Source: Nemertoderma westbladi (lineage: Eukaryota; Animalia; Xenacoelomorpha). Taken from it: 64,000 nucleotides of DNA. The translations under genes were made by a program, and so were the position numbers. The DNA is taken from positions 4,988-68,987 of the forward strand of contig JAUCBJ010003098.1 of NCBI GenBank assembly GCA_032718475.1, given 5' to 3'. How positions within the stretch are numbered: position 1 is the stretch's first letter; every line of letters starts with the position of its first letter. Below are positions 1-64,000 of this stretch, piece after piece. The notes under the pieces were generated by a model. The model was not told the origin of the DNA. It made no database searches and worked only from the letters and a program-made list of their open reading frames with translations.

Positions 1-1420
1 GATTCTTTAGGATTTTGAGGATTTCAGCTCTGTCAAATTTTATCGATGACAGTGTAACACCGGGGGGGTGTTTGATAGGCGGTTTTGGGTCAACTCCATC
101 ATCAGTAGTAAATGCGGATTTGAATGTGTTATTTATTAAGTTTGCTCGATCTACATCACTGATGTAAACCTTCCCGTCCGAATCTTTCATTGCAGGGATA
201 CCACAGCGATGAACCAGATTGTCCTTATTATATCTCCAAAACTTTTTGGAATTTTTTTCTCTCATTATTCGATCCTCAATACATCTACGGGATTCAGAGT
301 GGGCGAATTCCAAAGATATATTTAGAGCATCCAGGTTCTCCAATAGTGATACCGTTCTCGTTGGGTTTGAGCTCTCTTTTAGTTTTATCTTAGTGCGGTG
401 AATTCGCCTAAGTATATTTTTGATTGCTGGACTACTTTTCGGTTTCATAGGTTTTGAGATAGGAACAGAATCCTCAATTATAGACATTAGAATAAAATCC
501 AATGAATCAATGTTTTGTTGAGGGTCCGAATTTGAGTTAACTATGTTTGGCCAATCTATGAGCGAAGCTATTCCACAAATTTGTTCCCAATCAGCTTTTG
601 ACCAGTCGCGTATCAGTGGTGATGGATTCTCAGTTGAGATTAGCGGTAAGGTACCTTTCATCATGAAGTGATCACTTCGAACATTGTTAAACCCAAACCG
701 ATCTCCAACATTTATATTTCCAACAAGATTTGGATTACTAACTAGAAACAAGTCAAGAGTTCCACCAGCAATATGTGTTGCGCAATCAATAACCTGAGTA
801 AGATCTCTATCAGAAGTTAAGTCAATAAAGTTCTGAGCAATTGGACGATAGCTGCAGTCTTCAGTGGGGGCCGGAATAGACCAATCAATATTTCGGAAGT
901 TAAAATCGCCAGTAACAATCACTGGTCTTGTGAGGTCAATGGGATAGAAACGTTTAAAATCTGAAATAAAACTGGTGTAGTGATCAGCGTTAATATGTGG
1001 AATATACACAGTTCCAATGCGAATAGGAGACCTGTAGGCATGTAGATCCACCCATAGGCATTCCCCTGAGGTTTCAAGTTCGACTCTAACAGGAAATAAT
1101 TCATGGGAAATAAGCATTGCCACTCCTCCACCTCGGTTTATACTATCCCGATCTTGACGAAAAATATCAAACCTTCGCAATTCGGGGCAAGCAAAAATAT
1201 TGTCGGATTCTTTAGTAAGTAGATGTGTTTCTGTCATACAAATAACAATAGGCGAGTCGGTATGTGTAGCTGATATTAATTGTAATGCTTCAATTTTATT
1301 TCTTATAGATTGGCAATTCATATAAAACAGGACAGGAGATACAGCATCTTTTCCAGATTTGGTGTTGGCAGTAACATTATCACTCTGTTCATGTAGATTG
1401 GAATCTTCATTGGCTGAGTG
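1..1420 (-). mobile_element. Decayed CR1/L2-type LINE: APE endonuclease and linker, continues beyond the window start
   Basis: Minus-strand translation shows APE motifs YMNCQSIRNK, ICMTETHL, DRDSINRGGGVA, VTGDFNFRNIDW, THIAGGTLDLFL and RSDH, then RDWSKADW and FWRYI, with frameshifts and stops downstream. Confidence 0.85.
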
Positions 1421-1778
1421 TGCGTAGTCTCAGGCCTGGCTGGGCCCTATGACAGAGCTCTCCGATGTATCAATAATAATAATATTACAGGTTACGGTAC
1501 ACGTGCGTTGCAATTAGTTGGTTGATGCGCCATTCTACTGGTAGCCAAGACAGTTGATTGTAATTACGCTTTACGATTTTCGAGCGCGCCACGCGCCACA
1601 TTGGCGCGCTTTTATTGCAAAGTGCGCCGGATTAATCCGGCGCAAAGTGTATGGATTCCACTCTGGACTAGGACACCGGTACTGCATTTAGGTTGTACAT
1701 TATACCGTGTTACAGTTACAGTTAGGCCTACATAAATGATATACCGGTAGGGACAACGGGACAGGTACAGCAGTACTG

Positions 1779-2210
1779 CAGTTAGGAACACTGGTCACTT
1801 TCTGGCTGAAGTTCAGCCAAAAATTGTCCACATATTTACAGCCAGAAAGTGGCCGTGCAGCCACTATTTGTCCTTCACAGGCTGCGATTATATTTCCGGA
1901 CATATTTTGGCCGTAACTCCACTAGTACTCAAAGCAGAAGCTGGGCACATTTTTATTTTTATAATATTACTGATAGTTATCCCAACGATGAGATTCTAAT
2001 TCTCAAATTAATTTATACAGTTTACAATTTATTATGGCGATTCTAATGTCGTAATTTTTAGAATGCCAATGTTAAAATTTCACTGCCGGTCAGCCGGTTT
2101 TCAAATGAAATTTAGCATTATTTTCTATGGAGAAATTTCACTCTGAGAGCGTTTTCCGCGGACACATTCTGGCTGTAAATTGGACATATTGTGACCAGTG
2201 TTCCTGACTG
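1779..2210. mobile_element. MITE-like non-autonomous DNA transposon
   Basis: 20-bp TIRs cagttaggaacactggtcac (1779-1798) and gtgaccagtgttcctgactg (2191-2210), 1 mismatch, plus subterminal inverted matches (atttacagccagaa). No coding capacity; TSD not clear. Confidence 0.65.
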
Positions 2211-2499
2211 TACTGACTTTGGCAGACTATGGTTGGTTACACTCCTTCAAAATTCAAATGGCGCGGTGCTCTTCAAAATTGTTTCAATGCTGCAATGTGC
2301 GGCGCGCTTAAAAATTTCTTAGGCGCGGGGTTTGCTTTGAAATTGCATCGGCGCGCGGCGCGCCTAAATATTGGTCGGCGCGCTATCCGGCGCACTTTTT
2401 GGATGGATTCCATACATCAGTACAGGCAGGCCTGTACTGCATACTGCCTGACTGCTGTCAGGCTGTAGGCCAGGCCAGCCAACTGCCAACGTAGGTCAA

Positions 2500-2671
2500 T
2501 CGGTGAGAAGTTATATTTTCAACTGACTGACTGAGTTGGAAATTTCAACTTTACTTCATACTTTCTATCAGTCTATAATTCAACTTTTTATTTAGGCCTA
2601 AATTAAATTTTTGATTTTGAACTACCGGTAGGCCTACTGAACTAGGCCTACCAGTCATTGCCAGTAAGCAG
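2500..2671 (+). other. Putative non-coding first exon (5' UTR) of the hnRNP F/H gene
   Basis: Consensus donor CAG|GTAAGT at 2671/2672 and a candidate acceptor (T-run...ccttacag) at 9165, upstream of the ATG at 9277. The start coordinate is a guess. Confidence 0.35.
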
Positions 2672-4689
2672 GTAAGTGAGTAAGTATTTAAAATTCACCT
2701 TTTTTTAATTCAAATTTTGGAGTAGCAGTAGGCCTAGGCTGCTAGGTTTGGAACTACCGGTACTTAAATATCGAGTTGGAATCCATTTAGCCATTACTGC
2801 TGTACTTGCACTGGATGACTGGCATTGGCATTGGCAGGTGGCAGACTCCAGACTGGTATTCCATTATCAGATTATATAATAGTTATGATGTACAGCGGTT
2901 ATGATGATAAATTCCACTAGTATTTCAGCTAGGCCTACCGGTAATTTCAAAATGTAATCACTTAAAACATAAAATGTTTCAAATAAAAGTAAAGCCAACA
3001 GTGAAAGTTTTTATTCCCTTGGTAGGCCTACTGGCATAATCGTACCGGTATCACAGTATCATGTCAGCATGTTATGTTTTAATGTCTTATATTTTATATG
3101 AAGTTGAAGTTTTTTATTTACACCAAAGACTCATTAAAATATAACTGATACTGGAGTAAAATACACAATAATACGTTAAGAAGATCACATAGGTACAGTA
3201 TCAACGATCGCATACATCGCAAAGGCACAATAAGTAAAGATATGCACAATTGATCCGATTAGATATTTACAGTAGGCGATATATGAAGTAAAAACATTAG
3301 GTACGTGATATTTACAAGTTTAAAAATATGTCAAGTTACTTGGTGTAGAGGATAGCCTCATGAGGTATAACCTCGTTTCCATGAGGGTCCCCTTGTAGGT
3401 CTGGTTTTTATAAAGCAAAGAAATCCGTCACTAACAAGTCTGTCTAACATGATAAAATAAAATAATTGGTCGGCATAAGATATAAGTAGTAGGATAAAAT
3501 TAATGAAATAAAAAAGAAAAACTATAGGTTTTTATTACTGGGCGGTTAAAAGATAAAAATACGTTTATTATTTAATACTATTTGCCAAATTTATATTTAA
3601 AAATATTTTCTTTAAAATCATAGTACTGTGTAGTGTACTATTAATACTGCTTAAATAGAGTTTTGTTTAAATTATTATGTTTTGAAAATATAGTTTCGTA
3701 TTACATTCCCGTATTATAGTATTTCAAGATGACAATAAAGGGAATAGTACGAAATAAAATATACGTTTACAAAATGAATCAAATGCCTTTCAATATTGCC
3801 ATACCACTTCTTCGTTCCGAGTTAATTTACCCATAAAATGTGTTTTCACTTGGTGTTTGAAGGATTCTATGGAGACCGCGTTGCGCAAGTCTGGAGGTAG
3901 TGAGTTCCATATCGTTGGCCCCATGAATGAAAAACATTCGCAACCCGTTGCTGTGCGCCGCAACGGGACAACTGCGCGCTTATTGCCGCCTCAGAGGTTA
4001 ATAGATACGGAATTAAATTGTACTAGGGAGGAGAGATACGGTACACGTGCGTTGCAATTAGTTGGTTGATGCGCCATTCTACTGGTAGCCAAGACAGTTG
4101 ATTGTAATGTTCTTGTGATATGCTGTCTGCTAGGGAGACAGAGGCAGAAGCGAATACTTTTCCTTTGCAATGCTTGAAGTTGGGTCCTTAGACTTTTCGC
4201 TGTGCTGGGATACCAGCATGAAGCTACGAAATCCAGATGCGGTTGGATTAAGGTATTGCATAGTTGCCTTCTCAATTGGGTGTCTAGGACCCCGCCTTGT
4301 CTGTATAAAAACGAAGGTTTTTATTACCTTTCTTTATTACATGCGATGCCATCGAGTTTCCTGACAAATCCATATCTAGATGACAGCCCAGATACTTTAT
4401 GGTATTCCTTTGTTCTATTTGCAGACCATTGCATGTAACCTTCAATTCATTATTTCCCGCCAGTGTCTACAGTGTGTTCCAAAAACAACAGCAGTAGTCT
4501 TTTTGAAGTTCAGACTCAATCTGTTATCAGTCGGGTCGCCCAGTTGAATACGTTGGTCAGAGTTGTTGACAGAGCTATAGACAGTTGCCTGACGTTGTCG
4601 TGCGCAGCCAGAATATTGGAGTCATCGGCGAGTTTGAGAGAAGAGCAGGTAGGGGTCGTTTTAGTCGGTATTTCTTTAGCCGTCGATAC

Positions 4690-5175
4690 AGTTATGTTTT
4701 TATTGATGGACATTGATGGCTTGTTATCTATAGTTTGGTTGGGTGATGGATGGTCCAATAAAGCTATATCACCATCATTAACATATTTTTATATGCCTTT
4801 TATTTCTGACATGAATTTTATATTATAATTTTGTAATTTGGCCTGATGAACTTGATACACCCGGACCCGGTATTTAGATTAATTTATAAACTTATATACA
4901 TGCCGATGGACTATCCTGACTGGGAATTTTAATACTAATTTGAACTAACGCTTTTTTTTTTCCCAGCCTATTATTATACTACTTTGTGCGGTCCCGATTA
5001 CGTTCAGTTTTACCTAAAACAAGACGTGTTTTAACCCAGTCAATATTTTATTTATGTGTACAGTTCAATTTCATATATATATTTTACATATGTATCTGTT
5101 AATTTTATTTATTGTGTGTACGGGCTTTAAAAGCATTTGCTTCCTCACGCCCTATTTACATTAAACATTAAACAT
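4690..5175 (+). mobile_element. Non-coding insertion inside the LINE RT, probably a 3'-end fragment of another LINE/SINE
   Basis: Splits the RT between GVPQG..LIYV and the LADDS segment. Ends in a short repeat tail (cattaaa)2. Confidence 0.45.
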
Positions 5176-5460
5176 ATATCAGAAAGATAAGTACGGATAG
5201 TAATCCGCCCTGGGGGACGCCTCTCTTTATCAGATCTCTAATGGTCGAATATACGCCACCAACAACCAACATATACAACCTGACGCCTTTCGCTCAAATA
5301 AGATTTAAACCACGCGATAGTTGAATCACAGAATCCAATGAATTTCAGTTTTGATAATAGTAATTCGTGGTCAACAGTGTCAAAGGCTTTTCGCAAGTCT
5401 ATGAATACGACGCCAGTAACCTTACCATCATCAACGGCTTCCTTAATGTAATTATTTAGG

Positions 5461-5705
5461 TAAAATCAAATCAAATCAAATCAAATCAAATGTTTATTTA
5501 AATCTCTCAATATATATATATATATATATATATACTGCACAATGGGACTATACAACAGTAAATGCACGAATTATTACCTAATTATATATTAATATTATTA
5601 CCTTATTAATTTTACATTAAATATTATTTGTGAAATTAATATGTGCAGTACTATTGTGTATTTGTGCATGTGTATTTGTGCTGTATGAGTAAATAGCATA
5701 TATGG
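5461..5705 (-). mobile_element. Short 3'-end retroposon fragment with a (TTTGA)n tail inside the LINE RT
   Basis: (aaatc)n run at 5463-5490 and a (ta)n run. It interrupts the RT between GYSVET and YLNNYIK. Confidence 0.5.
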
Positions 5706-7494
5706 GTACAATGTTTCCACAGAGTATCCCTTCCTGTATCCTGATTGAAAGGGATCTAATATCTTATTCGTTTCAATAAAATCGTATACCTGTTCGTATA
5801 TCGGTTGATCAATAACTTTAGCTAAAATTGGTAGAAGCGATACAGGTCTAAAATTCCCTTTCTCTTGTCTCGACTCAGCTTTGTAACTTGGAATTACATT
5901 GGCTATTTTAAATGCGGACGGGTAGGTTGAGCTTTCGATTGATACATTTAATAGATGAGTCAGGGGTTCAGCAATCTCATGTGCAATATCCTTTATATAT
6001 AATGGCGATAGGTCGTCGATCCCAGCACTCTTGTCCGTCTTCAAGTTATTCAGGACCTTAAGCATATCAGATACATTAATTTTCTTCAATGAGAATTTGT
6101 TACGGTGGAATCCCTTGTTTCTGTAGTAGTTTTCGATTGCAGCGAGATCATATATTCCTTTACAGGGCGGCAATTTATTCACAAGATCTTCAGCGATTGT
6201 AGTAAAAAATATATTAAATTCCTCCGCAATTGCTGTGGGGTCTGTAATTAATTCGTTGTCTATCCGTAAGCACTTGACTGCTGTGGTTTGCGATTTTTTC
6301 GTCGAGCTTCCAAGTGCTTTCAGCTCCTTCCAAAGTTTCTTTGGGTTGTTACGGTACGAGCCTTTAGCTTTTCCTTAATGTAATTTGTTTTTGCTTCTTT
6401 AATCGTAACCTTATTTGAGTAGAAGAGATGCTTATAATGTTGCTCATTGACGAGTGTTGGATTCTTATTAAAATTTGTTAGGGCGTTATTTTTTGCTGCT
6501 ATACTGTGCAATATATCGCTATTGATCCACGGTTGCGAGTCAACACGTATTCGAATGGAGCGTTTTGGCGCTATTTTCTCCAAGATTTTAGTTAATTCCA
6601 TTACCAATGTTGCAGTTATAATTTCCACATTTGCTTCTGCCGGTATTGATTGGATCGGTTGATTTGATCGGACCTGCAGTGATACGTTTTCTTTAGTGTA
6701 TGTTTTATATGATCTGCACATACGGTAAGTGTGTTCAGCTTTTTTCACCTTTGGTTTTTTACGAGTCACATACACCATGTAGTGGTCGCTAAGTCTTGAG
6801 CGTAGTACACCCGAGCCATATATCAGCTGCTTATTGGATATAAAAATATGATCTAATGTTGTTGACGTCATTGTAGTCACTCTAGTTGGATCCTTTATTA
6901 TTTGCGTGAGCCCCATTGTGTGACAGAATCTGCTCAGTTGTTGACACGATGTTGCCTGTTCAGATTGTTTTGTTTGCTTTGAGGAAGATTTATTTATTTG
7001 TTTGGTGTCCGAGTTTGTGTCCCCCAATATGTAGACTTCATTATAGTTTTCCACATTATCCCCAATAGCATCGCCTAGTTTGTTGAAGAACGCTCTCGCG
7101 TGTGCATCTTGGGGATTATAAATTGAACCAATCAAAATGGGTTTGGTGTGTGGGAGATATATCCGACAGAACATTCCTTCCTCATCCCCTAAACTCTCAT
7201 TAATGTCAGAGCATACAGAGTAGTTCCATTTCTCGGATATATATATTGCTACCCCTCCTCCATGGCGGTTTCTATCTCGCCTTTCAGGCGGCTGATATCC
7301 TGGTATATGTATCTCCAGATTCTTTACGGTCTGATCGAGCCTTGTCTCGGATAGCGTTAATATGTCAATCGGGTATTCGTGTAGAAGTATTTTTATTTCA
7401 TCTAACTTGGTCATTAAGCTCTGAACATTTTGATGTACTATATGCAATCCAGATTTTAAAAACATGTTGAACTGATTGGGGAGCCCAGATGTAT

Positions 7495-8010
7495 TCTGGG
7501 TCCGGTTGGACACATTCGGAGCGGTCGGGGTCCGGTTGGACATGTTCAACGCAGTCGGTGTCCGGTTGGACACATTTGGAGCAGAAGGGGTCCGGTTGGA
7601 CACGTTCGACGCTGTCGGGGTCTTGTTGGACACGTTCGGAGCAGTTGGGGTCCAGTCGGACACATTCGGAGCAGCTGGGGTCCGGTTGGACACGTTCGGC
7701 GCCGTCGGGGTCCGGTTGGACATTGTCAGCGCGCTCGAGGTCCGGTTGGACACGTTCAGCGCAATCGGGGTCATGCTGGACACGTTCGGCGTAGCTGGGG
7801 TCCAGTTGGACACGTTTGGCGCAGCTGGGGTCCGCTTGGACACATTCGGAGCAGTCAGGGTCCAGTTGGACACGTTCGGCGCAGTTGGGGTCCAGATAGA
7901 CGCGTTTGGTGTAGCCGGGGCCCGGTTGGACACATTCGGCGTAGCTGGGTTCCGGTTGGACACATTCGGCGCAGTTGCAGTCCGGTTGGATACTGTCAAC
8001 GCAACTTGGG
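7495..8010 (-). repeat. 30-bp tandem repeat (~17 copies) encoding (TPTAPNVSNR)n, in frame with the LINE APE
   Basis: Unit approximately gggtccggttggacacgttcggcgcagctg. The ORF 6320-7999 begins with this repeat. Confidence 0.9.
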
Positions 8011-8736
8011 TCTGAGTTGAGTAGGTAGTAGCAGTACCCCTAGCATCGGTTTGTAGTAAATAGCTTGGAAGATTTCAATACGCCTCTGTAACCTGCTCCT
8101 TTCAGCCTTTAAATAAAAGTAACCTGCATAATCTTGTAACATGTGTTAACTTTCGTTTATTGTTTTGGTTCCCCCATTAAAACTTTTTATGTGATAGATA
8201 CCAACGCGTTGTTGTTGAAGGCGAACATTCTGATTGGTTACCTGTGGTCAGTGGAGTACCCCAAAGGGGCAGTTGACATTCCACATACAATCATTACCGC
8301 CACAACCGTGAACTCAACTTTATCCAAGAAAATTACACAAATGGCCCTGCTTTTGCTTCTTCTACCTGGAAACTATCTAAACAGCGCAATCGTCACGTAT
8401 TAACAGGATTTACATCTCACGGTTTTCACCACAAAATTTGCCAAACAAACCGGCCTTTCCACTCACTTTCAACAGACTGTATCTGCCTCTATTGCCATGG
8501 CAACTGTTGTGATCGCTACCACGCTTTGCACTGTGCATCTGCACCGACTCTGACCGAACTAGCCTCTAAATAAAACTCGGAACCTTTACTTTGCACTACG
8601 CTCCTTTAAATTTAAATTTAATATTCTGGTGGCGGTTTGTATTATTAATTATAATAGTTTATTCATAATTATTGTGCTCTAAACTATATTACCTTGATTA
8701 AAGGTGTAGTTAAACTAAAAAATAAAAAATAAAACG

Positions 8737-8947
8737 TAAAAAAAAAACTAATACCGGTACTGATAGCCTGAGAGAACAGCAGTAGAGAAACCGGTAGCAT
8801 GGAACCTAACAGTAGATTTCTGGAGGACATAAAAAGTAAAAAAAAAAACTAATACCGGTACTGATAGCCTGAGAGAACAGCAGTAGAGAAACCGGTAGCA
8901 TGGAACCTAACAGTAGATTTCTGGAGGACATAAAAAGTAAAAAAAAA
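8737..8947. repeat. 101-bp tandem duplication
   Basis: ctaataccggtactgatagcc...acataaaaagtaaaa at 8748 and 8849. Confidence 0.9.
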
Positions 8948-9276
8948 GGACAAAAAAGGATTTAAACAGACAATACAAATTATTGAGTAACTATATGTTA
9001 CATTCGATCCTGATTCCTGATTACGTTCGGTCATGTACAGATGTATCCACTTTATTATTATCGGTACAGGTACCGGTAGTGTGTAGAGTTGGTTGGTGTT
9101 GATTCCTGTTTGAGTTTGTGCTACCGGTAGCCTTTTTTTTTTTTACCGGTAACGGTACCTTACAGCCTTACCTACCAGTTTCCTATCTGTCTGTACCAAA
9201 TAGCCGACTTTGTTTTTTTTACTTGTATGTATTGCTGTATTGTAATATTTAATATTGTTCCTTGTCACACTCAATC

Positions 9277-10201
9277 ATGTCAGGTTTGGTTGTCAAAGCC
9301 CGAGGCCTACCTTGGTCAGCGGGAGAGTCTGAATTGAAGCAGTTCTTTGAGGGATGCAGCATTCGAAATATTCTGATTCCCAAAACACAAGAAGGGCGCT
9401 CAGCCGGGGAGGCTTTCGTTGAATTCGAAACAGAAGAAGATTGTATGAAAGCCGAGTCCTACAATAACAAATACTTAGGAAAAAGGTATATTGAGGTAAC
9501 TAGGTCGAAGGCGTCCGAAATGGAATGGGTTCAAAAAAAGGGAAGTTCTGGTGGATCGGGTGGAGGCGGAGGAGAGAGAATGACTGAGGCAATAGTACGG
9601 ATCAGGGGTCTCCCTTACGGGTGTAGTCGGGAGGAAATAGCTCAGTTTTTTGCGGGTTATGCGATAGAACGCAACGGGATAGTCACGGAAAAAGAGGCTC
9701 CGTATTTGCCAGAGGGGGAAGCTTTTGTATTTTTTACCAATCCTTCGATCGCCGAGTCGGCCCTGAGGGACAAACAGAAACAAAATATTGCCCACAGATA
9801 CATAGAGATATTCCGCTCGTCCAGCAATGAGGTCAATAAGTACATGTACGGAAGCGGCATGTCTGGCCGCGGGATGCAGCAGGGGGGACGCCCATCCCCT
9901 TACGAACGGCACGGAGGGGGCCCCAGTGGCGGCGGGGGGATCCCGGGGGGATTCCGTCAAGGTCGGATAATGGGCTCGGGAGGTGGGAGGATGGGGAACG
10001 GTGGTGGTTTCCCATTCAACTACAGGGGTGGATATCAGGACGACTACATGTCCATGTCGGGAGGTATGCAACAAGGTTTTGGAGGCGGCGGTGGTGGCAA
10101 CTATTCCGGGGGTGGTGGCAACTACTCTGGTGGTTCGGGAATGAGTGGTTTCGGAGGAGGGATGATGTCAGGTGGTGGTGCCATGGGTGGTAGCCGGTCA
10201 G
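9277..10201 (+). CDS. HNRNPH: hnRNP F/H family (glorund-like) protein, coding exon with qRRM1, qRRM2 and a Gly-rich linker
   Basis: VVKARGLPWSA, GRSAGEAFVEF, LGKRYIEV, VRIRGLPYGCS, IAHRYIEIFRS, RPSPYER. A phase-1 donor TCAG|GTTGGT at 10201/10202 joins in frame to the exon at 19044. Confidence 0.92.
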
Positions 10202-10759
10202 GTTGGTGGTTACTCTATCTATGGTACTGTTTGTGTAGACCTAGTCTTATTTGTGGTAGCCGGTCAGGTTGGTGGTTACTCTATCTATGGTACTGTTTGT
10301 GTAGGCCTAGTCTTATTTGTGGTAGTCAGGTGAGGACCTTCGAATACTTACGGGAAAGGCATGGGCAGCCTTGAATAGGCTTTCCAGGATTTGGAAGTAT
10401 CCGAGAATTAATCGGAAACTTAAGGTCCGATTATTTAGAGCAGCAGTAGTTCCAGTACTCCTCTACGGGAGTCCATTCTGGGCTCTAACTGCTGAGGACA
10501 CCAAATCTCTGGATTATTGATAGTAACAATGTGTTGGCAAGCTGTATTTTTCGAGGTGTTTGTTATTATACATTTATTATAGGAAGGGATCTAGGGGTCT
10601 TTACCTCGAATGTTAAGTTTATTTTACCGAAAATAACTTATCTTTTATTGGCGCAATTGTAGGACTAATCCCATAACATGCGTACTTTTTATCCGGGTAG
10701 TGTACAAATTTAAGAATCGCGTAATTTTTCTTGAAATTAATGTCTCATATCTCTCCAAA

Positions 10760-10800
10760 CCACGTACGCGTTTCGACCTTACTGGGTCTCATCAGCGTGG
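10760..10800 (-). ncRNA. Minimal type I hammerhead ribozyme, copy 1
   Basis: Minus strand reads ccacg-CTGATGA-gacc cagtaa ggtc-GAAA-cgcGTA-cgtgg: stem I ccacg/cgtgg, stem II gacc/ggtc, palindromic short stem III acgcgt, GUA cleavage triplet. Confidence 0.88.
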
Positions 10801-10862
10801 TGTCGGATTCGAACCTGGGACCTCGAGGTGGAAGCCGAGACTACAACCACTAGGCCACAGGT
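10801..10862 (-). promoter_or_regulatory. tRNA-derived (Gly-TCC-like) internal Pol III promoter; second copy at 11213-11274
   Basis: Minus strand has A box TGGCCTAGTGG, an anticodon-like arm ctcgg-cttccac-ctcgag and B box GGTTCGAATCC. No proper acceptor stem. Confidence 0.7.
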
Positions 10863-11171
10863 TCTTGAGATATGGAGTATTAATTTCAAAGCCAGCTGCC
10901 ATTTTATTAGCCCCTGAGTTTTTGATTATTGATAGTAACAATGTGTTGGCAAGCTGTATTTTTCGAGGTGTTTGTTATTATACATTTATTATAGGAAGGG
11001 ATCTAGGGGTCTTTACCTCGAATGATAAGTTTATTTTACCGAAAATAACTTATCTTTTATTGGCGCAATTGTAGGACTAATCCCATCACATGCGTACTTT
11101 TTATCCGGGTAGTGTACAAATTTAAGAATCGCGTAGTTTTTCTTGAAATTAATATCTCATATCTCTCCAAA

Positions 11172-11212
11172 CCACGTACGCGTTTCGACCTTACTGGGTC
11201 TCATCAGCGTGG
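11172..11212 (-). ncRNA. Minimal type I hammerhead ribozyme, copy 2
   Basis: Identical to copy 1, 412 bp away. Confidence 0.88.
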
Positions 11213-12000
11213 TGTCGGATTCGAACCTGGGACCTCGAGGTGGAAGCCGAGACTACAACCACTAGGCCACAGGTTCTTGAGATATGGAGTATTAATTTCA
11301 AAGCCAGCTGCCATTTACCAGCTGGCTTGTCTGTTTACCGGCTGCCATTAGTCCTACAATTGCGCCAATAAAAGATAAGTTATTTTCGGTAAAATAAACT
11401 TATCATTCGAGGTAAAGACCCCTAGATCCCTTCCTATAATAAATCTCTGGATGGCACATTCACAAGAATGCTACTCCGGGTTCATTGTGTCAAGTACAAT
11501 GCACACATCTCCAACCAGACACTATATAACATTGGAGGTGTCTCATTGGTTCCCCCAAGCTTGACACTAGAACAAAATCGCGTGAATTATCGTGAATAAG
11601 CATGGTGGACAGCCCATGACTTTCTTGAGACGCATCTTAAAGGACACTGGCCTTGAAGATGCGGATGATCTAGCAAATGTCATGGGTGATAGGGAGTTGT
11701 GGCGGTGCAATTTTGTTGACAAGCCGGCACAGCATTCTTAAAAATGCAGTTCCAATGCAGCATGCCGATCCTAGTAGTAGTAGTGGTAGCCGGTCAGGTT
11801 GGTGGTTACTCTATCTATGGTACTGTTTGTGTAGGCCTAGTCTTATTTAGGTCTAATATAGGATAAAGGGGGAAAGATTATGAGTGTGGAATGGGAATAA
11901 CTACAGAACTATTAGGTTGGATGGAGGGTAAGGGATTGGCATGGTAGCAGTGGCAAGATATAAACAGTTTTTGAATCGCATTTCGATTTTTTACTTATTT

Positions 12001-13886
12001 GGTACACGCACACAATCATACTCTTAGGTAATATTTTATACTATGTGCTACACGCACACAATCATACTCTTTTATACTTATGTGCTACTACACGCTCACA
12101 ATCATACTCTTTTATACTTATGTGCTACACGCACACAATCATACTCTTTTATACTTATGTGCTACTACACGCTCACAATCATACTCTTTTATACTTATGT
12201 GCTACACGCACACAATCATACTCTTTTATACTTATGTGCTACTACACGCTCACAATCATACTCTTTTATACTTATGTGCTACACGCACACAATCATACTC
12301 TTTTATACTTATGTGCTACACACACACAATCATACTCTTTTATACTTATGTGCTACACACACACAATCATACTCTTTTATACTTATGTGCTGCTACACGC
12401 TCACAATCATACTCTCTTATACTTATGTGCTACACGCACACAATCATACTCTTTTATACTTATGTGCTACACGCACACAATCATACTCTCTTATACTTAT
12501 GTGCTACACGCACACAATCATACTCTTTTATAATTATGTGCTACACGCACAAAATCATACCCTTTTATACTTATGTGCTACACGCGCACAATCATACTCT
12601 TTTATACTTATGTGCTACACGCACACAATCATACTCTTTTATACTTATGTGCTACACGCTCACAATCATAATCTTTTATATTTATGTGCTGCTACACGCT
12701 CACAATCATACTCTTTTATACTTATGTGCTACACGCACACAATCATACTCTTAGGTACTCTTTTATACTTATGTGCTACACGTACACAATCATACTCTTT
12801 TATACTTATGTCTATGTGCTGCTACACGCTCACAATCATACTCTTTTATACTTATGTGCTACATGCACACAATCATACTCTTAGGTACTCTTTTATACTT
12901 ATGTGCTACACGCACACAATCATACTCTTTTATACTTATGTGCTGCTACACGCTCACAATCATACTCTTTTATACCTATGTGCTACACGCACACAATCGC
13001 ACTCTTTTATACTTATGTGCTACACGCACACAATCATACTCTTTTATACTTATGTGCTACACACACACAATCATACTCTTTTATACCTATGTGCTACACG
13101 CACACAATCATACTCTTTTATACTTATGTGCTACACGCACACAATCACACTCTTTTATACTTATGTGCTACACGCACACAATCATACTCTTTTATACTTA
13201 TGTGCTACACGCACACAATCACACTCTTTTATACTTATGTGCTACACGCACACAATCATACTCTTTTATACTTATGTGCTACATGGACACAATCACACTC
13301 TTTTATACTTATGTGCTACACGCACACAATCATACTCTTTTATACTTATGTGCTACACGCACACAATCATACTCTTTTATACTTATGTGCTACACGCACA
13401 CAATCATACTCTTTTATACTTATGTGCTACACGCACACAATCATACTCTTTTATAATTTGTGCTACACACACACAATCATACTCTTTTATACTTATGTGC
13501 TACACGCACACAATCATACTCTTTTATACTTATGTGCTACACACACACAATCATACTCTTTTAGACTTATGTGCTACACGCACACAATCATACTCTTTTA
13601 TAATTTGTGCTACACACACACAATCATACTCTTTTATACTTATGTGCTACACACACACAATCATACTCTTTTATACTTATGTGCTACACGCACACAATCA
13701 TACTCTTTTATTCTTATGTGCTACACGCACACAATCATACTCTTTTATACTTATGTGCTACACACACACAATCATACTCTTTTATACTATGTGCTACACG
13801 CACACAATCATACTCTTTTATAATTTGTGCTACACACACACAATCATACTCTTTTATACCTATGTGCTACACACACACAATCATAT
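12001..13886. repeat. 35-38-bp minisatellite (~52 copies)
   Basis: Unit tgtgctacacgcacacaatcatactcttttatactta, with variants. Confidence 0.97.
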
Positions 13887-13937
13887 TCATAGGTATTATT
13901 ATGTATATCGGCATGGCCTTGGAATTCATTACGAGTA

Positions 13938-14061
13938 ACTTATACTATAATTACTATTAATTTATTACCACCTACTATAATGATTATTACTTTATTACCT
14001 CCTACTATAATTATTATTACTTTATTACCTCCTACTATAATTATTATTACTTTATTACCTT
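13938..14061. repeat. 30-bp minisatellite, left part (interrupted by the CRE-type LINE)
   Basis: Unit actttattacctcctactataattattatt, same as 18483-19022. Confidence 0.9.
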
Positions 14062-17000
14062 TATTGTACTGTACACTAACTCTGTATGGTATTGGTAACA
14101 TTGTACTGTACACTAACTCTGTAAGGTATTGAACTATTGGTGTTGTCCCCTGACTGTCAGACATCCTGGCGCCAACGGGTATAGAGTAGAACTTAGAACT
14201 GCGTCACCTGCGTTTCTCCTACTCGCGATGCCCTGCTGCACTTGCAGTAGCTCCGGGTCGGGCCACCGCTGTAAGAGATGCACCTGCGTCACTGCGGGAC
14301 GGGAGTGTACTAACTGCGCCCCGGGAAAGAAGGGGAAGTGTTTCAACGGTGGTGGGACATCTTCCTCGCAGCCGCTGCCTTCTCCTACCGAGAGAATCGT
14401 ATCCATTCCAGGTTCACTTTCACTGTCGCAGCCATTGCCAGCGGATAGTGGTGGCGAGGAAGAAGATGACGAAGTTCAATGGCATGATACTTTGGTGGAC
14501 TTCGATATAACTTTATCGGATATGACCAGCCATTTGGGTGTTCCAGTGGCCTTTGTGTCGGGTGTCCCCGTGGCAAGTGCGGGTGGCCCCCTAGTCCCCA
14601 CAGAGTCTGGTGTGGTCCCTCAAGTTCCCCCAGGGTCTACCCTTGGAATTCCCATGGTTCCCCCAGTGTCTGGCGTTGGTCCCTATGGCCCCCTGGTTCT
14701 CCCAGGGTCTACAGTCTCCCCAGGGGTTCTCCCAGTGTCTGGAGTCACCCCAGTGGTTCCCGCAGAATCTGGTGTTGGCCCCCTGGTTCCCCCAGTGTCT
14801 GGAATCACCCTCGTGGTACCCACAGTGTCTGGCGTTGGCCCCCTGGTTCTCCCAGTTTCTGGAGTCACCCACGTGGTTCCCCAAGTGTCTGGCATTGGCC
14901 CCCTGGTTCTCCCAGTTTCTGAAGTCACCCACGTGGTTCCTCAAGTGTCCGGCGGTGGCCCACTGGTTCCCCCAGGATCTACAGTCTTACCAGTGGTTCC
15001 CCCAGGGTCTACAGTCTCCCCAGTGGTTCCCCCAGGGTCTACAGTTTCCCCAGTGGTTCTCCCAGGGTGTATAGTCTCCCCAGAGGTTCTCCCGGTGTCT
15101 GGAGTCACCCTCGTGGTTCCCCAAGTGTCTGGCGTTGCCCCCCGGGTTCTCCCAGGGTCAACAGTGTCCCCAGTGGTTCCCCCAGGGTCTACAGTCTCCC
15201 CAGTTGTTACCCCAGGGTCCACAGTCTGCCCAGTGGTTCTCCCACCGCATGGCGTTGGCTCCTTGGTTCCGCCAGTGTCTGGAGTCACCCTCGTGGTGCC
15301 GCCAGTAGTGTCTGGAGCCACCCCCGTGCTTCCGCCAGTGTCTGGCATTTGCCCCCTGGTTCTCCCGGGTGTTAGAGTCTCTGCAGTGGTTCCCCCATTG
15401 TCTGGAGCCTCATCCGTTGTTCCCCCAGGGTCTGGTACCCAGGTCCCGAGGGTGACTGAAATTACATGGGGTCAGAAAAAACTACCCAAACTCCAGTTTT
15501 TTGAAGCTCTAGACAATTTGTACAACGAGGTGGTACATTGGCCCGCGAATCTATTTTTAGTGCCTCAGGGGGCGATTGGTCGACAATTAGTTGGGGAGAT
15601 GTCGAGACTCATTGCTCTTGCATCTACGGAGAATCTGTTGACAGACGTTGCGGCGATTGCGCTAATGGTGTTGCCTGCCCTGCTCCTTCAGAAACCGAGT
15701 CGTTCTTCGACGGCGGCAACTCATCGTCGTGTTCTAGAACGGCGATTGGGGAGCTGGAGGGGAGGTGAGTTCGAAGAATTGGTGGTTGAGGCTCGTGCGA
15801 TCCAGTATCACCTGCCGAAACGGCGGCAAACCGCTTTGCAAACTGTCGCCATGCAGAAGGCGTTCGTTCGCCATATGCTGACGGGGAATATTTCTGCCGC
15901 TACGAGATGCTTCAGTGAGGCTTACCGAGGAGCGCCAATGAAGTTGAACGATTCGTTCACTGATAAAGATGGCGTAATGAAGATCGTAGGTGACGTATTG
16001 CGTCAGAAACACCCCCCAGCGCAACCGGCGGACGAGTCCATACTCATCTCGGAGTTTAGCGGTGCGCCGGAGCATCATGAAGTTATATTTGAGGCGATTA
16101 ACGGGGAGGTGATTCTGTTGAGTTTACTCCGGATGAAGGGGAATGCCGCCGGGCCGTCCGGGTTGGATGTGCAGGGGTGGAAACACCTCCTGACAAAGTT
16201 TCGGACGGAGTCAACCGGCCTGGCCAACCAGATTGTGGAGTGGGCGAAACAGATCGCGCAGAAGGTGGTTTCTCCGGATTCGATATCCGCGTTGCTAAAC
16301 TCGCGTCTACTGGCGCTCGATAAGAACCCCGGAGTTCGACCCATAGGGATCGGAGAGGTTCTCCGTCGGGTCATCGGTAAGTCAATTATATACTGCATCC
16401 GTGAGGATCTCCAGGCTGTTGGAGGAGGGATTCAACTCTGTCTCGGCCAGAAAGCCGGCATTGAGTTCGCTATCCACAGCCTCAATGATGCGTTCGACGA
16501 TGATGACTGCGACGCAGTGCTACAGATAGACGCAACAAACGCGTTTAACATTCTTAACAGACAGGCTGCGTTGCACAATATTCACGCGGTGTGTCCGGCG
16601 TTACACACAATCATAACCACGTAACCAACTGCTACAGTCGCCCATCCCGGTTGTTTGTTGGCGGAGACTCCTTGCTCTCCGAGGAGGGTACTACCCAGGG
16701 TGACCCGGTTGCCATGGCGATGTTTGGGCGCGGGACCTTGCCGTTTATCAGGACGTTGGGCGAGAGCTGTAAGATCCTTCAGCGATGGTTTGCGGATGAT
16801 GGGAATGCGGCTGGGAAGCTCGTCGAACTGCGTAAGTACTGGGATATCGTGTCTCGACTTGGCCCGCTGTACGGATACTACCCGTCGAAGTGTCACCTAA
16901 CTGTTAAGCTGGATAAGCGGGAGGAGGCCGAGGAATTATTTGCCAATACCGGCGTCATAATAAACACGGTTGGCCACGAACTCCTCGGCGGGGTTATCGG

Positions 17001-18482
17001 GACGGAGGAGTTTCGACGCGAATATACCGCGAAGAAAGTGGAGGAGTTTACGGCCCAGGTCGACCGGATCACCGACATAGCTGCGGTGGATCACCACTGT
17101 GCGTACGCCGGGCTGGTGTTCGGTTTGTCGTGCCGGTGGCGGTACGTGTCGCGGGTAGTTCCTGGTGCAACCGACCACTTCGGGAAACTCGAAGAGTCGG
17201 TAGAACTCTTCCTCTGCCAGATCACCGGCAGAGCGTCGATTTCGTCGGAAGAAAGACAGCTGCTGTCCCTGCCAGTCCGGCACGGTGGATTGGGCGTTCC
17301 GGTTCCCGCCGACCTCGACGCACAGTACGGCAACCCGCGCGATATGTGCGAACCGTTTCATCTAGCTGATACCCATTCGATGTCGGTAATCCGGGAGCGG
17401 CAGAAGCTGGCATTGGCCGCGCTGAAAGTTCGTGAGGCGCTGCACCTGAAAACTAAAACAGAAGAGGTTTACAGGAATGGCAAGTTGTGTGAGTTAACCT
17501 CAGAGAAAGGCGCTTCAACTTGGCTTAACACCAAACCGCTAACCCAAGTTCAAACTCACCTAGATAAGGAAGAGTTCCGAGACGCCCTGAGTCTACGTTA
17601 CGGGTGGTCCCCTAAGGATCTCCCAGCTCGTTGTGCATGTGGGAGCGATTTTCCGCTTCGCATATTCTGTCGTGCCCTACTGGAGGTTTCCCCTCCATAA
17701 GGCACAACGAGATCCGCGATTTCGTGGCTGATTCCCTTACCGAGGTGGCGCACAATGTGGCAGTTGAGCCGATGCTCCAGCCACTGACAGGCGAGCAGTT
17801 CGCACTCCGATCCGCTTCGACTGACCAGCAGGCGCGGCTGGACGTTTCGGTGAGTGGCTTCTGGGGCAACCGCTTCCAGAGGACCTTCATCGACGTTTCA
17901 GTATTCAACCCGCTGGCCGCTACGAACGCCGCCATGTCTTTGGATGCTGCCCATCGCCATCACGAGGACCGAAAGATCCAGAAGTACGAGGAGCGGGTGA
18001 GGGAGGTTGAACACGGCAACTTCACTCCCCTCATCTTCACAGCTTTCGGCGGGATGTCCAAAGCCGCCACGCAGTTTGTTACTCGCCTGGCCAACAAGAA
18101 CACGGACAAAAGGGAGGTCCGGTACTCCGACAGTATCACCTGGGTTCGCCGGCGACTGAGTTTCGCGTTGCTGAGGTCGTCGCTGCTCTGTCTGCGTGGC
18201 TGTAGATCAGCTTCTCGCCGCCCAGTCCGCTGCAATATCGCGGAGGCGTCCATTCTCCTGGCGAATGCAAACTCGGACCCAACAGGCTGAATGGCAGTGC
18301 AGTGGTAGGCAGTACACAGTACATACTGTTTAAATAGCAATCCGGTTGCTAGGCAGCCGTCAAATACAGCTGGTGGTGGTTGTACAATTGTGTATAATGC
18401 AGTAATGTTGAATATTAATAAGAATATATTACTATCCGACTAGTTGGTCGGGCGAAGAAAAAAAAAAAAAAAAAAAAAAAAA
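14062..18482 (+). mobile_element. Near full-length CRE-clade-like non-LTR retrotransposon (RT + C-terminal restriction-like endonuclease), two frameshifts
   Basis: AAGPSGLD, LDKNPGVRPIGIGEVLRR, IDATNAFN, QGDPVAM, WFADD, RHGGLG, CACG...HILSC (CCHC), RHNEIRD, RLDVSV...IDVSV. AATAA signal and poly(A) at 18458-18482. 13-bp TSD actttattacctt at 14049-14061 and 18483-18495. Frameshifts near 16615 and 17655. Confidence 0.85.
14590..15440 (+). repeat. Degenerate 30-bp coding repeat (PVVPPGSTVS / PLVPPVSGVT) in the N-terminal part of the CRE-type ORF
   Basis: Recurrent ccagtggttcccccagggtctacagtctcc units, in frame in ORF 14129-16624. Confidence 0.85.
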
Positions 18483-19022
18483 ACTTTATTACCTTCTACT
18501 ATAATTATTATTACTTTATTACCTCCAACTATAATTATTATTACTTTATTACCTCCTACTATAATTATTATTACTTTATTACCTCCTACTATAATTATTA
18601 TTACTTTATTACCTTCTACTATAATTATTATTACTTTATTATCTCCTACTATAATTATTATTACTTTATTACCTCCTACTATAATTATTATTACTTTATT
18701 ACCTTCTACTATAATTATTATTACTTTATTACCTCCAACTATAATTATTATTACTTTATTACCTTCTACTATAATTATTATTACTTTATTACCTCCAACT
18801 ATAATTATTATTACTTTATTACCTCCAACTATAATTATTATTACTTTATTACCTTCTACTATAATTATTATTACTTTATTACCTTCTACTATAATTATTA
18901 TTACTTTATTACCTCCTACTATAATTATTATTACTTTATTACCTCCTACTATAATTATTATTACTTTATTACCTTCTACTATAATTATTATTACTTTATT
19001 GCCTCCTACTATAATTATTATT
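18483..19022. repeat. 30-bp minisatellite, right part (18 copies), ending ~20 nt before the splice acceptor
   Basis: Unit actttattacc(t/c)tctactataattattatt. Confidence 0.97.
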
Positions 19023-19043
19023 TCTATATTCGCTCCCCATTAG

Positions 19044-19462
19044 GTATGGGTAAGAGAATGGGCGGTAGCCATGGTGGAGGCGGCAGTGACGGGAAGCATT
19101 GTGTCCACATGCGGGGACTACCCTACAGAGCAACCGAGGCGGACATCCACGACTTCTTTAGTCCGCTGATTCCCGCCACCGTCAAGATCATAACCAACGA
19201 GCAGGGTAAGGCTAGCGGCGACGCGCAGGCCACGTTCGCATCGCACGACGATGCGGTAAACGCGATGACAAAGGATCGATCGACCATCGGCACTCGCTAC
19301 ATCGAGCTGTTCCTTAACTCCACCAAGGGCTACGGGGAGTCCAGTGATATGATGGGCGGCGGTGGTGGGCAGAATTATGGATACGGCGATGGAACCAGTT
19401 ACTACGAGAACCAAGGCGGCTCTGGGGGAGGCAGACGGTCTGGGGGGATTATTAACTTCTGA
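19044..19462 (+). CDS. HNRNPH: hnRNP F/H family protein, last exon (qRRM3 and Gly-rich tail)
   Basis: [24 protein letters not shown]...[21 protein letters not shown]...[10 protein letters not shown]. Acceptor ccccattag| at 19043, phase matches the donor. AATAAA near 19622. Confidence 0.92.
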
Positions 19463-22391
19463 AATGATTCAAAGTAACTCATTTGACTAACTTATATTTT
19501 GCTTGCTAACTGATTGGTTTTGTGTTCTATGGATCAATGTATTTAGGTTTTATTTATAGACTCAGTTGTTCTTAAACGTTGTTTGTTAATCACCTGGAAT
19601 GCAGACTGAGTTCTGAGGATTAATAAAAAAAAAGGTTATTTATTAATTAGTTCTCAATGTATAATTAGGTATCACTATCGCATCAATTAGTAGTAAAATC
19701 CTAGAATGAATTTATCTTGACCATTTTGGCGCAAAACTAGATACTTCCGAGTCACAATTTGGTTTCAAAATAAGTTATGCACATAATTATGCACATACAC
19801 TCTAAAAGAATTCATAGAGTACTATTTAGATAAGGAAAGCCCAGTTTACATCTGACCCATATGTTGCCGTTATTCCCGACACCAGGGGGGAAAACGCCGA
19901 TGCTGGAGGCAGAACTTTCAGACCGCTATGTCCCGACCAGTCACCGGATATTGGGAGTGGAGAAGGACGTTGTCTTAAATGCAGAGTAGAAAAAGAGTTT
20001 TGTTGGTTGGATATTAATCTTTATTTGGTCGACACTCTGAACTCTGATTTGCACTCTGAAATCTTGCACTATGTTACACTGATTACTCTGATTGAGAATA
20101 ATTTGGGCTTCCCCACACCAATATACCAAATATTCACAATAATACACAAGATGAAATTCCTACAGTAAATTATTTAATTACCCCTCTGTTCGCTTAACTT
20201 TCAGATTTTGACCTAACTAATGTTCCCCATTTTCCCTTGGTCCTAGTCCCGGTACAGTAGTGTCAGCGTCGGTCGATCCATTGCTTGTCCGCTCCACCCT
20301 TCCTGATCCCATACGGGTCAGTCATTAGGAAAGCGGCGTGGCTTAGCTAGGGATTCTGTCGGTTCGTCGCAGTCAAAACTACCTATGCTTTCCGAGTCCT
20401 TTTCAGGCTCGTAATCACGTTAGTAGTCAAGAACCCGCTCTGAATAGTCGGTATGCCTGTAAGGTCCAGTAGTATACCGCTTACCGGATCCTAGTAACGA
20501 TGTATCTTACCGTAAGATCTAGTAATGTATACGGGCTCGTACAGTATCTGACAACAAATCCCAGTCCAGGATATCTAAACAAACAGATACAATACACAAA
20601 CTACTACTGGCGAGGAACAGAGCCTAGTGTCTATTCTATGTACGTGAGCGGGTCTAATGCCTACGAACTAGACAAAAGGATACCTGTCCTCTAACCGGTG
20701 AGGCAGATGTACAGTTACAGTAAAAGACCAAACTCACGGGAAAACAATCCCCGCGCAGCGAATCCTAACTATCGCTGACAGTCCTAAATACCATAACTTG
20801 CCGCGGTGTGATTTATATGGTTTATATACGAGCTAGTGGGTTAACAGACCTAGCGTAACAACACTGATTCAGTCCTAAATCAGTCGAAAAGGGGTCGTGC
20901 CTAATGTAACAATACTGCTGAGCAGAAAAAAACAGTTTAATAACGAAAATGAAATACTCCTTATTGCCGTAACTAAATATCAGATCCTAATTTACAAATA
21001 CAGATAAATTCTACCTAAAGTAATATATAGTACGCTATAACTAGTAGAACTCTAAGGGTAAATATGTTTTAGGGCGTGTGTGTGTGGGTGTGTTACAATA
21101 AAACAATTTTGGTGTATATCTTTTCACTAGGTTTTAGTGATTTTCTGACCGAAATGATACCGTGCGCTAGCTACTAAAATAAGCTAGTCGCATTTTGTAG
21201 AACTTTATACTCACAAATGACGTCAAAGCTCTCTCCTTCCTATCCACAACTCAATGGGCAACCACGGTGTTAGTAACTACACCCGTGATCGGCACTAATA
21301 CCAGATTCTGGTTGTAAGATAAGAAATAGGGGTTAATCGCTACCGTACGTTAGCTGATCTGGTATACAAATTTAATTCTAGAACTTTGTTGCCGCGGTAG
21401 TTAGCAGCAAATACCTATCAGTACGTGGCAAGGCGCGGTAGGATATTAATAAAACCTCCCTAGGCCAAGCGGTGTGCCGGTAGCAGAAATACTACTTGCC
21501 TGATCAAATAACTAACTTCAGACAGGGGGGGGGGGGGGGGGGGGTACTAATGTATGTTCTACAAGCGAACCGGTACCAAACAGTCAGTACTACGAATCAC
21601 TAAATTATGGAACATATGCTGTCCGTACCTATGTACTCGCGTACTGACGAATGGCAATAGCTCGCACCTGTGAGAAATACAGGTTAACCCAGGGGTTCGC
21701 AGGACTGACAAAGGGGTTTCTGCCTAAATATAATTATTTGATCCTAAATTTTGCGGCGTCCAGGACGGCGTCACGCTTACCCTGATCTATAGGTCTTACG
21801 GCGGGCAAGGGCGTCGAACAAAGTCTTACCTTCCTCATAAAGCGGGCGCTGCATGGCAAGTGGAGTATTTCGAAGGGCAAAGGGGGTGCGCGGTCAAATC
21901 CAATGTGGGCGCTAGCGTGTTGTGGACATCTTTCCCCTGCGTTGCTGACGGCCTAACGGTCTAGGCTGCCATCTTCCCGATGTTTGGCTGTCCCAAGGTT
22001 GGACCAAAAGAAAACATGTCCAGGAGTTTGCAGTGTATTTACAGTTTAGCAAAAGATTTATCAAACAGAATTACGATAGTTTCAACAAGAAACCAACAAA
22101 GTATAACGAAATGATTAGTGCAACTAGTGCAGCAAGTTTACAAGAGTAAGTTAAGCAAGTAGAAGTACAAATGTGTGTGTGATAACCAAAGGCAAACCAG
22201 CCCTTTATATACTAAATCTGGGACATAGAATTCACTAGAACCTTCGAGAGTATTCGATGGCCTCACATTGGAGCAATAAGATATTCCATGCCCTATGATT
22301 GGCCCAACTCATCGTTCGATACGTTGTACGCACCTCATTGGCTTACCAATCTGTACCAAATGAAAATAAATGGCCCCAAAATACAAATTTC

Positions 22392-22460
22392 CCGACCGGG
22401 ATTCGAACTCGTAACCTATCCGTAATGTAACCAACGCCTTAACCATCTGACCACTACGCC
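22392..22460 (-). other. tRNA-like / SINE-head sequence
   Basis: Minus strand ggcgtagtggtcagatggttaaggcg...gagttcgaatcccggtcggg with A and B boxes. The anticodon arm is irregular. Confidence 0.5.
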
Positions 22461-23198
22461 ACGAGAGTAACTAGGGGTTTTATGTATACAAATATGAATA
22501 GGCATATTACATTACTGTAACTTACTCAAAATGCGTCGGATTTTCGAAAGTTTTTACGTTAAAGTTAAACTACAAATGCTATCTTATAGTGAAATAATTC
22601 ATCACCGCTCCATGAAAACAGTAAGTAAGACTGTTTTCACCAATCGAAATACAAAATATTTACAAACTACTTCTAAATCTACTGGTGGGGCCTAAAATAT
22701 AAAATAATCACTATCTAATTATTGCATACTTAATATTGCAGATACGGCGTAAATACAATCGATCGTACATACAAATACAAATTTACCAATTAACTTTAGT
22801 GCCTAAAATACAAAAATGCTTTCGGTTATCAAGATAAACAAATCAAACAAATCAGAACAAATAAATCAAAACAAACCGAACAAATAATTGTAACTTCTTT
22901 CAATAAATCTTTATATATTGTAAATACATAATAAACTTCCACCAAATTAAATCAGTTCAAATATAAAATAAACATAAAGCGCTAATAACTTCCAAATAAG
23001 TCTTAAAGTGTCCCTTTGACGATATGAAAGTTCGTCCTGCTGGTCTGGATATCTTCTCCTGAGCACTAATTGCTAACGGTAGGCTCGCAAGCCTTCCTTT
23101 CCATATCTCGTTCTTCCAAATCCAACATTCATACATAATATCCGAATATAAATATCCAAATATCGGTAGGCTCGCAAGCCTTCCTTCTTCTCGCTTTC

Positions 23199-25325
23199 CT
23201 ATTCCTTTGCTGAGCGCGCTCGTCCACGTCCTCTATTGCGATTGGGTGGTGGTCGAGGTCGAACTGGGCTCGGACTTCGGCGTCGAGTTGTCGGTGGTTC
23301 CAAAACGCTAGGAAAGGAGACGACGGGAGTTTCGCACATCTGTCGTGCGCTCAATCCTCTAAATCCTCGTCCGATTCCAACTGTCGGCTTAACATCGGAT
23401 CGAGTCTCCACAACGCTAGGAGGAAGTCGAAAGGGTGGGACTGTTCCGTCCGCTGACACCTCGCTCTCTGACGTCGTTTGAATCCTAATGGGTTCCGGCA
23501 AAGCGTATCCTGTCCCTCCGCGTGGTTCTCTAGCAAGGGAAACCGTGCTCCGAGTCATCCGGATTTGCGACTTCGATGTCGTCCTCTCGGCGACATTTAC
23601 TATCTTCTTTATCTCTTGTCCGGCCTTCTGGGCTTTGAGTATACGAAATTGCTGATCATCCTGTGGGTGACGCGTCTTCTCTGCTAACGACGTGGCCTTG
23701 AAGCCAGTCTCACGCAAAATGTCGGTCTCGTCCAGAATACACGAGGTTACACGTTTGTGATAAAATGCGCTCCGGTATGCCCAAGCTATCGAATGCCAGG
23801 CTCCTCGATTCCGCTGTTCAACTCGCAGTTTATCGAATTCTCCGGCGGTAATCTTGTTCACCACAGTTTGAAAGTTCCAAGTATTCTTGTTGTCGGGGTG
23901 CACCTGTAAGAAATAGTCCCGCACAACTTTGAATCTACTGTCCAATGGCAATATATCCAACACCTCCAACAATTCATCATACTGAGGCATAGCCGATACA
24001 TATCCTTCCTTTGACATTATGAGAGGGTTTACGGCCCAAAATCCCAAATGTGCTCTCATAGGGAAACGGCGTCGCTGCGTCGATACATGCTCGTCTGCTA
24101 GATCCTCCCAATGGTCGAATAACTGTCGAACGATTTTAACTGACATGTGCTCATAGGGGACGTCTCTAAGTTGACATTCGGATGCCCTATGGCCCTTAAT
24201 ATTACAATAAGTGCACTGCGCCACGAAACGCCAGCAAGTGTAGAAAGTGTGCGAACGTTGATCCCCGCACCAGTTGCATACTAAATCCAGTAGAGGTATG
24301 TGCTTCGCCCCGCATTTCTTTGCGTGGTGGCCAGTTGCCCCGCATCTGCCACAAATAGTGTTGGCAGGGTACCAAACTCGCTCATAGATGAGATCTCCGA
24401 TGGGGCGAGCGCTACCGTCCACGTGATAATTCTCATCATCCGGGTCAGTCGGTATGTTCGTCTCCGTAGGTTGTACACAAACCATGGCATCGCTTTTCTC
24501 CAACTCGCGTATCTCAGTTCACGTCTTCCTTGGAAGGTTCTCCTATATCTCTATGAGTTGCCGCAACGGTTCGTCTATTAGCGCCAACTCGGTCGGATCC
24601 ACATCGTCGTGATGGGCGGTAGGCTCACGAGCCTTCCAGGATCCTTCCGGGCGTTCGAATTCCGCGGGGCGTTCCCCGTCGTAGGGTACTAACGTTAACA
24701 TCGACGGTCTGTCGACTAGACTTCCCGCGTGAGTGAGATAGACGTCCCTGAAATAGCTAAGTCCCGCTCGCGTGAAAACTTCGCAGTGCGCATCGGTGTT
24801 ATAAAAGGGTTGGAGAAATCGTCGGAATACATCAGTATGCGTCCTTCCTCCATGGTAAAAGGTATGTCCTTCGCCGAGACATAACGGGTGTCGCTTTAGG
24901 GTTCTGGATACTACATCCGCGATGAAACAAACGTTAACCGAAGATTCTATCGCTAAATAGTATTGCAAGATTATTCGCGGAGGTGAAGTAATCGCCCAAT
25001 ACACGCAACCTCGCCACTTCAACTGTGACTCGAACTCGTTTACGCCGGGGGTATCTCTCTCTCCGTATACATCCGTGTATTTGCTCCTCTTACTCTCCTT
25101 GTAATCCCAACTGAACTTTTAGCGTGTTATACTCCCTAAAGTATCCTTGCTCGATAGCCCAAAGCAACAATGGTCTAGTATCCACGTATGGCGTAGGCAA
25201 TCGGTCCTCTTCCGTGGGCATTCCCACAAAGTCGCTAATAAGGTCATCCCGTACACCGGATCCGATCTTGACGATGCTCTTGTCCAACACAACGTCTCGC
25301 ACGGCCTTTGGTAACATCCTAGCTT
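23199..25325 (-). pseudogene. Frameshifted, 5'-truncated DEDDy-like exonuclease + triple CCHC zinc-knuckle gene (paralogue of 35484-37691)
   Basis: Fragments: 25090-25317 (LPKAVRDVVLDKSIVKIGSGVRDD), 24543-25022, and 23199-24503 (CGRCGATGHHAKKC, CNWCGDQRSHTFYTC, CTYCNIKGHRASEC). Confidence 0.7.
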
Positions 25326-25689
25326 CTATGCTACAAGCCAGATTGATTTATTATTAACTAGAGACTTTTTTTCAGTTTCACACTGACTTGTAAAGGTAAC
25401 TTTTTATCACAAAGCGTGATTATTATAAAGTATTTGCGTGTAAAGGTGACTTTATTGAGTAAATATTGGTGATAGTTTAATGTGAGCATGGGATTAGGTA
25501 TAAAACATTCGCATGTAAATGCGTGAGTTTACACCACCATAATAAAACATTAGCGTGTAAAACCTACTTTATCAATGAAAATTAAAAACGTATTATGCAC
25601 ATCTTGGTTTAGACTTGATTTTATTATAAAGAATTCAGTTGTAAAAGCAACTTTATTTATGATATTAGTTTCCAATGTAACTGTTATTT

Positions 25690-25765
25690 ATGATTGGTTG
25701 GTATAAGTAGAAACTTGAAATATATATATAAAGAGCTCAACTGATTCAATCGAGCTCATTCTGAA
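25690..25765 (+). promoter_or_regulatory. Putative Polinton core promoter
   Basis: ATTGG at 25693, TATATATATAAA at 25721-25732 and an Inr-like TCATTC at ~25756, upstream of the Zn-finger/polB block. Confidence 0.45.
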
Positions 25766-25892
25766 AATATTAAATTAATTAAAGTTTAGATATTATATTT
25801 TATTTATGTTGAGTAGCTTATGAATTTTTTTTGATTATATATATATAACAATATTCATATTAATTTTAAATTGTTTTTAGGATAATAAAGAG

Positions 25893-26171
25893 ATGGATAA
25901 ACAATTGAAATATCCATTTTGTCCTCTTCAAATTTCTAAACGAAATTATTTGCGCTACCTAAGGTCACATTTTGAAGGTTATTCTTGTTTTAAGTGTCAT
26001 GTTTTTACACCTACAGAAGAAATATGCAAACGACATGAATCAACTACGGGATGTAAAGAAATGAAGTTTTACGTGTATGAAAAAACTTGTCCTACTTGTA
26101 ATAAAGAGTATTTATATGATAATTATTTACGTCACGACTGTCACCAATGTTATTATCATGTTAGACCATGA
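25893..26171 (+). CDS. Small C2H2-type zinc-finger protein (Polinton)
   Basis: CFKCHVFTPTEEICKRHESTTGC and CPTCNKEYLYDNYLRHDC. The stop overlaps the next ATG (ATGA). Confidence 0.65.
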   Translation: MDKQLKYPFCPLQISKRNYLRYLRSHFEGYSCFKCHVFTPTEEICKRHESTTGCKEMKFYVYEKTCPTCNKEYLYDNYLRHDCHQCYYHVRP

Positions 26172-29100
26172 GCGAACCAAAACAATACTGTCGCATCTAG
26201 AAAAAGACTGAAATCTGGTCAAGGTCCATCAATTTTTAGCATCGAACGAGCCGCACACGATAACCGTTTAGAAATCTATGTTTACAATCTTCCGAATGAT
26301 GAAGATTTTCCTGATATTCATTCATCGATAGTTCATATTCTACCTCACATCAAAACGTTATTATTAGGAAAACTTAGCGAAATGAATGTACTTAGACCCT
26401 GGCTAGGTGTGAATATACTCATGTATCGATCACATTTTTCAGAGGGAGATCAAGAAGAAGCTTTCTATTTTAGTTCTTCAGGTGGTGCAGTTAATACCAT
26501 AGATTCACATGAAAGTTTTGACACATGGTTTGAGTATGTACTAGAAAAATTAATGCAAAAAATAGCCATGTTTAACACTCGTGGCTCAGGGTGGCGCGTT
26601 AAATCTTTATTAAGAGTGGAAATTAAAGTAGCTGAATCCAAGTGTAGGTCACTGGATTATAAAGGTCACGGTTATATGGAGTTACCTAAGACTCTATCAG
26701 TTAAAAAATGTGTTATAAATATACAAACGGCTGATAATGACTGTTTCAAATGGGCAATTATAGCCACAAAATTTAGTAGCAAAGTGAAAAACAACAAAAA
26801 CCGTACTTCATCGTACAAAAATTATATGAGTCATTTTATTTTTGACAACGGGAACAAAGATTATCCAACAGAATGGCTGCTTGCAATTAAACTTTTTGAA
26901 AAACAGAATTCAGCATATATAATTAATTTATTACTCTACGATAACAATCGAGGATCTATATTAAGACAGGCTCCATTTAGTAAAATCACTCCAAATAAAG
27001 AGTTATTGAATATATTACTTGTAAAAAATAAGAATACGAGTAAACAATCACATTATGTTTGCATAACTAACTTGAATCGTTTGTTGAATACAACAGGTAA
27101 GCATATTAGATGTAGGAAATTTTGTGAACGGTGTTTGTCTCATTTCTACAGCAAGGATGTTCTAGAACGTCACCATCTTGCTTGTTATCGAGGAAAAAGA
27201 CAAGTTGAGAAGCTACCGTCTGAAAAAAGAACTCACATTAGCTTTAGAAATTTAGACAGAACATTACCAGCATTGTTTGTAATATATTTTGACATAGAAT
27301 CTATTTTGGAGCCAGCCACCAACAGTAAATTTATTCAGAATCATATTCCATGCGCTGTAAGTTATTTAATTGTTCCTAGTAGTGAATTAATCAATCCACC
27401 CAAATTTTATTTGAAGACCTTTACAAAAACAATCGACAACAACTGTATTCAAGACTTTTTAGACTCTGTATATAATGACATCACCCAATTATATAAGTGG
27501 GCAGAAACCCATACGCGAGAGAAGATTATACTTAACGATGTAGATAAGTTAAGTTTTTGGAAAGCTAAAACTTGCTTTTATTGCAATGTTTTATTTAAGG
27601 ATAAGTCTGAGAAAAATAAACATCACTCACATATTACTGGTAACTATATAGCAGCCGCTTGTAACGCATGTAACCGCTCTTTATCGTTGAAACGACACAT
27701 GTATATACTCGCTGCACATAACTGCAATCTCTACGATTTGCATTTTCTTTTACAAGTTGGTTTTACCAACAATAGATATTCCGATTGGGATATAAAGGTA
27801 ATCCCTAAAAATTCTGAAAGGTATATTTCACTAAGCATGCATATACCGGTGAAAGACTCAAAAACAAAGATTGAGCTACGTGTCTTAGACACATCAATTT
27901 TTATCCTTTTCCCTAAGTACTTTAGTTGATTGTTCAACAAAGGATATAGACAGCGAGGATATAACATCAGTTCTACCAATTACTGAACAGCAAATGAAAT
28001 ATTTTTATCCAAATTTAAATAATGCAACAATTAAACGAAAAGGTATATTTCCCTACGAGTATCTGACAGATTTAAATAAATTCAATGATTCGAAATTACC
28101 ATCAATAGACAAATTTTATAGTAAATTAACACAAAATACCTGTACTCCCGAGGAATATAGTTTTGCCAACGCATCATGGAGTCAGTTTGAGTGTACAAAT
28201 CTCAAGGATTATCTTTTAGCATACTTAAAACTCGATGTTTGTCTCCTCGCTGATATATTTGAGAACTTTAGGAGAGTATGTAGACAAAACTACGAATTAG
28301 AAGTAGTTTATTATTGCAGTATCGCAGCTTTCACTTATGATTGCGCCCTGAAATACAATAAATGTAAGTTAGCATTAATAAAAGATTACCAAACATATAG
28401 AGATTTTGAAGCATCTATTAGAGGAGGGGTTTCATTCTGTCGAAAGCATTACATAGAATCAAATATACCAGATACTGATAATTATGATCCAAGCAAGGAA
28501 GAGTGTCATATTTTCAATATAGATTTTAATTCCTTGTATTCTGGTAATTTAAGTAAAAAGCTACCTGTTTCAGGGTTTGAACAAGTCAACGTTACATATT
28601 TAGAGAATGCTGCTCCAGAAGAACTAATAAACTATTTGACAAATCTTCATACTGAAGGTGATATTGGGTTTTTCTTAATTTGCGATTTGAAATATCCCAA
28701 AGATATTCATGATCGTACATTAGAACTACCCTTAGCTCCAGAACATTTAAGTATAAATGAGACAATGCTTTCACCATATATGAGGGAACAATATAATCAT
28801 GTATGTAAACAAAGATCTACTAATAGCAAGTATAAGATGTGTGCATCAAAACTTATGTTGACACAATTCGATAAGGAATTCTATCATGTAAATTTGAAAC
28901 TGTTAAAATTTTATATAAAACAAGGTTTAATTGTTACTAAGCTCCATAAATTGTATTCTTTCCATCAAGACTTTGTATTTAAACCCTATATAGATTTTAA
29001 TATTAATCAAAGGCGAGTAGCAAAGAGTTACATTGAAACAGCTGTTGCAAAGCTTCTGAATAATTCGTTATTTGGAAAAACGATAGAGAAAATACGAGAC

Positions 29101-29905
29101 CGTTGCAACTTTCGTATCGCTAATAGTAAAGAGAAATGCGACCTATTGGTCAAACGTATAAATCACGAAAATTTCATGATTTATAACGATTCCTTATCGG
29201 GACATTTATTAGTAAAAGACTCTGTAACACTAGATAAGCCGGTCTATGTAGGTAGTACTGTCTTGGACTTGGCTAAATTGGATATGTATCAGCTGTATTA
29301 CGATAAATTGCTACCTATTGAGAAAGAATTAAACTGTCGAATTGAAATTGTAGCATCAGATACGGACTCTTTAATAGGTTGTTACTATAATACATCGCAG
29401 AATAATTTTTTAAAAGCCTTAATTAAAAAATAATATTTTAGATACATCCAATTACCCCAAGGATCACCCTCTCTACAGCGATAAAAATAAATCCAGGCTC
29501 TATTACTGTAAAGATGAACTAGCCTCACGAGAGATTAAACAAGCGGTATTTTTAAGACCAAAATTATATTCAATTTTAGAATGGAATGATTCCAACATAC
29601 GACGGGTGAAAGGAATAACAAGAGCTGTTGTGGATAAAAATATTTGCCACGAAGATTATTTAAGAGCATATAAGGATAACTTAGAAATTTCCAAGGAAAC
29701 GCACCAATTTCAGAGTCAATTACACAAAGTGTATACTGTAGCACGAGATAAGTTTGCTCTCAGCGCATTTGACGATAAACTTTATTGGGTTGATAAAAAT
29801 CATTCGCTTCCCTGGGGTCACTATCAAACAAAGGTTGAAAAACCGATAAAGAAAAACAATATACCTATTTATCGGGAACCAAACAATGAACTATCAGATA
29901 GTTAA
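26168..29905 (+). pseudogene. polB: Protein-primed family B DNA polymerase (pPolB) with three frameshifts
   Basis: GSGW, DCFKWAI, ExoI YFDIES, HNH-like HHSHITGNYIAAACNACN, ExoII HNCNLYD, KGIFPYEY, YLKLDVCLLADIFENFR, DFNSLY, KLLNNSLFGK, SDTDS, LSAFDDK. Breaks near 26195, 27900 and 29430. Confidence 0.95.
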
Positions 29906-30431
29906 TAAGAATGTAAGTTGCCAGCAAGTGTCAGCGATTAATTTTAAAGAATTAAAAAATCAATTATCTGGTAAACACATACTCAAACCAAATCAGTTTA
30001 TATATAAGATATTTGGTGCCACATTATTAATATTTAAAAATGGTCGTATTACATTATTAGGTAGTAAGTATAATTTCCAAAAAGTAAAAAAGCATATATT
30101 TGATAAAACTAGTATTAATTTGATTTTAAAATCTGTTAATTTATGTACTTATATTTTTAGTATTAAGTCTGTAGTCTATAGGTTATTGATAAACAATACC
30201 GGGTTTTATGTTGTCTTTGATAATGTGCAACTTCAAGTTATATATGAACCTGAAATTTTTAATAATTGCAAAATAAGAATAAATAATACCGTAGTCATTT
30301 GCTGCTTTCATACCGGTAAATGTACTTTAATGTGTTCACCTAGCAAATTTCACATTTATTACCCTATATTTAGTAAACTTGTTAATTATTTATTAATGTT
30401 TGGTGTTGTGACTTTAGGTGTTGGTGATTAG
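29886..30431 (+). CDS. TATA-box-binding protein (TBP)-like protein encoded by the Polinton
   Basis: Two TBP-like repeats, ATLLIFKNGRITLLGSK and YEPEIFNNCKIRINNTVVICCFHTGKCTL (compare TBP TALIFSSGKMVCTGAK and YEPELFPGLIYR...LLIFVSGKVVL). At 181 aa it matches the TBP core size. Overlaps the end of polB. Confidence 0.75.
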   Translation: MNYQIVNKNVSCQQVSAINFKELKNQLSGKHILKPNQFIYKIFGATLLIFKNGRITLLGSKYNFQKVKKHIFDKTSINLILKSVNLCTYIFSIKSVVYRLLINNTGFYVVFDNVQLQVIYEPEIFNNCKIRINNTVVICCFHTGKCTLMCSPSKFHIYYPIFSKLVNYLLMFGVVTLGVGD

Positions 30432-30517
30432 AAGGTGAAAATTAAACATTATTATTTTTCAATCAATCTATCGGTAGTTAGGGAAAACTAACCTCGTTTG
30501 AATAAGTATGACTCTCA

Positions 30518-31470
30518 CAGGCTGACTGCGTGCCTAGCTGCGTGGCTGGCTGGCTGACTACATGACCCGCGAGGCTGACTGCGTGCCGCGATTCTGACTG
30601 CGTGCCGCGAGGCTGACTGCGTGCCGCGAGGCTGACTGCGTGACTAGCTGCGAGGGTGGCTGGGCAGCTGCGAGGTGGACCGCTTCCCAGCAGCGTGTCT
30701 GACTGCGCGCACATCCGATTGTAACTGGCTCACGATATTGTATACAATGGTTTAGTTTGTTACTGCGGGTACTGTTACATTAATACTGTGGTACCAGTAC
30801 TGCGGTACAATGCTAATAAAAGGAAATCAACATGCTGTATCTGACTATACTGTTACAACAACAACAACGACAGTACTGCAGTACTGTATTGTTTGGGTAG
30901 GTGATCTAATCCCTGTATGTGAGAGCCACGCGTGCCTTCTAGGTTATGACAGCAGTATGCTAATCAAGGTTCGGGTAGACAGCAGTATCCTTATAGGTGA
31001 AAAAAAACAAATGCTATTGCATCAGATTACAGCTGTACTGATAAAGTTGATGACAGTTGTGGATAGGAGCTGCGAGGTTGACCGCATCCCCCGCAGTGTG
31101 GCTGACTGCGTACACATCTGATTGTAACTGGCTCACGATATTGTATACATTGGCCTAGTTTGTTACTACGGGTACTGTTACATTAATACTGTAGTACTGG
31201 TACTGCAGTACAATGCTAATAAAAGGAAATCAGTATGCTGTATCTAACTATGCTGTTACAACAACAACGACAGTACTGCAGTACTGTATTGTTTGGGTAG
31301 GTGATCTAATCCCTATATGTGAGACCCCTGCGTGTAATCCGGATCATGACAGCAGTATGCTATTGCTTCAGATTACTGCTGTACTGATACCAGTAGACTG
31401 TGACTACAGTGTTGGAAGAGTAAAACACTACCGGTACTGATAAAGCGGATGACAGTTGTGGTTAGGCCTA
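30518..31470. repeat. Non-coding repeat block between convergent Polinton genes
   Basis: ~19-bp ggctgactgcgtgccgcga repeats at 30520-30660 and an imperfect ~400-bp duplication starting at ~30666 and ~31068. Confidence 0.8.
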
Positions 31471-31830
31471 TAATAAATTATTGAATTTATCAGTACCGGT
31501 ACCAACAGGTTAACACTACATCCTATACAGTTTATGTTGCATTTCTGACTAATATTACTAGTCAACTACTGTATGTGTTATTAGTTTGCGATGTATAGGA
31601 TGTTTCGCAATACCAGTACATCTATATTAGAATGATATCGAGAATACTTACTGTACATGTTACGTCTACGTCATATTGTTAAATGTGTATGGTTAACCTA
31701 GCGCAATTGACTCTTTTTAGAGAACTTGTTGTAAAAAAATTATATTTTATTATATTTTTATATTAACATCAAGATCATCACCAAAATAAAATTATATTAT
31801 ATCCCATCACATTACATGCTTAGAGTAAAC

Positions 31831-32428
31831 CTACAGTACATCTTTCACCGCAGTTATTTCTTTCTGTTTATCATCATCATCAGTCGCAGTTAAACGCTTT
31901 CTCATGAAAAAGTGTAGCATCTCATACCCCCCAACGCGTTTTGCTGAGCAGTATCGCAGACAGTTATCTCTTATGTTTAAGTGGAACGCACATTTATTTT
32001 CTACTGTAGTAAATCGGTCGTGAAACCGACAAGGGGTTAAATAATCGTGATATTGCTTATATATTCCCAATTTCTCCACCGAATTTCGCGCGAGAACATC
32101 GAGTTGGGAAACTAATATTGCCTGCTTCAGCAACCCAAATACATGAATATTTTTTTTATATTTTAAATGTCTCTTCATATATTTTTTAAAGTCATCTTGA
32201 GAAATGTCACCGTAGTCCCATGGCAAATGAGAAGTCATATCCCGTAAATTGTTTACGTGAGCTACATCTAAAGCTGATAACTTAATATTAGGTGGGCCTT
32301 TAATTAAAAACGTCTTTACATTAGTTTTGGTGTAATTAGAATCGAATATCAAATTCTTTAAATACTACCGGATACTCTTTATTGTCTATCTTATAATATT
32401 GAAAATCAACAAAAATAATATTATCCAT
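31831..32428 (-). pseudogene. Polinton small DEDD-like nuclease-fold protein, frameshifted near 32350
   Basis: MDNIIFVDFQ...VFKE (from 32428) continues in another frame as IFDSN...LPWDYGD...CRFH...CAFH..CS. Confidence 0.5.
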
Positions 32429-32459
32429 TTTATCTGATAAACAAAAGTTAAATGATTAA

Positions 32460-32912
32460 TTACAACACATGTTGGTTTATTTTATAATAATTAACAAGCC
32501 ATTTATATAATATTATTTCATTTATTTCCACATTATTTGTAAACGCTCTCATTGGATAGATTGTGTGAATACGATTTACGAAATAATAAAGACAGTACAG
32601 ACCGCATGTGGTCCGCCTAGGGTCTTGAAATTGTTTGCGAGTAGTACGCCACCTTGCGGAATTTTTCTCAAGCCATTTTTCGATGCATCTGTTTGGATAT
32701 TTTGGTCCAAACGAGTCAAATACTTCGGCCTCATTATCTCGTATATATATTGCGATCCAATGAATCCCAGGAAGATGCTCTTTATCGGTATTTACTATCA
32801 ACCCATAATCTTTCCGCTTATTATTATCTAATTTAGGTAATTTGTTAGCTGGAAACGCTCCCAAATAGTGACAACCCACTGGAAACATATCAAGGTCCTC
32901 TGTAGATAACAT
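32460..32912 (-). CDS. Adenovirus-like cysteine protease (adenain) of the Polinton
   Basis: IVNTD...GIHWIAI (His), FDSFG (Asp), Q...TCGLYC (Cys). Confidence 0.92.
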   Translation of the reverse strand: MLSTEDLDMFPVGCHYLGAFPANKLPKLDNNKRKDYGLIVNTDKEHLPGIHWIAIYIRDNEAEVFDSFGPKYPNRCIEKWLEKNSARWRTTRKQFQDPRRTTCGLYCLYYFVNRIHTIYPMRAFTNNVEINEIILYKWLVNYYKINQHVL

Positions 32913-32914
32913 AC

Positions 32915-34174
32915 TTAATCGATATGTATTTCTTTCCTGCTATTTAAACTTAATGATTGATCATAAATATTAAAAAGGATTACATTTATGGTTTCAACCA
33001 ACGGTTCGGCAAATCTTAATTTTAATTGGCCGTTAGTATATATCGACGGTTGCGGATCTCTAACATAGCCGTCGGCGGTTAGGTCCCAGGATAGGAGGGG
33101 ACAATTACCTAAGTAGGTTTCATGGTCTATATTATTACCCCCATAACCGTTAATATATGTATTAATGTTTTTCATTAATTGAGTATACTCAAAAATGTAT
33201 GTTCCATCTGTAAAATTAGGCTCGTATATTACACCCCCTACTGGAAGACCGTCTACAATCAGTTCCGCGCGTCTAAGGTTAAAATGTTCAAATTTCAAGG
33301 GATTGCTAATTAATTCTCCCGAATAAACGTTATTTGTTATGAAGCCGATAATAACTAATTTGGGTTTTTTACCATCAAATATGTTTGTTTGGGTGTAATT
33401 TGTGGTTTGAGCGGGAATAGTAAATGTTGTAACCTCCTTTTTTTGAAATTGATATTCAATATCGTAACTCTCTAAACCTTTTAGGTGACTGCTTTCTATT
33501 ACCGGATTAACCTCCATTCTAGGGATTAGGATCTTTATTTCATCTAATTCTAGCCGAAGATTTGTCACCGCGTTTGCGTTTGGAGTGATTTTAAAAATAA
33601 ACGAATTTGATACTTTTCTAAAATGCATTCTTAAATCATACCCGGGTTGTATTATTTTGCTTTCAGTATCAAAATCAATCGTCAATCCACTTACAAATTG
33701 CATTTGTTTACTAAAGGCATCACCAATAGGATGCGCGCCGGGATCAATTTCATTTCCGTGCTCAGATAAAGGTTGATGAAAGCCACCCGCACCCAGTAGC
33801 CCATTTTTATCCTCGTAAGTTGTAAATAATAAATTGGATAAGTACGACTTGTAGAAATAATGGTTATTGCTATTTTCAACCTGCTTCTCATTAAGGTCTA
33901 TTTTAATATCACTCCACATAGTTTCAGCGGGGTAATTCAGCATATATATATGGGAGTTTTCAAGTCGTCTATCCAATCGTACAGTACATTTTGTAATTAA
34001 TAACGCATCTTGCAGTTTCGTATAGAATTCATTGGATCTCGGTACAAGGAACGTGACTTCCCTAGACTCACTTCTGAGATTAGATACAGGGTAAATTGTT
34101 TCATAATGCTTTGCTTTAAATTCAGTCTGTATTGGCTGTGTAGAAAATAAATCTAATTCCTTAATAATTGACAT
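32915..34174 (-). CDS. Polinton major capsid protein (double jelly-roll)
   Basis: 419 aa with N-terminal ELDLF..PIQT, YFYKSYLSNLL, NPLKFEHFNL, WDLTAD and LKLRFAEPL. Lies next to the protease as in Mavericks. Confidence 0.88.
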   Translation of the reverse strand: MSIIKELDLFSTQPIQTEFKAKHYETIYPVSNLRSESREVTFLVPRSNEFYTKLQDALLITKCTVRLDRRLENSHIYMLNYPAETMWSDIKIDLNEKQVENSNNHYFYKSYLSNLLFTTYEDKNGLLGAGGFHQPLSEHGNEIDPGAHPIGDAFSKQMQFVSGLTIDFDTESKIIQPGYDLRMHFRKVSNSFIFKITPNANAVTNLRLELDEIKILIPRMEVNPVIESSHLKGLESYDIEYQFQKKEVTTFTIPAQTTNYTQTNIFDGKKPKLVIIGFITNNVYSGELISNPLKFEHFNLRRAELIVDGLPVGGVIYEPNFTDGTYIFEYTQLMKNINTYINGYGGNNIDHETYLGNCPLLSWDLTADGYVRDPQPSIYTNGQLKLRFAEPLVETINVILFNIYDQSLSLNSRKEIHID

Positions 34175-34234
34175 TATTAAAAAATACTTTTTTCGCAGTG
34201 TTTTAGTTTGCCTTTTATTTTTCTATTTTTATTA

Positions 34235-34771
34235 TGTGACGGGATCCAAGAGGGATCCCGGTTTATCCGGTTTTAGTTCACGCGTCCCCGCCGTGTATAA
34301 AGAGTGAATAAGTTCGTGCTGTTTGTCGTGTATAATATGATATGCAGGTATAGATATAGATATAGATATATTGTCGTATACGGAAGGTGGGATACGGTAA
34401 CTAAAGTCCCGGTCCTTCTCTAGCTAAACTATTGTAACCTAATCTAGCACCGGTATTGCACTGAGATAACTGAATTGGTATTATTACTGCCAAGTGGCTA
34501 TATTGCACGGTTGGCCTTGTTACTCTACCTAATCGATGCCTTTCCCCCCTCTGATTGGTTGATACCCTTGTTGGCGCCCTTTGGAGTGTTCCCGTTCACT
34601 CCACCTATTCTCTCTGGGTTAGGGGTTTGGCCCCTGACCCTCATTGTGTGCTTCTCCTTCCCATTCTCATTGGGATGGCACGAGTTGGTTAATTACCCAA
34701 TCTCGTGGCTCCCAATATTGCTTATCGGCTTATAACTTTATGGGGTGTTAGCGGGATTGAATAAGCTAACA
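34235..34771 (-). repeat. LTR of family A (3' LTR on the minus strand)
   Basis: TG...CA, 537 bp, preceded on the minus strand by the PPT gggggggag. Homologous to 44943-45492. Confidence 0.88.
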
Positions 34772-35483
34772 CTCCCCCCCATGCTATCTTCCCGGTAAGA
34801 AGATAGCATCAACCAAAAAGTGCGCTACAATCCCGCTGGATCCCGATCTAGTATCGGGTGTGGGGTGGAATTCTTTTCTCTCGGAGCCGGCTTTCCAGGC
34901 CGCCCCCTATGGGTATGATAATGCTACCCTGTGTGCCTGGCATCTCATGTCGGGCCGATCGCGCTCACCTCTCACGCAACTTTTGTTTCCCCAACACTTC
35001 CGCCCTATCTCTTCTTCACTCTCATTGTAACTCTCCCATACACCCGGACCTCCTCGTCCCTCACTCAGCCTCTTATTCTCCCTCCCCACACTAGAATTGC
35101 GTCCGCACTCTCTCCGCACTTCGCACTAACTACTCTGTCCCTCAACCCTACTTCGACTGCCTTGTCCCTTCAGACGAATCTCCCCCCCCCCCTCTTGTGC
35201 CGTCGCACTCAAGAAGTGTGAAATTGTCTGGTGTCTCGTCCATAGTGCCATAGTCAGTTATCCCCCAGTCCCAGTAGCTAATTGAGAAAGGTTGTATGAC
35301 TATAGTACTTACTCCGAACGTATATATTTCTAGATTACTAATTACTACGTACGTACATACAAATTGCACTTATATGATTATTTGCATTAATTAAATTTGT
35401 ACTTAATAGTTCGTACGTCCCACGCGGAGCCTTCCAGGCGCACCACGTCCCAGTCTCAGTCTCTATCCCTCGACTCTGGGAAC

Positions 35484-37691
35484 CTATCTGTTCCTCTGGG
35501 GATAGTTCCCCCTGGCGTCCTCTTCCCTGGGCCGTTTCTTGGTTATCACCGTTCCTCTGGCATCATCCGCTTTCTGCTTTCGGACCTTCGCCGCCACTTC
35601 CTTGCTGATCCCGGTCGTTGGCTCCTTGGGCGCTGGTGTTATTAGTGCCCGATATCGCTTCGCCGGTGGCCCCTCAGAGTGGCCTGGTTGTCTCCCTCTG
35701 GTGGCGTCCCATAGGATCATTTTCATTGCCTTTGGTACGTGCTCCGCCAAGAAATCCCTAAACTCCCTTCGGTTCTCTGGCGTCCACCTGTCCAAATACC
35801 TTTGCGTGTTCATTACTCCAGCGTACGACGCCGCCGTTGCTACCTCTTGGTAGGTAAACGGTAGCCTCCGCTTTATGATTTCCATGTGAGTCTCCTGATT
35901 GATAAGGAAGAAACCCCACTTGAACTCCTGGGCCTTCATGCGCTGGCGCGTCATGGCCCCGACGTCGGCCCACTCCTCGAATCTTGTGAACTTCTCCTCG
36001 TCGTTCATCCAGTCGCACTCGCGTCCGTAGTGTCCCCGAAAGTGACACTTTGGACATCGGTTATGCAACCGTGGACACGCCCCCATCCTGTGGCTTGGTT
36101 CTCTGCAGTAGAGACAAAAGGTTCCCTGTTGGAACCGGTATAGGCAGCTGCTTTCCCGATGGGTCTGTCTCCCACAGTAGTCGCAGCCGAGTACCAATGT
36201 CTCCCGTCCCACCTCGTCTTTCGTCCCAAGCGATCTCCGCGGTCTGTGGGGTCGCTGGTAGGCGAACTTCTCTACGTTGGTCTCTCTATCTACGTCGATC
36301 TCTCCGCCCCTCTCGGGCATCGTCTCCCCGAATACTATCCATGGTGCCATCCCCGGTTGCTCGCCCAACCTGATGGTGCTCCCCGCGAAATCCATCGCCG
36401 GCTCCTCGTGCACCCAGGTCCGCTTGCCGGATCTGTTCCAGAAGGCCCTCGCCCCACTGGCCGTCACCACCCTTCCGCCAACCCAGTCCGTGTCCGAGTG
36501 GCCTATCCTCTCGATGGGCGGCATCTCTCCGAACTCGTCGTCGTCGTCCTCCTCTTCTGGCAGTGTCTCCAGCCCCGGTATCCCGATGGATCCACTATGT
36601 CCCTTCCCGCCTTGGCTCTCGCCCGTAGCTCTCCATCCCTCTAGCTCCCTTAACTTCCTTGGCGGTTGGTCGCCCTCGGCGCCCGCTGGTATGGGCATCG
36701 TTTGCAACCCCGACGTCGACTGTTTCGGCGATCCCACCGTCCATCCCAATTCTCGCCCTAGAGACTCCCCCGAACTCCCTGATGAAGTCCAATGAAGTTC
36801 GTCTAGGCCTGCCTGTTCCTCGAAGCCGTAACTCTGTGTCCTGGCCTCCTCTTCCCTCTCCTCTGCTTCTGTCCTCTCCCATCTAGCGACTTCTTCCAGT
36901 CGCTTTGCTTCTCGTCTATCCGTTTCTAGCTGCTCCCATCTCTGATACGGTGTATCTGTCTCCCCGTCTACCAGATGCCGGCTGTTGTAGTACACCGATT
37001 GGCCGCATTGGCCTGTGTTTTCGACTACCCCCAACCCATCCGGTGCCGTCATAGCCATAAAGACTTTCTGCATATCCAGGAGGTTGGTGGCGTCCGGACC
37101 GATGATCCTCTCCGCGTCCTCGCGAATCGCCGATCCCACTTTCGTTGTCGACTTCTCTCTTACTAAGACTTGTACCGCTTTCGGTAATCGGTCTAATTTC
37201 GGCCCGTCCTTCTTCCCATACGTCCCTAGGTCGAATAAGAAGATGTCCCCATTTGGCGCGGCCAAATGTAGGAGTATGGTCCTGGCCGACCCCGCAGTTC
37301 CTCGTCTCGAACCCGCCTCGTCTTCCACGGTTCCCTCATCATCTAGGATCATATATCCTCCTCTGTTGACGGACTCTATGAATCTCTTCCAGTCCTTCCT
37401 CGGTGATTCCCTCGGGTACTTCGGAATCCCGAACTTCGCCTCGTCCCCTTTCACCACGTAGTGGAAGTGTTGGAAGATCGCGTTGTCCAGCGACGGCATC
37501 CCGTAGGTCCCGACCAGCCGCTGTTCGTGCATCTCCCTGAAGTGATCCTGCAGCGCTCGCGCCGCGTGACCCCTTTCCAACCTCTCGTAGTATCCTCTCG
37601 TCTTCTCTTCCGGATGTCTCTCGGTGAAATCCACCAGTATCTCCTTTCCTCCTGACTCCGCTTTTCTCTTTCTGATCAACTTACTCGCCAT
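35484..37691 (-). CDS. 735-aa DEDDy-like 3'-5' exonuclease + acidic linker + triple CCHC zinc-knuckle protein inside the family A LTRs
   Basis: ExoI-like ILDDEG (aa 115-120), LHLAAPNGDIFLFDL, LPKAVQVLVREKSTTKVGSAIRED (ExoII-like). Knuckles CDYCGRQTHRESSC, CLYCREPSHRMGAC, CPKCHFRGHYGREC. Confidence 0.75.
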   Translation of the reverse strand: MASKLIRKRKAESGGKEILVDFTERHPEEKTRGYYERLERGHAARALQDHFREMHEQRLVGTYGMPSLDNAIFQHFHYVVKGDEAKFGIPKYPRESPRKDWKRFIESVNRGGYMILDDEGTVEDEAGSRRGTAGSARTILLHLAAPNGDIFLFDLGTYGKKDGPKLDRLPKAVQVLVREKSTTKVGSAIREDAERIIGPDATNLLDMQKVFMAMTAPDGLGVVENTGQCGQSVYYNSRHLVDGETDTPYQRWEQLETDRREAKRLEEVARWERTEAEEREEEARTQSYGFEEQAGLDELHWTSSGSSGESLGRELGWTVGSPKQSTSGLQTMPIPAGAEGDQPPRKLRELEGWRATGESQGGKGHSGSIGIPGLETLPEEEDDDDEFGEMPPIERIGHSDTDWVGGRVVTASGARAFWNRSGKRTWVHEEPAMDFAGSTIRLGEQPGMAPWIVFGETMPERGGEIDVDRETNVEKFAYQRPHRPRRSLGTKDEVGRETLVLGCDYCGRQTHRESSCLYRFQQGTFCLYCREPSHRMGACPRLHNRCPKCHFRGHYGRECDWMNDEEKFTRFEEWADVGAMTRQRMKAQEFKWGFFLINQETHMEIIKRRLPFTYQEVATAASYAGVMNTQRYLDRWTPENRREFRDFLAEHVPKAMKMILWDATRGRQPGHSEGPPAKRYRALITPAPKEPTTGISKEVAAKVRKQKADDARGTVITKKRPREEDARGNYPQRNR

Positions 37692-38552
37692 TCCGAACGT
37701 TCACTCGCTCACCTGCAAGGTGGTGCCTTACCAAGGCGCAATACAGATGAGTGATGTATCTAAGATGTTCTGTACGGTTCGATAATGGCCTATTTCCTAC
37801 TTAACTGCGCCTTTTAACCTAAATTATTCCTAATTAATTTTGAAGCTAGTAAATGAGCGTAATTTACAATTTCTGTCCGTTACTTTTATTATGTTCTAGA
37901 ATAACTCCCCTTGTGTTGCCACTATTTTACAACTTTCAGCTCTATTCTGTTTATTTATCTATTTAATTTGATTCTACTGTCCTACTACTTACTACTGCCT
38001 ATGGATTATGTATCGTGAGATATGAAAAGTAGGTGCACGTTAAGGGTTGCAACTATATTCCTTTATGTTTCAACCTAAAATAATTCATATAACAATCATA
38101 ATTCGCTTGACCGGAAATTATACAGAGTAAGTTTATTCACGGTAATTAACATATAATAATCTACAACGATATACTAAATAATAAGGGTATAATGTGATAA
38201 TCATATACTTACACAATAACGGGCATAACTATCCAAATTGATACCGACATTCAGGCATATCCTAACCCAGTCAAGTATACAGTATAAACAATAATATAAA
38301 TATATGTATAAATCTTATCAATGTTGTACAAATTATATTCAATAAAATGAATGTCCAAGTATATCCTATATGAGGTACACATCTCATAAACATTGTCCGT
38401 TTACAGAGAGCACCATAATTAAACAATTAATCAATGACCTGAATGCCAGATGTTTAACTTAATTAATTGCAGTCAGTTACCCCATGCCCCTCTCAGGCAT
38501 AGAGTGCAGTATTACAAGCCAATGTAATATGATTGGTAATCAATTTATCGTT

Positions 38553-41500
38553 TCACGATACACTCCCACCAAATTGTTCTTCCATAGGTAATATCACAAC
38601 TAGTTTATGAACTGACCGACGAACAGATGTATCTGGTTTTCCTTTATAAACAGAACCAGGTTTCAAGTTTTTGTAACGTATAACAACGTCTCGTACTAAA
38701 CCATCTTTACCTGGCTTCGCCTCTTTAACTTGAGCTAGTTTCCAACAGCCCCGCGGTACCTTGGTATCTTGAACAACTACAATATCTCCAACTTGAATGT
38801 CTCTGACTTGTACATGCCACTTTTGTCGAACAATTAGGGTTGGAAAGTAATCCCTAGTCCACTTTCTCCAGAATGAGTTTACCACTTCTTGAATGAACTT
38901 CCATCGTTTATTATTATCGTTGGATGTGTCCCATGTACCAGCTGGACATTTAGATGTAGCTCTTCCCAATAAAAGGTCATTTGGGCATAGATAGGTACCA
39001 TCTTCTGGATCCATGCTCCTCAATGCGATTGGTCTCTCATTAAGAAGGTTAGCTACCTCAAATAATACAGTTTGCAATTCTGAAAATGTCATTATTGAAG
39101 ATCCAATTGCAAGAGTAATACACCTTTTAGCGGATTTAATTAGAGCTTCGCTGCATCCATTTTCCCATGATGCTTTAGCCGACTTTGTCAATTCCCATTC
39201 AAATCCTTCCTTTTCGCCAAACGATTTTACTTTATCCCAATTCCAATCATCCACAACCTCATTCATCTCATGACTACAAAGTTGAGGTCCTGCATCCGAT
39301 CTGATCTTTCTAGGGCATCCTCTTAGTGATATGAATCTACGCAAAACAATAATAAAGCTATCTGTGCTATATCCTTCAGCTAGATCAATATACACCGCTC
39401 TACTAGATGAACAATTGAAAATGATCCCATATGCTTTCATTCGAGTTCGCTTCTTAACAGTATCCTTGATATAGAGAGGTCCAAATAAATCAACAGCACA
39501 AAAATAGAATGCTGGTGATGGCTCCATTCGTTCTAAAGGCAGGTCTCCCATTTGTTGTTCAATGACCATACCTTCAAGCCTTCTACACTTGATACATTGT
39601 TTCTTAATTAGTTTAATTATTCTTCGTACACCAGGAATCCAATATTTGCTTCGAACCTTAGCTAGAGTAGCTTCAACTCCAGAATGATCTCTATTATGCA
39701 TCTCGTTAAGATACAACTTTATAAAATCTGATTTTGAGGGTAAAAGAATAAATTCTTGTTTGTTCCAATTCTTCTTTAACCACTGAGACATTCTTTTCCC
39801 AACTACTATTACTCCTCTTTCATTCAAACTCGGTCCCAATCGACGGTATCTATGTCTCCAGTCTGTAGGCAGTTCAGATTGAAGGTAAAGAATCCATATA
39901 TCTTCGGCAATGTTTATTTCATTATTGGTCAGCCCCATTCCACCTCCATTGAAAGATCGAGACTTTGCCACCTTCAAAATAATTGCTGTGACACTTAACA
40001 ATGTGTGAAAGTTCGAAAATCTATCAACATTAATGTCTTGTAAATCACATGATTCTGTATTCATTTCCTGTCTCTCTGCCTGAACCACCATTGATACTCC
40101 AATGACATCCGGAATTTCATCCTCGGGTATGCTGCAATCCTTGCGCAAAGGCCAAATTTCAATAGGATATTGTAAATATTGAGGACCAGATTGCCATACA
40201 CTGTTCTCTCCTATTTCCATTGGATGAGTAATCCTCGTTGTCAGATCTGCAGGATTCTCATTAGTGGGAACCCACCACCAACTATCCACTTTTGTTTTAC
40301 TCTGGATCTCCGCTACCCTTGTTGCAACAAACGTCCCAAATCCATAACTCTCTTTCTGAATTTGTGCTCGTACAATAGTGGAGTCCACAATATGAAATAC
40401 CCTCGAAAATTCCACATCGACTGCGCTTTCTATTTTTTCACTAAGACGGGCCGAGAGCACTGCTCCACATAATTCAAGTCTTGGAGTTGAAAGTTTCTTT
40501 ACTGGAGCAATTCGATTCTTCGCTGCAATAAGACGTGACTCAAATTCATCCATGCCAATCTCCCATCTGATATATGCACAAGTACCATAAGCAATCTCAC
40601 TTGCATCCGAATATATAACAAGAATTGGTTTCCCATAGGCCCCTTGGGGTTTGAAACATCGAGGAAACAAAAGATCCTCCAAGTTAAATAAGTTTTTGAA
40701 AAAGCTAATCCACTCTAATTTGAGCTCTCCAATGATCGGTTCATCCCACCGTGAACAAGAATTCAAATCATTGTTGATAGATTTTCTCATCATGCAATGC
40801 TTTCTTAAAAGGACTTTACCACCTACTGAAACAGGAACAACGAACCCCATTGGGTCATAGAGTCGAGCCATTAGACCGACAACAATTCTAAGAGTTAAAT
40901 CCATTTCACTCAACATCGAAATCAACTCATCAATACCACCAATTTCCTTGATCTTCTTATCTGATTTGTTGGATAATTTAAGCTGTACCTTAAACCTAAA
41001 GTTATCTCCTTTGGTATCCCATATCATCCCCAAAACCTTTTCGGAATCTGGTTGTAGAACATTAAGTTCCTTACAGTATGCATCACTAGATGAACATTCC
41101 TCCTGGTCATTTATTCCAGCGAAAATCCAATGTTTGACAAAAAAACCGCCACGTCCCAGCAGTTTTTCTGTATCCTTCGCTAAGTCGATTAGATCACTTT
41201 GCTGATCCTCAGATGTCATCAAATCATCAACATAAATTTTTTCAGTGACAAAATTTGCTGCTCTAGGAAATTCTTTAACACCCATTGCTGCAGTGTTGTG
41301 AATTGCTTGTGTTGCTATTCCTCCACTAGGTTTATCGCCAAATCCAACAGCTGTTAACATGTAATGATCAGGTGAACGATTAATCTCCATATTCCTCCAT
41401 AGAAAACGATGAACATGTTGATCCATCAAGCACATGTTTACGGAATTATACATTTTTTTTATATCTCCAACAAGAGCAATGTATCCTTGCCGAAAGCGAA

Positions 41501-43076
41501 TTAATATTTCCATTAAATTTTTTACTAGATTGGTTCCTTTAGCCCAGTACTCATTCAAAACATGACCCATATAAGATGATGATGAATTAAATACTATCCT
41601 TATTGGTGTTGATTGTGAATCCGGTTTTAAAACTTCATGATGAGGGATATAATGTATCGGCCCATTGTATTCTATAATCTCACTATTACTTAATTTTCGG
41701 GCGACCTTTCTCTGTATCATGTCCTTTATTTGATCGTCGTACAATTTAGAATACTCCAGTCCCATTTTGCTAAGGCGATTCTCTGTAGATCTTAATCTAG
41801 CTACTGCGACATTCACATTATTCGGTAGATTAGACGGACTTTTTATCCACGGATACCTAATTGTCCACTTTTCAGATTCCTGGTTATAGGAAAGTCCATC
41901 CCATATGAGTGCCATTCCCCTTTCTTCTTCAATAGTGCAGTTGCTGTTCCCAATGGCACACCTTCCACATTTACATGACCCACATTTGGGAATACACTGA
42001 GTTCCCAAGCTTTCAACATCAAACATTTCTCTAAGTTCATCTACAAGCCTACTATCCGATACTATCATATGATTAATATTAGATCTTGTAACCTTGCTTC
42101 CCATTATATAGAACAATTGAACATAACTACACTCTCCAGGATTTGGAATATTCAGGATTGGATGATTCCCTCTCAGGCAGAATCCAAATTGATTATTCAA
42201 TAATTGCAAATTGTTTGATTGAGCTACAACCTTGGGCAATAGCTTACAACAATCTGATCCTATTAATAGGTCAACTGCACCACTGGGCCTTTCAATTTCT
42301 TGAAGAGATATACCTGGAAACAAAGACGTTACCTTTGCCACATCTATTCGTGTTATATTCGCGGTAAGTTCCTGCATGCCATAAGTTCTCACATACCAAG
42401 TGACACCATATGCATCTAATAAAGGGACTATATATTCCTTACTAACTAATTTGTCTGTAACATTCCCAACTTTCGTAACATGTAAGATAACTTCCTTTCC
42501 ATTCAATCCAAGTCGTTTGGCAGTACTGTGTGTTATGAGAGAAAAATTAGCGCCTGAATCCCACAACACCGTGAGAAATTGTCCATTACATTTAACTTTG
42601 CTTAAAGGAAGAAGAACGCCATTATTTGAAAAATCGTTGTTTATAATTTTCAGAGAATTGTGGAGTGATACTCCACCAGTTCCTGTCCTATGAAGTAATG
42701 GATGGTGAATTTTGCCACACCTCAGATTGTGACCAAAAATCAATTCACATGGTTTACGTTGTGTGCAATTTCGTGATAGGTGACCTAATTGTAAACAACT
42801 GAAACAACCTCCCTTTCTACGGAGAACATCCAATCTTTGTTCTACATTTAATCTTCGGAAAATTTCACATGATGCCGTATCATGCACATTAGAATTATGA
42901 TACCAACAATATTTATTGTAATTAGTGAATGTTAAATTTTGAGTTCTATTTCTTTCTGGAAAACCTTGTGATTTATTCCTTTCTGGGAAATGTAATCTAC
43001 TCATATCTTGAACTTGTCCTTGTGAACCGGAAACAATTTGGGCTACCTGAGCCAATCCTTCAACAATCTTGTTCAT
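38553..43076 (-). CDS. pol: BEL/Pao Pol: Zn knuckles, protease, RT, RNase H (Pao peptidase A17-like), integrase
   Basis: CFSCLQLGHLSRNC, LWDSGAN, YIPHH, DIKKMY, YVDD, YSDASE, PRLELCGA, H..DHSG...CIKC, VDLFGP, RSDAG, WENGCSE, FWRKW. Confidence 0.95.
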   Translation of the reverse strand: MNKIVEGLAQVAQIVSGSQGQVQDMSRLHFPERNKSQGFPERNRTQNLTFTNYNKYCWYHNSNVHDTASCEIFRRLNVEQRLDVLRRKGGCFSCLQLGHLSRNCTQRKPCELIFGHNLRCGKIHHPLLHRTGTGGVSLHNSLKIINNDFSNNGVLLPLSKVKCNGQFLTVLWDSGANFSLITHSTAKRLGLNGKEVILHVTKVGNVTDKLVSKEYIVPLLDAYGVTWYVRTYGMQELTANITRIDVAKVTSLFPGISLQEIERPSGAVDLLIGSDCCKLLPKVVAQSNNLQLLNNQFGFCLRGNHPILNIPNPGECSYVQLFYIMGSKVTRSNINHMIVSDSRLVDELREMFDVESLGTQCIPKCGSCKCGRCAIGNSNCTIEEERGMALIWDGLSYNQESEKWTIRYPWIKSPSNLPNNVNVAVARLRSTENRLSKMGLEYSKLYDDQIKDMIQRKVARKLSNSEIIEYNGPIHYIPHHEVLKPDSQSTPIRIVFNSSSSYMGHVLNEYWAKGTNLVKNLMEILIRFRQGYIALVGDIKKMYNSVNMCLMDQHVHRFLWRNMEINRSPDHYMLTAVGFGDKPSGGIATQAIHNTAAMGVKEFPRAANFVTEKIYVDDLMTSEDQQSDLIDLAKDTEKLLGRGGFFVKHWIFAGINDQEECSSSDAYCKELNVLQPDSEKVLGMIWDTKGDNFRFKVQLKLSNKSDKKIKEIGGIDELISMLSEMDLTLRIVVGLMARLYDPMGFVVPVSVGGKVLLRKHCMMRKSINNDLNSCSRWDEPIIGELKLEWISFFKNLFNLEDLLFPRCFKPQGAYGKPILVIYSDASEIAYGTCAYIRWEIGMDEFESRLIAAKNRIAPVKKLSTPRLELCGAVLSARLSEKIESAVDVEFSRVFHIVDSTIVRAQIQKESYGFGTFVATRVAEIQSKTKVDSWWWVPTNENPADLTTRITHPMEIGENSVWQSGPQYLQYPIEIWPLRKDCSIPEDEIPDVIGVSMVVQAERQEMNTESCDLQDINVDRFSNFHTLLSVTAIILKVAKSRSFNGGGMGLTNNEINIAEDIWILYLQSELPTDWRHRYRRLGPSLNERGVIVVGKRMSQWLKKNWNKQEFILLPSKSDFIKLYLNEMHNRDHSGVEATLAKVRSKYWIPGVRRIIKLIKKQCIKCRRLEGMVIEQQMGDLPLERMEPSPAFYFCAVDLFGPLYIKDTVKKRTRMKAYGIIFNCSSSRAVYIDLAEGYSTDSFIIVLRRFISLRGCPRKIRSDAGPQLCSHEMNEVVDDWNWDKVKSFGEKEGFEWELTKSAKASWENGCSEALIKSAKRCITLAIGSSIMTFSELQTVLFEVANLLNERPIALRSMDPEDGTYLCPNDLLLGRATSKCPAGTWDTSNDNNKRWKFIQEVVNSFWRKWTRDYFPTLIVRQKWHVQVRDIQVGDIVVVQDTKVPRGCWKLAQVKEAKPGKDGLVRDVVIRYKNLKPGSVYKGKPDTSVRRSVHKLVVILPMEEQFGGSVS

Positions 43077-44110
43077 TACTGCTTGATTATTCTGTAGCTG
43101 TTCAGTAAAAGTTGTGAAATTATCATGTGGATTTTCGTCCGACTATTGCTAGTTGAGGCTGGATAAGTCTCACCAGTTAAATGGTTTATGCGCCCTTGCC
43201 CTTTATTTACAAGATTATCAGGTTTTCTCACATCATCATCCAGATATTCCATGGCATATTTTTCCTCTAATAAAAATTCTAGAAAATGTTCAAATCGCGA
43301 CTGTCCTGAACACTTATGTTTCAGTAGTGCCCATTCTCTTTTCTGAATAGTGGGTAATAATTTCTCTATTTTGCCAGTCATTGATGCTGTATTCATTTCC
43401 GATTCTAAATTCATCTTTTTCAAATCCAACCAACATTTTTCCACCATATTTACCATATCTACAAATTTACCATTGCAATTCTCAGGAACCAGTTGTAACT
43501 TATTCAGCTCAGACACAATAGAATCAATTAGTTTTTCTGGTATTCCATACTTTTTATCTAAGCGATAAAACATTTCATCAAAATTATTCCCAACACCTTC
43601 CACAGTACTTAATGCTTCGCCTGTTAAACATGTACGCAATGCAAAGGGATCCTTACCATGCACATCTGTCATATGTGAGTTATAATCTGATTTGAACGTT
43701 GGATAATCTCGAATTTTACCACTAAATGTTGGCGCATCTAATTTTTTAACTTTACAGTTTCCACTCTTCCCTCTTGCGGGTTTGTCATTATCAAGAGAAA
43801 ATTTATTCGATAATTTAGTACACATGGCTCTCGCATTACAAAGTTCCCCATAAATATTATCCAAATCATTATTAACCTCACCTACCTTTGCATTATCGGC
43901 GCCATCATCAGAGTCAAATAGACAAATATATCTATCATGGCTTGCCTCGAGCTCTGTATAAGCAGTTTCTAGATCCATAAGAATTCGCTGAAGTACTGGT
44001 ATCATTTCGTCGTCGTCCTGTCTGGTGCAATCCATAAATTTTCCATAGACTCTGTGAAATTTTCCCTTGGCAGTTCCTCGTTTATGACGAAATTCTTTCC
44101 GGTTTTCCAT
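43076..44110 (-). CDS. gag: BEL/Pao Gag (DUF1759-like)
   Basis: KKLDAPTFSGKIRDYPTFKSDY, LRTCLTGEA, RLDKKYG, IEKLLP...W. Confidence 0.88.
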   Translation of the reverse strand: MENRKEFRHKRGTAKGKFHRVYGKFMDCTRQDDDEMIPVLQRILMDLETAYTELEASHDRYICLFDSDDGADNAKVGEVNNDLDNIYGELCNARAMCTKLSNKFSLDNDKPARGKSGNCKVKKLDAPTFSGKIRDYPTFKSDYNSHMTDVHGKDPFALRTCLTGEALSTVEGVGNNFDEMFYRLDKKYGIPEKLIDSIVSELNKLQLVPENCNGKFVDMVNMVEKCWLDLKKMNLESEMNTASMTGKIEKLLPTIQKREWALLKHKCSGQSRFEHFLEFLLEEKYAMEYLDDDVRKPDNLVNKGQGRINHLTGETYPASTSNSRTKIHMIISQLLLNSYRIIKQ

Positions 44111-44708
44111 CTTAGTCCAATGCGTCTGATAATTCGTATCCCATTGTGTTGAAATGTATCGTGAGATATGAAAAGTAGGTGCACGTTAAGGGTTGCAACT
44201 ATATTCCTTTATGTTTCAACCTAAAATAATTCATATAACAATCATAATTCGCTTGACCGGAAATTATACAGAGTAAGTTTATTCACGGTAATTAACATAT
44301 AATAATCTACAACGATATACTAAATAATAAGGGTATAATGTGATAATCATATACTTACACAATAACGGGCATAACTATCCAAATTGATACCGACATTCAG
44401 GCATATCCTAACCCAGTCAAGTATACAGTATAAACAATAATATAAATATATGTATAAATCTTATCAATGTTGTACAAATTATATTCAATAAAATGAATGT
44501 CCAAGTATATCCTATATGAGGTACACATCTCATAAACATTGTCCGTTTACAGAGAGCACCATAATTAAACAATTAATCAATGACCTGAATGCCAGATGTT
44601 TAACTTAATTAATTGCAGTCAGTTACCCCATGCCCCTCTCAGGCATAGAGTGCAGTATTACAAGCCAATGTAATATGATTGGTAATCAATTTATCGTTTC
44701 ACGATACA

Positions 44709-44880
44709 CTTCTCTTGGCTCGACCTCGGGTTCCAGGCGGCCCCCCTCATCCTGGACTGCCGGGTGACCCGTTACCGATGGGTCCGGCGTTGTGGGCCTG
44801 TACCGCCTGGTTGCGGCCTCGCGGATCGTTGATTCTTCGTCCGGGGTCCGCGTCGGCGTTGTCTCTCCCGACTGGCTCAT
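44709..44880 (-). pseudogene. N-terminal stub of the family A first ORF (probable gag), cut by the BEL LTR
   Basis: ATG 62 nt inside the 5' LTR. The GC-rich open frame is truncated at the BEL LTR edge (44708). Confidence 0.45.
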
Positions 44881-44942
44881 CTCGCTTGGTGGTTGGTGGC
44901 TGGTGGTTTAGCTGGCTAGGGGAACAGTTCCGATTTAATTAC

Positions 44943-45492
44943 TGTGACGGGATCCAGGAAGGATCCCGATTTATCCGGTTGTTTAATTCACTCGTCCCCG
45001 CCGTGTGTATGAAAGGTAAAAGGGGAATCCGTGTCGTTCGTTGTATATAATAACTGATATAGATATAGGGTATATAGATATAGGTGTACGGATAATGTTG
45101 TCGTATACAGAAGGCGGGATACGGTAATTAAAGTCCCGGTCCTTCCCTAGCTAAACTAACTAACCTAAACTAGCACCAATATTACACTGAGATAACTGAA
45201 CTGATATGATTACTGCCAAGTGGCTATATTGCACGGTTGGCCTTGTTACTCTACCTAATCGATGCCTTTCCCCCCTCTGATTGGTTGATACCCTTGTTGG
45301 CGCCCTTTGGAGTGTTTCCGTTCACTCCACCTGTTCTCTCTGGGTTAGGGGTTTGGCCCCTGACCCTCATTGTGTGTTTCCTTCCCATTTTGTTGGGGTG
45401 GCACGAGTTGGTTGATTACCCAATCTCGTGGCTCCCAATATTGCTTATCGGCTTAACTTTATGGGGTGTTAGCGGGATTGAATAAGCTAACA
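44943..45492 (-). repeat. LTR of family A (5' LTR on the minus strand)
   Basis: TG...CA, 550 bp, followed on the minus strand by a short leader and an ORF start (MSQSGETT..., 44880). Confidence 0.88.
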
Positions 45493-46037
45493 AAAATAAT
45501 TCAACCCTAAGTCCTGTCGGTCATATGAGGCTGCTACTATGTAGCCTACTATAGACTTACAGTCTTCTTTCTTATCAAATATATTCTTTCGAATTTTTGA
45601 TAATAATATTAAATGCTTCAAGAGTTAAATTATTCCTTATAAACGATTTTATTTTTAAATTGTTACTATTTCGATCGAATATACCTCATAATGGGATCAA
45701 TAGGATTGCATTGATTTCACTTTTTTCCCGGTGGAAAAAGGTCGAATAAAATATTCTTTGTGGAATTTCTTAAATCTAAGTAAAATAGGTTTGCAAGTAA
45801 TTGTCTGTAATTGTAATTGTTTGAAAATGTCTGTAAAGCGAACTCCAAAACGGAACTCAATATCCAATATTGGTTTATGTAGTTAAGCGGCTCTCTAGTT
45901 ACGTAATAAATATTCGAGAACACTAAAGCATGCATCGAGAATAGTGAATAAAAGTTATACTTTTTTCCCATGTAATAAATAATAATATTTTTGTTATTTA
46001 TACTTTAATTAACGTTGAATTGCCGTTATGATTTTAG

Positions 46038-47164
46038 GTCTTGAAAGAAATAACGAGAGAAATAAAAGCCTTCTCTACGAGAAACAGATGGAAGATTTAT
46101 TGGGAAGTGTTAAACGTTTAGAGAACGAGAGAGCGAAGTCGCAACTGGAGTTGGAATCGCGTCCGAGGATAAAGGACTTCCGGATGTACCAACAGCGAGT
46201 CCGGAAGCTCGAGAAACTGTTGGAACGGCACAACATCCGAGTTCCGCCGACCGAGGAGCCGCTCAACGCCGTGGCTCGAAGGGAGATAGACGGGAGTTCG
46301 ACTCGGGAGGACATAGAGTTCATGGCGCCGGAGTTAGCGCGATCGACGTTGGTGGAAGTCGCCAAGATCCTCGACGCCAAGTCGGCGCGCGGCGTCGTTA
46401 AGGCGGCGCGCGGCCGCGCGGATACTCGGGAAAGATTGCGCGCCGCCGAGGAGTTCATAGAGTCGGTGGTGGAGCTGGTCGGGTTGGACGGGAGTAAACG
46501 GCACGAACCGCTGTGCGAGCGAACCCAACGGCAGGTCCTGCGGACGTTGGACGACCGGCTGTCGCAACTGCGACTCCTAGACGACCTCCGTAGCGCGGTG
46601 AACCAACTGGTCGCGGTAATCCTACCGGACAACCCGCCCGTAGAGAAGGAGACCTCCGTCGGTGAGATAAACTGTTACCTGGACTCCCTACGGAGACACA
46701 TAGCGAAGCAACAGAACGCCTCTAGCGGCCCCAACCCGCACACACTACAGTCTATAGTGTCCCACTTCCAGCAACTGTTTGAGTGTAAGTCGTTGGAGGG
46801 GGTCTTCCCGCGAATGAACGAGGTTTACACCCGACTCGAGGAGGTTAACAACGTGATGCGGAACCTCAAGGATATCGCCTGTCTGGACCAGCACTGCCAC
46901 TCCACCGAGGTGGTCCACGCGCTCAAGGGGATAGTCGAGTCCTACAACGACACCACCAGCGAACAGTTGAGGAAGATACTCGAGTCGGACGATCTCCAGG
47001 ATATAATGAGGAAGGTGGAAGTCCACGACGAGTTCTTCCAGCCGTTCTCCCATCTAATCACAGACCTAATGGAACTCCTAGACATTCATTCCATCGAGGA
47101 TGTTTTACCGGCGGTTAGCGAGTTAAAACGCCTCGAACTCGGCGACTCGCAGTCCCAAAGCTAG
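46038..47164 (+). CDS. CEP70: Centrosomal protein of 70 kDa, terminal coding exon
   Basis: C-terminus IVSHFQQLFECKSLEGVFPRMNEVYTRLEEVNN...HDEFFQPFSHLITDLMELLDIHSIEDVLPAV matches the CEP70 C-terminal motif as I recall it. Coiled-coil N-part. Acceptor attttag| at 46037. Confidence 0.85.
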
Positions 47165-50100
47165 TTGAGTTAATTATTAGATTCTCCGACACTCAGTAAC
47201 TTATTTAAGTGAGTTATTAGATTGTCCGACACTCGGTAACTTATTTAAGTGAGTTATTAGATTGTCCGACACTCGGTAACTCAGTTAAGTGAGTTATTAG
47301 ATTGTCCGACGCTCGGTAACTTAGTTAAGTGAGTTATTAGATTCTCCGACGCTCGGTAACTTAGTGAAGTGAGTTATTAGATTCTCCGACGCTCGGTAAC
47401 TATAATTAGTGAGTTATTAGATTGTCCGACGCTCCGTAACTTAGTTAAGTGAGTTATTAGATTGTCCGACACTCGGTAACTATAGTTAAGTGAGTTATTA
47501 GATTGTCCGACGCTCGGTAACTATAGTTAAGTGAGTTATTAGATTGTCCGACGCTCGGTAACTTAGTTAAGTGAGTTATTAGATTGTCCGACACTCGGTA
47601 ACTTAGTTAAGTGAGTTATTAGATTGTCCGACGCTCCGTAACTTAGTTAAGTGAGTTATTAGATTGTCCGACACTCGGTAACTTAGTGAAGTGAGTTATT
47701 AGATTGTCCGACGCTCCGTAACTTAGTTAAGTGAGTTATCATATTGTCCGACACTCGTTAACTATAGTTAGTTAGTTATTAGATTGTCCGACGCTCGGTA
47801 ACTTAGTTAAGTGAGTTATTAGATTTTCCGACGCTCCGTAACTATAGTTAAGTGAGTTATTAGATTGTCCGACGCTCGGTAACTTAGTTAAGTGAGTTAT
47901 TAGATTGTCCGACATTCGGTAACTATAGTTAGTTAGTTATTAGATTGTCCGGCGCTCCGTAACTATAGTTAAGTGAGTTATTAGATTGTCCGACACTCGG
48001 TAACTTAGTTAAGTGAGTTATTAGATTGTCCGACACTCGGTAACTATAGTTAAGTGAATTATTAGATTGTCCGACGCTCGATAACTTAGTTAAGTGAGTT
48101 ATTAGATTGTCCGACACTCGGTAACTATAGTTAGTGAGTTATTAGATTGTCCGACACTCGGTAACTATAGTTAAGTGAGTTATTAGATTGTCCGACGCTC
48201 CGTAACTTAGTTAAGTGAGTTATTAGATTGTCCGACACTCGGTAACTTAGTTAAGTGAGTTATTAGATTGTCCGACACTCGGTAACTATAGTTAAGTGAA
48301 TTATTAGATTGTCCGACACTCGGTAACTTAGTTAAGTGAGTTATTAGATTGTCCGACGCTCCGTAACTATAGTGAAGTGAGTTATTAGATTGTCCGACGC
48401 TCGGTAACTATAGTTAAGTGAGTTATTAGATTGTCCGACGCTCCGTAACTTAGTTAAGTGAGTTATTAGATTGTCCGACACTCGGTAACTATAGTTAGTG
48501 AGTTATTAGATTGTCCGACACTCGGTAACTATAGTTAAGTGAGTTATTAGATTGTCCGACGCTCCGTAACTTAGTTAAGTGAGTTATTAGATTGTCCGAC
48601 ACTCGGTAACTTAGTTAAGTGAGTTATTAGATTGTCCGACACTCGGTAACTATAGTTAAGTGAATTATTAGATTGTCCGACGCTCGATAACTTAGTTAAG
48701 TGAGTTATCAGATTGTCCGACACTCGGTAACTATAGTTAGTTAGTTATTAGATTGTCCGACACTCGGTAACTATAGTTAAGTGAGTTATTAGATTGTCCG
48801 ACGCTCCGTAACTATAGTTAAGTGAGTTATTAGATTGTCCGACGCTCGGTAACTTAGTGAAGTGAGTTATTAGATTGTCCGACACTCGGTAACTATAGTT
48901 AAGTGAGTTATTAGATTGTCCGACACTCGGTAACATAGATAAGTGAGTTATTAGATTGTCCGACGCTCGGTAACTTAGTGAAGTGAGTTATTAGATTGTC
49001 CGACACTCGGTAACTATAGTTAGTTAGTTATTAGATTGTCAGACACTCGGTAACTATAGTTAAGTGAGTTATTAGATTGACCGACACTCGGTAACTATAG
49101 TTAGTGAGTTATTAGATTGTCCGACGCTCGATAACTTAGTTAAGTGAGTTATCAGATTGTCCGACACTCGGTAACTATAGTTAGTTAGTTATTAGATTGT
49201 CCGACACTCGGTAACTATAGTTAGTTAGTTATTAGATTGTCCGACACTCGGTAACTATAGTTAGTTAGTTATTAGATTGTCCGACACTCGGTAACTTAGT
49301 TAAGTGAGTTATTAGATTGTCCGACGCTCCGTAACTATAGTTAAGTGAGTTATTAGATTGTCCGACGCTCGGTAACTTAGTGAAGTGAGTTATTAGATTG
49401 TCCGACGCTCGATAACTTAGTTAAGTGAGTTATCAGATTGTCCGACACTCGGTAACTATAGTTAGTTAGTTATTAGATTGTCCGACACTCGGTAACTATA
49501 GTTAGTTAGTTATTAGATTGTCCGACACTCGGTAACTATAGTTAGTTAGTTATTAGATTGTCCGACACTCGGTAACTTAGTTAAGTGAGTTATTAGATTG
49601 TCCGACACTCGGTAACTATAGTTAGTTAGTTATTAGATTGTCCGACACTCGGTAACTATAGTTAGTTAGTTATTAGATTGTCCGACACTCGGTAACTATA
49701 GTTAGTTAGTTATTAGATTGTCCGACACTCGGTAACTATAGTTAGTTAGTTATTAGATTGTCCGACGCTCCGTAACTATAGTTAAGTGAGTTATTAGATT
49801 GTCCGACACTCGGTAACTATAGTTAGTTAGTTATTAGATTGTCCGACACTCGGTAACTATAGTTAGTTAGTTATTAGATTGTCCGACACTCGGTAACTTA
49901 GTTAAGTGAGTCATTAGATTGTCCGACACTCGGTAACTATAGTTAGTTAGTTATTAGATTGTCCGACACTCGGTAACTATAGTTAGTTAGTTATTAGATT
50001 GTCCGACACTCGGTAACTATAGTTAGTTAGTTATTAGATTGTCCGACACTCGGTAACTTAGTTAAGTGAGTTATTAGATTGTCCGACACTCGGTAACTAT

Positions 50101-53100
50101 AGTTAGTTAGTTATTAGATTGTCCGACACTCGGTAACTTAGTTAAGTGAGTTATTAGATTGTCCGACACTCGGTAACTATAGTTAAGTGAGTTATTAGAT
50201 TGTCCGACGCTCCGTAACTATAGTTAGTTAGTTATTAGATTGTCCGACACTCAGTAACTATAGTTAAGTGAGTTATTAGATTGTCCGACACTCGGTAACT
50301 ATAGTTAGTTAGTTATTAGATTGTCCGACACTCGGTAACTATAGTTAAGTGAGTTATTAGATTGTCCGACGCTCCGTAACTATAGTTAAGTGAGTTATTA
50401 GATTGTCCGACACTCGGTAACTATAGTTAGTTAGTTATTAGATTGTCCGACACTCGGTAACTTAGTTAAGTGAGTTATTAGATTGTCCGACACTCGGTAA
50501 CTATAGTTAAGTGAGTTATTAGATTGTCCGACGCTCCGTAACTATAGTTAATTAGTTATTAGATTGTGCGACACTCAGTAACTATAGTTAAGTGAGTTAT
50601 TATATTGTCCGACACTCGGTAACTATAGTTAGTTAGTTATTAGATTGTCCGACGCTCCGTAACTATAGTTAAGTGAATTATTAGATTGTCCGACGCTCGA
50701 TAACTTAGTTAAGTGAGTTATCAGATTGTCCGACACTCGGTAACTATAGTTAGTTAGTTATTAGATTGTCCGACACTCGGTAACTATAGTTAGTTAGTTA
50801 TTAGATTGTCCGACACTCGGTAACTATAGTTAGTTAGTTATTAGATTGTCCGACGCTCCGTAACTATAGTTAAGTGAGTTATTAGATTGTCCGACACTCG
50901 GTAACTATAGTTAGTTAGTTATTAGATTGTCCGACACTCGGTAACTATAGTTAGTTAGTTATTAGATTGTCCGACACTCGGTAACTTAGTTAAGTGAGTC
51001 ATTAGATTGTCCGACACTCGCTAACTATAGTTAGTTAGTTATTAGATTGTCCGACACACGGTAACTTAGTTAAGTGAGTTATTAGATTGTCCGACACTCG
51101 GTAACTATAGTTAAGTGAGTTATTAGATTGTCCGACGCTCCGTAACTATAGTTAGTTAGTTATTAGATTGTCCGACACTCAGTAAATATAGTTAAGTGAG
51201 TTATTAGATTGTCCGACACTCGGTAACTATAGTTAGTTAGTTATTAGATTGTCCGACACTCGGTAACTATAGTTAAGTGAGTTATTAGATTGTCCGACGC
51301 TCCGTAACTATAGTTAAGTGAGTTATTAGATTGTCCGACACTCGGTAACTATAGCTAGTTAGTTATTAGATTGTCCGACACTCGGTAACTTAGTTAAGTG
51401 AGTTATTAGATTGTCCGACACTCGGTAACTATAGTTAAGTGAGTTATTAGATTGTCCGACGCTCCGTAACTATAGTTAGTTAGTTATTAGATTGTCCGAC
51501 ACTCGGTAACTATAGTTAGTTAGTTATTAGATTGTCCGACACTCGGTAACTATAGTTAGTTAGTTATTAGATTGTCCGACACTCGGTAACTTAGTTAAGT
51601 GAGTTATTAGATTGTCCGACACTCGGTAACTATAGTTAGTTAGTTATTAGATTGTCCGACACTCAGTAACTATAGTTAAGTGAGTTATTAGATTGTCCGA
51701 CACTCGGTAACTATAGTTAGTTAGTTATTAGATTGTCCGACACTCGGTAACTATAGTTAGTTAGTTATTAGATTGTCCGACACTCGGTAACTTAGTTAAG
51801 TGAGTTATTAGATTGTCCGACACTCGGTAACTATAGTTAGTTAGTTATTAGATTGTCCGACGCTCCGTAACTTAGTTAAGCGAGTTATTCGATTGTCCGA
51901 CACTCAGTAACTATAGTTAAGTGAGTTATTAGATTGTCCGACGCTCCGTAACTATAGTTAGTTAGTTATTAGATTGTCCGTCACTCGGTAACTATAGTTA
52001 AGTGAGTTATTAGATTGTCCGACGCTCGGTAACTATAGTTAGTTAGTTATTAGATTGTCCGTCACTCGGTAACTATAGTTAAGTGAATTATTAGATTGTC
52101 CGACGCTCGGTAACTTATTTAAGTGAGTTATTAGATTGTCCGACACTCGGTAACTATAGTTAAGTGAGTTATCAGATTGTCCGACACTCGGTAACTATAG
52201 TTAGTTAGTTATTAGATTGTCCGACACTCGGTAACTATAGTTAAGTGAGTTATTAGATTGTCCGACGCTCCGTAACTATAGTTAAGTGAGTTATTAGATT
52301 GTCCGACACTCGGTAACTATAGTTAGTTAGTTATTAGATTGTCCGACGCTCCGTAACTTAGTTAAGCGAGTTAGTAGATTGTCCGTCACTCGGTAACTAT
52401 AGTTAAGTGAGTTATTAGATTGTCCGACACTCGGTAACTATAGTTAAGTGAATTATTAGATTGTCCGACGCTCGGTAACTTATTTAAGTGAGTTATTAGA
52501 TTGTCCGACACTCGGTAACTATAGTTAAGTGAGTTATCAGATTGTCCGACACTCGGTAACTATAGTTAGTTAGTTATTAGATTGTCCGACACTCGGTAAC
52601 TATAGTTAAGTGAGTTATTAGATTGTCCGACGCTCCGTAACTATAGTTAAGTGAGTTATTAGATTGTCCGACACTCGGTAACTATAGTTAGTTAGTTATT
52701 AGATTGTCCGACGCTCCGTAACTTAGTTAAGCGAGTTATTAGATTGTCCGACGCTCGGTAACTATAGTTAAGTGAGTTATTAGATTGTCCAAAACTCGGT
52801 AACTATAGTTAGTTAGTTATTAGATTGTCCGATGCTCCGTAACTTAGTTAAGCGAGTTATTAGATTGTCCGACGCTTGGTAACTATAGTTAAGTGAGTTA
52901 TTAGATTGTCCGACACTCGGTAACTATAGTTAGTTAGTTATTAGATTGTCCGACACTCGGTAACTATAGTTAAGTGAGTTATTAGATTGTCCGACACTCG
53001 GTAACTATAGTTAAGTGGGTTATTAGATTGTCCGACGCTCCGTAACTTAGTTAAGTAAGTTATTCGATTGTCCGACACTCGGTAACTATAGTTAGTTAGT

Positions 53101-56100
53101 TATTAGATTGTCCGACGCTCCGTAACTATAGTTAAGTGAGTTATTAGATTGTCCGACACTCGGTAACTTAGTTAAGTGAGTTATTAGATTGTCCGACGCT
53201 CCGTAACTATAGTTAAGTGAGTTATTAGATTGTCCGACGCTCGGTAACTTAGTTAAGTGAGTTATTCGATTGTCCGACACTCGGTAACTATAGTTAGTTA
53301 GTTATTAGATTGTCCGACGCTCCGTAACTATAGTTAAGTGAGTTATTAGATTGTCCGACACTCGGTAACTTAGTTAAGTGAGTTATTAGATTGTCCGACG
53401 CTCGGTAACTTAGTTAAGTGAGTTATTAGATTGTCCGACACTCGGTAACTATAGTTAGTTAGTTATTAGATTTTCCGACACTCGGTAACTATAGTTAAGT
53501 GAGTTATTAGATTGTCCGACACTCGGTAACTATAGTTAGTTAGTTATTAGATTGTCCGACACTCGGTAACTATAGTTAGTTAGTTATTAGATTGTCCGAC
53601 ACTCGGTAACTTAGTTAAGTGAGTTATTAGATTGTCCGACGCTCTGTAACTATAGTTCAGTGAGTTATTAGATTGTCCGACACTCGGTAACTATAGTTAA
53701 GTGAGTTATTAGATTGTCCGACACTCGGTAACTTAGTTAAGTGAGTTATTAGATTGTCCGACACTCAGTAACTATAGTTAGTTAGTTATTAGATTGTCCG
53801 ACACTCGGTAACTTAGTTAAGTGAGTTATTAGATTGTCCGACGCTCCGTAACATAGTTAAGTGAGTTATTAGATTGTCCGACACTCGGTAACTATAGTTA
53901 GTTAGTTATTCGATTGTCCGACACTCGGTAACTTAGTTAAGTGAGTTATTAGATTGTCCGACGCTCTGTAACTATAGTTAGTGAGTTATTAGATTGTCCG
54001 ACACGGTAACTATAGTTAAGTGAGTTATTAGATTGTCCGACACTCGGTAAATTAGTTAAGTGAGTTATTAGATTGTCCGACACTCAGTAACTATAGTTAG
54101 TTAGTTATTAGATTGTCCGACACTCGGTAACTATAGTTAAGTGAGTTATTAGATTGTCCGACGCTCCGTAACATAGTTAAGTGAGTTATTAGATTGTCCG
54201 ACACTCGCTAACTATAGTTAAGTGAATTATTAGATTGTCCGACGCCCGGTAACTTAGTTAAGTGAGTTATTAGATTGTCCGACGCTCGGTAACTATAGTT
54301 AAGTGAGTTATTAGATTGTCCGACACTCGGTAACTTAGTTAAGTGAGTTATTAGATTGTCCGACGCTCCGTAACATAGTTAAGTGAGTTATTATATTGTC
54401 CGACACTCGCTAACTATAGTTAAGTGAATTATTAGATTGTCCGACGCCCGGTAACTTAGTTAAGTGAGTTATTAGATTGTCCGACACTCGGTAACTATAG
54501 TTAGTTAGTTATTAGATTGTCCGACACTCGGTAACTATAGTTAGTTAGTTATTAGATTGTCCGACCCTCGGTAACTATAGTTAAGTGAGTTATTAAATTG
54601 TCCGACGCTCGGTAACTATAGTTAAGCGAGTTATTCGATTGTCCGACACTCGCTAACTATAGTTAAGTGAATTATTAGATTGTCCGACGCCCGGTAACTT
54701 AGTTAAGTGAGTTATTAGATTGTCCGACACTCGGTAACTATAGTTAGTGAGTTATCAGATTTTCCGACACTCGTTAACTATATTTAAGTGAGTTATTAGA
54801 TTGTCCGACACTCGGTAACTATAGTTAAGTGAATTATTAGATTGTCCGACACTCGGTAACTTAGTTAAGTGAGTTATTAGACTGTCCGCTACTCGGTAAC
54901 TATAGTTAGTGAGTTATTAGATTGTCCGACGCTCGGTAACTTAGTTAAGTGAGTTATTAAATTGTCCGACGCTCGGTAACTATAGTTAAGCGAGTTATTA
55001 GGTTGTCCGACACTCGGTAACTTAGTTAAGTAAGTTATTAAATTGTCCGCCGCTCGGTAACTATAGTTAAGCGAGTTATTAGATTGTCCGACACTCAGTA
55101 ACTATAGTTAAGTGAGTTATTAGATTGTCCGACGCTCGGTAACTATAGTTAAGTGAGTTTTTAAATTGTCCGACGCTCGGTAACTATAGTTAAGCGAGTT
55201 ATTAGATTGTGCGACACTCGGTAACTTATTTAAGTGAGTTATTAGATTGTGCGACACTCGGTAACTTATTTAAGTGAGTTATTAGTTTGGCCGACGCTCG
55301 GTAACTTAGTTAAGTGAGTTATCAGATTGTCCGACACTCAGTAACTATAGTTAAGTGAGTTATTAGATTGTCCGACGTTCGGTAACTATAGTTAAGTGAG
55401 TTATTAAATTGCCCGACGCTCGGTAACTATAGTTAAGCGAGTTATTAGATTGTGCGACACTCTGTAACTTATTTAAGTGAGTTATTAGTTTGTCCGACGC
55501 TCGGTAACTTAGTTAAGTGAGTTATCAGATTGTCCGACACTCAGTAACTATAGTTAAGTGAGTTATTAGATTGTCCGACGCTCGGTAACTTAGTTAAGTG
55601 AGTTATTAGATTGTCCGACCCTCGGTAACTTAGTGAAGTGAGTTATTAGATTGTCCGACACTCGGTAACTATAGTTAGTTAGTTATTAGATTGTCCGACG
55701 CTCCGTAACTTAGTTAAGTGAGTTATTAGATTGTCCGACACTCGGTAACTTAGTTAAGTGAGTTATTAGATTGTCCGACACTCGGGAACTTAGTTAAGCG
55801 AGTTATTAGATTGTGCGACACTCGGTAACTATAGTTAAGTAAGTTATTAAATTGTCCGCCGCTCGGTAACTATAGTTAAGCGAGTTATTAGATTGTCCGA
55901 CACTCAGTAACTATAGTTAAGTGAGTTATTAGATTGTCCGACGCTCGGTAACTATAGTTAAGTGAGTTATTAAATTGTCCGACGCTCCGTAACTTAGTTA
56001 AGTGAGTTATTAGACTCTCCGACGCTCGGTAACTTAGTGAAGTGAGTTATTAGATTGTCCGACGCTCGGTAACTATAGTTAAGTGAGTTATTAAATTGTC

Positions 56101-56717
56101 CGACGCTCGGTAACTTAGTTAAGTGAGTTATTAGATTGTCCGACACTCGGTAACTATAGTTAAGTGAGTTATTAGATTGTCCGACGCTCGGTAACTATAG
56201 TTAAGCGAGTTATTAGATTGTGCGACACTCGGTAACTTAGTTAAATGAGTTATTAGATTGTCCGACACTCGGTAACTATAGTTAAGTGAGTTATGAGATT
56301 GTCCGACGCTCGGTAACTATAGTTAAGCGAGTTATTAGATTGTGCGACACTCGGTAACTTAGTTAAATGAGTTATTAGATTGTCCGACACTCGGTAACTA
56401 TAGTTAAGTGAGTTATTAGATTGTCCGACGCTCGGTAACTTATTTAAGTGAGTTATTAGATTGTCCGACGCTCGGTAACTATAGTCAAGTGAGTTATTAG
56501 ATTGTCCGACGCTCGGTAACTTAGTTAAGTGAGTTATTAGATTGTCCGACGCTCGGTAACTTAGTTAAGTGAGTTATTAGATTGTCCGACGCTCGGTGAC
56601 TATAGTTAGTGAGTTATTAGATTGTCCGACATTCGGTAACTATAGTTAGTTAGTTATTAGATTGACCGACACTCGGTAACTATAGTTAGTGAGTTATTAG
56701 ATTGTCCGACACTCGAG
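47165..56717. repeat. 40/41-bp satellite array (~9.5 kb, ~235 copies)
   Basis: Unit gttattagattgtccgac(a/g)ctc(g/c)gtaact(a)tagtta(a)gt(g/t)a. Confidence 0.98.
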
Positions 56718-57055
56718 AACAGTGCCAACGGCCTATTTTTTATTACTTACTTTTGTATAGATTTCGTTATCAACTCAACAACTTGCCTAGCTATGCCGTC
56801 AGTACCGGTTCTACTTACAATCCTGATCTTTAATTTATTCTTCTATCTTGATATGAACTAGTTATACTAGATATACTGTGTATATATATGAGTGTACTTT
56901 TCTAACTGTATATATTATTATGTTTCACTTGGTTGTTTCACCTTCTTTCTATTGGGATGCTAAAAGGTTTGCAATCGAAATTATTCTCCAAATTTGTACT
57001 TTTATTGTGACATTTATAATTTACTCTCACACACCATAGGAGTGGTTTATGAGGT

Positions 57056-57160
57056 GGGCCGTTCATAAGTATGTCACGCACTAGGGGGATTCTAGCTTGC
57101 CTTTTGTGAAAGAGGGGGGGGGGGGGGGGGGGGGGTCGTCTTTTGTGACGGTCACGGCGA
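57056..57160. mobile_element. Possible MITE/DNA-transposon terminus with a poly-G tract
   Basis: gggccgttcataagtatgtcacgc...G22...ttttgtgacg resembles MITE ends. No partner TIR in the window. Confidence 0.3.
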
Positions 57161-57434
57161 TGTTATATGCTTTAATGTTAGCTTGACTTTGACTTAACAC
57201 ATTTGTAGATGAATGGGTAACTTTATGGGAAAACAATAAACTCAATACATTGTTAAAAATACATAATAAAACCGTACATGGCGCACCTGATGAATATTTA
57301 GCACCTCCCGCCATTGGGGAGGACATTAAAGCCATTGACCATTATTTTACTTGTTTATTTATATTTAACATTAAATATAACGGAATTCCATCAAGTTTAA
57401 TTTTTTCAACAAACACGCTAAGATTCAGCATGGG

Positions 57435-60400
57435 ATCGAATCAACCCTCTACCCCACCCCACTCTATATCCGTTATTAGGAACATCGAATCAACCCTCTA
57501 CCCCACCCCACTCTATATCCATTATTAGGAACATCGAATCAACCCTCTACCCCACCCCACTCTATATCCATTATTAGGAACATCGAATCAACCCTCTACC
57601 CCACCCCACTCTATATCCATTGTTAGGAACATCGAATCAACCCTCTACCCCACCCCACTCTATATCCATTATTAGGAACATCGAATCAACCCTCTACCCC
57701 ACCCCACTCTATATCCATTATTAGGAACATCGAATCAACCCTCTACCCCACCCCACTCTATATCCATTATTAGGAACATCGAATCAACCCTCTACCCCAC
57801 CCCACTCTATATCCATTGTTAGGAACATCGAATCAACCCTCTACCCCACCCCACTCTATATCCATTATTAGGAACATCGAATCAACCCTCTACCCCACCC
57901 CACTCTATATCCATTATTAGGAACATCGAATCAACCCTCTACCCCACCCCACTCTATATCCATTATTAGGAACATCGAATCAACCCTCTACCCCACCCCA
58001 CTCTATATCCATTATTAGGAACATCGAATCAACCCTCTACCCCACCCCACTCTATATCCATTATTAGGAACATCGAATCAACCCTCTACCCCACCCCACT
58101 CTATATCCATTATTAGGAACATCGAATCAACCCTCTACCCCACCCCACTCTATATCCATTATTAGGAACATCGAATCAACCCTCTACCCCACCCCACTCT
58201 ATATCCATTATTAGGAACATCGAATCAACCCTCTACCCCACCCCACTCTATATCCATTATTAGGAACATCGAATCAACCCTCTACCCCACCCCACTCTAT
58301 ATCCATTATTAGGAACATCGAATCAACCCTCTACCCCACCCCACTCTATATCCATTATTAGGAACATCGAATCAACCCTCTACCCCACCCCACTCTATAT
58401 CCATTATTAGGAACATCGAATCAACCCTCTACCCCACCCCACTCTATATCCATTATTAGGAACATCGAATCAACCCTCTACCCCACCCCACTCTATATCC
58501 ATTATTAGGAACATCGAATCAACCCTCTACCCCACCCCACTCTATATCCATTATTAGGAACATCGAATCAACCCTCTACCCCACCCCACTCTATATCCAT
58601 TATTAGGAACATCGAATCAACCCTCTACCCCACCCCACTCTATATCCATTATTAGGAACATCGAATCAACCCTCTACCCCACCCCACTCTATATCCATTA
58701 TTAGGAACATCGAATCAACCCTCTACCCCACCCCACTCTATATCCATTATTAGGAACATCGAATCAACCCTCTACCCCACCCCACTCTATATCCATTATT
58801 AGGAACATCGAATCAACCCTCTACCCCACCCCACTCTATATCCATTATTAGGAACATCGAATCAACCCTCTACCCCACCCCACTCTATATCCATTATTAG
58901 GAACATCGAATCAACCCTCTACCCCACCCCACTCTATATCCATTATTAGGAACATCGAATCAACCCTCTACCCCACCCCACTCTATATCCATTATTAGGA
59001 ACATCGAATCAACCCTCTACCCCACCCCACTCTATATCCATTATTAGGAACATCGAATCAACCCTCTACCCCACCCCACTCTATATCCATTATTAGGAAC
59101 ATCGAATCAACCCTCTACCCCACCCCACTCTATATCCATTATTAGGAACATCGAATCAACCCTCTACCCCACCCCACTCTATATCCATTATTAGGAACAT
59201 CGAATCAACCCTCTACCCCACCCCACTCTATATCCATTATTAGGAACATCGAATCAACCCTCTACCCCACCCCACTCTATATCCATTATTAGGAACATCG
59301 AATCAACCCTCTACCCCACCCCACTCTATATCCATTATTAGGAACATCGAATCAACCCTCTACCCCACCCCACTCTATATCCATTATTAGGAACATCGAA
59401 TCAACCCTCTACCCCACCCCACTCTATATCCATTATTAGGAACATCGAATCAACCCTCTACCCCACCCCACTCTATATCCATTATTAGGAACATCGAATC
59501 AACCCTCTACCCCACCCCACTCTATATCCATTATTAGGAACATCGAATCAACCCTCTACCCCACCCCACTCTATATCCATTATTAGGAACATCGAATCAA
59601 CCCTCTACCCCACCCCACTCTATATCCATTATTAGGAACATCGAATCAACCCTCTACCCCACCCCACTCTATATCCATTATTAGGAACATCGAATCAACC
59701 CTCTACCCCACCCCACTCTATATCCATTATTAGGAACATCGAATCAACCCTCTACCCCACCCCACTCTATATCCATTATTAGGAACATCGAATCAACCCT
59801 CTACCCCACCCCACTCTATATCCATTATTAGGAACATCGAATCAACCCTCTACCCCACCCCACTCTATATCCATTATTAGGAACATCGAATCAACCCTCT
59901 ACCCCACCCCACTCTATATCCATTATTAGGAACATCGAATCAACCCTCTACCCCACCCCACTCTATATCCATTATTAGGAACATCGAATCAACCCTCTAC
60001 CCCACCCCACTCTATATCCATTATTAGGAACATCGAATCAACCCTCTACCCCACCCCACTCTATATCCATTATTAGGAACATCGAATCAACCCTCTACCC
60101 CACCCCACTCTATATCCATTATTAGGAACATCGAATCAACCCTCTACCCCACCCCACTCTATATCCATTATTAGGAACATCGAATCAACCCTCTACCCCA
60201 CCCCACTCTATATCCATTATTAGGAACATCGAATCAACCCTCTACCCCACCCCACTCTATATCCATTATTAGGAACATCGAATCAACCCTCTACCCCACC
60301 CCACTCTATATCCATTATTAGGAACATCGAATCAACCCTCTACCCCACCCCACTCTATATCCATTATTAGGAACATCGAATCAACCCTCTACCCCACCCC

Positions 60401-63400
60401 ACTCTATATCCATTATTAGGAACATCGAATCAACCCTCTACCCCACCCCACTCTATATCCATTATTAGGAACATCGAATCAACCCTCTACCCCACCCCAC
60501 TCTATATCCATTATTAGGAACATCGAATCAACCCTCTACCCCACCCCACTCTATATCCATTATTAGGAACATCGAATCAACCCTCTACCCCACCCCACTC
60601 TATATCCATTATTAGGAACATCGAATCAACCCTCTACCCCACCCCACTCTATATCCATTATTAGGAACATCGAATCAACCCTCTACCCCACCCCACTCTA
60701 TATCCATTATTAGGAACATCGAATCAACCCTCTACCCCACCCCACTCTATATCCATTATTAGGAACATCGAATCAACCCTCTACCCCACCCCACTCTATA
60801 TCCATTATTAGGAACATCGAATCAACCCTCTACCCCACCCCACTCTATATCCATTATTAGGAACATCGAATCAACCCTCTACCCCACCCCACTCTATATC
60901 CATTATTAGGAACATCGAATCAACCCTCTACCCCACCCCACTCTATATCCATTATTAGGAACATCGAATCAACCCTCTACCCCACCCCACTCTATATCCA
61001 TTATTAGGAACATCGAATCAACCCTCTACCCCACCCCACTCTATATCCATTATTAGGAACATCGAATCAACCCTCTACCCCACCCCACTCTATATCCATT
61101 ATTAGGAACATCGAATCAACCCTCTACCCCACCCCACTCTATATCCATTATTAGGAACATCGAATCAACCCTCTACCCCACCCCACTCTATATCCATTAT
61201 TAGGAACATCGAATCAACCCTCTACCCCACCCCACTCTATATCCATTATTAGGAACATCGAATCAACCCTCTACCCCACCCCACTCTATATCCATTATTA
61301 GGAACATCGAATCAACCCTCTACCCCACCCCACTCTATATCCATTATTAGGAACATCGAATCAACCCTCTACCCCACCCCACTCTATATCCATTATTAGG
61401 AACATCGAATCAACCCTCTACCCCACCCCACTCTATATCCATTATTAGGAACATCGAATCAACCCTCTACCCCACCCCACTCTATATCCATTATTAGGAA
61501 CATCGAATCAACCCTCTACCCCACCCCACTCTATATCCATTATTAGGAACATCGAATCAACCCTCTACCCCACCCCACTCTATATCCATTATTAGGAACA
61601 TCGAATCAACCCTCTACCCCACCCCACTCTATATCCATTATTAGGAACATCGAATCAACCCTCTACCCCACCCCACTCTATATCCATTATTAGGAACATC
61701 GAATCAACCCTCTACCCCACCCCACTCTATATCCATTATTAGGAACATCGAATCAACCCTCTACCCCACCCCACTCTATATCCATTATTAGGAACATCGA
61801 ATCAACCCTCTACCCCACCCCACTCTATATCCATTATTAGGAACATCGAATCAACCCTCTACCCCACCCCACTCTATATCCATTATTAGGAACATCGAAT
61901 CAACCCTCTACCCCACCCCACTCTATATCCATTATTAGGAACATCGAATCAACCCTCTACCCCACCCCACTCTATATCCATTATTAGGAACATCGAATCA
62001 ACCCTCTACCCCACCCCACTCTATATCCATTATTAGGAACATCGAATCAACCCTCTACCCCACCCCACTCTATATCCATTATTAGGAACATCGAATCAAC
62101 CCTCTACCCCACCCCACTCTATATCCATTATTAGGAACATCGAATCAACCCTCTACCCCACCCCACTCTATATCCATTATTAGGAACATCGAATCAACCC
62201 TCTACCCCACCCCACTCTATATCCATTATTAGGAACATCGAATCAACCCTCTACCCCACCCCACTCTATATCCATTATTAGGAACATCGAATCAACCCTC
62301 TACCCCACCCCACTCTATATCCATTATTAGGAACATCGAATCAACCCTCTACCCCACCCCACTCTATATCCATTATTAGGAACATCGAATCAACCCTCTA
62401 CCCCACCCCACTCTATATCCATTATTAGGAACATCGAATCAACCCTCTACCCCACCCCACTCTATATCCATTATTAGGAACATCGAATCAACCCTCTACC
62501 CCACCCCACTCTATATCCATTATTAGGAACATCGAATCAACCCTCTACCCCACCCCACTCTATATCCATTATTAGGAACATCGAATCAACCCTCTACCCC
62601 ACCCCACTCTATATCCATTATTAGGAACATCGAATCAACCCTCTACCCCACCCCACTCTATATCCATTATTAGGAACATCGAATCAACCCTCTACCCCAC
62701 CCCACTCTATATCCATTATTAGGAACATCGAATCAACCCTCTACCCCACCCCACTCTATATCCATTATTAGGAACATCGAATCAACCCTCTACCCCACCC
62801 CACTCTATATCCATTATTAGGAACATCGAATCAACCCTCTACCCCACCCCACTCTATATCCATTATTAGGAACATCGAATCAACCCTCTACCCCACCCCA
62901 CTCTATATCCATTATTAGGAACATCGAATCAACCCTCTACCCCACCCCACTCTATATCCATTATTAGGAACATCGAATCAACCCTCTACCCCACCCCACT
63001 CTATATCCATTATTAGGAACATCGAATCAACCCTCTACCCCACCCCACTCTATATCCATTATTAGGAACATCGAATCAACCCTCTACCCCACCCCACTCT
63101 ATATCCATTATTAGGAACATCGAATCAACCCTCTACCCCACCCCACTCTATATCCATTATTAGGAACATCGAATCAACCCTCTACCCCACCCCACTCTAT
63201 ATCCATTATTAGGAACATCGAATCAACCCTCTACCCCACCCCACTCTATATCCATTGTTAGGAACATCGAATCAACCCTCTACCCCACCCCACTCTATAT
63301 CCATTATTAGGAACATCGAATCAACCCTCTACCCCACCCCACTCTATATCCATTATTAGGAACATCGAATCAACCCTCTACCCCACCCCACTCTATATCC

Positions 63401-64000
63401 ATTATTAGGAACATCGAATCAACCCTCTACCCCACCCCACTCTATATCCATTATTAGGAACATCGAATCAACCCTCTACCCCACCCCACTCTATATCCAT
63501 TATTAGGAACATCGAATCAACCCTCTACCCCACCCCACTCTATATCCATTATTAGGAACATCGAATCAACCCTCTACCCCACCCCACTCTATATCCATTA
63601 TTAGGAACATCGAATCAACCCTCTACCCCACCCCACTCTATATCCATTATTAGGAACATCGAATCAACCCTCTACCCCACCCCACTCTATATCCATTATT
63701 AGGAACATCGAATCAACCCTCTACCCCACCCCACTCTATATCCATTATTAGGAACATCGAATCAACCCTCTACCCCACCCCACTCTATATCCATTATTAG
63801 GAACATCGAATCAACCCTCTACCCCACCCCACTCTATATCCATTATTAGGAACATCGAATCAACCCTCTACCCCACCCCACTCTATATCCATTATTAGGA
63901 ACATCGAATCAACCCTCTACCCCACCCCACTCTATATCCATTATTAGGAACATCGAATCAACCCTCTACCCCACCCCACTCTATATCCATTATTAGGAAC
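57435..64000. repeat. Near-perfect 49-bp satellite (~134 copies, runs off the window end)
   Basis: Unit aacatcgaatcaaccctctaccccaccccactctatatccattattagg. The line pattern recurs every 2940 bp (60 x 49). Confidence 0.99.

What the first reader, a model, noticed from the sequence alone, without database searches (positions are those of the whole stretch)
34235..45492. LTR element carrying a DEDDy-like exonuclease + triple zinc-knuckle cargo gene
Seen: between the family A LTRs, upstream of the PPT, lies an open 735-aa ORF. It has an RNase D/WRN/EXD-like exonuclease N-terminus (ILDDEG; LPKAV..LV..KS..KVGS.I.ED), an acidic linker, three CCHC knuckles and a further conserved block (F..FEEWAD....T.QR.....WGFFLIN). 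It sits in the env/ORF3 position and shows no capsid, protease, RT or integrase motifs; a weak acceptor (ccttgcag) lies 21 nt upstream of the ATG. Established: DEDDy exonuclease ORF3s are reported in bdelloid-rotifer and nematode LTR elements, and host DEDDy proteins (Mut-7/Nibbler, EXD1) act in small-RNA pathways. Inference: I do not recognise this exonuclease-knuckle fusion. It may be a retrotransposon accessory RNA-binding nuclease, for example an anti-piRNA or RNA-trimming factor. A clear ExoIII YxxxD motif is not visible, so it may be catalytically partial.
Basis: partly seen in the sequence, partly recalled or inferred. Interest (0 to 1): 0.85.

Follow-up and report, generated by a model that had tools for sequence, protein, structure and literature searches.

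The report
Retrotransposon carrying an RNA-trimming enzyme
A very abundant family of BEL/Pao jumping genes carries an extra, strongly conserved gene for a protein predicted to grip RNA and trim its end, which likely helps these elements copy themselves from a self-made primer instead of a host tRNA; the copy in this window is a damaged hybrid of two such elements.

Summary
The ORF is real (37691-35484, minus strand, 735 aa), but this copy misleads. It lacks 114 codons that intact copies have, including the ExoIII helix. Its two LTRs come from different subfamilies, joined across an unrelated nested BEL element, with no target-site duplications. Intact relatives (150 of 150 scored hits, 97-100% identical) are ~14-kb BEL/Pao retrotransposons: LTR, gag-pol, ORF3 (843-850 aa), PPT, LTR. 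ORF3 is an EXD2/WRN/Nibbler-type DEDDy exonuclease fold (profile E=1.6e-15; Z 14), three CCHC knuckles and a helical domain with no structural match. It is under strong purifying selection (dN/dS 0.02 in the nuclease). ExoIII carries Glu instead of Asp. Six ORF3 families occur in this genome, and about 35 unnamed proteins elsewhere share the architecture. All six families have no tRNA primer site; the bases after the 5' LTR pair with the LTR itself, with compensatory changes. Eleven ORF3-less elements share that trait, so ORF3 is not needed in cis; the two ORF3-less sister families counted are rare (5 and 1 copies). Best guess: an RNA-bound 3'-5' trimmer acting on the element's own RNA; anti-small-RNA is the main rival. 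DEDDy cargo and exonuclease-knuckle fusions are each known; I found neither reported for BEL/Pao.

The parts
34235..34771 (-). 3' LTR of family A, subfamily A1 (537 bp, TG..CA)
   Evidence: 98% to LTRs of intact A1 copies
34397..34405 (-). 9-nt LTR site complementary to the primer-binding site of A1/A2 copies; it does not match the window's own 5' primer site
34772..34780 (-). polypurine tract
   Evidence: sequence; same in 9 of 9 other copies
34781..35483 (-). 3' untranslated region
35484..37691 (-). ORF3, 735 aa; internally deleted copy of an 843-850-aa gene
35688..36014 (-). conserved helical C-terminal domain (FEEWAD, WGFFLIN); no structural match found
36015..36185 (-). three CCHC zinc knuckles
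36995..37005 (-). junction of the net 342-bp in-frame deletion (about residues 232-346 of intact copies, including ExoIII)
37116..37142 (-). ExoII motif (KVGSAIRED, D192)
37332..37355 (-). ExoI motif (YMILDDEG, D117/E119)
37692..38008 (-). last 317 bp of the ~1.2-kb pol-ORF3 spacer, with an ambiguous splice-site-like motif near 37712
38009..44708 (-). nested, unrelated low-copy BEL/Pao element (identical 554-bp LTRs, gag 44185-43076, pol 43142-38553, no ORF3, no TSD); it stands where family A gag-pol should be
44709..44942 (-). 5' leader of subfamily A3
44934..44942 (-). primer-binding site, not tRNA-like; complementary to 45124-45132 in its own LTR
44943..45492 (-). 5' LTR of family A, subfamily A3 (550 bp), from a different element than the 3' LTR
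20458..25341 (-). second, 5'-truncated and broken ORF3-bearing element (family B): ORF3 remains 25341-23199 and 3' LTR about 22606-20458

Best explanation
The ORF is the third gene of an abundant, recently mobile BEL/Pao retrotransposon family and encodes a predicted 3'-5' exonuclease with three zinc knuckles, which likely binds the element's own RNA and would trim an RNA 3' end to help make or keep the primer in these apparently self-primed elements; the window holds a deleted, hybrid copy. Shown: family anatomy, copy abundance, purifying selection, conserved acidic residues, primer-site/LTR complementarity with covariation. Predicted: the fold. Inferred: catalytic activity (about 0.7), RNA as substrate via nucleocapsid-like knuckles as in TbRND, expression from a subgenomic RNA, self-priming (about 0.85), and the primer-trimming role itself (about 0.4). 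ORF3 is an accessory that would raise efficiency, not an essential gene. The identity part (BEL/Pao ORF3, DEDDy fold, knuckles) is at least 0.95; the confidence given is for the whole mechanism.
For: Intact anatomy with 5-bp TSDs in 6 of 7 two-LTR copies; BEL pol domains upstream. Family profile hits EXD2 at E=1.6e-15 and TbRND in both its nuclease and knuckle parts. The model matches Nibbler at Z 14.3 (205 residues, rmsd 3.9) and WRN at Z 13.8 (179, rmsd 2.9). In 32 diverse sequences: ExoI D 31, E 31, ExoII D 31, Tyr 30, ExoIII D 20 / E 10. dN/dS is 0.02 in the nuclease and C-terminal domain and 0.08 overall. All six ORF3 families have 9-13-nt self-complementary primer sites, with paired changes in A3, B', D and E; none of 9 TGG-type elements has ORF3. 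The LTR site has no consistent TATA/Inr spacing in 15 LTRs, so it need not be the RNA's 5' end as in Tf1, which leaves room for trimming. In TbRND the knuckles bind RNA and boost 3' trimming (PMC7797062, passages). ORF3 families are abundant; two ORF3-less sisters gave 5 and 1 copies.
Against: Eleven of 40 surveyed BEL elements are self-complementary yet have no ORF3, most with near-identical LTRs, so they moved recently without it in cis. All self-complementary elements form one clade, so the ORF3 association is close to one data point. Tf1 makes its primer with RT RNase H (recalled; the title of Levin 1996 is listed in PMC4600332). ExoIII has Glu, not Asp. Abundance fits an anti-silencing role equally well, and families C, D and E were found through neighbouring loci, which favours abundant families. 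No transcript ends or activity data are at hand. Rotifer DEDDy ORFs occur in gypsy and Penelope-like elements (PMC5408684, passages), so such cargo is not tied to this lineage. The 20 copies used for dN/dS were picked among best hits with long open frames, which biases dN down.
Confidence: 0.42

Rival explanations
1. ORF3 is an active counter-defence nuclease that trims or destroys host piRNAs/siRNAs, or removes U-tails from element RNA, and so lifts silencing.
For: The nearest folds are small-RNA enzymes: Nibbler, EXD1, Egalitarian, TbRND. ORF3 families dominate: 6 of 7 assignable chance BEL pol hits in 1.5 Mb of fetched loci, against 5, 1 and 13 matches for three ORF3-less families. It is dispensable in cis and patchy on the pol tree (at least 4 changes).
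Against: A diffusible suppressor should also help ORF3-less relatives, which stay rare. No small-RNA data. It does not explain confinement to the self-complementary clade.
Confidence: 0.28
2. ORF3 is a catalytically weak or dead RNA adaptor, like Egalitarian or EXD1, that binds, localises or packages element RNA.
For: ExoIII Asp is Glu in all six families. The top Foldseek hits are Egalitarian-RNA complexes. The knuckles are nucleocapsid-like.
Against: Three acidic positions and the Tyr are kept in 30-31 of 32 sequences at about 20% identity, and the fourth stays acidic in 30 of 32.
Confidence: 0.15
3. ORF3 is a WRN/EXD2-like DNA exonuclease that tidies cDNA ends before integration.
For: The best profile hit is EXD2 and WRN is also hit. 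DEDDy domains in Dada DNA transposons are proposed to process DNA 3' ends (PMC3706591, passages).
Against: The knuckles point to single-stranded RNA. ORF3-less relatives integrate with normal 5-bp TSDs.
Confidence: 0.1
4. The window shows a non-autonomous LTR element, or a captured host gene, with a naturally partial nuclease.
For: No family A gag-pol lies between the two LTRs in the window; 3 of 20 fetched copies also lack the pol end.
Against: At least 150 near-identical copies, most with ~850-aa frames; the deletion junction is unique; the LTRs come from two subfamilies and have no TSD.
Confidence: 0.02

Closest known systems
DEDDy ORF3 of bdelloid rotifer Juno/Vesta LTR retrotransposons and Athena/Terminon elements (PMC5408684, PMC6431247; passages)
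   Same: RNase D-like exonuclease as a separate ORF3 after pol; patchy distribution; activity not shown; a possible link to copy number was noted there too
   Different: Here the host elements are BEL/Pao. The protein adds three CCHC knuckles and a novel helical domain. The motif variant is D-E-D-E rather than DEED. Purifying selection is strong here; the rotifer paper saw no significant departure from neutrality in its ORF3s. Sequences were not compared directly.
Trypanosoma brucei RNase D, TbRND (PDB 7C42/7C45; PMC7797062, passages)
   Same: DEDD exonuclease followed by CCHC knuckles; profile hits cover both parts; Z 12.9
   Different: A cellular mitochondrial gRNA trimmer with four knuckles and a 28-residue linker. 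ORF3 has three knuckles, a ~270-residue mostly disordered linker and an extra C-terminal domain. Common origin of the fusion was not tested.
EXD2 / WRN-exo / Nibbler (Mut-7) / EXD1 / Egalitarian exonuclease domains
   Same: Fold and ExoI, ExoII, Tyr positions
   Different: About 10-18% identity; a family-specific insertion between ExoII and ExoIII; Glu at ExoIII; encoded by a mobile element
Tf1/sushi, Tcn1 and TAR self-priming retrotransposons (PMC4600332, PMC6317226; passages)
   Same: 9-13 nt right after the 5' LTR are complementary to a site in the element's own LTR; no tRNA site
   Different: Those are gypsy or copia elements. In Tf1 the site is the RNA's 5' end, which is not established here.
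Cer19-ORF2 of Caenorhabditis (PMC7084138; passages and supplement passages)
   Same: A BEL/Pao element with an extra, separately encoded knuckle protein
   Different: No exonuclease is mentioned (0 hits in main text and in 2 supplements). The knuckle spacing printed there looks gag-like.

Membership tests
BEL/Pao LTR retrotransposons (intact family A copies) | TG..CA LTRs with a short TSD and a PPT | tested here: met
   5-bp TSD in 6 of 7 two-LTR copies; the window copy itself has none
BEL/Pao LTR retrotransposons (intact family A copies) | gag (DUF1759), protease, RT, RNase H (PF05380), integrase with DUF5641, in that order | tested here: met
   RT and rve match below the curated cut-offs, PF05380, DUF1759 and DUF5641 above them
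DEDDy 3'-5' exonucleases (RNase D/WRN/EXD2 group) | RNase H-like DnaQ fold | tested here: met
   profile E=1.6e-15 to EXD2; Z 12-14 over residues 61-354 of an intact copy
DEDDy 3'-5' exonucleases (RNase D/WRN/EXD2 group) | ExoI DxE and ExoII D | tested here: met
   20 of 20 family A copies; 31 of 32 homologues at each site
DEDDy 3'-5' exonucleases (RNase D/WRN/EXD2 group) | ExoIII YxxxD | tested here: not met
   YxxxE in all six families of this genome and 4 outside homologues; YxxxD-type Asp in 20 of 32; the region is deleted in the window copy. So it is a DEDDy-fold variant, not a canonical member.
DEDDy 3'-5' exonucleases (RNase D/WRN/EXD2 group) | two-metal 3'-5' exonuclease activity | not testable with these tools
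   needs a biochemical assay; active-site geometry in the model was not inspected
TbRND-type exonuclease-zinc-finger RNase D | exonuclease domain followed by tandem CCHC fingers | tested here: met
   (three fingers rather than four)
TbRND-type exonuclease-zinc-finger RNase D | orthology: a cellular, mitochondrial gRNA-trimming enzyme | tested here: not met
   encoded by a multicopy retrotransposon; closer by profile to EXD2 than to TbRND
Rotifer DEDDy ORF3 (Juno/Vesta) | DEED motif variant | tested here: not met
   ExoII is Asp and ExoIII is Glu here; DEED is stated in PMC5408684
Rotifer DEDDy ORF3 (Juno/Vesta) | sequence kinship with the rotifer DEDDy ORF pool | not tested
   rotifer sequences were not fetched
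Self-priming LTR elements (Tf1 type) | primer-binding site complementary to the element's own LTR instead of a tRNA | tested here: met
   p<=0.017 against 1000 shuffles for 13 of 22 elements tested, none of 6 TGG-type elements
Self-priming LTR elements (Tf1 type) | complementary site forms the 5' end of the transcript | tested here: inconclusive
   no consistent TATA, Inr or poly(A) spacing in 15 LTRs; no usable RNA reads
Self-priming LTR elements (Tf1 type) | primer released by RT RNase H cleavage | not testable with these tools
   needs biochemistry

The most novel reading that the evidence does not exclude
A large clade of animal BEL/Pao retrotransposons has dropped tRNA priming for self-priming, and its most successful families carry their own knuckle-guided exonuclease that chews an RNA 3' end back to the edge of the LTR/primer-site duplex: a route to starting reverse transcription that differs from both tRNA priming and Tf1's RNase H cut, and that ORF3-less relatives would borrow in trans.
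Probability: 0.22. Interest if true: 0.88.

Novelty: new variant of a known kind. Interest (0 to 1): 0.64.

Why it matters
Accessory genes of retrotransposons are mostly orphans with no testable function. This one has a recognisable nuclease fold, conserved catalytic positions, strong selection, six families in one genome and about 35 distant relatives, so its job can be assayed directly. It comes with a second, better-supported result: a whole BEL/Pao clade appears to prime on its own LTR, which I did not find described for this superfamily. If the nuclease makes the primer, that is a new way to start reverse transcription; if it attacks small RNAs, it is a transposon-encoded silencing suppressor in animals. 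The window also shows how one damaged copy can suggest a dead enzyme that is intact in the family.

Tried and rejected
Pfam gave nothing for ORF3, window or intact; PF01612 hit only 4 of 36 homologues, below cut-off. Word-based homologue searches found none. The C-terminal domain had no Foldseek hit at E<=0.001 and best Z 3.9; this does not prove a new fold. Atlas hits for it were all under 0.9. A self-encoded tRNA-like primer (as I recall for C. elegans Cer7; that paper was not held) was rejected: ARAGORN found 0 genes in 16 sources, Rfam nothing relevant, and no PBS complement in the 3' UTR. 'ORF3 is required for self-priming' was rejected by 11 ORF3-less elements. No RNA holder was listed; one run with a small share gave only short contigs and no splice joint, which says nothing on expression. 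Context of outside homologues: one 3.7-kb contig with no pol visible, so their link to BEL/Pao is not shown; 20 looked-up homologues had no names. B versus B' dN/dS was saturated. The maximum-likelihood tree did not finish; FastTree was used. Earlier scan notes returned nothing. Not-in-print claims rest on searches, open-access full text only; Repbase and GyDB entries were not searchable, and only one paper's supplements were searched.


Full report
Observation. The ORF is open from 37691 to 35484 on the minus strand, 735 aa, with the motifs quoted and three canonical CCHC knuckles. It is followed by a 0.7-kb UTR, a PPT and a 537-bp LTR. The span given is not one element. Positions 38009-44708 are a separate BEL/Pao element with identical LTRs and its own gag and pol. 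Neither it nor the outer LTR pair has a target-site duplication, although two solo LTRs of the nested family do (L206, L209). The outer LTRs differ by 32 mismatches and 35 gap columns, against 0-9 mismatches in 7 intact copies. The 5' LTR and leader match another subfamily at up to 99%. So the 5' end of one element is joined to the 3' end of another across the nested insertion. Whether this happened in vivo or in assembly I could not test.

The family. A search of the own genome with the first 250 aa gave 1701 candidates; all 150 scored are 97-100% identical, most in ~850-aa open frames, and the other 149 match only to about residue 231. I fetched 20 of them, picked among the best hits with long frames. 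All 20 carry about 340 bp that the window lacks: a net 114-codon in-frame loss after residue 231, whose junction occurs once in the assembly. Sixteen of the 20 have the family's own pol end just upstream; three are internally deleted and one is at a contig end. Of 9 copies extended upstream, 7 show both LTRs 13.5-14.5 kb apart and 6 of these 7 have a 5-bp TSD. Gag-pol carries DUF1759, protease, weak RT, PF05380 (the Pao RNase H according to PMC3985635, passages), integrase and DUF5641. ORF3 is therefore the third gene of an autonomous-looking BEL/Pao family.

The protein. Pfam is blank. A profile of three families from this genome found 87 proteins at E<=0.001 among 1.84 billion; 36 match the nuclease part and 35 of those are at least 450 aa with knuckles. 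The 20 looked up have no names. A 36-sequence profile hits EXD2 (E=1.6e-15), TbRND in both domains, Egalitarian and WRN. The AlphaFold model of an intact copy (mean pLDDT 66; nuclease core about 85-93) matches Nibbler at Z 14.3, WRN at 13.8 and RNase D at 13.0 over residues 61-354. The window's deletion removes the second half of this domain. Intact copies have D117, E119, D192, Y289 and E293 in 20 of 20. Across 32 diverse sequences the first three acidic sites are kept in 31, the Tyr in 30, and ExoIII is Asp in 20 and Glu in 10, the Glu forms falling in one weakly supported group. I infer an active enzyme, with the Glu as the main doubt. The knuckle plus C-terminal part folds confidently (pLDDT 84) but the helical domain has no match. 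dN/dS between two subfamilies (75 pairs) is 0.02 in the nuclease, 0.02 in the C-terminal domain, 0.17 in the linker and 0.08 overall; the choice of copies biases this down.

More families. The window holds a broken second homologue at 25341-23199. It and neighbouring loci led to five more ORF3 families: B (1251 aa), B' (1241 aa), C (~874-aa frames), D (~1250) and E (~1422). Each search filled all 150 scored rows (B and B' share one list). Each family has BEL pol upstream.

Priming. No ORF3 family has a TGG-type primer site. The first 9-13 nt after the 5' LTR (offset 0-2) are the exact complement of one site inside the element's own LTR: A 7 of 7, A3 6 of 6 including the window, B 3 of 4 (the fourth end was mis-called by the script), B' 4 of 4, C 2 of 2, D 2 of 2, E 3 of 4 (no LTR pair in the fourth). 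The sequences differ between families, and both sides change together within A, B', D and E. To test a link with ORF3 I took 40 of the 150 best PF05380 hits, chosen for long frames and varied scores. None has ORF3. Nine have TGG-type sites, 11 are self-complementary at 9-13 nt, and 20 were unresolved, negative or lacked an LTR pair. Against 1000 shuffles, 13 of 22 elements tested had p<=0.017 and none of 6 TGG-type elements did (elements were picked after seeing the matches). On a FastTree of 42 pol rows (short frames and two long branches left out) all self-complementary rows lie in one clade (support 98), with ORF3 scattered in it (at least 4 changes) and the 8 TGG-type rows outside. Self-priming as in Tf1 (PMC4600332, PMC6317226; passages) is thus likely a clade trait that does not need ORF3 in cis. 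The site shows no fixed relation to TATA, Inr or poly(A) motifs in 15 LTRs; in A a TATA-like/Inr pair would put the start about 66 nt upstream of it (inference).

Abundance. The ORF3-less relatives of A and E gave 5 and 1 matches, and the nested BEL 13 LTR matches. In 1.5 Mb of fetched loci, 6 of 7 non-focal BEL pol hits assignable at 85% or more belong to ORF3 families; about ten more pol-like hits could not be assigned, and C and D were discovered in those same loci. This is suggestive only.

Mechanism. I commit, at 0.42, to an RNA-bound 3'-5' trimmer that works on the element's own RNA and improves self-priming. The reasons are the TbRND-like pairing of knuckles and nuclease, confinement to the self-complementary clade, and the lack of evidence that the site is the RNA's 5' end. 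Anti-small-RNA action (0.28), a pseudo-nuclease adaptor (0.15) and cDNA end processing (0.10) remain open. How ORF3 is expressed is unknown: the motif upstream of the ATG reads as acceptor or donor, and AG-ending motifs lie within about 60 nt of the ATG in most families (by eye).

Known versus new. DEDDy ORF3s are known from rotifer LTR and Penelope-like elements (PMC5408684, PMC6431247, PMC6338049; passages), and the exonuclease-CCHC fusion from TbRND (PMC7797062; passages). Cer19-ORF2 is a BEL/Pao extra knuckle gene with no exonuclease mentioned (PMC7084138, passages and supplement passages; 10.1101/2024.05.01.592119, passages). Passages of PMC554778, PMC13524379 and PMC13277809 had no mention of an exonuclease. 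I found no report of a DEDDy-knuckle ORF3 or of self-priming in BEL/Pao; subscription papers, Repbase and most supplements were out of reach. Verdict: a new variant of a known kind, interest 0.64.

Noticed in passing
G000 BEL/Pao elements, e.g. L133, L135, L137, L139, L143, L153, L157, L161, L169: Self-complementary primer sites (9-13 nt) in 11 of 40 surveyed ORF3-less BEL elements; with the ORF3 families they form one clade. This may be a first case of Tf1-like priming in BEL/Pao and deserves its own study.
   Followed up: yes
L075:5401-9999, L090:4091-9997: Gag-pol of families A and B has an 850-900-aa N-terminal extension with no Pfam match before DUF1759.
   Followed up: no
window about 22380-22470 (-); L082 about 8980-9070: The family B LTR (2.3 kb) holds a tRNA-like stretch with A- and B-box-like motifs; ARAGORN and Rfam did not call it, and it does not pair with the primer site.
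   Followed up: partly
L021:3214-4500: The pol-ORF3 spacer of family A contains an array of about 35-bp repeats, possibly an internal promoter or enhancer.
   Followed up: no
window 26172-34222: Polinton-like region next to the 3' LTR: polymerase-like ORFs (by eye), a TBP-fold ORF (PF00352, E=7e-9), an adenovirus-type protease (PF00770, E=4e-5) and a possible capsid ORF at 34222-32915.
   Followed up: no
window 14117-18290 (+): Broken non-LTR-like element (RT-like and restriction-endonuclease-like text by eye, no Pfam match) with a proline/valine repeat region.
   Followed up: no
window 5598-8074 (-), 9253-10374 (+), 18422-19462 (+): LINE fragment (endonuclease E=1e-11, RT start) and two intronless RRM ORFs.
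   Followed up: no
window 47162-56715 and 57435-64000: Two long satellites, with units of about 40 bp and 49 bp; a coiled-coil-like ORF at 46019-47164 precedes them.
   Followed up: no
L022, L027, L028: Three of 20 family A copies lack the pol end but keep an open ORF3: possible non-autonomous derivatives.
   Followed up: no
L136:3315-4007: The ORF3-less sister of family E has a different 231-aa ORF in the ORF3 position with no Pfam match.
   Followed up: partly
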